IMG/VR virus record: IMGVR_UViG_3300025018_000448 | Span: 1-28,737 of that record | Strand: one strand, 5' to 3' | Length of the DNA stretch: 28,737 nucleotides | DNA from: a virus | Lineage: Duplodnaviria > Caudoviricetes | Shown: one piece after another, positions 1 through 28,737 of the stretch | Position numbering within the stretch: position 1 is the first letter of the stretch | Layout: each line of letters opens with the position of its first letter | Notes under the pieces: model-generated | What the model was told of the DNA's origin: nothing | Database searches by the model: none | Seen by the model: only the letters and a program-made list of their open reading frames with translations | Made by a program: the position numbers and the translations under genes

Positions 1-36
1 CTTGAGGATAGTGTATTTGATGGTAAGCTCTTTCAT
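1..36 (-). CDS. 5' end of a hypothetical protein running off the window (MKELTIKYTILK...)
   Basis: ATG at 36-34 on the - strand with GGAG about 9 nt upstream; frame is open to the window edge. Confidence 0.5.
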   Translation of the reverse strand, partial: MKELTIKYTILK

Positions 37-173
37 GATCTTTGTCTCCAGTTGTGGATTACTTGCTTTGTTTTGTCCTAGATGGACCCTAAGTGTACTT
101 GAAAGAGCCCGCATGAGGCTCTCTCAGCTACCTTTAGAGTACTAAGAGACCCTTACGCCTCATTTCCCCTTGC

Positions 174-209
174 AAGGTACCAGCTGTCTCCAGAGACAGC
201 TGGTACCTT
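174..209. repeat. 17-bp perfect inverted repeat with 2-nt centre, built around a variant of the GTCTCTAGAGAC palindrome
   Basis: AAGGTACCAGCTGTCTC-CA-GAGACAGCTGGTACCTT read directly. Confidence 0.9.
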
Positions 210-274
210 CAGCCTTTATCTGCTGTTCCCTCCTGCTTTCTCTTTCCCTCCCTACGTCTTCCCGCTTCACCCCC

Positions 275-358
275 TTAATAACCATAGCATTCCTCCAAGT
301 CTACACACCACAGGCACCAAAGAGATAGCTCCTCGCTCCAGATTTGTATAATAGTCAT
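275..358 (-). CDS. small hypothetical protein (27 aa, MTIIQIWSEELSLWCLWCVDLEECYGY)
   Basis: ATGA overlap with the stop of the 355-534 ORF suggests translational coupling; very short. Confidence 0.35.
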   Translation of the reverse strand: MTIIQIWSEELSLWCLWCVDLEECYGY

Positions 359-534
359 ATATCCGCCCTCTTGCCATTCGTGATTGCTTCGTACTCCGAG
401 GTAACACGCTTCTCTATAGCGGCTAGTTGCTCCTCGGCCAGGTACTTCACTGTATTCAGGTACTCTATCTCACTAATAAGGCCCTCGCAGTACATCTCTA
501 ATGCCTCTTCCATCTTCTCATTATACTTTCTCAT
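355..534 (-). CDS. small hypothetical (early-type) protein, 59 aa, MRKYNEKMEEALEMYCEGLISEIEYLNTVKY...
   Basis: Manual translation; AGGAG Shine-Dalgarno 8 nt upstream of ATG; purine-rich coding strand like the real + strand genes; below the ORF-track cutoff. Confidence 0.7.
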   Translation of the reverse strand: MRKYNEKMEEALEMYCEGLISEIEYLNTVKYLAEEQLAAIEKRVTSEYEAITNGKRADI

Positions 535-1274
535 GATGCATTCTCCTACCTTTATATTTATCTTATAAACCCACAGTAAGGATAACAGGACCTTAGCTAC
601 TCCCCTGTTAAGCGGCAGGTCCCTGAATTTAGGCTCTCTAGCCCGCTCTCGGTTCCTGTTATCCCTACAATCGACTTGTAATGATGCCTAAGAAGGTGGC
701 TTAAGCTCCACGTTTATGCTTTGTTCCGGTTCAAGTGAAGTTTGCATGTCGCATTCAGGATTATATATCGCTTGGTCACCTGTGAGTCTAGAGGTTTCTG
801 AGGTCTCCAGTCATGTAGTCACTTGCCGAACCCGTTCAGCGTCTCATCTGAGGCACTGAATTGTGTACTTCCGGATACTGTGAAGGGCATCGGCCTCCTC
901 GATTCGCTTCTTATAGTCCGCACCCGACTTGCTATGGAGTAACAGGCTTGCCAAAGGCCTGTTCCCGGCTCCATGCTCCGGCTATTTAGGTTTTCTTGAT
1001 TCTTGTGAAGTCCTTAGCACCTGAAGGTCCTTGCCTATCACCGTTTACCCCCGGTTTGTACTGGCTATCTTCAGTGTACTCCGTCGAATCCTGCCTACCA
1101 ATTTGTGCTCGTGTTCCGATGATGATGCTAGCCGGTCTCCGGGGCTCTTACTGTTCTCCTTCTTCTTCTTCTTGCCCCTCCTGTTCTCCCGCCGTTCCTA
1201 ACCTGCTTTGTAACGACTATACCTTTTTAAACCTACAAAAGCCCTGAGATATCCATACATTACGCCTACCAACC

Positions 1275-1286
1275 GTCTCTAGAGAC
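1275..1286. promoter_or_regulatory. GTCTCTAGAGAC palindrome, copy 1
   Basis: Exact 12-mer (14 bp with flanking C/G), in the divergent intergenic region. Confidence 0.7.
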
Positions 1287-1304
1287 GCTCCATTGACATG
1301 GAAA

Positions 1305-1334
1305 ACCCAGGGGGCATGAAGACCCAGGGGGCAT
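1305..1334. repeat. two 13-bp direct repeats ACCCAGGGGGCAT (17-bp period) followed by a G/C-run tract
   Basis: Copies at 1305-1317 and 1322-1334; GC-rich tract continues to ~1370. Confidence 0.8.
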
Positions 1335-1599
1335 ACGTCGCGGGCCCTAGCGCCCCCCGCCCCCGGAGAGGTAGTCCTCATATCCCCTGGATATCATAGA
1401 GAATTCCTAGAATCCAATCAGCCAATCCACAAGCCTCTAGAACCCTCTAGAACCCCGTGGCCCAGAACCAGCCTGCTCCATCCTTGCTAGGATACGCAAA
1501 ACATGCTAGGAATTACCTGAGGTACACATAAAGATTATCCCTAAAGAATACAGATACTTAAGGTACCCCTAAAGATCACGTGAACAAATCCCGAGAATC

Positions 1600-1608
1600 T
1601 GTTATAAT
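1600..1608 (+). promoter_or_regulatory. candidate extended -10 promoter for the morphogenesis operon
   Basis: TGTTATAAT is a perfect TGnTATAAT; only a weak -35 (GTGAAC/TGAACA at 1580-1586); ~200 nt upstream of the first + strand gene. Confidence 0.5.
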
Positions 1609-1665
1609 ACTAATAGAAGTACTTAAAGACCCCCACCAGAAGAGCCAAGGGGGCTTTAGAGTCTT

Positions 1666-1695
1666 AAGAGAACAGAAGAGAACAGAAGAGAACAG
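1666..1695 (+). repeat. tandem repeat (AAGAGAACAG)x3
   Basis: Three exact 10-bp units read directly. Confidence 0.9.
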
Positions 1696-1786
1696 AAGAA
1701 TAAGACTATAAGAGACAGAAGATCTTAAGAACAGGAGTATACTAAAAGCTTTATCTCTTATATTTATCAGAAGAGACTAAGAGTAG

Positions 1787-1800
1787 TGTCTCTAGAGACA
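1787..1800. promoter_or_regulatory. TGTCTCTAGAGACA palindrome, copy 2
   Basis: Exact; immediately upstream of the RBS of ORF 1815. Confidence 0.75.
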
Positions 1801-1814
1801 GAAGAGGCTAATGG

Positions 1815-2576
1815 ATGACAAGAGCAGTAATAAAAAGAAGAGTGATAGGAGAAGAAGATTCCTTTAATACAGTCTCAGATGCTGATAGATACGATATCCT
1901 CAGACGCTACAGGCTAGGGGAGACCTTAGTATCTATAGCTAACTTAAAGAACCTTAGTCTAGCTACTATAAAGATCTTTGTCTCTACAGAGATTAGTGGT
2001 CTCTCAACAATACAGGAGATCAACAAACTAACTAATGAGGCTAAAGGTCTTATAACTACTGTAAGAAACCCTACAGCACTAATGAATGATAAGTTCCTAG
2101 AGAACGTAGACGATGGCAAGGAAGTGTATGCCTTCTACTACGCTATGACTGGGAGCAATGAACATGCGCTAGAACAAGCTGGCTTAGATAAGTGGATACC
2201 TACAGGGGTAGGGGCTAAGACTAAGAGATACACTCTCTCAGTTCGTGGTAAGTTCATCAGGGATCTCCCAGGTATCCAAGAGTATATCAATGAGATCAGA
2301 GATAAGAGACTGAGGGATATGGACTTAGGTAAGCCCTATATCCAATCTGAACTAGTAGAGCAGATAGAACAACTGAAGGAGATATCAGGAGATGATCCCA
2401 AGTACAGAAGCAACTTACTAAAAGCTATAGAGCTCCTAGGTCGTACCATGGAAGCCTTCTCTGATACTATAAGAATAGAAGATGCTGATCCTCGCACAGG
2501 TCTTGAGATACTCATGGCTAAAGCTAAGGCTGAAGTATCAGGGGGAGTAACTACGTATGAGCCATCCGAAGAGTAA
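1815..2576 (+). CDS. putative terminase small subunit / DNA-binding protein
   Basis: Overlaps the start of the large terminase; N-terminal HTH-like segment (RYDILRRYRLGETLVSIANLKNLSLATIKIFV); C-terminal 'LKAIELLGR' resembles TerS oligomerisation motifs. Function mostly from synteny. Confidence 0.6.
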   Translation: MTRAVIKRRVIGEEDSFNTVSDADRYDILRRYRLGETLVSIANLKNLSLATIKIFVSTEISGLSTIQEINKLTNEAKGLITTVRNPTALMNDKFLENVDDGKEVYAFYYAMTGSNEHALEQAGLDKWIPTGVGAKTKRYTLSVRGKFIRDLPGIQEYINEIRDKRLRDMDLGKPYIQSELVEQIEQLKEISGDDPKYRSNLLKAIELLGRTMEAFSDTIRIEDADPRTGLEILMAKAKAEVSGGVTTYEPSEE

Positions 2577-3960
2577 TCAGAAGTTACTAGAAGAAGCTCA
2601 GGCATACTACAATGGAAAGCCCATAGAGTTCTTTGAACAAGTACTGAAAGTAAAATTAGATGAGCAACAGAGGAGACTCCTCCTCCGAATAAAGCCTGGA
2701 TGTAGGATAATGGTTAAATCTGGGAAGGGTACTGGGAAATCTTTCCTCCTAGCAGGGCTAACCTTCTACTTTGAGTTCTGCTTCCCAGACTGCTTTATCC
2801 GTACCATCAGCCCATCCTATGATCAGCTACTGGCAGTATACATGAGGGAAGCACACCATCACCACCTCAGGATGATCCCAGAGATTCGAGAGCAGTTCAC
2901 GGTACAGCACGATAAGGTGTACTTAACTAAGCTCCCAACTAATACTATGGAGTGTGTCAGTAGCAAGACATCTAAGCAGGAACGTCTGGGTGGTATGCAC
3001 GCCTTTACTCAGGTGCTCCTCTTTGATGAAGCTTCTGGTGTATCAGATGAAGCCTACTACATGTCTCTGTCATCTATGGGTACAGCATTTGGAGGTGGGT
3101 ATGTTATAGGGGTATCTAACCCTGAGAGAGGGGAGGAGAGCTTCTATTACAACTTATTCGCTAGGGAGGTAGCTGGATGGGACTTACTAACCTTCACTGC
3201 ACAAGATAGTGACCAAGTTAAACCTGAGTTCATACAGCAGATGAAAGATCTCTACGGTGAAGATGGGGATGAATATCGTGTAGCTATCCTAGGGGAGTTT
3301 CCCAGGAGTGATGGTAGTGCCTACATACCCATGTCCCTAGTAGAGAAGGCCATAGCTAATACAGCTGATAGGGCATCTTATATACATGAACCTATAATCA
3401 TAGGAGCTGATATAGCCCGTAGTAAGTCTGGGGATAGTACAGTATTTGCTGTAAGACAAGGGCATAAGGTACTGGATATTATAGCTTTCCAGACAGACGA
3501 CACAATGGTAACAGTAGCAAAGCTTAAGGATATAGCAGCTAAGTATAATGCATCCAAGATATGTATGGATGCTGATGGTGTAGGTGGACCAGTAGCTGAC
3601 AGATGCAGAGAACTAGGCCTCCCAGTCACTGACGTAAGAGGCTCCTTTACATCCTCTGACCCTAGGCAATACGCTAATATAAGGACACAGCTCTGGGGCG
3701 AGATGAGGGAGTGGTTAGACTACGGGGATATCCCAGACCACTATGAGCTAAAGAAAGAATTAGGAACAATGAAGTGGGGATACTCAGGCAAGATGGCTGA
3801 GCAACTAGTGTCTAAGAAGAAGCTTATTGATGCTAGGGGTAGACGAATTAAGAGCCCAGACTACGCTGATGCACTAGCGTACACCTTCTTCTTCTCCACC
3901 ATAAGTTCCTTCAAGAATAAGACTAGGGCTAAACCTATCAAGAAGAGAAAGAGCATATAA
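2557..3960 (+). CDS. terL: terminase large subunit
   Basis: Walker A (VKSGKGTGKS), Walker B (LLFDEASG), coupling motif (VSNP), RNase H-like nuclease acidic motifs (IGADIA, DADGVGG, SPDYADAL). Confidence 0.95.
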   Translation: MSHPKSNQKLLEEAQAYYNGKPIEFFEQVLKVKLDEQQRRLLLRIKPGCRIMVKSGKGTGKSFLLAGLTFYFEFCFPDCFIRTISPSYDQLLAVYMREAHHHHLRMIPEIREQFTVQHDKVYLTKLPTNTMECVSSKTSKQERLGGMHAFTQVLLFDEASGVSDEAYYMSLSSMGTAFGGGYVIGVSNPERGEESFYYNLFAREVAGWDLLTFTAQDSDQVKPEFIQQMKDLYGEDGDEYRVAILGEFPRSDGSAYIPMSLVEKAIANTADRASYIHEPIIIGADIARSKSGDSTVFAVRQGHKVLDIIAFQTDDTMVTVAKLKDIAAKYNASKICMDADGVGGPVADRCRELGLPVTDVRGSFTSSDPRQYANIRTQLWGEMREWLDYGDIPDHYELKKELGTMKWGYSGKMAEQLVSKKKLIDARGRRIKSPDYADALAYTFFFSTISSFKNKTRAKPIKKRKSI

Positions 3961-3970
3961 GGAATAACCA

Positions 3971-6187
3971 ATGATAGAAGTTAAAGGTACACAGGAACTA
4001 AAGGAAGAGCTGGTAGAGTCCGCTGACTCTGCTATCTTTAAAGTTGATGAGTCTTACTCCTCGCTTCTATCTCATATACTGCAGAGCTTCCAGACTAATA
4101 AGGATGCTAAGGAAAGCTCTGGTGTTAATAGAATGCTTATAGAGTCCTTACAGCAGTTCAATGGGGAGTACACCCAGGAAGACCTAAGTATAATCAGTAG
4201 TGAGGGTGGTTCCTCTATATTCCTTAATCTTACAAGTACTAAGGTAAGAGCAGCTATTGCATGGATAAAAGACCTCTTACTCTCTGGCAACATAGACGCA
4301 TTCTCCATAGAGCCCACACCGATCCCGGATCTCCCAGAGGACGTACAGCAAGCCATAGCCGTAAAGCTCTCAGAAGAATTCGATCAGGCTGCAGAGGTAG
4401 GGCAAGGTGAAGTATCTATGACCTTGAAGCTTATGCAAGAGAGGAAGAGAGACCTCATGGATGCTATCTTGGAGGAACAGCAGAAGGAAGCTGAGTACGC
4501 CTTTAAGATATACGATAAGAGAATTAAGGACCAAATGAAGGAAGGTTCCTTTGATAAGGCCTTAAGTTTAGTCATTGATGACTTCTGTGTATTCCCTACG
4601 GCTATAATGAAGGGGCCTATACTTACTAAGGTTCCTCAGCTAAGATGGGAGGGAGGTCTTCCAGTAAGCGGTGATAAGCTTATCTTTAAGAATAAGAGAG
4701 TATCTCCTTTTGATGTATATCCAGCACCAGAGGCTTCTGATCCTGGTACAGGTGACTTTATAGAGCATATGCGCTTAAGTAGGAAGGAAGTCTCGGATCT
4801 GCTTGGGGTAGGAGAGCCCTACAAAGAGGATGCCATACGTAGAGTACTAGAGAATGATATCTCTAAGGGCTCCTCTGATATGGACTCTAATATAGAGCAA
4901 GACAAGGCTAGTGCTGAACTTAAGGATAATACATTTGAATCTAATAAGAATGTCTTCCATGCACTCCACTTCTTCGGTACAGCTCAAGTTAAGATACTGC
5001 GGGAGTGGGGTCTTACAGATGATATAGAAGACCTTGACCCACTTGTAGAAGTAGAGATAGAGGCTATAGTAATTGGTAACGAGATAATTAAGTGTGTACT
5101 AAATGATGATCCTCTACACAGAAGACCATACTTCATAGCATCTTTCCAGAGACGACCAGACTCCTTCTGGGGCTCCTCTATCCCTTGGCAGATGCGAGAT
5201 ATACAGAAGATATGTAATGCCACTGCAAGGGCCCTTATGAATAATATGGGTATCTCCTCAGGCCCTATGATGGAGCTTAATATAGAGCGCCTAGCTGATG
5301 GGCAAGACATAGAGGAGCTAAGAGCTAGGAGCATAGTACAAGTTACTAATGATCCTACTGGTGGTTCCTCCAGGGCTGTACAGTTCTTCTCTGCACCTTC
5401 TAATGCTGCTGAGCTACTAGCTGTATACAAGGAATTCGAGCAGAGGGCTGATGATGTAACTATGATTCCAAGATATGCTTATGGTAACGAGAGAACAGGT
5501 GGTGCAGCGCAGACAGCCTCAGGCCTTTCCATGTTACTTGAGAGTGCATCAAAGGGGATAAAGGATGCTATAAGACATCTTGATGAGGGCATAGTCATTC
5601 CACGTGTAGAGCTAGAGTTCTACTACTTGATACTCAATAATGAGGATCTCCTCTTCACTGGAGATTCTATAGCAATTGCTAGAGGATCTCAGACTCTCCT
5701 AAGGGAAGGTATGGAGCAGCAGAAGAGAGCTGAGTTCCTGCAGATAACAGCTAACCCTGTAGACCAAGAACTTATGGGCCCCATCGGAAGAGCATCCATG
5801 CTTAGAGAGATGGCAGCTCAATTAGGTTACGTGACTAACCCTGTACCTTCTAGGCAAGAACTTAAGCTTATGGTAGCTAAGAAGGCGGCAGAATCTGAGA
5901 AAGCTTCACAGCAATCTGATTCTATGGCTATAACCCAGATGCAGACAGAGGCTCAAATAAGAGTATCTGAGCAGATACAACAGGCTAAGCAACAAGAGCT
6001 AGAGCATCGGAGAGAGAAGGATACTGCCGATATCCAGCTTAGAGTTAAGAAGATGGAAGATGACAAGGAAGTAGCCCAGATGAAAGCCATGGCTAAGATT
6101 AAGGAAACAGAGATGACTAACCAAGCCAAGGCTGAAGATACTAATAAAGGTATTGCCCTACAGTTAAAGACTAATGGAGGGATATAG
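3971..6187 (+). CDS. portal protein
   Basis: 738 aa directly after TerL; podovirus portal-like segments (RVSPFDVYP; FWGSSIPWQMRDIQKICNATARALMNN; TASGLSMLL); long coiled-coil C-terminus like a P22-type barrel. Confidence 0.85.
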   Translation: MIEVKGTQELKEELVESADSAIFKVDESYSSLLSHILQSFQTNKDAKESSGVNRMLIESLQQFNGEYTQEDLSIISSEGGSSIFLNLTSTKVRAAIAWIKDLLLSGNIDAFSIEPTPIPDLPEDVQQAIAVKLSEEFDQAAEVGQGEVSMTLKLMQERKRDLMDAILEEQQKEAEYAFKIYDKRIKDQMKEGSFDKALSLVIDDFCVFPTAIMKGPILTKVPQLRWEGGLPVSGDKLIFKNKRVSPFDVYPAPEASDPGTGDFIEHMRLSRKEVSDLLGVGEPYKEDAIRRVLENDISKGSSDMDSNIEQDKASAELKDNTFESNKNVFHALHFFGTAQVKILREWGLTDDIEDLDPLVEVEIEAIVIGNEIIKCVLNDDPLHRRPYFIASFQRRPDSFWGSSIPWQMRDIQKICNATARALMNNMGISSGPMMELNIERLADGQDIEELRARSIVQVTNDPTGGSSRAVQFFSAPSNAAELLAVYKEFEQRADDVTMIPRYAYGNERTGGAAQTASGLSMLLESASKGIKDAIRHLDEGIVIPRVELEFYYLILNNEDLLFTGDSIAIARGSQTLLREGMEQQKRAEFLQITANPVDQELMGPIGRASMLREMAAQLGYVTNPVPSRQELKLMVAKKAAESEKASQQSDSMAITQMQTEAQIRVSEQIQQAKQQELEHRREKDTADIQLRVKKMEDDKEVAQMKAMAKIKETEMTNQAKAEDTNKGIALQLKTNGGI

Positions 6188-6190
6188 GGT

Positions 6191-6373
6191 ATGCTGAAGT
6201 TTACTAAGGTAGAAGAAGACAGGATACGAGGAGGTGATTTAGGTTTGCTCAGAATAAAGCTAGAGAAACTAGACGCTGAACTCGTAGCCAGTCTACGTTT
6301 TTATAAAGAAGATGTACGTGCCATCCAAGGTGCCTCTCAAGTAACTGAGGCACTACTAAAAATCTTACAGTAA
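6191..6373 (+). CDS. small hypothetical protein between portal and scaffold
   Basis: 60 aa, GGAGG upstream, fills the gap in the operon. Confidence 0.7.
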   Translation: MLKFTKVEEDRIRGGDLGLLRIKLEKLDAELVASLRFYKEDVRAIQGASQVTEALLKILQ

Positions 6374-6382
6374 CTCGGGTCC

Positions 6383-6396
6383 TGTCTCTAGAGACA
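6383..6396. promoter_or_regulatory. TGTCTCTAGAGACA palindrome, copy 3
   Basis: Exact; intergenic, upstream of scaffold/capsid. Confidence 0.75.
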
Positions 6397-6417
6397 CCTC
6401 GACACTTACGGAGAGCT

Positions 6418-7383
6418 ATGAACACTGCGAGAATGTTACAAGAAGAAAAGGAACTTGAGAGTAAACTGTTTGGGACCCCCGAGTCAGCTGAGACCAAGGC
6501 TGATGAGGCTCCCGTTACCAACCCCGAAGAGCAGAGTGCACCTGTTGATACTACAGCGGTCACTGTAGATACTGATAAGCCACTTGAGCATGAGGGTACG
6601 GAAGAGAGAGCTGAGGACTGGAAGTTACGCTACACTAACCTACGTAATAGTAGGGACGTTAAGCTATACAATGCTCAGAAAGCATTAGCTAATTCTGAGA
6701 ACACAGTTAGTATGCTTCAACAGAAGATCTCCGAGCTCATGAGTAGTACCACAAGAGTAGAAGAGGACATCTTTAAGGATGCCTTCACTGAGGAAGAGAG
6801 AGAGGCCTTAGGGCCTACAGCTATTGCAGCAATGCAGAAGACAGCTAAGCTAGCAGCAGATGCAAAGACCTTTAATATCCAGAAGGAACTAAAAGAAGTT
6901 CGGGATAGGGCCCACGCAGATGTCAAAGCTAATGCAGCTAATGCAGCTCAAAGAGCTTATGAAACTTTCCTTGGACGACTAGGGTCTATAGTACCTGATT
7001 ATGCTTCTATAGATACTGACCCTCGGTTTAAGCAATTCATGAATACTCAGGATATTGACGGTGCTGCTCGTATCCAGAACTTCACTATAGCAGAATCTCA
7101 TGGTGATGTAGCTACAGTAGCTAGACACATGTTAGACTTTAAATATTCTCTTAATCCTAAGGCTCAGGCTAAGGCTTCCCTTGATTCTAAGATTGGTCCA
7201 ACAGGTGACGCTACGAAAGTAGTTGTAAACAATAAGGAAACTAATGGTGATCTTACAATGCGTGAGGTCAACGAACACTATAGAAAATTCGCTAGAGGAG
7301 GCTATAAGGGTAGACAATCAGAGTACTTAGCAATGGAGGCCCGGATTGATGCCGCCGCATCTAGCGGTAAAATAAGAGGTTAA
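6418..7383 (+). CDS. putative capsid scaffolding protein
   Basis: Acidic disordered N-terminus, coiled coil, C-terminal 'IDAAASSGKIRG'; lies between portal and capsid. Confidence 0.75.
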   Translation: MNTARMLQEEKELESKLFGTPESAETKADEAPVTNPEEQSAPVDTTAVTVDTDKPLEHEGTEERAEDWKLRYTNLRNSRDVKLYNAQKALANSENTVSMLQQKISELMSSTTRVEEDIFKDAFTEEEREALGPTAIAAMQKTAKLAADAKTFNIQKELKEVRDRAHADVKANAANAAQRAYETFLGRLGSIVPDYASIDTDPRFKQFMNTQDIDGAARIQNFTIAESHGDVATVARHMLDFKYSLNPKAQAKASLDSKIGPTGDATKVVVNNKETNGDLTMREVNEHYRKFARGGYKGRQSEYLAMEARIDAAASSGKIRG

Positions 7384-7387
7384 TAAA

Positions 7388-10300
7388 ATGGCTTTACGTC
7401 CAGAAACAGCGCTTTACCACAATGCAGTAGACAACACCTACTTGGATCCGGTTAATTATATCCCGGAGTTGTACTCTAAGAAGGTTTTAAGGAAGAATTA
7501 GAAGTTCCTTTTTAAATCCCTACTGAAGAACGGGGTAAGACCCGAAGGAAGGTAATTCACTCTCATGAGGCGAATATGTTCAATACAAATGATCTAGGCT
7601 ATAAGCTTAGATGTGGAAGTATCAAGAAGCACTCAGAGCAACTTAATAAATATGTTGCTGGCTTTATAGATTCAGATGGGTGTATATCCTTGAAGTATAA
7701 GGAGATGACTACTGGTAGGTATGGGGTGTATGTACAGTTTGCACTCTGCCAATCTGAGAGCAATGATGAGGGGCACGAGCTTCTACTAGCTTTACAAAAG
7801 CATTATAATGTAGGACAAGTATACATAGAGAGAGAGTTCTCTAAATCTGTAGCAGCTAGGTGGGTGGTGTCAGGTAAGGAAGCTGAGAAGTTTCTAAGTG
7901 TAATACACAAGCACCTGCTAGTTAAGTACACACATCTAGGTAATATCTTATGGATAACCAGGGAGTTACGGGGCTATACTATCAGAGATGCTACTGATCT
8001 TAAAGATTACATGAAGTGCTCTAGGGCTTCATCTAGGTGGAAGAGAGAACCTAAGCATATATCAAAAGCCTGGTTAGCTGGTTTCATAGATGGAGATGGG
8101 CACTATAGAGTTCGTATAGGTAGACAACGTAGATACGGGGATGGTTCAGTGGCTACAGTCAACGAGCTTAAACTCTTTCTCGGTACCCAAGAGTCTGATG
8201 TATTTATTTTAAGGCAACTCTGTAAGGACTATAGAGGATCCTTAAGTAAGCGAACTGATGGCTTATGGATGTGGCAGTTAGCCCTGGGAAAGCAGAGTAG
8301 AACTAAGGCTATAGACCTACTAACGTCCCTAAGGAAGTATACTTGTATTACTAAGAAGTACAATGCTATTCTAAGAGCTTTAGCATTCCATGAACAATAC
8401 CACCTGCAGAGACTAAGTGTTGGGGAAGTCGATAAGATTATGCGATAGTCCGATAAGCTTCTATGAGTCTGCTATATTTCAAGATATTTGTAACACTGAC
8501 TTAACCTAATAGGTCACTTGAGGAGAGATCCTCTCGATTAAACTATGTGAATTGCTGGAACCCTGAGATGGGAATCAGCAGCGAAGCTTAGGTGGCGACA
8601 CCTTTGAACGTTCAACGACTAACCCTCGATACTCTTTTCAGAGTGTGTAATAGGGACACGAGCGCATAGCCCCAGAGATGGGTGATGATATAGTCTGATC
8701 TTATGGGAATACAACCATAAGTGCTAGTGTATTAAAAGGCTAGCAATAACGTAATGATGAGGGTGAGATTAAAGGTGCTGGTGCTAAGGTACATATTCGT
8801 AAGACTCCAGAGATCACTGTTAACCCGTACACAATCGGACAGACTCTGACTTATGAGGTACCTGAGAAAGATTCCACTGAGCTTGTAATTGACCAAGCTT
8901 TCTATACTGCCTTCCAGGTTGAAGATGTAGAGAAAGCTCAGGCTGATATCGAGCTTGTTAATATGTTTGCTAAGGATGCTGGAGAGCGAGTAAAGATTGC
9001 TGTCTCCAGAGAGGTACTTGCCTATATGTCCCTGCAGCCAGCTGCAGCTAACCAAGGTAACGTAGCCGGTGCTATCAGTGGTGCTATTAAGCTTGGTGCT
9101 ATTGCCGGTGTTGGTGCCTCTGTTCTTATTGATAGTACTAATGCAGTCAATAAGATCGTAGAACTTAATCAGGCTCTGGATGAACAGAACATCCCAAGTG
9201 AAGGGCGTTGGATTGCACTTCCTGCCTGGTACTGTGCCCTTCTTAAGGTTGGTGACTTGAGAAGATCCGACATTACCGGAGATAGTACTGGTGTGATTCG
9301 TAACGGACTCATTGGTCAAGTTGATCGTACTATGATCTACATGACTAATGGTCTTCATACTGCCACTGACGGTGATGCTGCTACTAGCACCTACGTCCTT
9401 TGTGGTACAAAAGAAGCTTCTAGCTTCGCTGCCCAGATCACTAAGACTGATACGCTGAAGATTCAGAATGCCTTCGGTGAGTCGGATGACTACGAGACTC
9501 TTCTCGCAGCCTAGTGCTCACTTTAAACTACTTTAAATAACGGGGTAAAACCCGAGGCAATGTATATAATTCCTCTTAGGAGCGTAATTAATGATATTCG
9601 ATACTAACACCTTAGGGTACAAGTTAGTTACAGGACAACTAAAGAAACACTCAGAACAACTTAATAAGTATGTAGCCGGTCTTCTGGATACAGATGGCTG
9701 GATAGGTTTTGAGTTCACACAAGGTAAAGCTTACGTTCGTATGGGTCTCCGACAAGCTGCAACAGTTGATGGAGACTTTCAGATGCTAAGAGCTGTACAG
9801 AAGCACTACCAACTAGGTACGATTTCCTACGGTTTCCAAGCAAATGATGTATCCTTCTGTTCCTGGAGACTTAGCACTAAACATGCTAACATGCTCTTCG
9901 GTTTAGTAGGGAAACATATGCGGATTAAACAGTCACACTTTAAGAACATACTAGAGTTTGATACTACGCAGGGAGACTTAAAAGAGTTCTCCAGGCTAAG
10001 TAGAGAAAACACTGGTTGGCTGAAGAGACCTAAGCACTTATCTTACGCGTATGTAGCTGGACTTCTTGATGGTGATGGCTGCTACAGAATCCGTAAGAAG
10101 GAAGGTAAGATTACTACAATGTGTGTTAAGGCAGCTATCAACGAAGAGTTCATACTCTTAAAGCTGCAAGAAGACTTTGGTGGTTCCATCAACGATCATT
10201 CAGAAGGTATGAAGTGCTGGCGTAGAGGCTTAGGTAAAGGGCATAAAGCCTTCTCTATTCCATTCCTTAAGAGCATGAGGAAGTATTCATGCATAGAAGG

Positions 10301-10504
10301 GAAGTACCTAAAGATCAATGAGATGTTAAGATATCTACAAGCCGCAGAGACTAAACAAGTAGAGATCACCCCAGTGGTGATCTAAGTGATAGTCCAACCG
10401 TACTAGCTACGGTTGACTGGCGTTCGCTCTTTGTCTATGGGCGTGCTGTCCCACAGCCTACTGCACTTGCTGCTCTTATCTGCAAGCCTGGTACTGCTGT
10501 GTAA
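7388..10504 (+). CDS. major capsid protein, spliced: join(7388..7494,8458..8501,8757..9482,10416..10504), 321 aa
   Basis: Exons of 107+44+726+89 = 966 nt join in frame: MALRPETALYHNAVDNTYLDPVNYIPELYSKKVLRN|FYESAIFQDICNTDY|EGEIKGAGAKVHIRKTPEIT...KIQNAFGEY|WRSLFVYGRAVPQPTALAALICKPGTAV*. The IPE.YS..FY..NTDYEGEI..G..V.I and FG...R.L.VYG patterns are those I recall from P22-coat-like (HK97-fold) capsids. ORF-track 8963..9514 is part of exon 3. Confidence 0.92.
7495..8457 (+). mobile_element. group I intron 1 (963 nt) in the capsid gene; reduced core, carries a LAGLIDADG gene
   Basis: IGS TAGAAGTTCCTT (7499-7510) is the exact reverse complement of the ligated junction AAGGAA|CTTCTA. P3 7517-7522/8421-8426; P4 CGGG 7531-7534/CCCG 7541-7544; P6 AGG/CCT; J6/7-P7 GCAGAGACTA; P7' TAGTC 8446-8450; terminal G 8457. 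Confidence 0.88.
7576..8448 (+). CDS. intron-encoded two-motif LAGLIDADG homing endonuclease / possible maturase
   Basis: Motifs YVAGFIDSDG and WLAGFIDGDG; lies in L6 of intron 1 with its 3' end overlapping P6'-P7-P3'-P8-P7'. Confidence 0.92.
   Translation: MFNTNDLGYKLRCGSIKKHSEQLNKYVAGFIDSDGCISLKYKEMTTGRYGVYVQFALCQSESNDEGHELLLALQKHYNVGQVYIEREFSKSVAARWVVSGKEAEKFLSVIHKHLLVKYTHLGNILWITRELRGYTIRDATDLKDYMKCSRASSRWKREPKHISKAWLAGFIDGDGHYRVRIGRQRRYGDGSVATVNELKLFLGTQESDVFILRQLCKDYRGSLSKRTDGLWMWQLALGKQSRTKAIDLLTSLRKYTCITKKYNAILRALAFHEQYHLQRLSVGEVDKIMR
8502..8756 (+). ncRNA. group I intron 2 (255 nt), canonical, ORF-less, subgroup IA-like
   Basis: 5' exon ends in U (TGACT) pairing with GGTCA; P2 with GAGA tetraloop; P3 CTATGTG/CGCATAG; P AATTGCTGGAA, Q AATCAGCAG, R GTTCAACGACTA, S GATATAGTCTG; extra helices between P7 and P3'; two P9 hairpins; ends in G 8756; removal restores D-Y-E-G-E-I-K. 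Confidence 0.95.
9483..10415 (+). mobile_element. group I intron 3 (933 nt) in the capsid gene; reduced core, carries a LAGLIDADG gene
   Basis: Exon GTGAGT pairs with GCTCAC (9516-9521; U.G at the splice site); P10 CTAGT/ACTGG; P3 CTACTT/AAGTAG; P4 CGGG/CCCG; P6 GGC/GCC; GCAGAGACTA...TAGTC; P8 AGATCACC/GGTGATCT; P9 AACCGTA/TACGGTT; terminal G 10415. Confidence 0.92.
9591..10385 (+). CDS. intron-encoded two-motif LAGLIDADG homing endonuclease / possible maturase
   Basis: Motifs YVAGLLDTDG and YVAGLLDGDG; clearly paralogous to 7576..8448 (shared LGYKL..G..KKHSEQLNKYVAG and PKH.S.A..AG..DGDG). Confidence 0.92.
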   Translation: MIFDTNTLGYKLVTGQLKKHSEQLNKYVAGLLDTDGWIGFEFTQGKAYVRMGLRQAATVDGDFQMLRAVQKHYQLGTISYGFQANDVSFCSWRLSTKHANMLFGLVGKHMRIKQSHFKNILEFDTTQGDLKEFSRLSRENTGWLKRPKHLSYAYVAGLLDGDGCYRIRKKEGKITTMCVKAAINEEFILLKLQEDFGGSINDHSEGMKCWRRGLGKGHKAFSIPFLKSMRKYSCIEGKYLKINEMLRYLQAAETKQVEITPVVI

Positions 10505-10511
10505 ATAAATT

Positions 10512-10542
10512 CTGGGGGTACTCCTCTGTGGGGTACCCCCAG
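10512..10542. terminator. strong GC-rich hairpin after the capsid stop (terminator or processing/stability stem)
   Basis: CTGGGGGTACTCC-TCTGT-GGGGTACCCCCAG, 13-bp stem; no U-tract on the + strand, A-rich upstream. Confidence 0.55.
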
Positions 10543-10553
10543 TCTCTAGAGAC
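10542..10553. promoter_or_regulatory. GTCTCTAGAGAC palindrome, copy 4
   Basis: Exact; abuts the post-capsid hairpin, upstream of the tRNA cluster. Confidence 0.75.
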
Positions 10554-10570
10554 AGCTTATAGCTAAATCT

Positions 10571-10636
10571 GGGTAGCTAACAGTAGAGCCGCAGGATGTG
10601 GCCACTGTAAGATGATAGTTTAATCTGTTACTACTC
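10571..10636 (+). ncRNA. putative small structured RNA (three-way junction) upstream of the tRNAs
   Basis: Closing stem GGGTAG-c-TAACAG / CTGTTA-CTACTC encloses two hairpins (GCCGCA/TGTGGC and ACTGT/ATAGT); G.U pairs favour the + strand. Confidence 0.45.
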
Positions 10637-10643
10637 TACATAA

Positions 10644-10729
10644 GGATGTCGTGAGCATTGGTAAGCTTCAGCGGGCTGTAACCCCGTAGCCTTCGGGCTG
10701 TCTAGGTTCGAATCCTAGGGCATCCACCA
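10644..10729 (+). tRNA. tRNA-Tyr(GTA)
   Basis: Acceptor GGATGTC/GGCATCC, anticodon arm GCGGG-CTGTAAC-CCCGT, long variable arm AGCC-TTCG-GGCT, T arm CTAGG-TTCGAAT-CCTAG, A73, encoded CCA. Confidence 0.88.
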
Positions 10730-10732
10730 TAA

Positions 10733-10807
10733 GGCACATAAGGATATGTGGAGATCTTCTAGCCTTGTAAGCTAGCTAACAGTGTTCGACTCACTGATGT
10801 GCCTCCA
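10733..10807 (+). tRNA. tRNA with TGT (Thr) anticodon and atypical, Cys-like acceptor stem
   Basis: Acceptor GGCACAT/ATGTGCC, D stem GGAT/ATCT, anticodon arm CTAGC-CTTGTAA-GCTAG, T arm CAGTG-TTCGACT-CACTG, U73, encoded CCA. Confidence 0.82.
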
Positions 10808-10830
10808 TACAAAACAGAGATAGGGGATAC

Positions 10831-10986
10831 ATGAAGACAATTAAGATTAAGAGTACAGGTGTAGTATCTATAGTATCAGAAGACTACTTCAAGGCTTACG
10901 AAGGTGCTGGTTGGTTCATTGAAGTGCTGCCTGAAGCCCCTAAGAAGAGTAATAAGAAGACTACTGAGACTACTAAGGGAGAGTAA
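10831..10986 (+). CDS. small hypothetical protein (51 aa, MKTIKIKSTGVVSIVSEDYFKAYEGAGWFIEVLPEAPKKSNKK...)
   Basis: AGGGG RBS; stop 3 nt before the next gene; below the ORF-track cutoff. Confidence 0.7.
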   Translation: MKTIKIKSTGVVSIVSEDYFKAYEGAGWFIEVLPEAPKKSNKKTTETTKGE

Positions 10987-10989
10987 TAG

Positions 10990-11664
10990 ATGAACTACAT
11001 TGGAATGATTAGGGCTACTAGAGAGATCGTTGGTATGCAAGGAGTAGGCCCTACGACTTCCGTGGGTGCCCAAGGTGTAGAAGCAGTCTTAGCAACAGTA
11101 GTAAAGGATGCGTACCTAGACATACAGAACCTGAGGGAAGAGTTTGATTTCCTTAATGCTAAGAAGAGCTTCCTTACAGAAGTGGCTAAGGATGAGTATA
11201 CTCCCGAGGAGATCTTCCTACCAGACGCTGTTAACCTAAATAAGTATGACCTAAGCTCCTTTAGGCTTACCTCCCCCTCAGGTAAGAAGACTGTTCTTAC
11301 CTACAAAGACAGAGAGGTACTTGAGTCTAGGTACATAAACTCTACAGATAGAAATGAACCTGGTGTATTCTCCATAGACTTCTCAGACAATTCAGTTATC
11401 TTAAAGCCAATACCTAATGGCACGTATACTGTATCCTTTAGATACTGGGAACAACCAGAAATCCTTACAGAGGACGTACAGGTACCTAAACTCCCTACCC
11501 AATTCCACTTACTTATAGTCTATAAGGCTGTAGAGAAAATGGCTATCTATATGAATATTCAGGGGGCTTATGGAGAGTACTCTTATGAGGCTAAGATGAT
11601 GACTAATCAGCTCATGAGAAAGAGCCTTAGGAAGAAAACCTTAAGGGCGAGGGCACTAGCATAA
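10990..11664 (+). CDS. putative head-tail adaptor (tail tubular protein A-like)
   Basis: Position after capsid, 224 aa, 'ILKPIPNGTYTV' and 'PKLPTQFHLLIVYKA' segments typical of podovirus adaptors. Confidence 0.65.
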   Translation: MNYIGMIRATREIVGMQGVGPTTSVGAQGVEAVLATVVKDAYLDIQNLREEFDFLNAKKSFLTEVAKDEYTPEEIFLPDAVNLNKYDLSSFRLTSPSGKKTVLTYKDREVLESRYINSTDRNEPGVFSIDFSDNSVILKPIPNGTYTVSFRYWEQPEILTEDVQVPKLPTQFHLLIVYKAVEKMAIYMNIQGAYGEYSYEAKMMTNQLMRKSLRKKTLRARALA

Positions 11665-13532
11665 TGGCTAAGCAAATAAGCTTTAATAGATACTATACAG
11701 TACCTGTCGCTCTTACGGGTGGTATAAACGAGAACGTAGGTTCCTTAGAGTTACAACCAGGAGAACTTATAGATTGTAGGAACTATATGCTTACCTCAGG
11801 TGGCTATGGTGGCTATATCTCTACCGCAGGTTATGAACGTATAGACGGTACCTATATCCCCTCCCACTTCGAGAGCTACTTACTTACAGTAGATAACTGT
11901 GAGAGGGATGTACTAAAGGATGATGTACTCATAGGTACTCCATCAGGGGCTGTAGCAGTAGCCCTGGGGAACTCTGTCACTGTCTCTGGAGACATCAGCC
12001 TTGGTACTGCGAGATTGGTAATAGAAGCACTAATAGATGTAGGTACTCTACAATCAGGAGATACCTTAGTAAATGGTATAGGAATAGTAGGTACAATAAC
12101 ATATCCAGCAATCCTCTATGGAGGCAATCAGGAGAATCATTTAGCCTTAGAATACGCCAGATCACAGGTATTAGAAGTCCCTGGGGAGGGTGATATACTA
12201 GGGCTACATGTGTTTAAGGGCCTTGTGTATGCCTTTAGGAAGCATGTAGGTCTTGCTACAATTGGCATGTATGTGTCTTTCAACGGGTGGTCAGAGGTAG
12301 ATACTAGTACTGATCCTATCATATATAGTGTAGGTAAGCACAACTTTAAGTTCTCTAATTATAACTTTAACTACTCTTCTGATACTTTTAGTATGTATTG
12401 GGTAGACGGTGTGAATAAGTGTAGGACATATGACGGTAATACAGTAGCCACAATTACTAATACCTCTAAGATAGGGACAGATAACCCAGAGCTTTTAGCT
12501 ACACATAATCAAATGTTATTCCTTACGTACAAGGGCGGGTACTTAATGGGTAATGGAACTCCAGGGTTCCCAGCTGACTGGACAGCACCTGTAGAGTATG
12601 GCCTAGGACACGAGATAACTAACCTGGTAGCCGGTGTAGCATCCTCTCTAATCATACTTCTAGATGAGGGTATACAAGTACTACACGGTACATCCGAGTT
12701 GGACTTTAAGATGGAGGTTTACAGTACTCAAAGTGGGGCCTATCTTAATACCGCACAGAGACTCCTAGGTACAGTCTATATGGTGGATGATAGAGGCCTT
12801 ACGACCCTGGAAGCTGTTGATGCTTACGGTGACTATACAGCTAATAGTATCTCACAGAAGTTTAAGGATAGCCTTTTAGGAAAGGATAGAAGTATACTAA
12901 GAACATCTACATCTAGAGACTTTAACCAATATAGAGTCCATTTCAATGATGGAGAATCTATATATGTATCCTTTGAAGGTAAGGAACTGAAGGGTGCCAC
13001 CATGATAAAGTTTCCAGATCCAGTAGTTACTGTAGCTACAGGAGAGGATGTAGAGGGTGTACCTATAACTGTATTTAGTTCCTATGGCTCTGGCTATGTA
13101 TACTTAATGGACAGTGGTCCTTCCTTTGATGGTGGAGAGATCCTAGCTACCATGAAGACAGCCTTTCATCATTATGGCTCTCCTAGAAGCTATAAGTCCT
13201 TTAAGAGGTTAACTGCTGAGATCAGAGGGGAGGCTGGACAGACGTTCCTTATGAGGGGAAACTTGGACTACCAGGAAAGTGGTACAGCACCTAATATATG
13301 GAATCTTGTAGCAGCTAAGGATACTATATATAGTGAGACATCTATCTGGGGAAGGGCGATATATGGTACATTTGTATGGGGGGCTGGTATAGCGACAAAT
13401 AGGGTTGTAGCCTACCTAGTTGGTGTAGGTACAAATATAGGGTTCAATATAATTTCCTCCGAGAAGTATAGAGGACAACATATAATACAGAATCTAGTAG
13501 TAGACTACGAGCTACTGCAAAGGAGCGTGTAA
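11664..13532 (+). CDS. putative tail nozzle / tail tubular protein B-like
   Basis: 622 aa, beta-rich, N-terminal 'LTGGINE...LQPGELIDCRNY', follows the adaptor with a TAATG overlap. Confidence 0.65.
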   Translation: MAKQISFNRYYTVPVALTGGINENVGSLELQPGELIDCRNYMLTSGGYGGYISTAGYERIDGTYIPSHFESYLLTVDNCERDVLKDDVLIGTPSGAVAVALGNSVTVSGDISLGTARLVIEALIDVGTLQSGDTLVNGIGIVGTITYPAILYGGNQENHLALEYARSQVLEVPGEGDILGLHVFKGLVYAFRKHVGLATIGMYVSFNGWSEVDTSTDPIIYSVGKHNFKFSNYNFNYSSDTFSMYWVDGVNKCRTYDGNTVATITNTSKIGTDNPELLATHNQMLFLTYKGGYLMGNGTPGFPADWTAPVEYGLGHEITNLVAGVASSLIILLDEGIQVLHGTSELDFKMEVYSTQSGAYLNTAQRLLGTVYMVDDRGLTTLEAVDAYGDYTANSISQKFKDSLLGKDRSILRTSTSRDFNQYRVHFNDGESIYVSFEGKELKGATMIKFPDPVVTVATGEDVEGVPITVFSSYGSGYVYLMDSGPSFDGGEILATMKTAFHHYGSPRSYKSFKRLTAEIRGEAGQTFLMRGNLDYQESGTAPNIWNLVAAKDTIYSETSIWGRAIYGTFVWGAGIATNRVVAYLVGVGTNIGFNIISSEKYRGQHIIQNLVVDYELLQRSV

Positions 13533-13533
13533 G

Positions 13534-14055
13534 ATGGCAGTAGATAGGTTCTATACAAAGCCACCATATGCTGTTGATGGGGCTGTAGCATTTGCTATAG
13601 ATGTTAATGGAGTAAACAATGAGACTAATCTAGCCTTCACCTTAGTAGCATCTGAGTTAGACGCCCAGGTAGCAGCAGTAAGTTACTGGACTCTCTTGGC
13701 TCAGGATTGGGCAGAGGAAGCTGAAGATGTAGAGGTTACTGTTGGATCTTATAGTGCTTATCACTGGGCACAGAAGGCCGATGAACTTGGTTCAGTACAA
13801 GTATCTCTAGCAACTGATCAAGTAGCCTTAGCAGCTGATCAAGTAGCTCTAGCCTCTAGGTGGTCTTCTGAGAATGAAGATGTAGCTGTAATACCTGGCT
13901 TCTACAGTGCTAAGCATTGGTCAGCTAAGGCTGAAGCATTTGTATCTGAGCTACCGCCAGGGGCAGTTAATGATACTATAGTATCTCTGGATCATACCTG
14001 GAGTTCACATAAAATAAGTAGAAGTCCTTTCACGTACTTCTTCGCACAGATTTAA
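13534..14055 (+). CDS. putative tail fibre proximal/adaptor protein
   Basis: Two internal repeats (WAEEAEDVEV..GSYSAYHWAQKA / WSSENEDVAV..GFYSAKHWSAKA) and 'TWSSHKI', motifs seen in phage fibre shafts. Confidence 0.55.
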   Translation: MAVDRFYTKPPYAVDGAVAFAIDVNGVNNETNLAFTLVASELDAQVAAVSYWTLLAQDWAEEAEDVEVTVGSYSAYHWAQKADELGSVQVSLATDQVALAADQVALASRWSSENEDVAVIPGFYSAKHWSAKAEAFVSELPPGAVNDTIVSLDHTWSSHKISRSPFTYFFAQI

Positions 14056-14064
14056 GGAGAACAA

Positions 14065-14379
14065 ATGGCATCAGGCATACTAGGCAAAGCAGATCTTGCC
14101 GCAACGACATACACGACAATCTACACAGTGCCTACGGGTGGGTTGACCACGGTTAATATCTCTACCTGTAATAGGAACACACTTGGAGTAAAGATACGAC
14201 TTGCACTGGCAGCAGCTACTGGCACACCGGCTGACTCAGAGTTCATCGAATACGATACAGTTCTCCCAGCAAACGGAGTGATTGAGAGAACAGGCGTTGT
14301 CATAGGCTCGGACGTTAAAATTACAGCATACAGCGACACAGCAGACGTTACCGTTGTTGCTTACGGCATGGAGGGATAG
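14065..14379 (+). CDS. small beta-rich virion protein of the fibre module
   Basis: 104 aa, AAGGAG RBS, abuts the glycine-rich gene. Confidence 0.6.
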   Translation: MASGILGKADLAATTYTTIYTVPTGGLTTVNISTCNRNTLGVKIRLALAAATGTPADSEFIEYDTVLPANGVIERTGVVIGSDVKITAYSDTADVTVVAYGMEG

Positions 14380-15519
14380 ATGGGAAGGACATCACAGAAT
14401 ATAGTCATACCAAATATAACCATCAGCGGGTACAAAGTTTACAAAACTCCTGGAGCATACTCAAGTGAGATAGTGCCATTTGGTGTGGGGAGAATAGGCG
14501 TTTTTGTCGTTGGTGCCGGAGGTGGTGGGGCTGGAACGACAGGCGGTAGCTATAATGCAACAGGCGGTGGCGGTGGCGGTTTTGCCCATGGCTTTTTTAA
14601 TGTGGTACCTGGGAGCACGTTGTCGACAATAACCGTCGGCGCTGGCGGGGCAGGTGCTACAACTCTAGCAGACGGGTCTGCTGGTGGCACAAGCTCCTTT
14701 GGTACTTACCTAAGTGCTACTGGTGGTGGTGGAGGTCGTTTTGGGTCATATACAGTATCGCCCCTAGCTGGTGGAACAGGTGGTGTCGGTTCTGTTGGCA
14801 CAGGTGTTATTTCAGGGACAATAGGCAGCGGTGGTGCTGGTGGTAGAATAACCCTCAGCGGTTCTGGCGGAAGTAACTATACAGGTGGAGGTGGAGCTGG
14901 GTGTGTGTTTTCTAGCGGCGGGAATGGTGGTGAGATATTAGCTGGAGCCCAAGGGTCTAGCACAGGCGGTGGAGGCTTTGGAGGTAACGGTGGGTCGGTT
15001 TTAGCTACGACGGGGCAAGGCCAAGGCTCCGGCGGTGGTGGTTTATATAACGGCGGAGCGGTGAGCGCAGGGGGAACAATTGGCGTATATTCTGGCGGCG
15101 GTGGTTCTGCTGGGCCTGGCTTTCTTGCAACAACGACAGCACATAGCAAAGGTGGTAATGGAGTCTTTTCTAGTGGTGGTGTGGTAGGTGCGGATGCCCC
15201 GAGTGTTATGGGATATGTGTCTGAAGATACAGCATTCATGGCGTTTATTAACCATAAGATGCTCATAGGTGGTGGCGGTGGAGCTAATAGTGGGGCAGGA
15301 TCAGCCGGTGGTGGTGGTGGTGGTGGTTTTGGCGGCATAGGTGGCGTAGGTGGTGGTGGTGGTGGTGGTGGTAACGGCGGCCCAGGTGGTGACGGGGGAA
15401 TGGGTGGTGGCGGAGGTGCCAATGGTGGCATGGGTGGCATAGGTGGTGGTGGTGGTGGTAGAAATGTGTCCTATGGTACCGGAGCAGGTGGCAACGGTTT
15501 AGTCGTAATTTACTGGTGA
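14380..15519 (+). CDS. glycine-rich tail fibre / receptor-binding protein
   Basis: 'VVGAGGGG...GGGGGGFA', 'GGTSSFG', poly-Gly tracts and terminal 'GAGGNGLVVIYW', the pattern of phage glycine-rich fibre domains. Confidence 0.75.
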   Translation: MGRTSQNIVIPNITISGYKVYKTPGAYSSEIVPFGVGRIGVFVVGAGGGGAGTTGGSYNATGGGGGGFAHGFFNVVPGSTLSTITVGAGGAGATTLADGSAGGTSSFGTYLSATGGGGGRFGSYTVSPLAGGTGGVGSVGTGVISGTIGSGGAGGRITLSGSGGSNYTGGGGAGCVFSSGGNGGEILAGAQGSSTGGGGFGGNGGSVLATTGQGQGSGGGGLYNGGAVSAGGTIGVYSGGGGSAGPGFLATTTAHSKGGNGVFSSGGVVGADAPSVMGYVSEDTAFMAFINHKMLIGGGGGANSGAGSAGGGGGGGFGGIGGVGGGGGGGGNGGPGGDGGMGGGGGANGGMGGIGGGGGGRNVSYGTGAGGNGLVVIYW

Positions 15520-15527
15520 GGAGTGAT

Positions 15528-15968
15528 ATGAAATATGCATGGATAGAAAACGATAAAGTACGAGACACGGCTACCGATCCGAAGAACCAATTTCACCCTA
15601 CTGTTGCTGTGTACTATGATACGGAGGTGCCAGATGAAGTGCAGAGCGGATGGGAGCTTATTGATGGTACGTGGGTAGCACCTGCAGTACCTGAACTACA
15701 GGAACCTATTGAAACTCCCGTAGTATACCTTAAGATATCCCCGGTAGAATTTAAGCTACTGTTTACTGGGCCTGAGAGAATAGCTATAAGGGCGGCATCA
15801 ACTACTGATGCACTTATAGAGGATTTCTACGAGATTATAGATGACCCCAGGCTTACAGTAGTAGACTTAGGTTTGAAGTCTACACAAGATGGTATAGGAT
15901 ACTTAGCATTACTAGGACTAATAGCACCTGAGAGAGTACCAGAGATACTTACAGGTATCTTCAAATAA
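15528..15968 (+). CDS. putative tail fibre assembly/accessory protein
   Basis: Start moved from GTG 15516 to ATG 15528 (GAGGAG at 15518-15523); follows the fibre gene; 'VPDEVQSGW..DGTWVAP' and 'ISPVEFKLLFT..ERIAIRAA' segments. Confidence 0.6.
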   Translation: MKYAWIENDKVRDTATDPKNQFHPTVAVYYDTEVPDEVQSGWELIDGTWVAPAVPELQEPIETPVVYLKISPVEFKLLFTGPERIAIRAASTTDALIEDFYEIIDDPRLTVVDLGLKSTQDGIGYLALLGLIAPERVPEILTGIFK

Positions 15969-15972
15969 CAGC

Positions 15973-15984
15973 GTCTCTAGAGAC
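15973..15984. promoter_or_regulatory. GTCTCTAGAGAC palindrome, copy 5
   Basis: Exact; intergenic, upstream of the internal-protein cluster. Confidence 0.75.
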
Positions 15985-16005
15985 AGAGATAAGGGAAGGT
16001 TGTAT

Positions 16006-17892
16006 ATGCCTACAGCAATGAAGTGGGATCCTGCTACTGGATCTTATAAGAGGCCTGAGGTCCAGAGGGTCCATAAACCAACAGGGAGTAGAATATCTAA
16101 TTTATTTACTACTCAAGAGGATAAGATAAACTATTATACTCCTCTTACAAACTTAACGCCAACTGAGAAGGGGCTGATTCAGGATGGTAAATTAAGCCAG
16201 GTTGAGAACGCCCGTAGTAATATGCAGGGGGATTCTAATAATTCTGAGTTACTTAGAAGGATTAATGAATCCCGAGCTATGGATGACTCTAGAAAAGCAC
16301 CTACATATACGTCAAATATAGAGCAGCAGCAGAAACCTACAGGAGATCTAGGTAATGCCCCTCCTGCAATAATAGGACCAGGAGGTGTACGCTCTATCGA
16401 CGAGACGTTATATAAGCCCCCTGCAACGACGGGACCAGGAGATGTACGCTCTATTGACAATACACTGTATAAGCCCCCAACATCAGACCCAGCATCTACT
16501 CAAGTCTCAGGGGTTCTGACAGGGCAGCAAGCCCCAACATCTCCAGCACCTACCATGTCTGTTCCAGTAGCCCCAACGTCTTCAGCGCCTACTATGTCTG
16601 TTCCAGTAGCCCCAATAACTGGTACAACTATTTATAGTGGCACTAGACAAGACTCTGGGTTGTCGTATGTAGACCCAACTAGAAGTACTGTTGCTGGTCA
16701 GTTAACTACGCTGCTAGGTACTAATAGTCCTTACATCCAAGAGGCCCGTAGACAGGGCCTCTTACAAGCTGCACAGCAGGGGGGGGTTAATAGTACAGCT
16801 TCTGCTGCTGCTGCTCAGAGAGAGGCTTATGCTGCTGGGTTACCTATAGCCTCTCAAGATGCTGGTACTTTCGCAGCAGCTCAGGGGAGAGAGCAAGAGG
16901 GTAATATAGGGTCTAACTTAAGTGCTCAAGGGGCTACCCAACAGAGTGGCCTCAGTGCTCAAAGTGCCTTCCAAGATAGAGTCTTAAGCTCTCAAAATGC
17001 TATGCAGCAGAGTGGCCTCAGCGCTCAGGGTGCCTTCCAGGATAGGGTCTTAAGTGCTCAGAATGCTATGCAGCAGAGCGGCCTCAGTGCTCAAGATGCA
17101 GCTCAACGTGCGGGGCTAAGTGCACAGGAAGCAGGTCAACTGAGTGCCTTAAGTTTCCAGGAGTCCTTACAAGCCTCTGGTCTTAGTGCACAGGATGCTC
17201 TGCAGCGGTCTGGGCTTAGTGCCCAGGAGTTCATCCAGCAGGGCGGCCTTAGCACACAGAATGCTTGGCAAGATCGTATACTTGCCAATGATATGTTTGG
17301 ATACAATACGTCTACATTGGCCCAGCAGATAGAAGGTAACTTGGGGGCTATAGGGCTGGAGGGTTCTATAAAAAGTATACTAGATAAGCAAGCTCAAGAT
17401 CATGACACGATGATCACTGATAAGGGCATTGATGCCAATGAAGCTAACTTACATACAAATATTCTTGGGAATCTTACGAATAATGTGGTATCACAAATAG
17501 CTGGTATCATCGGGGATCCTAATATTAGTAATAAGAATGATGCTATTACAGCCCTCTTTGGTGGGCTAAATGATACTAGCTTCGGGCAAGGGGTTCTTGA
17601 TATAAACTTCACAGACTCAAGTACTATAAGTAGTGCTTACAAGGAAGTCCTTGGGAGGGAGCCCACTGAGAGTGAGTTAGACTACTGGGAAGGCACCGAA
17701 GGTTTCAATATGGATGCCTTCAGGGAGGCAGCTGCACCTGAGATTAAGCAGAAGGGTATCATAGAAGCTTATAGAACTATTCTTAAGAGAGAGCCTTCTC
17801 CTGAGGAAGTAACCGCTTGGAGAGATATGGAAGGCCCCTTCGATATAGAAGCCTTTAAGCAAGCAGCACAAGCTGAACTAGGAGGTGCATAA
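16006..17892 (+). CDS. putative internal virion / ejection protein with tandem repeats
   Basis: ATG 16006 preferred over TTG 16000; Pro/Thr repeats, 11-aa LSAQ repeats, two C-terminal AY...L.REP...E...W units. Confidence 0.6.
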   Translation: MPTAMKWDPATGSYKRPEVQRVHKPTGSRISNLFTTQEDKINYYTPLTNLTPTEKGLIQDGKLSQVENARSNMQGDSNNSELLRRINESRAMDDSRKAPTYTSNIEQQQKPTGDLGNAPPAIIGPGGVRSIDETLYKPPATTGPGDVRSIDNTLYKPPTSDPASTQVSGVLTGQQAPTSPAPTMSVPVAPTSSAPTMSVPVAPITGTTIYSGTRQDSGLSYVDPTRSTVAGQLTTLLGTNSPYIQEARRQGLLQAAQQGGVNSTASAAAAQREAYAAGLPIASQDAGTFAAAQGREQEGNIGSNLSAQGATQQSGLSAQSAFQDRVLSSQNAMQQSGLSAQGAFQDRVLSAQNAMQQSGLSAQDAAQRAGLSAQEAGQLSALSFQESLQASGLSAQDALQRSGLSAQEFIQQGGLSTQNAWQDRILANDMFGYNTSTLAQQIEGNLGAIGLEGSIKSILDKQAQDHDTMITDKGIDANEANLHTNILGNLTNNVVSQIAGIIGDPNISNKNDAITALFGGLNDTSFGQGVLDINFTDSSTISSAYKEVLGREPTESELDYWEGTEGFNMDAFREAAAPEIKQKGIIEAYRTILKREPSPEEVTAWRDMEGPFDIEAFKQAAQAELGGA

Positions 17893-17893
17893 C

Positions 17894-18202
17894 ATGGGGT
17901 TCTTTACAGATATAGCAGCTCCTTATATAAGTGATTCTTTTGGCTCTTTAGTAGATATCGGTGTTAAGAGCTGGGACTACTTCGCAGACTCCCCTGCACT
18001 GATAGCTGGGGCTGTTGGTGTAGCAGGAGGCATAGCAGATTACTATGGAGAACAAGAGAAGACAAAGGCATATACAGAAGCTAATACCTATGCATCTAGG
18101 GCTAATCAGGAGCAATTAGCTAGACATAACAAAGGCATAGAAGACCTTGCTAATATGTATAGGGAGCGTAAGAAGGGAGTCCTTCAAGGGGGAACTACCT
18201 AA
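17894..18202 (+). CDS. putative small ejection protein
   Basis: ATG 17894 with GGAGG at 17881-17885; Gly/Ala hydrophobic segment (ALIAGAVGVAGGIA) then a Gln/Lys/Glu helix. Confidence 0.6.
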   Translation: MGFFTDIAAPYISDSFGSLVDIGVKSWDYFADSPALIAGAVGVAGGIADYYGEQEKTKAYTEANTYASRANQEQLARHNKGIEDLANMYRERKKGVLQGGTT

Positions 18203-19092
18203 TGGCTGTACTTCAAGGATATAGAGATGTCTCTAGAGACATAAGAAATAGGTATGAGCGTAAGCCACTCTTTACTATGGATGTAACTAAGAATATAATA
18301 GACGAGAGTAAGGGTGTAGTACCAGCACAACAAGAACCAATAGTACCTATACAGCAAGAACAAGTGGTGCCCATACAGCAAGGACAAGTAGTACCCCCCA
18401 GGAATCCTGTACTCCCGCCCGAGGATAGAGATAATGCCGTAGATACCACCACAGATCTTGCAAGTAGGGAAGTAACTACGTCAAACGACATAAGAAGTGT
18501 TTTGGATAAGACTAGTGTATCTAAGAATCCTACAGTACAGAAGGCATTCGAGGAAACCCTTAGCGCTACGATAGGGCCCTTGGCCTCTCTCTATACAGCA
18601 CCTAGGGCATTCTTAGGTACTGTAGCAGCTACAATGGAGTCCTTTGAAGATGGTGTACTAGGTGATGCTTTTGGTACCAGGGAGAGGGAGGATGCTAGAG
18701 ACAGAGTAGAGGATAGGGGCTACAGTAGAGCACAGACAGCTGCAGGAGTTGCTGCTGATACGAATCTTGGGGGTTACACCGGGATAGATCCTGGGGTAGG
18801 CCCCTCTGGATATGGCTTAGACCCAGGACTCTCTGATATGGACCCATATGGGGGGTATGACTTAGATAGTGGTGACATAGGATCCTACGGAGTCTCAGAT
18901 GATGTAGGCGTAGATTCGAATCTCGATGGCTTTGGCGATATAGGGAATATAGGACCATCGAGCTTTGGTGGGTTCGAAGGATCCCTAGGTGATGCTGCTG
19001 CTGGAGATAATGATGGCCCCTCAGAAGGTGGAGGGACTGGTAGAGGATCCTCAGATAATGATAGTTCAGCTGGTGGTATCGGTGGAGTATAA
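18202..19092 (+). CDS. hypothetical virion-associated protein with acidic Gly/Asp-rich C-terminus
   Basis: TAATG overlap with the previous gene; short QQE-VVP repeats; low-complexity tail. Confidence 0.65.
   Translation: MAVLQGYRDVSRDIRNRYERKPLFTMDVTKNIIDESKGVVPAQQEPIVPIQQEQVVPIQQGQVVPPRNPVLPPEDRDNAVDTTTDLASREVTTSNDIRSVLDKTSVSKNPTVQKAFEETLSATIGPLASLYTAPRAFLGTVAATMESFEDGVLGDAFGTREREDARDRVEDRGYSRAQTAAGVAADTNLGGYTGIDPGVGPSGYGLDPGLSDMDPYGGYDLDSGDIGSYGVSDDVGVDSNLDGFGDIGNIGPSSFGGFEGSLGDAAAGDNDGPSEGGGTGRGSSDNDSSAGGIGGV
18227..18242. promoter_or_regulatory. ATGTCTCTAGAGACAT palindrome, copy 6 (intragenic)
   Basis: Exact core extended to 16 bp, near the start of ORF 18202. Confidence 0.65.
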
Positions 19093-19107
19093 TAGGAGAA
19101 TAAAGAG

Positions 19108-19596
19108 ATGGCTGTAATGCAAGGGCCTCCAAGCCCAGAAGTACAAGAGGTAGCACCTAAGACTATGGGTGCTCCTAAGATATATCCTAAGGATAAGGAG
19201 CAAGCTGAACAGTTTCTCCTTAGCATAGTTAAGGTAATACACCAGAACGATAGTGCAGCAGAGCACCTTAGCAAGGCTGGAGAGATGCCTATAAGCTCTA
19301 TCATAGCTGTACTAGCAGCTAAGGTACTTACACTCATGTTCACCCAAGTATATAAGCAAACTAATGGTGCACAAGTAGTAGCCTCCTTTGCTGTAGAAGC
19401 TGTAAGGAGAGCTGTAACTGAGATCGCTGAGATAGCTGAAGTTGTACTGGGAAGAAAGATAACTAGGAAGGAGGTACAGGAAGCTGCTAAGATATCTGGA
19501 GATTCTGTACAGAAGACTATGGATGAACTTGCTGATGGAGAGCAAGCACAGACTCCAGGTGTCATGCAGGGGCCACCACAAGAGGGAGGTATGTAA
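19108..19596 (+). CDS. hypothetical protein (internal virion cluster)
   Basis: AGGAG RBS; 162 aa helical; VMQGPP at both ends. Confidence 0.7.
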   Translation: MAVMQGPPSPEVQEVAPKTMGAPKIYPKDKEQAEQFLLSIVKVIHQNDSAAEHLSKAGEMPISSIIAVLAAKVLTLMFTQVYKQTNGAQVVASFAVEAVRRAVTEIAEIAEVVLGRKITRKEVQEAAKISGDSVQKTMDELADGEQAQTPGVMQGPPQEGGM

Positions 19597-19599
19597 GCT

Positions 19600-20790
19600 A
19601 TGGGATTTGGAGCAGCAATAGCACAGGGGGTTCTCAAGGGTGTACAAGGTGCTGGCCTTACAAAGTTAGAGCAGCTTAAGGAAGAAGCTAAGCAGCTCAG
19701 GGAGGATAACTTACTGAAAGCTGGGAGAGCATACCAGACAGGTGAGAGAGTAGCTGAGCAGACGTACAAGACAGGCGAGAGGGTGGCTGGGCAGACGTAC
19801 GAGACAGGTGAGAAGGAGAAGGATAGAACCTTAGATAAGGAGCAGTTCGAGGTTACCTCTGGTCTCACCAGAACAGAGATGGAAAACACCAGGAACTATA
19901 GGTCAGATCAGACATCCTTACAGAGACAGCAGCTAGCCCAGAATGCTACTGATGCTGCTGAAGGTAGAACGCTACAGAGGATGCAGATAGAAGCTACAAT
20001 AGCTGGTAATGAGCTAACTGCTAAGACGCAGAAAGAATTAGTAGATCTTAGGAGAGATGCTGAAATAGTGGTAAACACTAATAAGATATCTACTGAAGAT
20101 GCAAGTACTGAGGGTAAGATAAATAATCTTATGACTGATCTTAAGAACTTAGAGGGCTTTAAGAGTTCTACACCAGCAGTACAGAACTTAGTAGAGATGC
20201 ATGTGAGAGTCACAGGGAAACTACCTGAAAATCTTAAGTCTGATGGTACTGGTGGGACGTTGATAGCCAGTAAGGGTGAAGTTAAGGGTGCATCTGCTAC
20301 TGAAGTCCTGAAGATAATGGAGGATAAGAGAGCTACTGATCCTTCTTTCGAAGAGCTAGACCAGACTGTACAGTACTTCCAGGCAGCTAAGATGGCTATA
20401 GCCTCGGCCAATGCTAATATAGGCAATATAGAAGGTGTTAAGAGAATACCCGATGGTAAGTACGTAGATCTTGCTAAGGATGTTAAGAAAGGTAAGGTTA
20501 ATTTTATTGATCTAGTTACTACTTATAGGCCTAGTGATCTTGATAAGCTAGCCATTACTATAGGTGAACTAAATAAGATAGAGGATATTAAGTTCCCAAG
20601 GATAGTCAAGCAAGAGGATACAGGTGGAGTACTACAAGGGCCTCCCTTACCTACCAGACCTAAAGTAAGGAGTATCCCAGGTAGGCAGGGGATACAGGCC
20701 GTAGAGGGTGTGTTCCGTGGAGATCCTATGAGGCTGTATGAAGAGGAAGTTATAAGTCCCGCACAAAAGGCATCTGCTAATATATACTAA
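19600..20790 (+). CDS. putative ejection / internal virion protein
   Basis: N-terminal GFGAAIAQGVLKGVQGAG followed by coiled coil and 11-aa repeats (YQTGERVAEQT); precedes the giant internal protein. Confidence 0.6.
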   Translation: MGFGAAIAQGVLKGVQGAGLTKLEQLKEEAKQLREDNLLKAGRAYQTGERVAEQTYKTGERVAGQTYETGEKEKDRTLDKEQFEVTSGLTRTEMENTRNYRSDQTSLQRQQLAQNATDAAEGRTLQRMQIEATIAGNELTAKTQKELVDLRRDAEIVVNTNKISTEDASTEGKINNLMTDLKNLEGFKSSTPAVQNLVEMHVRVTGKLPENLKSDGTGGTLIASKGEVKGASATEVLKIMEDKRATDPSFEELDQTVQYFQAAKMAIASANANIGNIEGVKRIPDGKYVDLAKDVKKGKVNFIDLVTTYRPSDLDKLAITIGELNKIEDIKFPRIVKQEDTGGVLQGPPLPTRPKVRSIPGRQGIQAVEGVFRGDPMRLYEEEVISPAQKASANIY

Positions 20791-20806
20791 AGGAGTACTG
20801 TAGGTT

Positions 20807-23800
20807 ATGGGATACTTAGAGGATAATGGCTTTGTAGAGGAACCAGAAACTCTTGATGATATGCGGTACCAAAATACCTTGATGAGTAAGGGGGATAGAG
20901 ATACTACATTAGATTACCTAAGCGCTGCATTCAGGGGCTTTGGTACTGCAATTAATATGTCTGGAGCATCACTACAACAGATGGGGGCTGAGGATGCTGG
21001 ACAGGTTGTAAGAGATGCAGGTAGTTCTATGCTTGAGTCTGAGTTCGCTAAACCAGATCCTGCTGAGTTCTTTGGAAAAGAGGGCTTGCTAAAGAGAGGC
21101 ACTATGGTAGCAGTAGAATCTACAGCAGCATCTACTGCACCCCTCCTTTCTGGTATAGCTGGATCAGCCGTAGGTAGTCCTCTAGTTGGTGCCGGTGCTG
21201 CCGGTGTTACCGGATTTCTTCAGTATGGCTTAGGAGGTAAGAAGATAGCCTTTGAGAATATTACTAAAGAGAAGCCTGATATGCCACTGGAAGAGAGGGA
21301 GGAGTACTCCTGGAGAGTGGGGATGAATGAGGCTATACCTGAGATGCTGGGAGACATGATATCCATAGCATCTGGTGGTATTCTTGCGGAAGGAAAACCT
21401 GTGTTATCAGCTGGCTTCAAGGCTCTCTTTAATTCAGGAGAGCTTACAGCTAAGGAAGCCGTAGCTACAGCCTTCAAAGGGGCATCTCCCGCTGCTATAG
21501 CTAAGGTTACTGGGTTTAACGCTGGCATTTCGACGGGGACAGAGACTGTCACAGAGTTACTTAATAGGGCTAATAGAGAGTCCTATGAGTTACCAGCACA
21601 GAACATGGACTTCCCTACTCTCTTAGTTGCTGCAGCCTTCCCAGGCCCAGTAGGTACAGCAGCAGGTTATGTTGGTGGTAGGCTTAAGATAGCTTCTATT
21701 AAGAAGGGTGTAGAGGATGCTTTATCATCCGGGGATATAGAGACAAGGTTAGCTACCTCTGAGCTCTTGAGTAATAGAATATCCGAGATTGATCCTGAGT
21801 TTGGACAGAAGTTTAAGGAGACTATAGTACCTCTTGCTATTGAGGGGCCAGTGTCCCTAGAGACAGTAATTAATAAGAGGACTACCATAGATGAAGTTAT
21901 AGATACTCCAGAGAAAGTGATGGAGTCTAGTGGTATCCCCTTAGGCGGATCTGAGTTAAGAACTACTAATAGAGCAGAAGAATTCAAGAAGGAAGAAGAA
22001 GCTCGTATAGCCACTGAGGAAGCACAGAAGTTAACAGTGGAGAGTAGGCTAGCACCATTTAAGGCTAAGCAAGAGACCTCCATAAGTATCACTGATGGGA
22101 TAGCAAAGGAAGAAGCACAGAGAAGGATGGCTAGTATCTCTGCTAAGGTAGAGGACTACATGAAGACTGTAGAGCCTGACACAAGCCTACTGACTAGGCT
22201 AGATGCAGCTACAGGGAAGGTTGTACCAGCCACTATAGCTGAGGCTTCTGTCCCCCTCTATGATGCCTTAATTCTAGATAACGCTAGATCACAGGCTATC
22301 AAGGAGGGTATGCAGAGAGTCCTCGTAGACTCCAATAAGTTAGCTGAGATCACTGATCTGGACGAGAGGGAAGTACTGCAGAATAGAATCCAGAAGACAC
22401 AGAAGCAGATAGTGAAGGAGGTTACTGCACATACCAAAGAGAAGGGGAAGGCTGTAGTAGCCCCTGTAGAGCAGAAGATTTCTAAAGTAGCTCCTCCTAT
22501 AGCTGAGTTACCTAAACTGAGAGATGAAGATATTGCTAGAGCCCAAATGGAGGCTGGTGTAACTAAGACCTCTACAGTAGCCCCCACAGCGAAAGTAGAA
22601 GCTGAGGATACTACCACACCCCTAGAAGCTGAAAAGAACGTAGAGGTGGCAAAGAGTGCTCCTAGAGTAGTTCCTGAAGGAAAGACCTATAAGGAGCAAC
22701 TACTGGTTACACAAAAGCTGGAAGAGGATCTTGCTAGGGCACAGACTGCTGCTAAGTCTGGGAAGCCAGAGGAAGCTACTGCTGCTAAGGAGTTATCCTC
22801 TATACTAGCTGAGGATGTGCAAGTGTCACGTAAGAGACTACAGTCTATGCCTAAGCCGGGAATAGAGCCTATAGTCTTTAAGAATAAGAAGGAAGCCCAA
22901 GAAGCTGCTAGACTAGGTGCACCTGAGAAGATGGGTGAGTCTGAGGTTGCTATAGCCCTTGGGTTACAAGATAGGGGTGTAGATGTAACCCCAGCCATAC
23001 GACTGATACTGGGGAAACAGAAGAAGCTTGGGAAGCAAGATCTAGAAGATCCAGTTAAAGTTAAGGAAGCTGTAGATACTATAGCTAAGGTACTAGAGAC
23101 ACCTCAACAGATCAAGGCTACTGGAGTAGGTGAGGGTAGGAGTATAGAGTTCCATGATGGTACTAAGCTTATCTATATGGGTGCTTCTCTTGAGGCACCT
23201 AAGAGATGGATGGTTAAGCAAGGTCCTCTAACTAAGAGAGTCTCCTCTGAACCCTTGGGAAGGAAGGCTATAGCTGAAGGTACTGTTAAGGATCTTAAGG
23301 ACTATGCTGATGAGGGGCGGAAGGATGTCCTAGCTAAGGATATGCCTAAGCTTACGCAAGAGCAGAAAGACTTAGTAACTAAGTTCATTAAGAATGAGAA
23401 GTATGAGGCGTATGGTCCCTCAGGTGACGTAGCTCTTGCAGCATCCTTACTAGCAGCTGATGGTAAGCTCTATGAGAATGGTAAGCTTAATGTCAAGGGA
23501 CTTAAGAGTAAGACTAAGAGCATCACAGATACTATTACTAGGAAGAGTTCAGAGTCTATGTCAGCTGGACAGGCTGGGGTAACTTCTGGAGTAACTGAGA
23601 AGCTGGAGCTTAGTACTGAGGAGGACATAGTTCTTCCAGCAGAGAAGCCTGTGAGGACTAAGGCAGAGGTAGCAGCTGAGAGGAAGGCTAAGAGGGAGGC
23701 TCTAGAGTCAACTGTAGTTAAAGTTGAGGCTACTGAGGATCTTAAGGCACAGATTCTTGCTAGGCATAAGGAAGCCATGGCCAAGAAGAAAGCATCTGGT

Positions 23801-26800
23801 GCTACCCTGGAGAGTGAGCTAGGTGTTGCTGGGGCTAAGAGAGTCAGAGATAAGCAAGAGACTACCCTAAGGGAAGACGATAATGCCCTGTATGACGTTT
23901 CTGATAGACTTAGATGGAAGAAGAACAGAGAGCCACAGCTTACTGATGAGTTCATAAATACTGTAATAGATGGCTACTTAGCACCAGTGAACTATAACCC
24001 TCTTGAGGCTATCTTAAGATTCTCTAAGGAGTATCCTAATCCTAGGACACAAGATCTTATAGATACACAAATGTTTCTAGTGTCTTCTCTTATGGCTGAG
24101 AAGACTGTAATGAAGAACTACTTTACAAATAACTATAGGAATGCCTTAGAGCTCCTAGATGGCGTTATAGCTAATGGAGGGAAGGAAGCTAAAGCTTTAG
24201 CTGAGTTCATTAGGGAAAGTCCTAAGATCAAGGAGTTAGAGAATATACCAGTATCTGTAAGCGATGGTGTCTCCTTCTTTACTGCTAGGGATGATGGGTC
24301 TATCTCTATAAGGTCTAATGGTATGATGGATGTTAATGTATGGCTACATGAAGTTCAACATGCAGCTACATCCAGGGAGATCCTTAGCAATGAGAAGATG
24401 AGAGAAGAAGTGAAGGTGATGATGAGGAACCTGGAGAATAACTCAGGACTCTCCAAGGACCAACTTAAGGCAGTTGAAGCAGCCAAGGGTTCTTCTTCTA
24501 AGTTCAATGAGATTGCCAAGGACTACTCAGTGTTTACTGATGCCCAGATGAACATAGCATACTCCCTTGTTAATGAGAGAGAATTCCTTGCACAGATATA
24601 TAGCTCTTCTGCTGTAAGGGATCTTGCTAGGAGAACTAGGCATACTGCAGGTAGCTTTAGGGATTCGGTATGGAAGCGTATCAAGCAGTTCTTCTCTGAT
24701 GTCATGAAGTTACCTAAGGAGTATGATAGTGTACTTGAGGCTGCCTTGAGGGTGTCTGAGAGACTCTATAGGGTAAACTATAAGACTGGGTTATCGTTTA
24801 CTGATATGTCTCTAGAGACAGAATCTAGGAGGAATGAGACTCCTGATGAAGCTGTAAGAAAGATACTGGCTGAGAGAAAGCAGGAGAGTGTCCTCAAGGG
24901 CAAGTTAGAGGAGAAGATGTCTCAAGCACTGGAGTCTTTCAAGAAGCTTGCAGTGCCTATCTCAGATAGCTTAAAGAGGATCTCTGAGCCTATATATGCT
25001 AAGCTAATAGAGATGGAAGCTATCCAGAACTTTAAGGGGGCTAAGTATAGTAAGGGTATCTCTCCGTTCCTCAGCTACTATAAGGGACTAACAGTATCAC
25101 AGAAGGTACGTCTAGACTATGGACTTATGAATAATCATGAGGATGTCTGGAATGAGATGCCTAGGAATGTAAGGGCAGAGCTGGAGAATGTACTTGGGGA
25201 TATAGGAGATAGGGGAATAGCTGTTGGATACCTTACTAAGAAGAAGCCTAGGTACTACCCTAGGAGAGTAAAAGATATAGAGGGTCTTATAGAGCACCTT
25301 ACAAAAGGTATGGATGAGAAGGGGCCTATAGCTGTAGCCCTTAAGGCTAAGGCTGATAGTGTCGGTATGCAGGTCTCTGAGTTACCAAGGGCTATGAGGA
25401 ATCAGGTAATTACTGATATGTTATCCTCTGGGGAGATCATGCAGTTACCTAAGCCTGGGTCTGTTAAGAAGAGAAGCATAGGTAAAGTTACCTCTGATCT
25501 AGTACCTTTCTATATGAACTCTTCTGATGCTCTTATAGCACACGTCTATGAGTCTAATGATAAGTTATCTATGAAGGAGTTTGTAGGGGCGTCTGGGAGG
25601 AAGAAGAAAATTAAAGATCTTATGAGCCTTAATACTAAGATAGATAAGGAGACTGATGAGACTAAGAGAGCTCTTCTCTTGCAGAAGTGGGAAGAAGATG
25701 CTAAGGCTTTATCTGATCTGGAGGAGGATCTTGAGGGTGGTATCCAGGAGCTAATAGATAAGGAGCTTAGCACAGAACCTAAGGCTAAACAAGTAGAAGT
25801 ATTCTCTATGCTATCTGCCAGGATGAGACAGAAGGGAGCCTCTGGGATCTATGATACATTTAGAAACATAGGCTATATAGCAACTATGGGTAATATGCTT
25901 AGTGCTATTACTCAGTTAGGTGATATTCCTATCATATTCTATAGCTACGGTATCAATAGGGAGACTGTAGCAGCTGCAGGTAAGGCCTTTAAGAATGTAG
26001 CTACAATAGCCAGGGGAGAGCTTACAGGGAAGAGTATACAATCAGATGCCTTTGTATTTGATATGGACTTCCAGAACTCCCTCAGAGAATTTACATCTGG
26101 CAATAAGCTTAGTGCTAAGGCTCTAGAGACAGTCTTTAAGTACTCAGGACTCAAGTATATGGATCTTGTAGGTAAGGAAGCTAGGATGCAAGCAGCATAT
26201 AGCTACTACCAGAAGCCTAAGAACAGGGAGGAATTTATAGAGAAGTATAAGTACTTCTTTGAGAATCCTGAGGAGATACTACAGAAGATTCAGCTTGGCA
26301 ATAAGAGGGATAAGGATGTTCTTACTGTACTCTTTACTGAGCTATCTGACTTCCAGCCTATAAGTTTATCTCAGCAATCTGAGGTGTACCTTGGTAGTGC
26401 CAATGCTAGGATGTTCTTTGCTCTTAAAACCTTCACCTTGAGAACTACCAGTGCTGCCATAAGGGAGGGCCTGGTAGAGATTAAGAAGGGAGGCCCCAAG
26501 GATATAGCTAGGGGTGCCATGAAGATCACTGCTATACTTGCCCTGTATGCAGCTGCTGGTGCTGGGACTGATGAGCTAAAGGATCTTATAACTGGTAAGG
26601 AGAGCGGCTTCAAGGATAATACTATAGATAACTTAATGCAGCTATTCTTTATCTCTAAGTATACTGTAGAACAGGGGATGCAGAGAGATCAGTTACTACA
26701 AGGTCTCTTGGAAGATCTTATTCCTCCTGTTCGTTATGCTGACCAGTTAATAGGGGATATCAATGGGCTTGTGTCTTCTGAGAAAGACTTTGAGTTCAAG

Positions 26801-27046
26801 TCATTAAGCTGGATGTTGCCTGTCATAGGCTCTACCTTGCAGAGACGTAGTGATCCACAGCAAGCTAAGTATGCCGAACAGTATCGTACTGATATACTGG
26901 AGGATGTAAAGAAGAATGCTAAGAAGAGAAGAGGAGCATACTATGGAGGAATAACAGAGAGGGTAAGGGAGTACAATAAGAAGGTAGTAGATAAAGAGAA
27001 GAGAATAGATAGCTCAGTTATTATGAACGCTTATAAAAGAGAATAA
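20807..27046 (+). CDS. very large internal virion / DNA-ejection protein with zincin-like metallopeptidase motif
   Basis: 2079 aa; N-terminal Gly/Ala hydrophobic segments; VWLHEVQHAAT (HExxH) with downstream NEREFLAQ; position typical of the largest podovirus ejection protein. Confidence 0.75.
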   Translation: MGYLEDNGFVEEPETLDDMRYQNTLMSKGDRDTTLDYLSAAFRGFGTAINMSGASLQQMGAEDAGQVVRDAGSSMLESEFAKPDPAEFFGKEGLLKRGTMVAVESTAASTAPLLSGIAGSAVGSPLVGAGAAGVTGFLQYGLGGKKIAFENITKEKPDMPLEEREEYSWRVGMNEAIPEMLGDMISIASGGILAEGKPVLSAGFKALFNSGELTAKEAVATAFKGASPAAIAKVTGFNAGISTGTETVTELLNRANRESYELPAQNMDFPTLLVAAAFPGPVGTAAGYVGGRLKIASIKKGVEDALSSGDIETRLATSELLSNRISEIDPEFGQKFKETIVPLAIEGPVSLETVINKRTTIDEVIDTPEKVMESSGIPLGGSELRTTNRAEEFKKEEEARIATEEAQKLTVESRLAPFKAKQETSISITDGIAKEEAQRRMASISAKVEDYMKTVEPDTSLLTRLDAATGKVVPATIAEASVPLYDALILDNARSQAIKEGMQRVLVDSNKLAEITDLDEREVLQNRIQKTQKQIVKEVTAHTKEKGKAVVAPVEQKISKVAPPIAELPKLRDEDIARAQMEAGVTKTSTVAPTAKVEAEDTTTPLEAEKNVEVAKSAPRVVPEGKTYKEQLLVTQKLEEDLARAQTAAKSGKPEEATAAKELSSILAEDVQVSRKRLQSMPKPGIEPIVFKNKKEAQEAARLGAPEKMGESEVAIALGLQDRGVDVTPAIRLILGKQKKLGKQDLEDPVKVKEAVDTIAKVLETPQQIKATGVGEGRSIEFHDGTKLIYMGASLEAPKRWMVKQGPLTKRVSSEPLGRKAIAEGTVKDLKDYADEGRKDVLAKDMPKLTQEQKDLVTKFIKNEKYEAYGPSGDVALAASLLAADGKLYENGKLNVKGLKSKTKSITDTITRKSSESMSAGQAGVTSGVTEKLELSTEEDIVLPAEKPVRTKAEVAAERKAKREALESTVVKVEATEDLKAQILARHKEAMAKKKASGATLESELGVAGAKRVRDKQETTLREDDNALYDVSDRLRWKKNREPQLTDEFINTVIDGYLAPVNYNPLEAILRFSKEYPNPRTQDLIDTQMFLVSSLMAEKTVMKNYFTNNYRNALELLDGVIANGGKEAKALAEFIRESPKIKELENIPVSVSDGVSFFTARDDGSISIRSNGMMDVNVWLHEVQHAATSREILSNEKMREEVKVMMRNLENNSGLSKDQLKAVEAAKGSSSKFNEIAKDYSVFTDAQMNIAYSLVNEREFLAQIYSSSAVRDLARRTRHTAGSFRDSVWKRIKQFFSDVMKLPKEYDSVLEAALRVSERLYRVNYKTGLSFTDMSLETESRRNETPDEAVRKILAERKQESVLKGKLEEKMSQALESFKKLAVPISDSLKRISEPIYAKLIEMEAIQNFKGAKYSKGISPFLSYYKGLTVSQKVRLDYGLMNNHEDVWNEMPRNVRAELENVLGDIGDRGIAVGYLTKKKPRYYPRRVKDIEGLIEHLTKGMDEKGPIAVALKAKADSVGMQVSELPRAMRNQVITDMLSSGEIMQLPKPGSVKKRSIGKVTSDLVPFYMNSSDALIAHVYESNDKLSMKEFVGASGRKKKIKDLMSLNTKIDKETDETKRALLLQKWEEDAKALSDLEEDLEGGIQELIDKELSTEPKAKQVEVFSMLSARMRQKGASGIYDTFRNIGYIATMGNMLSAITQLGDIPIIFYSYGINRETVAAAGKAFKNVATIARGELTGKSIQSDAFVFDMDFQNSLREFTSGNKLSAKALETVFKYSGLKYMDLVGKEARMQAAYSYYQKPKNREEFIEKYKYFFENPEEILQKIQLGNKRDKDVLTVLFTELSDFQPISLSQQSEVYLGSANARMFFALKTFTLRTTSAAIREGLVEIKKGGPKDIARGAMKITAILALYAAAGAGTDELKDLITGKESGFKDNTIDNLMQLFFISKYTVEQGMQRDQLLQGLLEDLIPPVRYADQLIGDINGLVSSEKDFEFKSLSWMLPVIGSTLQRRSDPQQAKYAEQYRTDILEDVKKNAKKRRGAYYGGITERVREYNKKVVDKEKRIDSSVIMNAYKRE
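24807..24820. promoter_or_regulatory. TGTCTCTAGAGACA palindrome, copy 7 (intragenic)
   Basis: Exact 14-mer inside the 2079-aa gene. Confidence 0.65.
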
Positions 27047-27053
27047 TGGTGCT

Positions 27054-27419
27054 ATGTTTAAATCTAAGTTGATCTTAGAACCATATGAGGAGGAGGGAAG
27101 GTTTCGTCTAGTCTTCCCTCTAATTTACTATAGCCCCAGGGAGGACATAGAAGTATTTGTACCTTGGGGCTTTGATACTGATGGTGCATCTATCCCCCCG
27201 ATATTCAATGAGATCTGGAAGATAGGTGGAGAGGCTATGGCACCTGCTGTAATACATGATTATCTCTATAGGTCTCAGTTAACATCTAAGACTGTAGCTG
27301 ATAGGATATACTTGGAAGCTATGGAGGAAGTCGGTGTATCCAAGTTTAAAAGGTATGCTATGTACTACACTGTACGTATCTTTGGTAATAAGGCTTGGAC
27401 TCTATACAGCAGAGGATAA
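27054..27419 (+). CDS. DUF1353-like protein
   Basis: 'VPWGFDTDGASIP...PAVIHDYLY...ADRIYLEAM...MYYTVRIFG' matches the family pattern as I recall it. Confidence 0.8.
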   Translation: MFKSKLILEPYEEEGRFRLVFPLIYYSPREDIEVFVPWGFDTDGASIPPIFNEIWKIGGEAMAPAVIHDYLYRSQLTSKTVADRIYLEAMEEVGVSKFKRYAMYYTVRIFGNKAWTLYSRG

Positions 27420-27421
27420 CC

Positions 27422-27736
27422 ATGCAGATGCTAGAAGATGTTTGTAAGTACCACATGCAGGACCACTCAGTAGTCCTGGATTTAAAAGAGTCCATACGCG
27501 ATATTATTGAGGGACAGAACGAGATGCGTAGTGGGCTTATTGCTTTAACAGAGGCATTCAAGAATATGGATAGGCTAGAGGTTAGGCTAGATAAAATGGA
27601 GGTTGAGAGATCACGTCAAGAGGATAAGAGAGACAAGGAGGTAGAGGAGCTTAGAACCTTTATGAATAAGGCACTAGGCATAGGAGCTGCAGTAGTAGCT
27701 ATAATGTCTATAGCACTTAAGTTTATAGGAGTCTAA
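27422..27736 (+). CDS. coiled-coil protein with one C-terminal transmembrane helix (holin-like / lysis accessory)
   Basis: C-terminal ALGIGAAVVAIMSIALKFIGV; start ambiguous (ATG 27422 or 27428 after AGAGGA; ORF track uses TTG 27395). Confidence 0.5.
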   Translation: MQMLEDVCKYHMQDHSVVLDLKESIRDIIEGQNEMRSGLIALTEAFKNMDRLEVRLDKMEVERSRQEDKRDKEVEELRTFMNKALGIGAAVVAIMSIALKFIGV

Positions 27737-27737
27737 T

Positions 27738-28346
27738 ATGGTCATGAGAGTAGTAACTGCAGGAGGGGACTTCTCTTATAGGAATGCTAAGAGAATCAAC
27801 CAGAACTTCAGTGAGATAGATGATAAGCTCCTGGGTTGGGAGGATCTAAGATTTCCAGCAGCAGCTATAAATCCCTTAGGTGCTGTCTCTGATCCAGATC
27901 TAGAGTTAACTGGTGTCTTTACAGGTACATACCTTTTTGACCAAGGATCCACAGAGGTTATAGCAGGTCAAGCTCAGCTACCACATGCTATGAAGACTGG
28001 TAGTATGCTCTACCCTCACGTTCACTGGTGCCCCACTACTACCAATGTAGGCAACGTAAGGTGGCGTATGGGGTACATCGTGGCTGATATGGGTGAAGTC
28101 TTCCCAGCAGCCTATACGGTCTTAGATACTACTGGTCCGACTGGTGGCATAGCCAATATGCATAGGATAGTCTACTTTGAACCTGTAGACTCTACGGGTA
28201 TGTCTTTATCTGCTATGCTTATCTGGAAGATCTCTAGGCTCGGGGGTGATGTACTAGATACTTACCCAGCTGATGCTAGACTCTTAGAGTTCGATATACA
28301 TTACCAAGTAGATGAAGTGGGGAGCTCTGAGCAAGGAGCTAAATAG
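27738..28346 (+). CDS. hypothetical beta-rich protein, possibly virion-associated
   Basis: AGGAG RBS; 202 aa; N-terminal 'KRINQNFSEID' resembles fibre/appendage attachment segments. Confidence 0.65.
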   Translation: MVMRVVTAGGDFSYRNAKRINQNFSEIDDKLLGWEDLRFPAAAINPLGAVSDPDLELTGVFTGTYLFDQGSTEVIAGQAQLPHAMKTGSMLYPHVHWCPTTTNVGNVRWRMGYIVADMGEVFPAAYTVLDTTGPTGGIANMHRIVYFEPVDSTGMSLSAMLIWKISRLGGDVLDTYPADARLLEFDIHYQVDEVGSSEQGAK

Positions 28347-28347
28347 A

Positions 28348-28361
28348 TGTCTCTAGAGACA
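28348..28361. promoter_or_regulatory. TGTCTCTAGAGACA palindrome, copy 8
   Basis: Exact; fills the intergenic gap and abuts the AGGAG RBS of ORF 28374. Confidence 0.75.
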
Positions 28362-28373
28362 GGAGAATAAGTT

Positions 28374-28673
28374 ATGGCAACGAATGTTGATGCAGTACTT
28401 GGGATTGGTGGTACCAGTCCTGCTTTCCTCTTGGTAGGTAACTGTGATGTAGTAGTCCAAGGGCTTACCACAGGTGCTGTTAAGCTACAGTATAGACTCT
28501 CACCAACAGTGGCTCTACCAGTCCCCGAGTGGAAAGACTTTCCAGATGGTAGCTTTATTGTAGATACCTATCAGACAATCTTTATCTCAGATCATGGAGT
28601 AATCTTTAGACTTCTTGGTGTAGGGAATAACGCTGGTGTATATGTACGTATGGCTAAGTTCATGAATGATTAA
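28374..28673 (+). CDS. hypothetical protein
   Basis: 99 aa, AGGAG RBS. Confidence 0.7.
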   Translation: MATNVDAVLGIGGTSPAFLLVGNCDVVVQGLTTGAVKLQYRLSPTVALPVPEWKDFPDGSFIVDTYQTIFISDHGVIFRLLGVGNNAGVYVRMAKFMND

Positions 28674-28684
28674 GGAGTCTCTTT

Positions 28685-28737
28685 ATGTCACTTTATAGTA
28701 AGCTTACACCAGCACTCTTTAGATCCCTAAGCCCTCC
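28685..28737 (+). CDS. 5' end of a hypothetical protein running off the window (MSLYSKLTPALFRSLSP...)
   Basis: AAGGAG at 28673-28678, ATG 28685, open to the window edge. Confidence 0.55.
   Translation, partial: MSLYSKLTPALFRSLSP

Follow-up and report, generated by a model that had tools for sequence, protein, structure and literature searches.

A candidate ssrA-like degron in the L1 loop of a group I intron interrupting a phage capsid gene

The third of three group I introns in a phage capsid gene continues the upstream reading frame for ten codons that end in Leu-Ala-Ala and a stop, and translation of unspliced RNA would thereby fuse a tail resembling the tmRNA (ssrA) tag to a nearly complete capsid protein. 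Related introns at other sites repeatedly carry an in-frame Ala-Ala-stop ending, and the intron studied here is very likely an instance of the same selected ending. Its probable function, and the best explanation we can offer, is that of a ClpXP-type degron by which the truncated capsid would be cleared.

Materials and methods

Related intron cores were collected by pattern scans of viral, metagenome and genome contigs, and P3 and P1 were located by pairing. The survey set comprises 109 intron alleles at 53 sites, almost all of them in capsid genes. Left out were 39 of 109 distinct 3'-core matches (5' end outside the DNA, two non-introns, or P1 or frame unclear), among them L100, L122, L124 (twice), L126, L131, L134, L166, L169 and L186. 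L274 (the window's own sequence), L374, and L037 and L046 intron 2 (immediate stops, other core type) were also left out. A 17-nt core pattern gave 11 matches, none of which were introns; most pattern matches in metagenomes and genomes were judged to be chance, and the intron 3 endonuclease used as a query returned one weak locus.

Results

The window, i.e. the whole stretch of DNA analyzed here (IMG/VR record IMGVR_UViG_3300025018_000448), is a linear viral record, 28,737 nt long and about half complete, and contains terminase, portal, capsid and adaptor genes and two tRNAs, with tRNA-Tyr and tRNA-Thr (10644-10807) located immediately 3' of the capsid gene. Upstream of the capsid gene lies another gene of 321 aa (6418-7383). 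The capsid gene is composed of four exons and three group I introns and has a spliced product of 321 aa (Table 1). This product aligns over its full length with intact homologs. P0001, the closest of those listed, is 88% identical over exon 3; capsids of cultured phages are at most 38% identical. A structure model of P0001 matches HK97-fold capsids (best E 5.4e-19), and its exon 4 region forms strands 291-304 and 310-317 with pLDDT of 84-90; according to this model, retention of intron 3 would cost the capsid two beta-strands. The intron 3 junction (FGE/YWR) was set by intron-less homologs, and exact removal of the intron restores the host frame. The ends of intron 2 are given by a DNA contig in which 8757 directly follows 8501, and this intron is polymorphic in the population, as the intron-less contig in run X1 has a depth of 13.3 and the intron-bearing contig 6.7. 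The best-matching DNA datasets (X1 and X2) are labelled aquifer metagenomes, and X1 may have been the sample of origin. No contig joining across intron 3 or intron 1 was present in four DNA runs, no RNA dataset carrying the window sequence was among the matches listed, and no cultured phage DNA resembling the intron 3 junction was found.

Table 1. Features of the capsid gene and its introns in the window
Feature	Position	Strand	Basis or remark
Capsid exon 1	7388..7494	+	Intron-less homolog P0001 aligns end to end
Group I intron 1	7495..8457	+	Compact subfamily of intron 3; read-through KN-stop
LAGLIDADG endonuclease ORF, intron 1	7576..8448	+	PF00961, E 3.6e-17
Capsid exon 2	8458..8501	+	Spliced frame; intron-less DNA joint
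Group I intron 2, without ORF	8502..8756	+	RF00028, 60.5 bits; read-through LT-stop
Capsid exon 3	8757..9482	+	PHROG 267 major head protein, E 6.2e-19
P1 5' strand	9476-9482	+	End of exon 3
Candidate ssrA-like degron SDDYETLLAA-stop	9482..9514	+	In-frame read-through, 33-nt L1 loop
Group I intron 3 (predicted)	9483..10415	+	Pairings read from sequence; missed by Rfam RF00028
L1 hairpin CGAGA/TCTCG	9493..9506	+	Covers Leu codons
Internal guide	9509..9522	+	P10 strand 9509-9515, P1 3' strand 9516-9522
Intron 3 core	P3 9528-9533/10357-10362; P7 10349-10353/10390-10394	+	Read from sequence
LAGLIDADG endonuclease ORF, intron 3	9591..10385	+	PF00961, E 2.5e-7; enters 3' core
Intron 3 3' part	P8 10363-10383; P9 10396-10414; terminal G10415	+	Read from sequence
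Capsid exon 4	10416..10504	+	Last 29 residues; two HK97-fold beta-strands

Intron 3 is compact, lacks P2 and is interrupted by an 800-nt ORF. Its P1 (GGTGAGT/GCTCACT) places a U.G pair at the 5' splice site (T9482.G9516), and its P10 strand, GCCTAGT, pairs with ACTGGC of exon 4. The whole 61-nt stretch that holds the L1 hairpin folds no better than shuffles (z -0.91). The intron did not match Rfam RF00028, which in the window matches only intron 2; its type of core is common to 95 related introns. Judged by these pairings, intron 3 is a group I intron with predicted self-splicing. Upstream of its endonuclease (9556-9593), there is a TATAAT-like motif, present also in L036, and an AGGAG site folding into a weak hairpin, an arrangement like that of the T4 td endonuclease, for which delayed expression has been described. 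At the 5' splice junction of intron 1 (7484-7514; 8457/8458), an A-U pair takes the place of the usual U.G, the guide pairs unbroken across the end of exon 1 and the start of exon 2, and P9 is nearly absent. The same junction geometry is seen in L224, L238 and L315, and L365 has a normal U.G one base later.

Read on from exon 3, the unspliced frame is TCG GAT GAC TAC GAG ACT CTT CTC GCA GCC TAG (9482-9514), i.e. SDDYETLLAA with the stop at 9512-9514. A preliminary description of this DNA had proposed the tail, an enlarged L1 loop, a stop within the P10 guide strand and the sizes of the retained-intron products, and each of these was borne out: an exact re-reading of the frame returned the same peptide, L1 measures 33 nt, whereas the loop is 8, 10 and 15 nt long in the three introns at the same site for which DNA is available, and the stop lies inside the P10 heptamer (9509-9515). 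By recomputation, retention of intron 1 or intron 2 gives 37 aa (ending KN) or 52 aa (ending LT), both stopping after two codons, and retention of intron 3 gives 302 aa, of which 292 are capsid residues (out of 321) and 10 are tail. Among loop shuffles with a stopped peptide of at least 3 residues, 281 of 43,954 (0.6%) ended in AA and 33 of 43,954 (0.08%) in LAA. Since this single locus was picked from a genome-wide scan, its LAA alone would be unconvincing, and it is the comparative data that lift it above chance.

In the survey, host frames were set by hand after the translations had been viewed, which leaves room for bias. Tails of at least two intron codons end in Ala-Ala-stop in 17 of 57 alleles in frame versus 0 of 159 in the other frames, and in a terminal Ala in 29 of 57 versus 2 of 159; as allele counts are non-independent (11 of the 17 AA alleles derive from two sites), counts by site and by lineage give the fair picture, and by site the figures for AA are 6/28 in frame and 0/51 in other frames. 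For comparison, long ORFs in the same loci, some tailed exons included, end in AA in 12 and in A in 85 of 557 cases. Of the first in-frame stops, 17 of 56 are preceded by GCN-GCN, as against 1 of 945 for the remaining stop triplets of these intron stretches; this lone case is a displaced copy, found in L389, an allele with a new L1 tag. The third base varies in both Ala codons (penultimate Ala: GCT 7, GCA 5, GCC 5; last Ala: GCA 8, GCG 7, GCT 1, GCC 1), as do the stops that follow (TAG 10, TAA 7). The expectation that the AA-stop end is retained among homologous introns, with synonymous changes, is thus upheld. When the upstream exons were examined in the chosen frame, 13 of the 22 tested matched a PHROG family, 10 of them capsids and two AA sites included; three AA sites without a PHROG match share a protein with the LGVS site.

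The location of the tag differs among introns, being either L1 or the P5 hairpin, and one site has both: L1 tags in L140 and L389, P5 tags in L139, L391, L392 and L396. Of its two L1-tag alleles, one has lost the P5 copy and the other retains it out of frame. In a core tree that is built on 79 columns and weakly resolved, AA tails appear in at least three intron lineages, and they are also found in a second capsid family, PHROG 1357. The tree places window intron 3 among 27 rows, none of the others ending in AA, and the L103/L144 pair and the PHROG 1357 groups are separate from it.

Several further observations were made among the related introns. PHROG 267 capsid genes are hot spots, with up to four compact introns per gene at over a dozen sites and exons down to about 15 nt (L046, L315, L342, L224, L287, L290), and Rfam detects only the RF00028-type introns in them. 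Relatives are also present in a phage queC-like gene and two archaeal genome bins (L110; L379; L386), with short tails without Ala. L393 (1385-1442, equal to L129) and L399 carry a 58-nt insertion that has P1, P10 and a terminal G without a catalytic core, and its in-frame tail ends ALAA or SLAA. A complete intron located 26 nt downstream has its own tail without AA, and its core may possibly splice the coreless insertion.

We then considered the position of the tag within the host gene. In the first 62 codons, 0 of 53 alleles end in A and 45 stop within two codons; beyond codon 62, 17 of 56 alleles end in AA and 29 in A. By site, none of the 28 early sites has such an end, compared with 6/25 later sites for AA and 8/25 for A (p 0.008 and 0.001). 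These counts followed correction of hand-set positions at five loci and one site. The proposal that AA ends occur especially late in a gene therefore finds support in the 6/25 versus 0/28 sites; yet the trend weakens when the cut is set at 100 codons (AA p 0.06), and among tails of at least 3 codons the site-level difference, computed before the position corrections, is not significant (AA 6/15 late versus 0/7 early, p 0.12). Late introns without the tag are common, as an AA allele is missing from 19 of the 25 later sites. These include L130, with a tail ending ICLN, which interrupts another capsid family at an equivalent relative place (profile position 288 of 329), as well as the ADI site, L137, L138/L143 and L158. 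The candidate truncated proteins P0139, P0143, P0149, P0153, P0136 and P0154, whose introns are putative, also end without AA. Taken together, the frame-specific AA excess, the synonymous Ala codons, the two loops, the three or more lineages and the late position make it well supported that the Ala-Ala ending is selected as a peptide across related introns.

The main alternative is that the AA codons are a by-product of RNA structure, with P10 favoring GCC before the stop, the L1 hairpin supplying the rest and the stop merely shielding the core from ribosomes. The last Ala codon and the stop of the window tail indeed double as the P10 strand that pairs with exon 4, and therefore one of the two alanines came cheaply; the hairpin spans the Leu codons, the same P10 overlap recurs in L140, and P5-type tags sit in GC-rich hairpin arms. 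However, the penultimate Ala lies outside P10, as does the whole AA-stop in L103, L144, L129, L399 and 10 P5-type alleles, and the near absence of GCN-GCN before other stop triplets, save for the displaced L389 copy, also speaks against this alternative. Same-site introns with short loops moreover form P10 without AA codons. The suggestion that hairpin and guide pairing explain the codons holds in part, as the last Ala codon and the stop are shared with P10 and two of six same-site alleles stop at once, untagged; we regard a pure RNA by-product as unlikely.

We compared the tails with 13 tags obtained by ARAGORN on tmRNA loci from 14 genomes. Ten of the tags end in AA and three in LV, VA and FA. 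The window tail has a free C-terminal hydrophobic-Ala-Ala end, and LAA has been reported to bind ClpX directly (10.1101/2023.11.08.566101, accessible text); ssrA tags are 8-35 aa long and are read by ClpXP, ClpAP and Lon (PMC8012679, accessible text). The likeness to an ssrA tag that had been proposed stands in the LAA end and the length of about ten residues. It is mainly the last three residues that match: the best agreement among the 13 tags is 4 of the last 8 residues (LAA and one more) or 14/24 nt. Compared with an SspB-binding front of the AANDENY type, the front of the tail (SDDY) is acidic with a Tyr and matches none of the tags beyond this. Capture of the L1 loop from a tmRNA is unsupported at this level of identity, and no tmRNA gene (tRNA-like domain and resume codon) was found in the window. 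Other tails come closer; that of L103, ENYALAA, equals the last 7 residues of the Kosakonia tmRNA tag. FA-ending tails (L097, L132, L133, L156) are reminiscent of the tag found in a Patescibacteria genome, a resemblance that we take only as a lead.

A peptide could also be selected for reasons other than proteolysis, by tuning termination or ribosome dwell near the guide or by restoring a native-like capsid end. Ribosomes do affect intron folding (PMC3073962, PMC3984707, accessible text), and native capsid ends here are TAV, TAA and AAA. Against a degron, the three closest listed intact capsids (P0001-P0003) end in AA, as do 6 of 142 overall, and an AA end is therefore tolerated on this capsid; either the folded capsid hides its native AA end, or AA is a weak signal in these hosts. 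On the other hand, ENYALAA, DVALAA and SYLLAA match real tags beyond two residues, tag-like tails occur in the PHROG 1357 capsids as well, and introns with immediate or near stops are the majority, 59 of 109 alleles stopping within two codons. A non-proteolytic role is, on balance, quite unlikely.

Conservation of the AA end at the peptide level is frame-specific among related introns, and at the intron 3 site it is read from protein sequences only. Among 120 listed homologs out of 630 in the same-site search, four break at the same codon: P0035 ends SRSDSYLLAA, P0019 ends SIADDYYYQVAV, i.e. in VAV, P0045 ends WAHA and P0100 ends at the junction. P0035 and P0019 come from other phages with 61-66% identical capsids, and in these proteins the tails start with Ser exactly at the junction; P0157, the cluster mate of P0019, is an intact capsid. 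Same-site introns were confirmed by DNA in L036/L349 (WAHA) and in L046/L345 and L225 (immediate stop), and a survey of 80 capsid loci taken from viral contigs showed one only in L036 and L046. A search targeting the P0035 end returned 9 proteins and no new tail, and a shorter query 52 proteins and no new same-site tail. P0024 and P0159-P0161, which are 91% relatives without intron 3, are called from the same internal Met, which suggests that they carry intron 1 or 2 without intron 3.

These alleles bear on whether the pattern is real elsewhere while the LAA of the window is chance or a functionless relic. A very large scan could reach the shuffle frequencies given above, and of the six alleles at this codon, two with short loops and immediate stops (L225, L345) persist without a tag and one ends WAHA. 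Against this, two more long tails at this codon terminate in LLAA and VAV after different upstream residues, and chance or relic status is very unlikely. All three long tails look like tags, and they may share one origin.

Discussion

We propose that intron 3 is a mobile group I intron in which L1 has expanded to form a short reading frame. A ribosome reaching the 5' splice site before splicing would read ten codons into L1 and stop, releasing the 302-aa capsid without its last two beta-strands and with a free Leu-Ala-Ala end. This end would mimic the tmRNA tag, and ClpXP or a similar host protease would clear the faulty subunit; splicing would remove the tag and restore the normal capsid end. 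The benefit would be the removal of assembly-poisoning subunits, and a dominant-negative rationale is plausible for such a truncated capsid. We infer that unspliced RNA is translated in vivo, that ClpXP/ClpAP recognize the tail and that removal of the subunits is beneficial.

In-frame stops just inside bacterial and phage group I introns, e.g. T4 td, are known to give a truncated protein from unspliced RNA (PMC3073962, PMC3984707, PMC8565351), and the accessible text of two of these reports explains the stop near the 5' end only as a barrier to ribosomes (PMC3073962, PMC3984707). None of the accessible text addresses what becomes of the truncated protein. Introns 1 and 2 and 59 of the 109 alleles share this arrangement, whereas in intron 3 the stop comes ten codons later, L1 is enlarged and the codons spell a candidate protease signal. 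In contrast to the tmRNA tag that it resembles, the intron 3 tail is encoded in cis in the mRNA and would be added by ordinary elongation without tmRNA or SmpB. In integration-dependent immunity of the BPs type in mycobacteriophages, as described in the accessible sources, a phage-encoded ssrA-like tag is removed by DNA recombination at integration, setting a lysis/lysogeny switch; here, RNA splicing would remove the tag, which is part of a mobile intron and likely serves quality control. The engineered SIBR ON-to-OFF switch likewise joins a group I intron with an SsrA tag, but as a proposed synthetic design of opposite logic in which splicing attaches the tag (PMC8565351, accessible text). 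In the accessible literature outside subscription journals and bioRxiv supplements, we found no intron-borne degron removed by splicing.

The chances are about even that the pattern is general, with ssrA-tag mimics having arisen repeatedly, in independent events, in L1 or P5 of phage group I introns. In this reading they would form a surveillance system encoded in cis, by which proteins translated from unspliced mRNA are destroyed; they would arise where a truncated product has sufficient length to poison assembly, and would be tuned to the host tag (AA, FA or AV). If true, such tail endings could point to hosts. The prevailing view is that splicing makes group I introns near-neutral. A selected degron would mean that translation products of unspliced RNA are a real cost, which the intron offsets by means of host proteolysis. 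It would be a bacterial counterpart of intron-retention surveillance, placed in a ribozyme loop that serves as both RNA and peptide; it would explain how introns persist late in structural genes, and it would offer a natural splice-to-stabilise switch.

Follow-up and report, generated by a model that had tools for sequence, protein, structure and literature searches.

A phage major capsid gene divided by three group I-type introns, two with predicted compact ribozymes lacking P5

Introduction

Phage late genes with several introns, and introns within phage capsid genes, are already known, as the published accounts drawn on here record for three systems. In mycobacteriophage LittleE, the major capsid gene carries a single intron, group I-like, whose LAGLIDADG-related ORF of 177 aa is on the bottom strand; the 5' exon ends in U, and splicing was demonstrated by RT-PCR (PMC3706429). 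The same study cites an intron in the capsid gene of Tuc2009. In crAss-like phages of the Zeta and Delta groups, the capsid ORF is broken into five fragments by group I introns, which were called from protein domains, with no RNA structure described in the part of that paper covered here (PMC7886860). Finally, orf142 of Staphylococcus phage Twort is interrupted by three group I introns, a pair of them separated by an exon of only 23 nt; introns 2 and 3 are of subgroup IA2, and exon skipping has been demonstrated (PMC10136302).

Here, we describe a capsid locus in a 28,737-nt (28.7-kb) stretch of DNA from a member of the Caudoviricetes, hereafter the window. It resembles LittleE in combining group I-type introns with LAGLIDADG ORFs in a major capsid gene, Twort in having three introns in one gene, and the crAss-like phages, an unrelated group, in the fragmentation of the capsid ORF. 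In contrast with LittleE, there are three introns, predicted to be spliced, and the ORFs are double-motif, sense-strand and 264–290 aa long, set in cores devoid of P5. An earlier note on this DNA had considered introns in phage capsid genes to be out of the ordinary, a view weakened by LittleE, Tuc2009 and the crAss-like phages, together with Twort orf142 as a multi-intron phage gene.

Results

The capsid gene lies in four exons

The head genes and the segments of the capsid locus were assigned as follows:

2557–3960, + strand: terminase large subunit (context gene)
3971–6187, + strand: portal (context gene)
6418–7383, + strand: probable scaffold protein, called from its position directly 5' of the capsid gene
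7388–7494, + strand: major capsid gene exon 1, codons 1–35 plus two bases of Asn36; last base A
7495–8457, + strand: intron 1, 963 nt, compact group I-type, 109-nt core; ends in G
8458–8501, + strand: exon 2, 44 nt
8502–8756, + strand: intron 2, 255 nt, ORF-less conventional group I intron
8757–9482, + strand: exon 3, 726 nt; matches the PHROG major head protein (E 1e-35)
9483–10415, + strand: intron 3, 933 nt, compact group I-type, 151-nt core; ends in G
10416–10504, + strand: exon 4, 89 nt including the stop codon

As the earlier note had proposed, the exons (7388–7494, 8458–8501, 8757–9482 and 10416–10504) join into a single open frame of 966 nt encoding 321 aa, and the introns (963, 255 and 933 nt) occupy 2151 of the 3117 nt of the locus. 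Unspliced RNA would meet stop codons inside every one of the three introns. The 183-aa fragment that automated annotation was expected to report was also recovered, and corresponds to the ORF at 8963–9514.

Both the homology search and the alignment to intact genes that the earlier note had suggested came out in favor of a tailed-phage major capsid protein. Matches were obtained to phrog_267 (E 1e-35), to 53 GenBank phage records and to the solved major capsid protein PDB 8e16 (E 2e-32), and the gene order is portal, scaffold, capsid. The joined protein aligned without gaps at every junction with the intact capsid genes L001 (53% identity) and L002 (49%), and its nearest homolog, P0029, is 89% identical, intact, intron-free and likewise 321 aa long. 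In a search with residues 1–120 of exon 3 only as the query, 52 of 66 homologs measured at least 300 aa. Taken together, these comparisons confirm, at the level of sequence, the predicted reading of 7388–10504 as a phage major capsid gene with four exons and three group I-type introns. It is the sole capsid gene in the head module; because the window is a partial genome, a second copy might lie elsewhere in the phage genome. An assignment of the FYE codons to intron sequence was rejected, as they are conserved in capsid homologs.

Intron 2 is a conventional and polymorphic group I intron

The earlier note had attributed a group I core and a junction-matching guide to each intron, and had proposed a search with group I models. 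For intron 2 this search gave a full-length match to Rfam RF00028 (60.4 bits over model positions 1–253, against a gathering score of 50). It contains P2, P5, hairpins between P7 and P3, and P9, with U-G at the 5' site and a terminal G, and its precise removal restores the capsid reading frame. A DNA contig from a public run joins 8501 to 8757, and thus lacks exactly 8502–8756, confirming this junction at the DNA level. In run X1, the contig with intron 2 had a depth of 6.67 vs. 13.3 for the contig skipping it. Single contigs of this run, at a depth of about 29, extend across intron 1 and across intron 3; X1 may itself be the source sample. Intron 2 is polymorphic, being missing in part of the same phage population. 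Contigs from runs X2 and X4 were scattered and of low depth, and none bridged any capsid junction. None of the runs listed as containing 6400–11000 of the window was of RNA. Among the joints listed for the public runs, no contig skipped intron 1 or 3, a type of evidence that cannot show absence.

Introns 1 and 3 share a compact predicted ribozyme

The same Rfam model did not match introns 1 and 3 at E up to 1. It also missed the compact introns of five loci, six of those introns being ORF-less. A profile built from six ORF-less introns of other phages gave four matches in the window (E 3e-9 to 3e-7), which were both halves of introns 1 and 3 and nowhere else. The elements assigned to these introns were:

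7499–7510, + strand: intron 1 internal guide, P10 strand of 6 nt plus P1 strand of 6 nt
7518–7548, + strand: intron 1 5' core; P3 7518–7523, P4 7531–7534/7541–7544, P6 7546–7548
7576–8448, + strand: intron 1 ORF in L6, 290 aa, for a double-motif LAGLIDADG homing endonuclease; the 3' end of the ORF overlaps P6, P7, P3 and P8
8403–8457, + strand: intron 1 3' core; P6 8403–8405, P7 8409–8415/8443–8451, P3 8419–8424, short P8, 6-nt tail to the terminal G
9511–9522: intron 3 guide; P3 9528–9533/10357–10362, P4 9541–9544/9551–9554
9556–9558/10341–10343: intron 3 P6; P7 10347–10353/10387–10395, 7-bp P9
9591–10385, + strand: intron 3 ORF in L6, 264 aa, double-motif LAGLIDADG; its product shares 37% identity with that of the intron 1 ORF

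The guide of intron 1 complements the ligated junction perfectly over 12 bases and occurs once in the window, and P1 and P10 are of 6 + 6 bp in intron 1 and 7 + 5 bp in intron 3. The 5' splice site shows U-G in intron 3 and A-U in intron 1. Both introns lack P2 and P5: a 6-nt loop closes P4, leaving neither P5 nor the J4/5 internal loop (wobble receptor), although P5 is counted among the core elements of group I introns in the portion of PMC3984707 covered here. Intron 1 additionally lacks P9, with just 6 nt between P7 and the terminal G. The A at the end of exon 1 and the absence of P9 from intron 1 and of P5 from both introns had passed without remark in the earlier note.

The compact introns form a family within one capsid gene

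Introns 1 and 3 belong to a clade of 31 introns from 23 contigs, which occupy 17 insertion sites, all in the same capsid gene; their removal reopens the capsid frames. The cores span 105–151 nt, without P2 in any case and without P5 in 28 of 31, and the shortest ORF-less copies measure 118 nt (118–138 nt for whole ORF-less introns). ORF-less members include those of L023 (118 nt), L109 (121 nt) and L110 (138 nt, with A-U at the 5' splice site). P3, which played no part in finding the family, pairs in 184 of 186 cells across the 31 introns, each column showing between 2 and 6 types of pair; shuffled controls gave a mean of 99 and a maximum of 121 paired cells, a comparison that overstates significance because the family introns are related. 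P7, with its R and S elements and G-binding pair, pairs in 155/155 cells. P4 (124/124) and P6 (92/93) also pair, with several pair types, counts that are partly circular because both helices served as anchors. The P3 and P7 covariation and the guides, together with the RF00028 match of intron 2, bore out the three group I cores proposed earlier. On this sequence evidence, the family ribozyme is predicted to be about half the usual size and to do without parts considered standard.

P4 is closed by a loop of 5–6 nt in 28 of the 31 introns, whereas P4-like hairpins beside more distant endonucleases hold at least 13 nt in 24/24 cases, most with a P5 of 2–6 bp. Among the relatives, a graded series runs from a 6-bp P5 through a 2-bp P5 to none. 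A terminal G is found in 30/31, the exception being the first intron of L023, which ends in A, and lies at most 10 nt from P7 in 12/31. In a blind ranking of junctions, the terminal G was placed first in 27/31; three junctions (intron 3 of the window, L017 and L029) were set by hand to the register ending in G.

A broad R..S pattern returned 74 cores, 15 of which could be assigned a 5' half: ten have the short loop, all in capsid genes, and five have P5. With 59 of the 74 cores unclassified, confinement of the P5-less form to capsid genes is not proven by these counts. Searches with a capsid profile, which favor intact genes because ranking uses the best segment, found an R..S core near none of 80 loci in genome_contigs, most of them just 35–47% identical, and yielded no host; in viral contigs they found 3 intron-split loci among 80. 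A fourth pattern match among the latter, L288, was rejected as it sits within an intact gene, and the two matches of an exact P4 pattern were both rejected on reading as unrelated coding DNA.

Intron 1 appears to be cut at an A-U pair

The last exon base is U paired to G in 25 of the 31 introns. In the remaining six, intron 1 and five relatives, all at codon 36 and all without P9, it is A paired to U, and the position next to this pair is G-G in five and A-A in one. In L031, one of the six, the pair between the initial base of the 3' exon and the guide has changed on both sides, from C-G to U-A. Asn36 is encoded by AAC and followed by Phe, matching the predicted junction, in 4 of the 9 intron-free close alleles listed, the other five having AAT, CAG (2), GAC and AAG. 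Intron 1 thus appears to be cut at 7494^8458, at a base pair group I introns almost never use. Splicing there would take place one base ahead of the position that lies opposite the guide G, and the exon would therefore end in an A-U pair.

A cut elsewhere, either just past the intron's first purine, with the 3' cut likewise moved on by one base (giving Lys36), or at the U-G of 7498, seems improbable. The Lys register scored nearly as well on protein alone (47.6 vs. 49.0 for Asn), and 14 of 66 homologs have Lys here; however, Asn is the majority residue (43/66), and the Lys register requires an intron ending in C or U despite a G one base earlier in all six. The register with U-G at 7498 is the lowest-energy P1 fold in the window (-8.1 vs. 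-6.2 kcal/mol), and the group B IStrons show that P1 registers are able to shift (PMC4227781, as far as covered here). This U-G is nevertheless found in just three of the six relatives (the window, L029 and L032), and the cut would bring about a frameshift with the terminal G, or with a later G the loss of Phe37, which is present in 56/66 homologs. An exon 1 ending at 7498 was rejected on the grounds of the frameshift and of the 3/6 occurrence.

The LAGLIDADG ORFs retain intact motifs

The two ORFs matched Pfam PF00961 (E 3.6e-17 and 2.5e-7), and each has two LAGLIDADG helices ending in acidic residues, with the motifs intact. Five endonucleases from site 36 fall in a clade of six rows (100/97), nested in one of nine rows (100/99) with introns of codons 35 and 37, beside which canonical introns the intron 1 sub-lineage would have arisen. 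A search of viral loci with the intron 1 protein alone found no locus, while an endonuclease alignment as the query did, and GenBank phages gave one distant endonuclease match.

Discussion

We consider it highly probable that the locus reflects three independent invasions of the capsid gene by mobile introns, with introns 1 and 3 drawn from a compact lineage. Group I chemistry, with guanosine attack at the 5' site and ligation at the terminal G, would excise the introns from the late mRNA. Intron 2, a conventional group I intron, would have lost its endonuclease. Introns 1 and 3 would come from a capsid-gene lineage whose trimmed ribozyme retains P1/P10, P3, P4, P6, P7 and P8, any P9 being small, a 5–6-nt A-rich loop standing where J4/5-P5-J5/4 would be, and the intact motifs and patchy distribution suggest spread by LAGLIDADG homing into intron-free capsid alleles. 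The intron-free closest homolog, the polymorphic intron 2, the 17 sites and the intact motifs form the pattern expected from selfish homing; introns 1 and 3 are most likely selfish homing elements whose ribozyme is reduced and which may be aided by their own protein.

Such aid, in which the reduced ribozymes would need the LAGLIDADG protein to serve, in cis or in trans, as their maturase, would refine rather than replace this explanation, and is a serious possibility that falls somewhat short of probable. In an RNA-motif search of IMG/VR, ORF-less compact introns shared their gene with an endonuclease-bearing compact intron in 8/8 loci from four phage groups, as also in L148, and the covered parts of PMC3073962 report LAGLIDADG maturases, including trans-acting ones, as do those of PMC3984707 for Thermotoga. 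The co-occurrence, with only about five independent cases, could however equally arise by co-conversion during homing of the neighboring intron, and the retained catalytic acidic residues indicate proteins that are still nuclease-like. The earlier note had proposed that splicing gates or times capsid assembly. Production of the protein does require three splicing events, with stops in each intron awaiting unspliced RNA, but an intact homolog at 89% identity, full-size proteins in most homologs, an intron 2 missing from part of the population, differing insertion sites and endonuclease motifs kept intact make recruitment for timing very unlikely, and efficient splicing is reported for the capsid intron of LittleE (PMC3706429, covered in part). 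Less credible still is a dead relic or misassembly with decayed introns: the absent P5 and P9 could reflect decay, and the three-intron form is the minority haplotype in run X1, yet 23 contigs share this reduced core, with compensatory changes among them, removal of the introns restores open frames, and contigs at a depth of about 29 span introns 1 and 3. The earlier interpretation thus stands for the four-exon gene and its junctions at 7494^8458, 8501^8757 and 9482^10416, and loses ground in its unusualness and its timing role.

Going beyond the invasion of the gene by mobile introns, introns 1 and 3 may be members of a new structural subgroup, natural group I ribozymes about 105–130 nt long that self-splice without protein, P2, P5 and often P9, the intron 1 branch picking its 5' site at the end of a Watson-Crick P1 without U-G or a canonical wobble receptor; we hold this tentatively, as plausible but not yet probable. 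Light literature searches returned no earlier account of group I introns that are P5-less or very small, and the parts of PMC3201860 and PMC12350094 covered contained nothing relevant; the intron structure table of PMC11878797 may bear on the novelty of the family.

The minimal size of a group I ribozyme, and its need for the U-G wobble and the P4-P5 receptor, have so far been approached mostly via engineered deletions. The capsid intron family offers natural test molecules in an essential gene, with introns of 118–138 nt, a graded P5 and matched U-G and A-U members. Should unaided splicing prove true, these would be compact tools for RNA circularization or trans-splicing; should the LAGLIDADG protein be needed, they would provide a phage case of a maturase substituting for RNA structure. 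Because Rfam does not detect the compact introns, annotation breaks the capsid genes of this phage clade into fragments.

An extra hairpin between P7 and P3 is a mark of class IA. In introns 1 and 3, P7 and P3 are only 3 nt apart and P5 is absent, unlike in subgroup IA3, with which they share a LAGLIDADG ORF in P6, an insertion because of which covariance models see two pieces (PMC6125680). The GISSD alignment for IA3 spans 205–374 nt (203–392 nt for IB4), in contrast with the cores of 105–151 nt here (PMC6125680). As in the group B IStron BcISt1, the 5' exon of intron 1 does not end in U and the cut would fall one base short of the position opposite the guide G; the IStrons, however, splice after G and retain U-G one base into the intron, whereas here the exon ends in A and the next position is G-G (5/6) or A-A (1/6) (PMC4227781). 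These comparisons with IA3 and the IStrons are limited to the parts of the two papers covered, as is the following one.

Like the family, the GIR1 lariat-capping ribozyme is small and group I-derived, with a shortest active form of 179 nt, but it keeps P5 and the G-U pair, has another core topology and performs branching instead of splicing (PMC2219692). A GUAA junction takes the place of its wobble receptor (PMC2219692), and 27 of the 28 short P4 loops here open with GUAA, a likeness that may be a coincidence.

The capsid gene is split into four exons

The window corresponds to a head-tail gene module from a podovirus-like phage and, since it spans the entire assembly, the genome is partial. 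Its features are, in order:

terminase, portal and probable scaffold genes
7388-10504, major capsid gene in four exons
7495-8457, intron 1 (963 nt)
8502-8756, intron 2 (255 nt)
9483-10415, intron 3 (933 nt)
about 10514-10541, strong hairpin ahead of both tRNA genes
10644-10729, tRNA-Tyr(GTA), and 10733-10807, tRNA-Thr(TGT), directly 3' of the capsid gene and within the head-tail module
adaptor and tail genes
20807-27046, 2079-aa ORF without a match in the PHROG search; its position suggests a large internal virion protein

The observation of an intron-split capsid gene was confirmed, and all figures of the earlier note hold: the joined exons gave a frame of 966 nt (321 codons), and the intron lengths agreed. 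As that note had asked of intron-less homologues, the joined product aligned without gaps at the junctions to intact capsid genes and was 89% identical to P0029, an intact database capsid protein of equal length. Exon 3 matched a PHROG major head protein (E 1e-35) and 53 GenBank phage records, mostly annotated as capsid or coat protein, and a profile of 30 intact homologs matched the major capsid protein 8e16 in the PDB (E 2e-32). The reading in that note was partly supported: the split gene stood, and the accompanying idea that splicing times capsid assembly gained no support. Four database capsid proteins (P0043, P0063, P0066 and P0030) end or start precisely at insertion sites of the intron family described below (after codon 292, before codon 62 and near 193) and probably represent further intron-split genes annotated as fragments.

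Capsid-gene introns have already been published (PMC3706429, PMC7886860), as have three introns plus a micro-exon in one late gene (PMC10136302), with PMC11878797 likewise among the precedents for capsid introns, multi-intron late genes or micro-exons. The interest of this capsid gene lies in its reduced ribozyme rather than in its intron count.

Introns 1 and 3 belong to a compact family

All three gaps had been read as group I introns. In searches against the Rfam group I model, introns 1 and 3 gave no match, and intron 2 passed the threshold. Introns 1 and 3 each contain an ORF for a double-motif LAGLIDADG protein, and these proteins share 37% identity. A profile of 17 related endonucleases retrieved 21 viral and 79 metagenome loci, of which the close ones sit in capsid genes of related phages; a protein-blind search with the P4 motif returned 16 loci, all 16 with a capsid match. 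The resulting catalogue comprises 31 introns on 23 contigs; near-identical duplicates were excluded, as were locus L013, whose 3' exon is cut off, locus L246, which was too short, and the first intron of L035, which lacks its 5' half.

These introns are inserted at 17 different sites from codon 35 to codon 293, with two to four in several genes, and their removal left an open frame across every junction. The shortest exons measure 13 nt; loci L023 (2392-2404) and L109 have one of this length with a compact intron on either side, and the gene of L023 contains four introns in all, three compact and one conventional. When a sequence profile of six ORF-less members from other phages was run against the window, the only matches were the four halves of introns 1 and 3. 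In L110, the codon-36 intron is ORF-less and the adjoining codon-55 intron encodes an endonuclease grouping with the codon-36 enzymes, a pattern that suggests ORF exchange between adjacent introns. The intron 1 ORF runs through P7, P3 and P8 and ends within the S element of P7 (8403-8448), unlike those of close relatives, which end in the R element; this extension probably reflects a one-base frame change near the ORF end. Related introns with a short P5 were found within the first 10-15 codons of genes at L063, L071, L061, L074 and L087; these genes share an N-terminus, the capsid profile gave no match to them, and some of the introns are ORF-less and about 170 nt long.

The ribozyme core is reduced

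The core reads P1/P10, a 2-8-nt linker without P2, P3, P4 (4 bp), P6 (3 bp), whose loop is the place of the ORF, and P7; after 3 nt come the second strand of P3, a short P8, the second strand of P7 and a tail of 4-33 nt. P3, which played no part in finding the introns, was paired in 184 of 186 cells, compared to a mean of 99 and a maximum of 121 in 2000 partner shuffles; kinship among the introns inflates this contrast, but each P3 column nonetheless shows between two and six kinds of pair. P4 and P6, both used as anchors, were paired throughout.

P4 was closed by a 5-6-nt loop in 28 of the 31 introns, in which P5 is therefore absent; a P5 of 2-4 bp was kept in three. Near the more distant endonucleases of L039-L106, 24 P4-like hairpins were found, three of them looking spurious; all 24 enclosed at least 13 nt, most with a short P5. 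P5 loss is thus derived in the compact clade. Without the P6 loop, core length was 105-151 nt (median 119; intron 1, 109; intron 3, 151), and the six ORF-less introns measured 118, 121, 138, 152, 170 and 191 nt in total. Engineered T4 td introns without P4-P6 reportedly retain some activity, and a far shorter claimed group I intron is said to occur in fungal rDNA. The family cores contrast with the GISSD alignments, which begin at 205 nt (IA3) and 203 nt (IB4) in PMC6125680; P5 is counted in the core scaffold in a review (PMC3984707). A weak literature search, covering few subscription journals, returned nothing on P5-less cores this small or on an A-U splice site.

Intron 1 lacks P9 and probably has an A-U splice site

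P9 was missing in 12 of the 31 members, intron 1 among them, and the last base of exon 1 is A. In known group I introns, this position is "virtually always a U", the proven exception being group B IStrons (PMC4227781). Candidate junctions were scored on the protein profile and on guide pairing, without reference to the bases at the cut sites, and for 27 of 31 introns the best-scoring junction gave a terminal G; window intron 3 lay outside the blind search range and was placed correctly by a separate ranking, and for L017 and L029 the G register ranked second and was picked by hand. The first intron of L023 (2055-2224; 170 nt, ORF-less, compact) appears to end in A, not G, with the 5' U-G kept. 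With the hand-picked registers included, the 5' site was U-G in 25 introns and A-U in six, all six interrupting Asn36 between its second and third bases (window, L029, L031, L032, L110 and L149).

Alternatively, intron 1 could be cut one base rightward or at the U-G at 7498. The rightward register scores nearly equally on protein alone but requires a non-G intron end; the register at 7498 is the best fold of the window P1 region, yet it shifts the frame, and this U-G exists in three of the six. As regards the A-U register, the opening base of the 3' exon in L031 and the guide base opposite it changed jointly from C-G to U-A, so that the guide purine pairs in P10 rather than in a wobble. In a tree of all 25 ORF-bearing rows, with a midpoint root only, the endonucleases of five of the six A-U introns grouped with strong support beside canonical introns of codons 35 and 37. 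Separately, the first intron of L035 (about 920-941), whose 5' half lies off the contig, needs an upstream exon ending in G if it ends at its terminal G.

Intron 2 is conventional and polymorphic

Intron 2 is a group I intron with a U-G 5' site, and its fold beat 200 of 200 shuffles (z -3.2). Its site, within Tyr51, is also occupied by related conventional introns in L148, where the intron has no ORF, and L027, where a LAGLIDADG-like ORF sits between P7 and P3, and by unrelated compact-family introns in L023 (2274-2391) and L109. In contigs of X1, a public aquifer metagenome run that may be the source sample, intron 2 was present at a depth of 6.67 and 8501 was joined to 8757 at 13.3, with flanking contigs at about 29; a contig of X3, a run from a separate study, passes from the end of exon 2 directly into exon 3. 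Alleles with and without intron 2 thus both exist as DNA, which fixes the 8501/8757 junction exactly. Compared with the window, the contigs of X1 carry differences at 8137, 8151 and 8824, and X1 is therefore either a close variant or another assembly.

Classification and proposed mechanism

Judged from sequence, introns 1 and 3 derive from group I introns and would operate in the same way. Since both lack P5, and intron 1 also U-G and P9, no named subgroup was assigned.

The late transcript would be spliced three times via group I chemistry, with stop codons near each intron's 5' end halting ribosomes ahead of the cores. The U-G receptor is located at the P4-P5 interface (PMC2219692), and with this receptor lost, P1 may dock instead to the A-rich P4 loop; the loop's first four letters match those of the junction that takes over the same role in GIR1 (PMC2219692), maybe by chance. 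ORF-less compact introns were seen only alongside an ORF-bearing one (8/8 loci, four phage groups), which fits either a need of the compact RNA for the LAGLIDADG protein as maturase or simple co-conversion. During mixed infections, the endonucleases would carry introns 1 and 3 into capsid alleles that have no introns, and intron 2, 44 nt from intron 1, may be co-transferred with it.

Follow-up and report, generated by a model that had tools for sequence, protein, structure and literature searches.

Two introns of a phage capsid gene belong to a compact, P2-less group I family with a lineage that appears to lack P5

Introduction

The tRNA-Ile intron of Azoarcus (subgroup IC3) is the standard minimal self-splicing group I ribozyme, with tetraloop-receptor contacts of P2, P5 and P9. 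To our knowledge, the U.G pair of the 5' splice site, docked by adenines of J4/5, has been treated as completely conserved. Nevertheless, natural group I introns with a C-G 5' splice site are known, as are very small, degenerate group I-like introns of nuclear rDNA, so that both the U.G rule and the size limits have exceptions. The Azoarcus intron measures 197 nt (PMC12373953), its J4/5 adenines read the wobble (PMC9943679, PMC1891724), with A114 and A207 recognising the U.G pair (PMC9943679), and a C-G pair at -1 raises undocking about 80-fold (PMC1891724). Moreover, IA3-related introns are described from phages (Bastillevirinae clades 7-8), Bastillevirinae introns spanning 173-3279 nt (PMC11878797), and the IA3 introns of GISSD span 205-374 nt with 81 consensus pairs, a LAGLIDADG ORF being inserted in P6 of archaeal IA3.1 (PMC6125680).

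The window analysed here is a stretch of 28,737 nt from a tailed phage, whose major capsid gene holds three introns. Introns 1 and 3 share a compact core with the Azoarcus intron. Searches of the main texts of papers, in which older and subscription journals were thinly covered, listed no description of their family, of group I introns that lack P5, or of 5' splice sites with an A-U or G-C pair.

A capsid gene with three introns

The features of the gene are collected in Table 1. Splicing would yield a product of 321 aa, 287 of which are identical in the intronless homolog P0092, with the peptide RNFYES at the junction of exons 1 and 2 (N in 89 of 101 homologs). Removal of the introns at these boundaries restores a 321-aa capsid protein like the intronless homologs.

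Table 1. Features of the interrupted capsid gene (positions in the window)
Feature	Position	Strand	Description
Exon 1, major capsid protein	7388..7494	+	ends AAGGAA (P1 5' strand, 7489-7494); last base A, not U
Intron 1 (963 nt)	7495..8457	+	without P2, P5, P9; G first, omega G last; same-site relatives L033, L034
Intron 1 internal guide sequence	7499..7510	+	UAGAAG (P10 with exon 2 CUUCUA) and UUCCUU (P1 with exon 1 AAGGAA)
Intron 1 5' core	7517..7553	+	P3 5' 7517-7523; J3/4; P4 7531-7534/7541-7544, GUAAGA cap; A; P6 7546-7548; P6a 7551-7553
Intron 1 LAGLIDADG ORF, double-motif, 290 aa, in L6	7576..8448	+	AGFIDSDG and AGFIDGDG; conserved N-terminal extension; stop codon within catalytic core
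Intron 1 3' core	8399..8457	+	P6a/P6 3' 8399-8405; J6/7 GCA; P7 5' 8409-8415; P3 3' 8419-8426; P8 8427-8439; J8/7; P7 3' 8446-8451; 6-nt tail to omega G 8457, no P9
Exon 2 (44 nt)	8458..8501	+	junction enumeration and homolog comparison
Intron 2, ORF-less conventional group I	8502..8756	+	P2, P5, J4/5, P9; Rfam RF00028 60.5 bits, E 3e-13
Exon 3	8757..9482	+	ends GGUGAGU, U at -1; phrog_267 major head protein E 9e-36
Intron 3 (933 nt)	9483..10415	+	canonical U.G P1 (7 bp, U.G on top), guide G 9516; P2 absent, P5 absent, P9 present
Intron 3 5' core	9528..9564	+	P3 5' 9528-9533; J3/4; P4 9541-9544/9551-9554, GUAAAA cap; P6 9556-9558; P6a 9561-9564
Intron 3 LAGLIDADG ORF, double-motif, 264 aa	9591..10385	+	37% identical to intron 1 ORF; predicted monomeric meganuclease fold
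Intron 3 3' core	10336..10415	+	P6a/P6 3'; J6/7; P7 5' 10347-10353; P3 3' 10357-10362; P8 10363-10383; P7 3' 10390-10395; P9 10396-10414; omega G 10415
Exon 4 to stop codon	10416..10504	+	GEYWR at junction, matching homologs; Y293 in 95/101

An earlier note on this DNA had described introns 1 and 3 as running from P1 through TTTAAA into P3 without P2, and as carrying a 4-bp P4 hairpin without P5 or J4/5. Both descriptions hold: TTTAAA joins the 3' strand of P1 straight to P3 at 7511 and 9522, and the hairpins, each followed by A, read CGGG-GTAAGA-CCCG in intron 1 (7531-7544) and CGGG-GTAAAA-CCCG in intron 3 (9541-9554). The co-variation it saw in P6, AGG (7546-48)/CCT (8403-05) against GGC (9556-58)/GCC (10341-43), is borne out and extends across the family; P3 co-varies as well, but its register in intron 1 had been placed one base off, homology pairing CCCUAC to GUUGGG through a single U.U mismatch or, alternatively, forming a bulged helix of 7 bp. 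The absence of U.G and of P9 from intron 1 had escaped that reading. In addition, GCAGAGACTAA lies at 8406 and 10344 and GATAGTCC at 8444 and 10388, and the 28.7-kb window contains exactly two copies each of CGGGGTAA, GCAGAGACTAA and GATAGTCC. Each intron ends in a terminal omega G, with a P10 of 6 bp in intron 1 and 5 bp in intron 3.

Intron 2, which the note had also taken as an internal control, lies outside the P2-less family, and the family model R1 gives no match to it. RF00028 (gathering threshold 50 bits) finds intron 2 and the conventional introns of related loci, but matched neither introns 1 and 3 at E up to 5 nor nine intact ORF-less family members from eight loci at E up to 10. 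Since Rfam misses introns of the P2-less family, their capsid genes are annotated in pieces.

The P2-less family and its P5-less lineage

Judged from sequence, introns 1 and 3 are members of a P2-less, IA3-like group I family, the likeness to IA3 being one of features and published descriptions. The ORF lies in P6 as in archaeal IA3.1, and the R and S motifs of the family are IA-type. Compared with IA3 by published description, the family cores have only about 25 core pairs plus P1, measure 118-191 nt when ORF-less and so fall short of the 205-374 nt of GISSD, hold no insertion between P7 and P3, and include introns in which P5, and often P9, is absent.

Ninety members were parsed. In 65 of them the P4 loop is longer and in most cases forms a short P5 together with a J4/5 loop. 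The other 25, together with two read by eye, make up 27 P5-less members, in which P4 is capped by a loop of 5-6 nt, mostly GUAAAA; they occupy about 15 capsid insertion sites and belong to one nuclease clade. A P5 with a J4/5-J5/4 internal loop was found in none of the 27, six of which are ORF-less, and P9 is missing in eight (intron 1 and seven others, with tails of 5-8 nt). The earlier note had taken the loss of P2 and P5 to define a minimal type: a compact subclass lacking both is supported by these members, their sites, the ORF-less cases and the covariation described below, with P5 loss marking its clade, but P2 loss marks the whole family.

Covariation was observed in P3, P4, P6, P6a, P7 and P8, and it extends to the 262-312 pair together with its matching base 263. 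Among the 25 parsed P5-less members, P3 was paired in 149 of 150 cells and P7 in 150 of 150, with a parser that itself demanded the R/S motifs and five consecutive P3 pairs; P4 of 4 bp, P6 of 3 bp, and P6a and P8 of at least 3 bp each, the last two not being demanded, were present in all 25. In eight ORF-less relatives, two-sided changes occurred at 18 of 25 pairs and 99% of cells paired; none of 500 shuffles equalled this, and slid controls reached 34-40%, the advantage over them being inflated because the structure was drawn from the same eight sequences.

The P4 cap starts with G, U and ends with A in 25 of 25 P5-less members, while P4 beneath it varies (CGGA/UCCG, CGAA/UUCG, CAGA/UCUG, CGAG/CUCG); the 19 ORF-bearing P5-less members came from a protein search and not from the loop sequence. 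G113 and the A207-equivalent are kept in 25/25, with U as the A114-equivalent, and P5-bearing relatives have A114 and A207 in 65/65. Moreover, P5 is graded, as loops of 10-12 nt in L062, L141, L147, L130 and L170 allow only one or two P5 pairs. The GUAAAA loop looks like a truncated wobble receptor, and one lineage within the P2-less family appears to have shortened P5 to nothing. Of the two substitutes for the missing domain that the earlier note had offered, the hexaloop and the encoded protein, the former is the better supported.

Among cultured phages, tblastn recovered only HHBS10_2 (PQ287653, a cultured Pseudomonas phage) and Pseudoalteromonas phage J2-1. HHBS10_2 shares the P2-less architecture, the ORF in L6 and a capsid-like host gene, but still has U.G, P9 and a P5 of 3 bp with its GA/AA loop, and its nuclease lacks the N-terminal extension discussed below. 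The HHBS10_2 intron is unannotated and its ORF is labelled HNH. Other searches gave little: blastn of a 118-nt intron against cultured phages returned no real match, a locus search with the intron 1 ORF as single protein no match, and a pattern scan of prokaryote genomes three matches, all by chance. In a broad viral scan 19 of 41 loci were chance, R1 being silent in those and in four other chance loci; the motif search of viral contigs that the earlier note had suggested gave nine matches, all attributable to chance, and promoter and terminator scans stayed at chance level.

ORF-less members and the LAGLIDADG proteins

Six P5-less members without an ORF retain all core elements in 118-191 nt, the smallest measuring 118 (L018) and 121 nt; the L034 intron measures 138 nt. 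The two smallest are without P2, P5 and P9, unlike the Azoarcus intron, and the catalytic core of the small members is whole and co-varies, unlike that of the degenerate rDNA group I-like introns. Because these six have no ORF, ORF sequence does not supply P5, an alternative that the earlier note had left to be checked. Unconstrained folds recovered P3, the P4 hexaloop hairpin and P6/P6a in three of three ORF-less P5-less members folded; global folding z-scores were modest in three ORF-less members (-0.33 to -1.90).

The LAGLIDADG proteins look like intact homing nucleases. Both window ORFs match PF00961 with both motifs intact, and the acidic residue of the first motif is present in the 22 of 23 clade ORFs with a regex match. 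The model of the intron 3 ORF (pLDDT 94.2) has the standard monomeric meganuclease fold, with an N-terminal helix at residues 8-13, and aligns to solved meganucleases at Z 18-20. All 19 P5-less ORFs belong to a clade of 23 rows (SH-aLRT 98 in a quick tree) with a conserved N-terminal extension, folded in that model, with invariant L8, Y10 and H20-Q23; synonymous codon variation at HSEQLNK indicates conservation at the protein level. The P5-bearing outgroup nucleases lack the extension, but it is not strictly specific to P5 loss, as four P5-bearing members have it.

The leading alternative, which we consider rather unlikely, is that these introns work as maturase-dependent RNPs: the clade protein, perhaps via its extension, would bind P1 or the P4-P6 stack, in cis and, for ORF-less neighbours, also in trans, replacing the lost P2, P5 and P9 contacts and also licensing non-U.G sites. 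LAGLIDADG maturases do exist (PMC2813881), and all 19 P5-less ORFs as well as both clear G-C(-1) introns fall in the single extension-bearing clade; moreover, the P5-bearing members L027, L032 and L170 diverge outside the P5-less rows, which would fit a protein that changed before the RNA did. However, L023 has a P5-bearing core and yet a nuclease nested among the P5-less ones, the nuclease motifs are intact, and the P5c element bound by the bI3 maturase (same source) is absent from the window introns. The double-motif monomeric fold is shared with I-AniI and bI3 (1p8k E 1.4e-6; 2ab5 E 5.4e-6), but at 14-16% identity they are no nearer than pure nucleases, and I-AniI only ties with other meganucleases (Z 18.3, rmsd 3.2, 227 aligned), its alignment beginning at residue 20 and leaving out the extension. 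In addition, all 18 introns tested have their ORF stop codon within the catalytic core, a further point against a maturase, since translation and splicing would then compete on one transcript.

All five phages with ORF-less P5-less introns also hold an ORF-bearing member, and none of 15 phages has an ORF-less P5-less intron lacking an ORF-bearing member in the same gene, which a maturase would lead one to expect. The P5-bearing ORF-less members L104, L128, L155 and L174 show the same co-occurrence, however, and co-homing explains it, so that we rejected it as maturase evidence; exons between co-occurring introns are sometimes 13-52 nt long. A maturase is not needed in cis, given that ORF-less members exist, while a role in trans is possible because each of them shares its gene with an ORF-bearing one, as P5-bearing relatives do too.

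The 5' splice site of intron 1

Intron 1 most probably splices after A at -1, in a Watson-Crick A-U pair without U.G, giving the junction AA/CUUC. This was the best of 268 in-frame junctions; omega G helped in choosing it, but the same junction tops the score without that filter. Guide and ligated exons form an unbroken run of 12 Watson-Crick pairs (6 bp each in P1 and P10), and A at -1 recurs at the same codon in two other phages (L033 and L034), with compensatory P1 changes. Nearby U.G options were rejected at a cost of 20-24 bits, the best U/omega-G option being 24 bits lower in intron 1, where it inserts residues, 21 in L033 and 20 in L034. About 34 nt upstream, beyond the 20-nt range scored, lies a further U.G stem of 5 bp; its use would remove conserved residues, and L034 has no equivalent of it.

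A canonical register for intron 1, with cleavage after the G facing the guide G, ligation after GC (C as last intron base) and Lys rather than Asn at residue 36, seems improbable to us. In all three same-site introns its junction (G at -1) trails the best one by only 3.8 bits, K stands at residue 36 in 6 of 101 homologs, and the guide G is retained in 3/3 at a normal distance of 20 nt. Yet it needs both a G.G at -1 and a C where omega G should stand, although the G-binding P7 is fully conserved, whereas with the AA/C junction residue 36 is the majority N, the intron ends in omega G and the guide helix runs without a break for 12-13 bp in 3/3.

Loop position 5 is A in all 24 U.G members and altered in 3/3 A(-1) members (G, U, one base shorter), a correlation that represents one lineage and three same-site introns. 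The guide-to-anchor distance is 16-20 nt in 22 of 24 P5-less introns with a U.G-topped stem, a count that includes the off-site stem of window intron 1, the two outliers being wrong stems; it is 19 nt in the A(-1) and G(-1) introns. Set beside the C-G precedents, the family has A (A-U) or G (G-C) at -1, at a site without the guide G. Non-U.G sites also occur in L027 and L170, and as these carry P5, its loss is not required for them.

Proposed mechanism and remaining alternatives

Taken together, introns 1 and 3 are probably functional mobile group I introns of a compact family, with the hexaloop as a collapsed receptor, LAGLIDADG proteins that act primarily as homing endonucleases, and protein help not required in cis. 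The conserved anatomy suggests that the RNA core (P3-P7 pseudoknot, G-binding site, P4-P6 stack, P8) would carry out two-step, guanosine-initiated splicing. GUAAAA would represent J4/5-J5/4 collapsed onto a G113.A207-type sheared pair atop P4, still presenting the A207-equivalent to the P1 guide G, with A114 lost. With the wobble read more weakly, the splice site would be set mainly by P1/P10 pairing and a short P1-P3 tether of near-constant length. The lineage of intron 1 may have slipped by one base to an A-U site, after which loop position 5 drifted, an order that is speculative. The LAGLIDADG homing endonucleases would spread the introns and carry ORF-less neighbours along; the roughly 15 occupied sites within one gene family point indirectly to cleavage of intronless alleles. 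Since the losses of A114, P2, P5 and often P9 remove most stabilising long-range contacts, protein-free activity may be poor.

Dependence on a general host or phage RNA chaperone, or on ribosome passage, with the loop as a mere stable cap, strikes us as slightly less probable still than the canonical register. Many group I introns recruit host cofactors (PMC2813881), and the modest z-scores of the three ORF-less members would agree with it; a neutral cap, however, would not remain GUAAAA at about 15 sites while P4 beneath changes, and 19 members were found independently of that loop. That the introns are degenerate non-splicing remnants or assembly artefacts of a metagenomic fragment is very improbable, as the interrupted major capsid gene keeps its exons intact and in frame, its intron helices show covariation and the same unusual ends are seen again on separate contigs (the L034 intron on at least two, the ends of the L018 intron on four).

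Implications

A further-reaching reading of this mobile, compact family is possible, though we hold it only tentatively: the lineage would comprise the smallest natural complete group I ribozymes (118-138 nt, without P2, P5 or P9), active without protein by way of the hexaloop, with one branch, including intron 1, cutting at A-U without a wobble. If this is true, nothing but P1/P10 pairing and the length of the tether would decide the splice site. A 2025 database, by contrast, excluded 16,427 candidates because their first base was not U (PMC11835236). The family forms a natural deletion series, with P5 of at least three, two, one or no pairs, with or without P9, with U.G, A-U or G-C sites, and with or without an ORF. 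Two questions thereby become testable, namely how small the core can be and whether a change from nuclease to maturase would come before or after RNA loss. A 118-nt splicer, or one free of the U requirement, would be useful for RNA circularisation and trans-splicing.

Capsid Introns and the Family to Which They Belong

The window, a phage fragment of 28.7 kb, carries on its plus strand genes for terminase, portal, a probable scaffold, capsid, two tRNAs (Tyr and Thr) and tail proteins; a G+C-rich inverted repeat, not called as a terminator, lies between the capsid and tRNA genes. Excision of the three capsid introns yields a 321-aa protein identical to the intronless homolog P0092 at 287 of 321 residues and gap-free at every junction shown, and the intron boundaries are set by this homology. 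Rfam identifies intron 2 as an ordinary group I intron (RF00028, 60.5 bits), and introns 1 and 3 gave no Rfam match up to an E-value of 5. Each of the latter holds a double-motif LAGLIDADG ORF in L6, the two proteins being 37% identical. An earlier note had described both as minimal group I ribozymes without P2 and P5, and every element it listed was found where it had been placed. The P1 loop of intron 3 holds an extra hairpin, with comparable insertions in L029, L141, L148 and L152.

The search motif proposed in that note returned chance matches only, so the search was moved to nuclease-homolog alignments and later to DNA patterns. An initial parse covered 86 of 111 elements, the other 25, truncated, divergent or unrelated, being discarded. 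The final parser, given the window and loci L012-L317, returned 90 distinct introns, of which 65 carry more than 6 nt above P4 (P5-bearing) and 25 have a 5-6-nt loop (P5-less; 19 with an ORF, six without). Two further ORF-containing P5-less introns, L280 and L287, were identified by visual reading; no P2 is seen in any of the 27, and eight lack P9. A stem was found in 63 P5-bearing members; in 57 of these the guide lies 12-20 nt from the core, a distance that leaves most P5-bearing members no space for P2. The host gene encodes the major head protein in all ten distant examples tested, and belongs to the window's capsid family in 23 of 25 P5-less cases by HMM; the remaining two have tiny flanking exons and lie in the same gene. 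Family introns of 118 and 121 nt also occupy the intron 2 site elsewhere (L018, L025), each separated from the next intron by a 13-nt exon. Four loci outside the parsed set (L183, L184, L185, L190) have related nucleases, a family-like 5' core and the R motif; no S motif is obvious directly after P8, and the ORF seems to continue.

Coordinates of the features discussed
Locus	Feature	Position	Strand	Remark
Window	Capsid gene	7388-10504	+	split by three introns
Window	Intron 1	7495-8457
Window	Intron 2	8502-8756		conventional
Window	Intron 3	9483-10415
Window	Intron 3 P1 loop region	9483-9515
Window	Purine-rich stretches	within 7549-7580 and 9560-9595
Window	Inverted repeat	~10513-10543
Window	tRNA-Tyr, tRNA-Thr	10644-10807
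L018	118-nt intron	1229-1346
L025	121-nt intron	near 2304
L018	Intron with terminal A	1010-1179
L027	Non-U.G intron, residue 230	core near 517		P5-bearing
L170	Non-U.G intron, residue 230	near 2452		P5-bearing
L169	Residue 230, 3' end	near 869-960		P5-bearing
L153	Possible non-U.G intron	near 2434		P5-bearing
L033	Two introns	near 3144, near 3546
L023	Intron	near 2443
L026	Intron	near 2440
L318	J2-1 intron	about 1080-2030		P5-bearing
L012	HHBS10_2 intron	about 2420-3308		P5-bearing

RNA Core and P4 Loop

The secondary structure is borne out by covariation. In the 25 P5-less members, 324 of the 325 variable cells of P3, P4, P6 and P7 are paired, compared with 216 after shuffling, and two-sided changes are numerous; the paired fraction is partly built in since the parser demanded P4, P6 and a P3 run. 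P6a and P8, neither demanded, are present in all 25. A MAFFT alignment of eight full-length ORF-less members showed compensatory changes at 18 of 25 pairs, and unconstrained folding of three ORF-less members recovered P3, the P4 hexaloop hairpin and P6/P6a in each, P8 in two, and also P1 or P10. A model built from the eight scored a held-out member at 74 bits, detected a further ORF-less member (L155) and matched the window only at introns 1 and 3, hitting both halves of each; Rfam detected none of nine intact ORF-less members. The ORF-less P5-less introns measure 118, 121, 138, 152, 170 and 191 nt, so P5 cannot derive from ORF sequence, the case that the earlier note had named as fatal to its reading. 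P3 is closed by a U.C mismatch in 23 of 25 P5-less members and by a U.U mismatch in 61 of 65 P5-bearing ones.

Numbering was mapped onto Tetrahymena from the conserved C109-G212 pair. The 114- and 207-equivalents are both A in all 65 P5-bearing members, 41 of which have at least two P5 pairs right after a 2x2 loop; most others have an asymmetric loop, and a few have one or two pairs only. The P5-less loop has G and U at its first two positions and A at its last in 25/25, and for the 19 ORF-bearing members, retrieved by protein and not by loop, this conservation cannot be put down to the search. Tetrahymena uses A114 and A207 to recognise the U.G wobble (PMC9943679, PMC1891724). The simplest reading of the hexaloop would be a truncated receptor that kept A207 and lost A114, and we lean towards its acting as a receptor.

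5' Splice Sites

Among 268 in-frame junctions scored for intron 1, the top-scoring one places A at -1, closes the intron with G and restores N36, a residue present in 89 of 101 capsid homologs. The runner-up (G at -1, terminal C) scored 3.8 bits lower, and the best junction with U at -1 and terminal G 24 bits lower. Two other phages, L033 (with ORF) and L034 (138 nt, without), carry an intron at the identical point with the identical result. In all three, the guide forms an unbroken helix with the ligated exons (P1 of 6-7 bp, P10 of 5-6 bp) and shows compensatory changes in P1, the first intron base is G and P9 is absent; the 5' splice site of intron 1 is likely an A-U pair. The other 24 P5-less introns have U.G (20 by script and homology, two by stem search, two by eye) and A at loop position 5, and the three A(-1) loops read GUAAGA, GUAAUA and GUAAA. 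Their cores are 76-90% identical; as one lineage, they point to one loss followed by apparent relaxation. The L017 intron, one base downstream of the intron 1 site with a normal U.G, suggests a one-base slide.

Independently of these, the best junction of the P5-bearing L027 and L170 introns, at capsid residue 230, follows a G in a G-C pair, and no U.G-topped stem was found at either; they form a second lineage with a non-canonical 5' splice site. L169 has a matching 3' end only. L153 may be an additional non-U.G case (G-C or A.C; weak P10). In the ORF-less, P5-less L018 intron listed with a terminal A, P1 and a 5-bp P10 imply that end instead of omega G; it is identical on four contigs, and the 95% identical L016 core ends in G.

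LAGLIDADG Proteins

The two catalytic motifs are intact in each window ORF. The predicted structure (pLDDT 94.2) is that of a standard monomeric meganuclease, with Z-scores of 18-20 to many solved nucleases, I-AniI being tied among them. Homing by these proteins is very probable. In a quick tree, all 19 P5-less ORFs cluster with four P5-bearing ones (SH-aLRT 98). An N-terminal extension, conserved at the protein level and predicted to fold as a short helix, occurs in 22 of the 23 displayed rows of this group and in none of the 53 displayed outside rows (of 58). This feature hints at RNA binding more strongly than any other; a role in DNA binding or stability is equally possible.

The earlier note had also suggested protein-dependent splicing. 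The ORF is dispensable in cis. An ORF-independent pattern retrieved 22 real loci, grouped into 15 phages: five carry ORF-less P5-less introns, all five also carry an ORF-bearing member, and none of the 15 has ORF-less members only. P5-bearing ORF-less introns show the same co-occurrence, and co-homing across short exons accounts for both patterns. The bI3 maturase binds P5c (PMC2813881), which family RNAs lack. Dependence on the introns' own protein seems to us doubtful.

In the 19 P5-less ORF introns, the purine-rich stretch upstream of the nuclease start is covered by predicted hairpins of low stability (-3 to -11 kcal/mol), and the ORF stops within the catalytic core in 18/18 tested P5-less introns; translation-splicing coupling is possible. 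One gene of L033 carries two introns separated by 69 codons, with 95% identical cores and differing guides. The second intron's nuclease clusters apart from other site-293 nucleases, and cores or nucleases may have been copied within the gene. L023 and L026 share an insertion site and sister nucleases, with P5 in one core only, which would point to core-nuclease exchange or P5 regain.

Relation to Known Introns

Family introns are almost certainly spliced, and would use RNA-catalysed two-step splicing. The older literature has precedents for C-G splice sites and for degenerate introns of very small size. By its described features, the family resembles IA3 in its way of working, with the ORF in P6 (PMC6125680); it departs from the group I norm in that P5-less members lack P5 and J4/5, and intron 1 additionally U.G and P9. 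A mycobacteriophage capsid intron (PMC3706429) appears unrelated, its ORF being on the opposite strand. Phage intron diversity is acknowledged as wider than current subgroups (PMC11878797), and no description of the present family turned up among the papers listed by full-text searches. The family is real, and novel as a variant of the known group I kind.

Two cultured phages carry unannotated members. In HHBS10_2 (L012, PQ287653), the intron lies in a capsid-like gene whose annotation is fragmented or on the wrong strand; in Pseudoalteromonas phage J2-1 (L318, MF370964), it directly precedes the annotated terminase large subunit CDS. Both provide accessible test cases for the family.

Follow-up and report, generated by a model that had tools for sequence, protein, structure and literature searches.

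A small-cored group I intron in a phage capsid gene with a predicted A-U pair in place of U·G at its 5′ splice site

The major capsid gene of a Caudoviricetes virus (IMG/VR record IMGVR_UViG_3300025018_000448; "the window" denotes the whole 28,737-nt stretch analyzed) contains three group I introns, the first of which appears to lack the U·G pair expected at a group I 5′ splice site. The best explanation overall, which we consider probable, is that intron 1 works as a mobile group I intron and is cut after A7494, at a site picked by position. The exon junction itself, 7494|8458, is very likely to be correct as placed here (Table 1). From the DNA of intron 1 and of five relatives at the same site, we infer that an A-U pair occupies the 5′ splice site.

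The window is a linear virus record with an estimated completeness of 50%, in which terminase and SU10-type portal and adaptor genes are also present. We assigned the gene that begins at 7388 using its third exon as a query, which returned 630 homologs, the best 120 of which were examined. PF25209 is present in these homologs, which also match annotated major capsid proteins, and the best of them matches annotated capsid proteins of GenBank phages. Among the GenBank phages searched, the nearest named capsids, those of Rhizobium phages, are 39% identical. When the four exons are joined and all introns removed, the result is an open, gap-free frame of 321 amino acids, 287 of which are identical to those of the uninterrupted homolog P0001. 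Directly 3′ of the capsid gene, at 10644-10807, lie genes for tRNA-Tyr and tRNA-Thr, neither of which was listed by the Rfam search.

Table 1. Features of the capsid gene and its introns, in window coordinates
Feature	Position	Strand	Remarks
Major capsid protein exon 1	7388..7494	+	ends with the first two bases of an Asn codon
P1 exon strand	7489..7494	+	last exon base A7494 pairs with U7505
Intron 1	7495..8457	+	963 nt; predicted group I core without P2, P5 or P9; terminal G8457; from family alignment
Internal guide	7499..7510	+	7505-7510 pairs with exon 1 (P1, 6 bp); 7499-7504 pairs with exon 2 (P10, 6 bp)
P3 5′ strand	7518..7523	+	pairs with 8419-8424; one U-U mismatch in the window's copy
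P4	7531..7544	+	4 bp; 6-nt closing loop at 7535-7540; no J4/5 or P5; from family alignment
P6/P6a 5′ strands	7546..7553	+	pair with 8399-8405; ORF lies in the P6 extension
Two-motif LAGLIDADG endonuclease ORF	7576..8448	+	290 aa; PF00961, E 3.6e-17
J6/7, P7 5′ strand (8409-8415), P3′, P8, J8/7, P7 3′ strand	8406..8451	+	from sequence and family alignment
Tail	8452..8457	+	five bases plus terminal G; no room for P9
Capsid exon 2	8458..8501	+	begins with the third base of the Asn codon
Intron 2	8502..8756	+	full-size, ORF-less group I intron with U·G; RF00028, 60.5 bits
Capsid exon 3	8757..9482	+	homologs carry PF25209
Intron 3	9483..10415	+	P5-less family; canonical U·G; has P9; internal control for intron 1
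LAGLIDADG ORF of intron 3	9591-10385	+	protein domain match
Capsid exon 4	10416..10504	+	includes stop codon; open joined frame

Only intron 2, among the three introns in this gene, was found by Rfam. It is polymorphic: run X1 contains contigs with a precise 8501-to-8757 joint (depth 13.3) as well as contigs with the intron (depth 6.7), and the joint is also present in run X3. This DNA joint independently confirms a boundary of intron 2 that had been read by eye on the same principles as the junctions placed below.

To place the ends of intron 1, we scanned donors at 7478-7501 against acceptors at 8440-8469 for combinations that keep the frame and leave an intron ending in G. Only 7494|8458 restores the peptide KKVLRNFYE. 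The six-residue spacer that results is present in 61/61 parsed capsid homologs (among the best 120 of 630), and with a looser pattern, which parsed 98 of the 120, the junction residue was Asn in 89 and Lys in four. The guide pairs with the ligated exons at 12 of 12 positions, all Watson-Crick, and a search of the 28.7-kb window for the reverse complement of these 12 nt (7489-7494 plus 8458-8463) finds a single copy, at 7499-7510. Given the base composition, the chance of such a match is ~7e-8 at any one site, 2e-6 over the first 25 positions of the intron and 0.004 when both strands of the whole window are counted. Within the guide, 7499-7501 forms an in-frame stop for the unspliced RNA. No contig joint lacking intron 1 was found in four DNA sequencing runs, which has no bearing either way, and folding the two halves of the intron alone gave no significant z-score.

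To find relatives, we performed motif scans, which yielded 32 distinct introns with both halves, once four copies of the window (L262, L285, L288 and L289) had been set aside; matches to the motif that lacked a 3′ half (the L250 group, L251, L253, L287 and L295) were left out of the counts. Ends were placed by a rule that presupposes a terminal G, accepts a capsid-profile score no more than 6 bits below the best and at least five P1 pairs, and assumes no type of pair at the splice site. With this rule, ends were resolved for 30 of the 32 introns, the two others being L189a, which has no G-ending junction with a 5-bp P1, and L278, where the contig ends. Twenty-four of the resolved introns, at 11 sites, have U·G. 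The remaining six, all at the site of intron 1, have A-U: the window's intron 1, L149/L150, L165/L260, L284, L286 and L296a. Other searches added no members. A pattern for the P4 hairpin alone matched 120 stretches of viral contigs (L005-L124, left out of all counts), and those inspected were coding or unrelated. The family motif had two matches in prokaryote genomes, neither with a 3′ half; the intron 1 endonuclease, used as a query, had no relative in viral contigs; and a 119-nt intron compared with GenBank phages gave no match beyond one 34-base piece (E 0.4).

The six A-U introns share the layout of the window's copy. Across them, P1 positions -4, -5 and -6 and P10 positions +1 and +4 have changed on both sides of the helix, while position -1 stays A-U in all six. 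The guide base that faces the first base of exon 2 is G with C in four introns and A with U in two. Since this base, G7504 in the window, tracks the exon 2 base, it is not a conserved or displaced wobble G. When the flanks were used to find the best uninterrupted protein match, the junction residue was Asn for 6/6 introns (29 of 30 of the top-five matches). L293 lacks an intron at this site, matches the L284 exons at 58 of 61 bases and has a predicted Asn codon (AAC) at the junction. The cut after A7494 opposite U7505 and the in-frame end at G8457, both proposed in the first-pass annotation, are supported by the guide pairing, the restored peptide in a gap-free protein and the same layout in five relatives.

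A cut one base downstream, after G7495 opposite G7504, would give Lys at the junction and an intron ending in C8458. It keeps the frame and yields a 321-residue protein with 286/321 identities, and Lys does occur among the homologs (4/98). Protein score alone ranked the Asn junction first in five of the six A-U introns; the exception is L284, where non-G ends that give Lys scored slightly higher (58.7 versus 57.1). The first intron base is opposite a like purine in every A-U intron (G·G in four, A·A in two, never U), so that +1 equals its facing guide base in 6/6, as this reading would have it. Yet the Lys junction needs a terminal pyrimidine in all six introns although a G precedes it in all six, and has A as the facing guide base in two. 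Asn is the residue both in the most similar uninterrupted proteins and in the intron-less allele that matches at 58/61 bases, and a Lys junction would not supply a U·G pair either. Guide spacing also argues against it. Measured to the P3/P4 anchor, 6/6 A-U introns have the U of this pair 23 nt upstream, and the wobble G of the U·G introns lies at 22 (12 introns), 23 (six) or 19-20 (six); a distance of 24, where G7504 would sit, occurs in none of the 24. We therefore consider the Lys junction very improbable. The same measurements qualify the earlier claim that the guide spacing of intron 1 agrees with that of intron 3: U7505 is 23 nt from the anchor and the intron 3 wobble G is 22 nt, a discrepancy of one base that nonetheless falls within the family range.

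A canonical U·G site after U7498 (with G7504) or after T7488, the U-ending junctions that the annotation had named as fatal to its own model, is barely tenable. Folding of the window's copy gives the first of these some support, as the U7498·G7504 hairpin is as stable as the A7494-U7505 P1 hairpin (-4.3 versus -4.2 kcal/mol) and the A-U pair has a probability of 0.25 in a 34-nt fragment. Elsewhere the balance is different: the A-U hairpin is the minimum-energy fold in five of the six introns, with pair probabilities of 0.76-0.97, while in the five other than the window's even the best U·G fold falls short by 2.8-5.6 kcal/mol, and the position equivalent to U7498 is C in L260. The protein also disfavors both sites, as each alters the spacer that is fixed in the parsed homologs. 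Joining U7498 to the exon that follows G8457 brings a stop at 39 aa. With G8452 as the last intron base instead, three residues are added and the terminal G directly abuts P7, where the family minimum is three intervening bases. A cut after T7488 removes two residues. U7498·G7504 may be a minor, unproductive site in the window's copy.

An assembly error at 7494-7495 or 8457-8458, or a defunct intron within a disrupted capsid gene, has been largely refuted and retains hardly any probability. The record's partial completeness would allow a second capsid gene elsewhere, but the four exons of this one join into an open frame. A run X1 contig (depth 29.6) that spans 6800-8488 has no listed difference at either junction; because X1 is possibly the source sample, its agreement with the window cannot count as independent. 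The 5′ junction is the same in a second assembly (L285), and six distinct introns from separate assemblies share one layout with compensatory changes.

The core of intron 1 contains the P3-P7 pseudoknot, with P4, P6 and P8, that we used as the test of a group I core. Three usual features are missing: U·G at the predicted 5′ site, P5 with its J4/5-J5/4 loop, and P9. There is also no room for P2. Judged by its sequence, intron 1 appears to have a group I catalytic core and to work like a group I intron that has shed U·G, P5 and P9. The P3 register was set by covariation, with five pairs formed in 30/30 introns through 2-6 pair types and one pair formed in 28/30; in P6/P6a, six pairs formed in 30/30 through 2-4 pair types, and both sets of counts are inflated by kinship among the sequences. 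P4 is closed by a 5-6-nt loop in 30/30 introns, a property selected for by the motif, and conservation of its letters is partly circular, as they were part of the search pattern. P7 contains the bulged A8410 and the guanosine-site pair G8411-C8450; its letters also served as search pattern, so P7 conservation carries less weight. P8 spans ~8427-8438 (placed by eye), followed by J8/7 at 8439-8445 and the P7 3′ strand at 8446-8451. The intron ends in G in 6/6 A-U members, terminal G being part of the end-placing rule. P9 is absent from all six, in which the tail is 4-6 nt, and from 8/24 U·G introns, in which it is 3-5 nt. Searches with RF00028 gave no hit to introns 1 and 3 at E values up to 1, and none to the seven ORF-less family members in the loci scanned.

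How such a core might have arisen is suggested by nine P5-bearing phage relatives (for example, L156, L167 and L171), which presumably resemble IB4/IA3-type introns. Unlike the P5-less family, they have J4/5, P5 and long P9 regions, yet they share with it both the P3-P4-P6-P7 context and the two A-rich bases that precede the P4 3′ strand. This common context suggests that J4/5 and P5 were deleted and that the P4 loop is the remnant, with the J5/4 adenines retained in it.

The ORF in intron 1 is predicted to encode an intact homing endonuclease, with a 290-aa open frame and two motifs. It crosses P6′, P7, P3′ and P8 before ending within the 3′ strand of P7, so that its last ~16 codons (8399-8448) overlap the catalytic core. 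Its likely ribosome-binding site lies in a short hairpin at 7560-7578 that recurs in relatives (by eye) and may limit translation. In each of the 30 introns, an in-frame stop falls no more than 10 codons from the 5′ site.

In a tree of cores, a branch with weak support (73/88; 72% of bootstrap trees) has all six A-U introns on the same side. We therefore counted them as about one event, and they probably share one origin. The path from the window's intron 1 to four of the other five is ~0.5 changes per column, which points to an old A-U state. If so, an A-U lineage has been kept through substantial divergence inside a capsid gene, and the U·G rule would be one that can be dropped. L296 contains both states in one gene: an A-U intron (L296a) and a U·G intron (L296b), 119 and 121 nt long, with the same P4-P6-P7 stretch, make a near-matched natural pair. 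L261 (near 1986-2958) contains a family member one base downstream of the intron 1 site, with the same guide register, U·G and P9. A direct one-base slide from L261 to A-U was considered and is unsupported, as the core tree groups L261, weakly, with other introns.

The first-pass annotation had also offered a cause: loss of the J4/5 wobble receptor relaxed splice-site identity, which would widen the range of sites that the family can invade. In its broad form, any pair could then serve at the 5′ site. Parts of this stand. The P5 and J4/5 strand present in the nine relatives of the same context is missing, A-U does occur in the P5-less family, and P5 loss may have been a precondition for it. 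The receptor, however, has not just disappeared. Immediately 5′ of the P4 3′ strand, at what we take to be the position of Tetrahymena A207, 30/30 introns have A. A207 is the base to which the wobble G bonds, through its amine, in Tetrahymena (PMC13692252). The P4 loop has one sequence in 23/24 U·G members, with a close variant in the other, and is probably a compressed wobble receptor in these introns. It departs from this pattern in five of the six A-U members, the exception being L296a; in the window's intron 1, for example, loop position 5 is G, where 24/24 U·G members have A. J8/7 position 3 likewise is U in 6/6 A-U members and A in 24/24 U·G members. The loop correlation (Fisher p 4e-5), like that in J8/7, is confounded by kinship. 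The loop pattern fits a compact receptor that is kept with the wobble and relaxed without it, a correlation that does not test cause.

The splice site was not freed by losing P5, since U·G is kept by 24 of the 30 resolved P5-less members, intron 3 among them, at 11 other capsid sites; eight of these 24 also lack P9. Nor is a wider range of invadable sites apparent, as all six A-U members occupy one site and are probably one lineage. With the loop nearly invariant wherever U·G is kept, and its last A present in every intron, we consider it quite unlikely that receptor loss by itself opened the splice site to other pairs.

We instead propose that intron 1 belongs to a miniaturized phage family without P2 and P5, in a branch that has also lost P9. 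Its removal would proceed by the usual two guanosine-dependent transesterifications, with the 5′ cut after A7494, the A of a Watson-Crick A-U pair that ends P1. That group I chemistry dependent on guanosine operates at this site is, in our judgment, quite likely. With no wobble G to recognize, the 5′ site would be chosen by position, through the fixed distance from guide to P3. P1 would extend no further than the A-U pair, as the base at +1 is opposite a like purine, and the long P10 (5-9 bp) would align the 3′ exon. A U at +1 opposite G would form a wobble and shift the cut one base downstream, to the layout seen in L261. The A-U branch keeps the last A of the P4 loop while the preceding base drifts, and the U at J8/7 position 3 may compensate. 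We give this combination of a ruler and a relaxed receptor about an even chance.

Weaker docking of P1 might be offset in vivo by a LAGLIDADG maturase, acting in cis or supplied by a neighboring intron. Such protein help is plausible, because every resolved ORF-less member (9/9) lies in a gene that also holds an ORF-bearing one. According to PMC13692252, the amine of G22 in Tetrahymena is worth at least 2 kcal/mol of substrate binding, and a Watson-Crick G·C pair lowers docking ~100-fold. These costs make protein-free activity of the A-U introns doubtful, and we would not expect, though we consider it possible, that the ORF-less A-U members (119 and 138 nt) self-splice after A without P2, P5, P9 or U·G, cut by distance alone.

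The same junction could also be processed by other chemistry, either hydrolysis of the 5′ bond or strict dependence on a maturase complex, in which case the RNA alone would be no ribozyme. A core without P2, P5 and P9, the missing wobble amine and the constant company of ORF-bearing introns are what such a reading would predict. That company may merely reflect the clustering of introns in these genes, however, and the P7 guanosine-site pair and terminal G have been kept, P7 being a search motif. We regard this as a possible but minority explanation beside the guanosine-dependent pathway proposed above.

C-G and C·A pairs are known as exceptions at group I 5′ splice sites. According to PMC4227781, the 5′ exon ends virtually always in U and exceptionally in C, and the group B IStron BcISt1 of Bacillus cereus splices after G, as determined by RT-PCR, one base before a retained U·G. 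A non-U 5′ splice site thus has precedent in group B IStrons, as that text describes them. Like these, the introns described here are natural bacterial group I introns with a 5′ exon that does not end in U and a non-Watson-Crick position after the cut. Unlike them, they have no conserved U·G near the site, where the IStrons keep one shifted by one base, and their 5′ exon is predicted to end in A; they are P5-less, with a LAGLIDADG ORF or no ORF, where the IStrons, as reported there, combine an IA2-type intron with an IS element. The two marks of group B IStrons, an IS607-type fusion and a U·G shifted to +1, are both absent: the ORF is LAGLIDADG and +1 is G or A. Introns with a C-ending 5′ exon (PMC4227781) also depart naturally from U·G but keep a pyrimidine.

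The A-U introns share with canonical group I introns (Tetrahymena, Azoarcus, phage; RF00028) a P1/P10 guide, P3, P4, P6, P7 and P8, a bulged A and G-C pair in P7, a terminal G and an endonuclease ORF in a peripheral loop; they differ in having A-U for U·G and in lacking P2, P5 and P9. They also differ in size, as the ORF-less family members are 116-191 nt long and the Azoarcus intron is 205 nt (PMC3895272). A Tetrahymena G·C+ pair mimics the wobble at low pH (PMC13692252), unlike the A-U pair, which would act without wobble mimicry. Our literature search, which lay mostly outside subscription journals and supplements, found no A-U 5′ site and no P5-less family.

In a 2025 group I intron database (PMC11835236), U·G is taken to be completely conserved, and 16,427 candidates were rejected for not starting with U; the need for U is also described as a key limit of trans-splicing ribozymes (PMC13692252). 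If the ORF-less A-U introns do self-splice, they would be natural ribozymes little over half the length of Azoarcus, and would offer a compact, guide-programmable splicing ribozyme without the U requirement. Taken more widely, the family is one of very small group I introns missed by the standard model.

Cores of 116-121 nt that are complete for group I but have no P2, P5 or P9 are present at L296 1018-1301 (minus), L189 2127-2244, L293 1151-1266 (minus), L294 995-1114 and L147 1995-2115 (minus). They are clustered, and the exons that separate them are as short as ~13 nt. A further ORF-less member of the family, 170 nt long, at L189 1907-2077 and also in L139 and six more loci, ends in A at its best U·G junction (P1 8 bp, P10 5 bp), and the G-ending alternative has a poor P1. 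Full-size group I introns with an endonuclease-like ORF apparently on the opposite strand, as judged by eye, were seen in viral contigs at L126, L130, L135, L136, L145, L162, L174, L185, L196, L197, L235, L237, L241 and L242.
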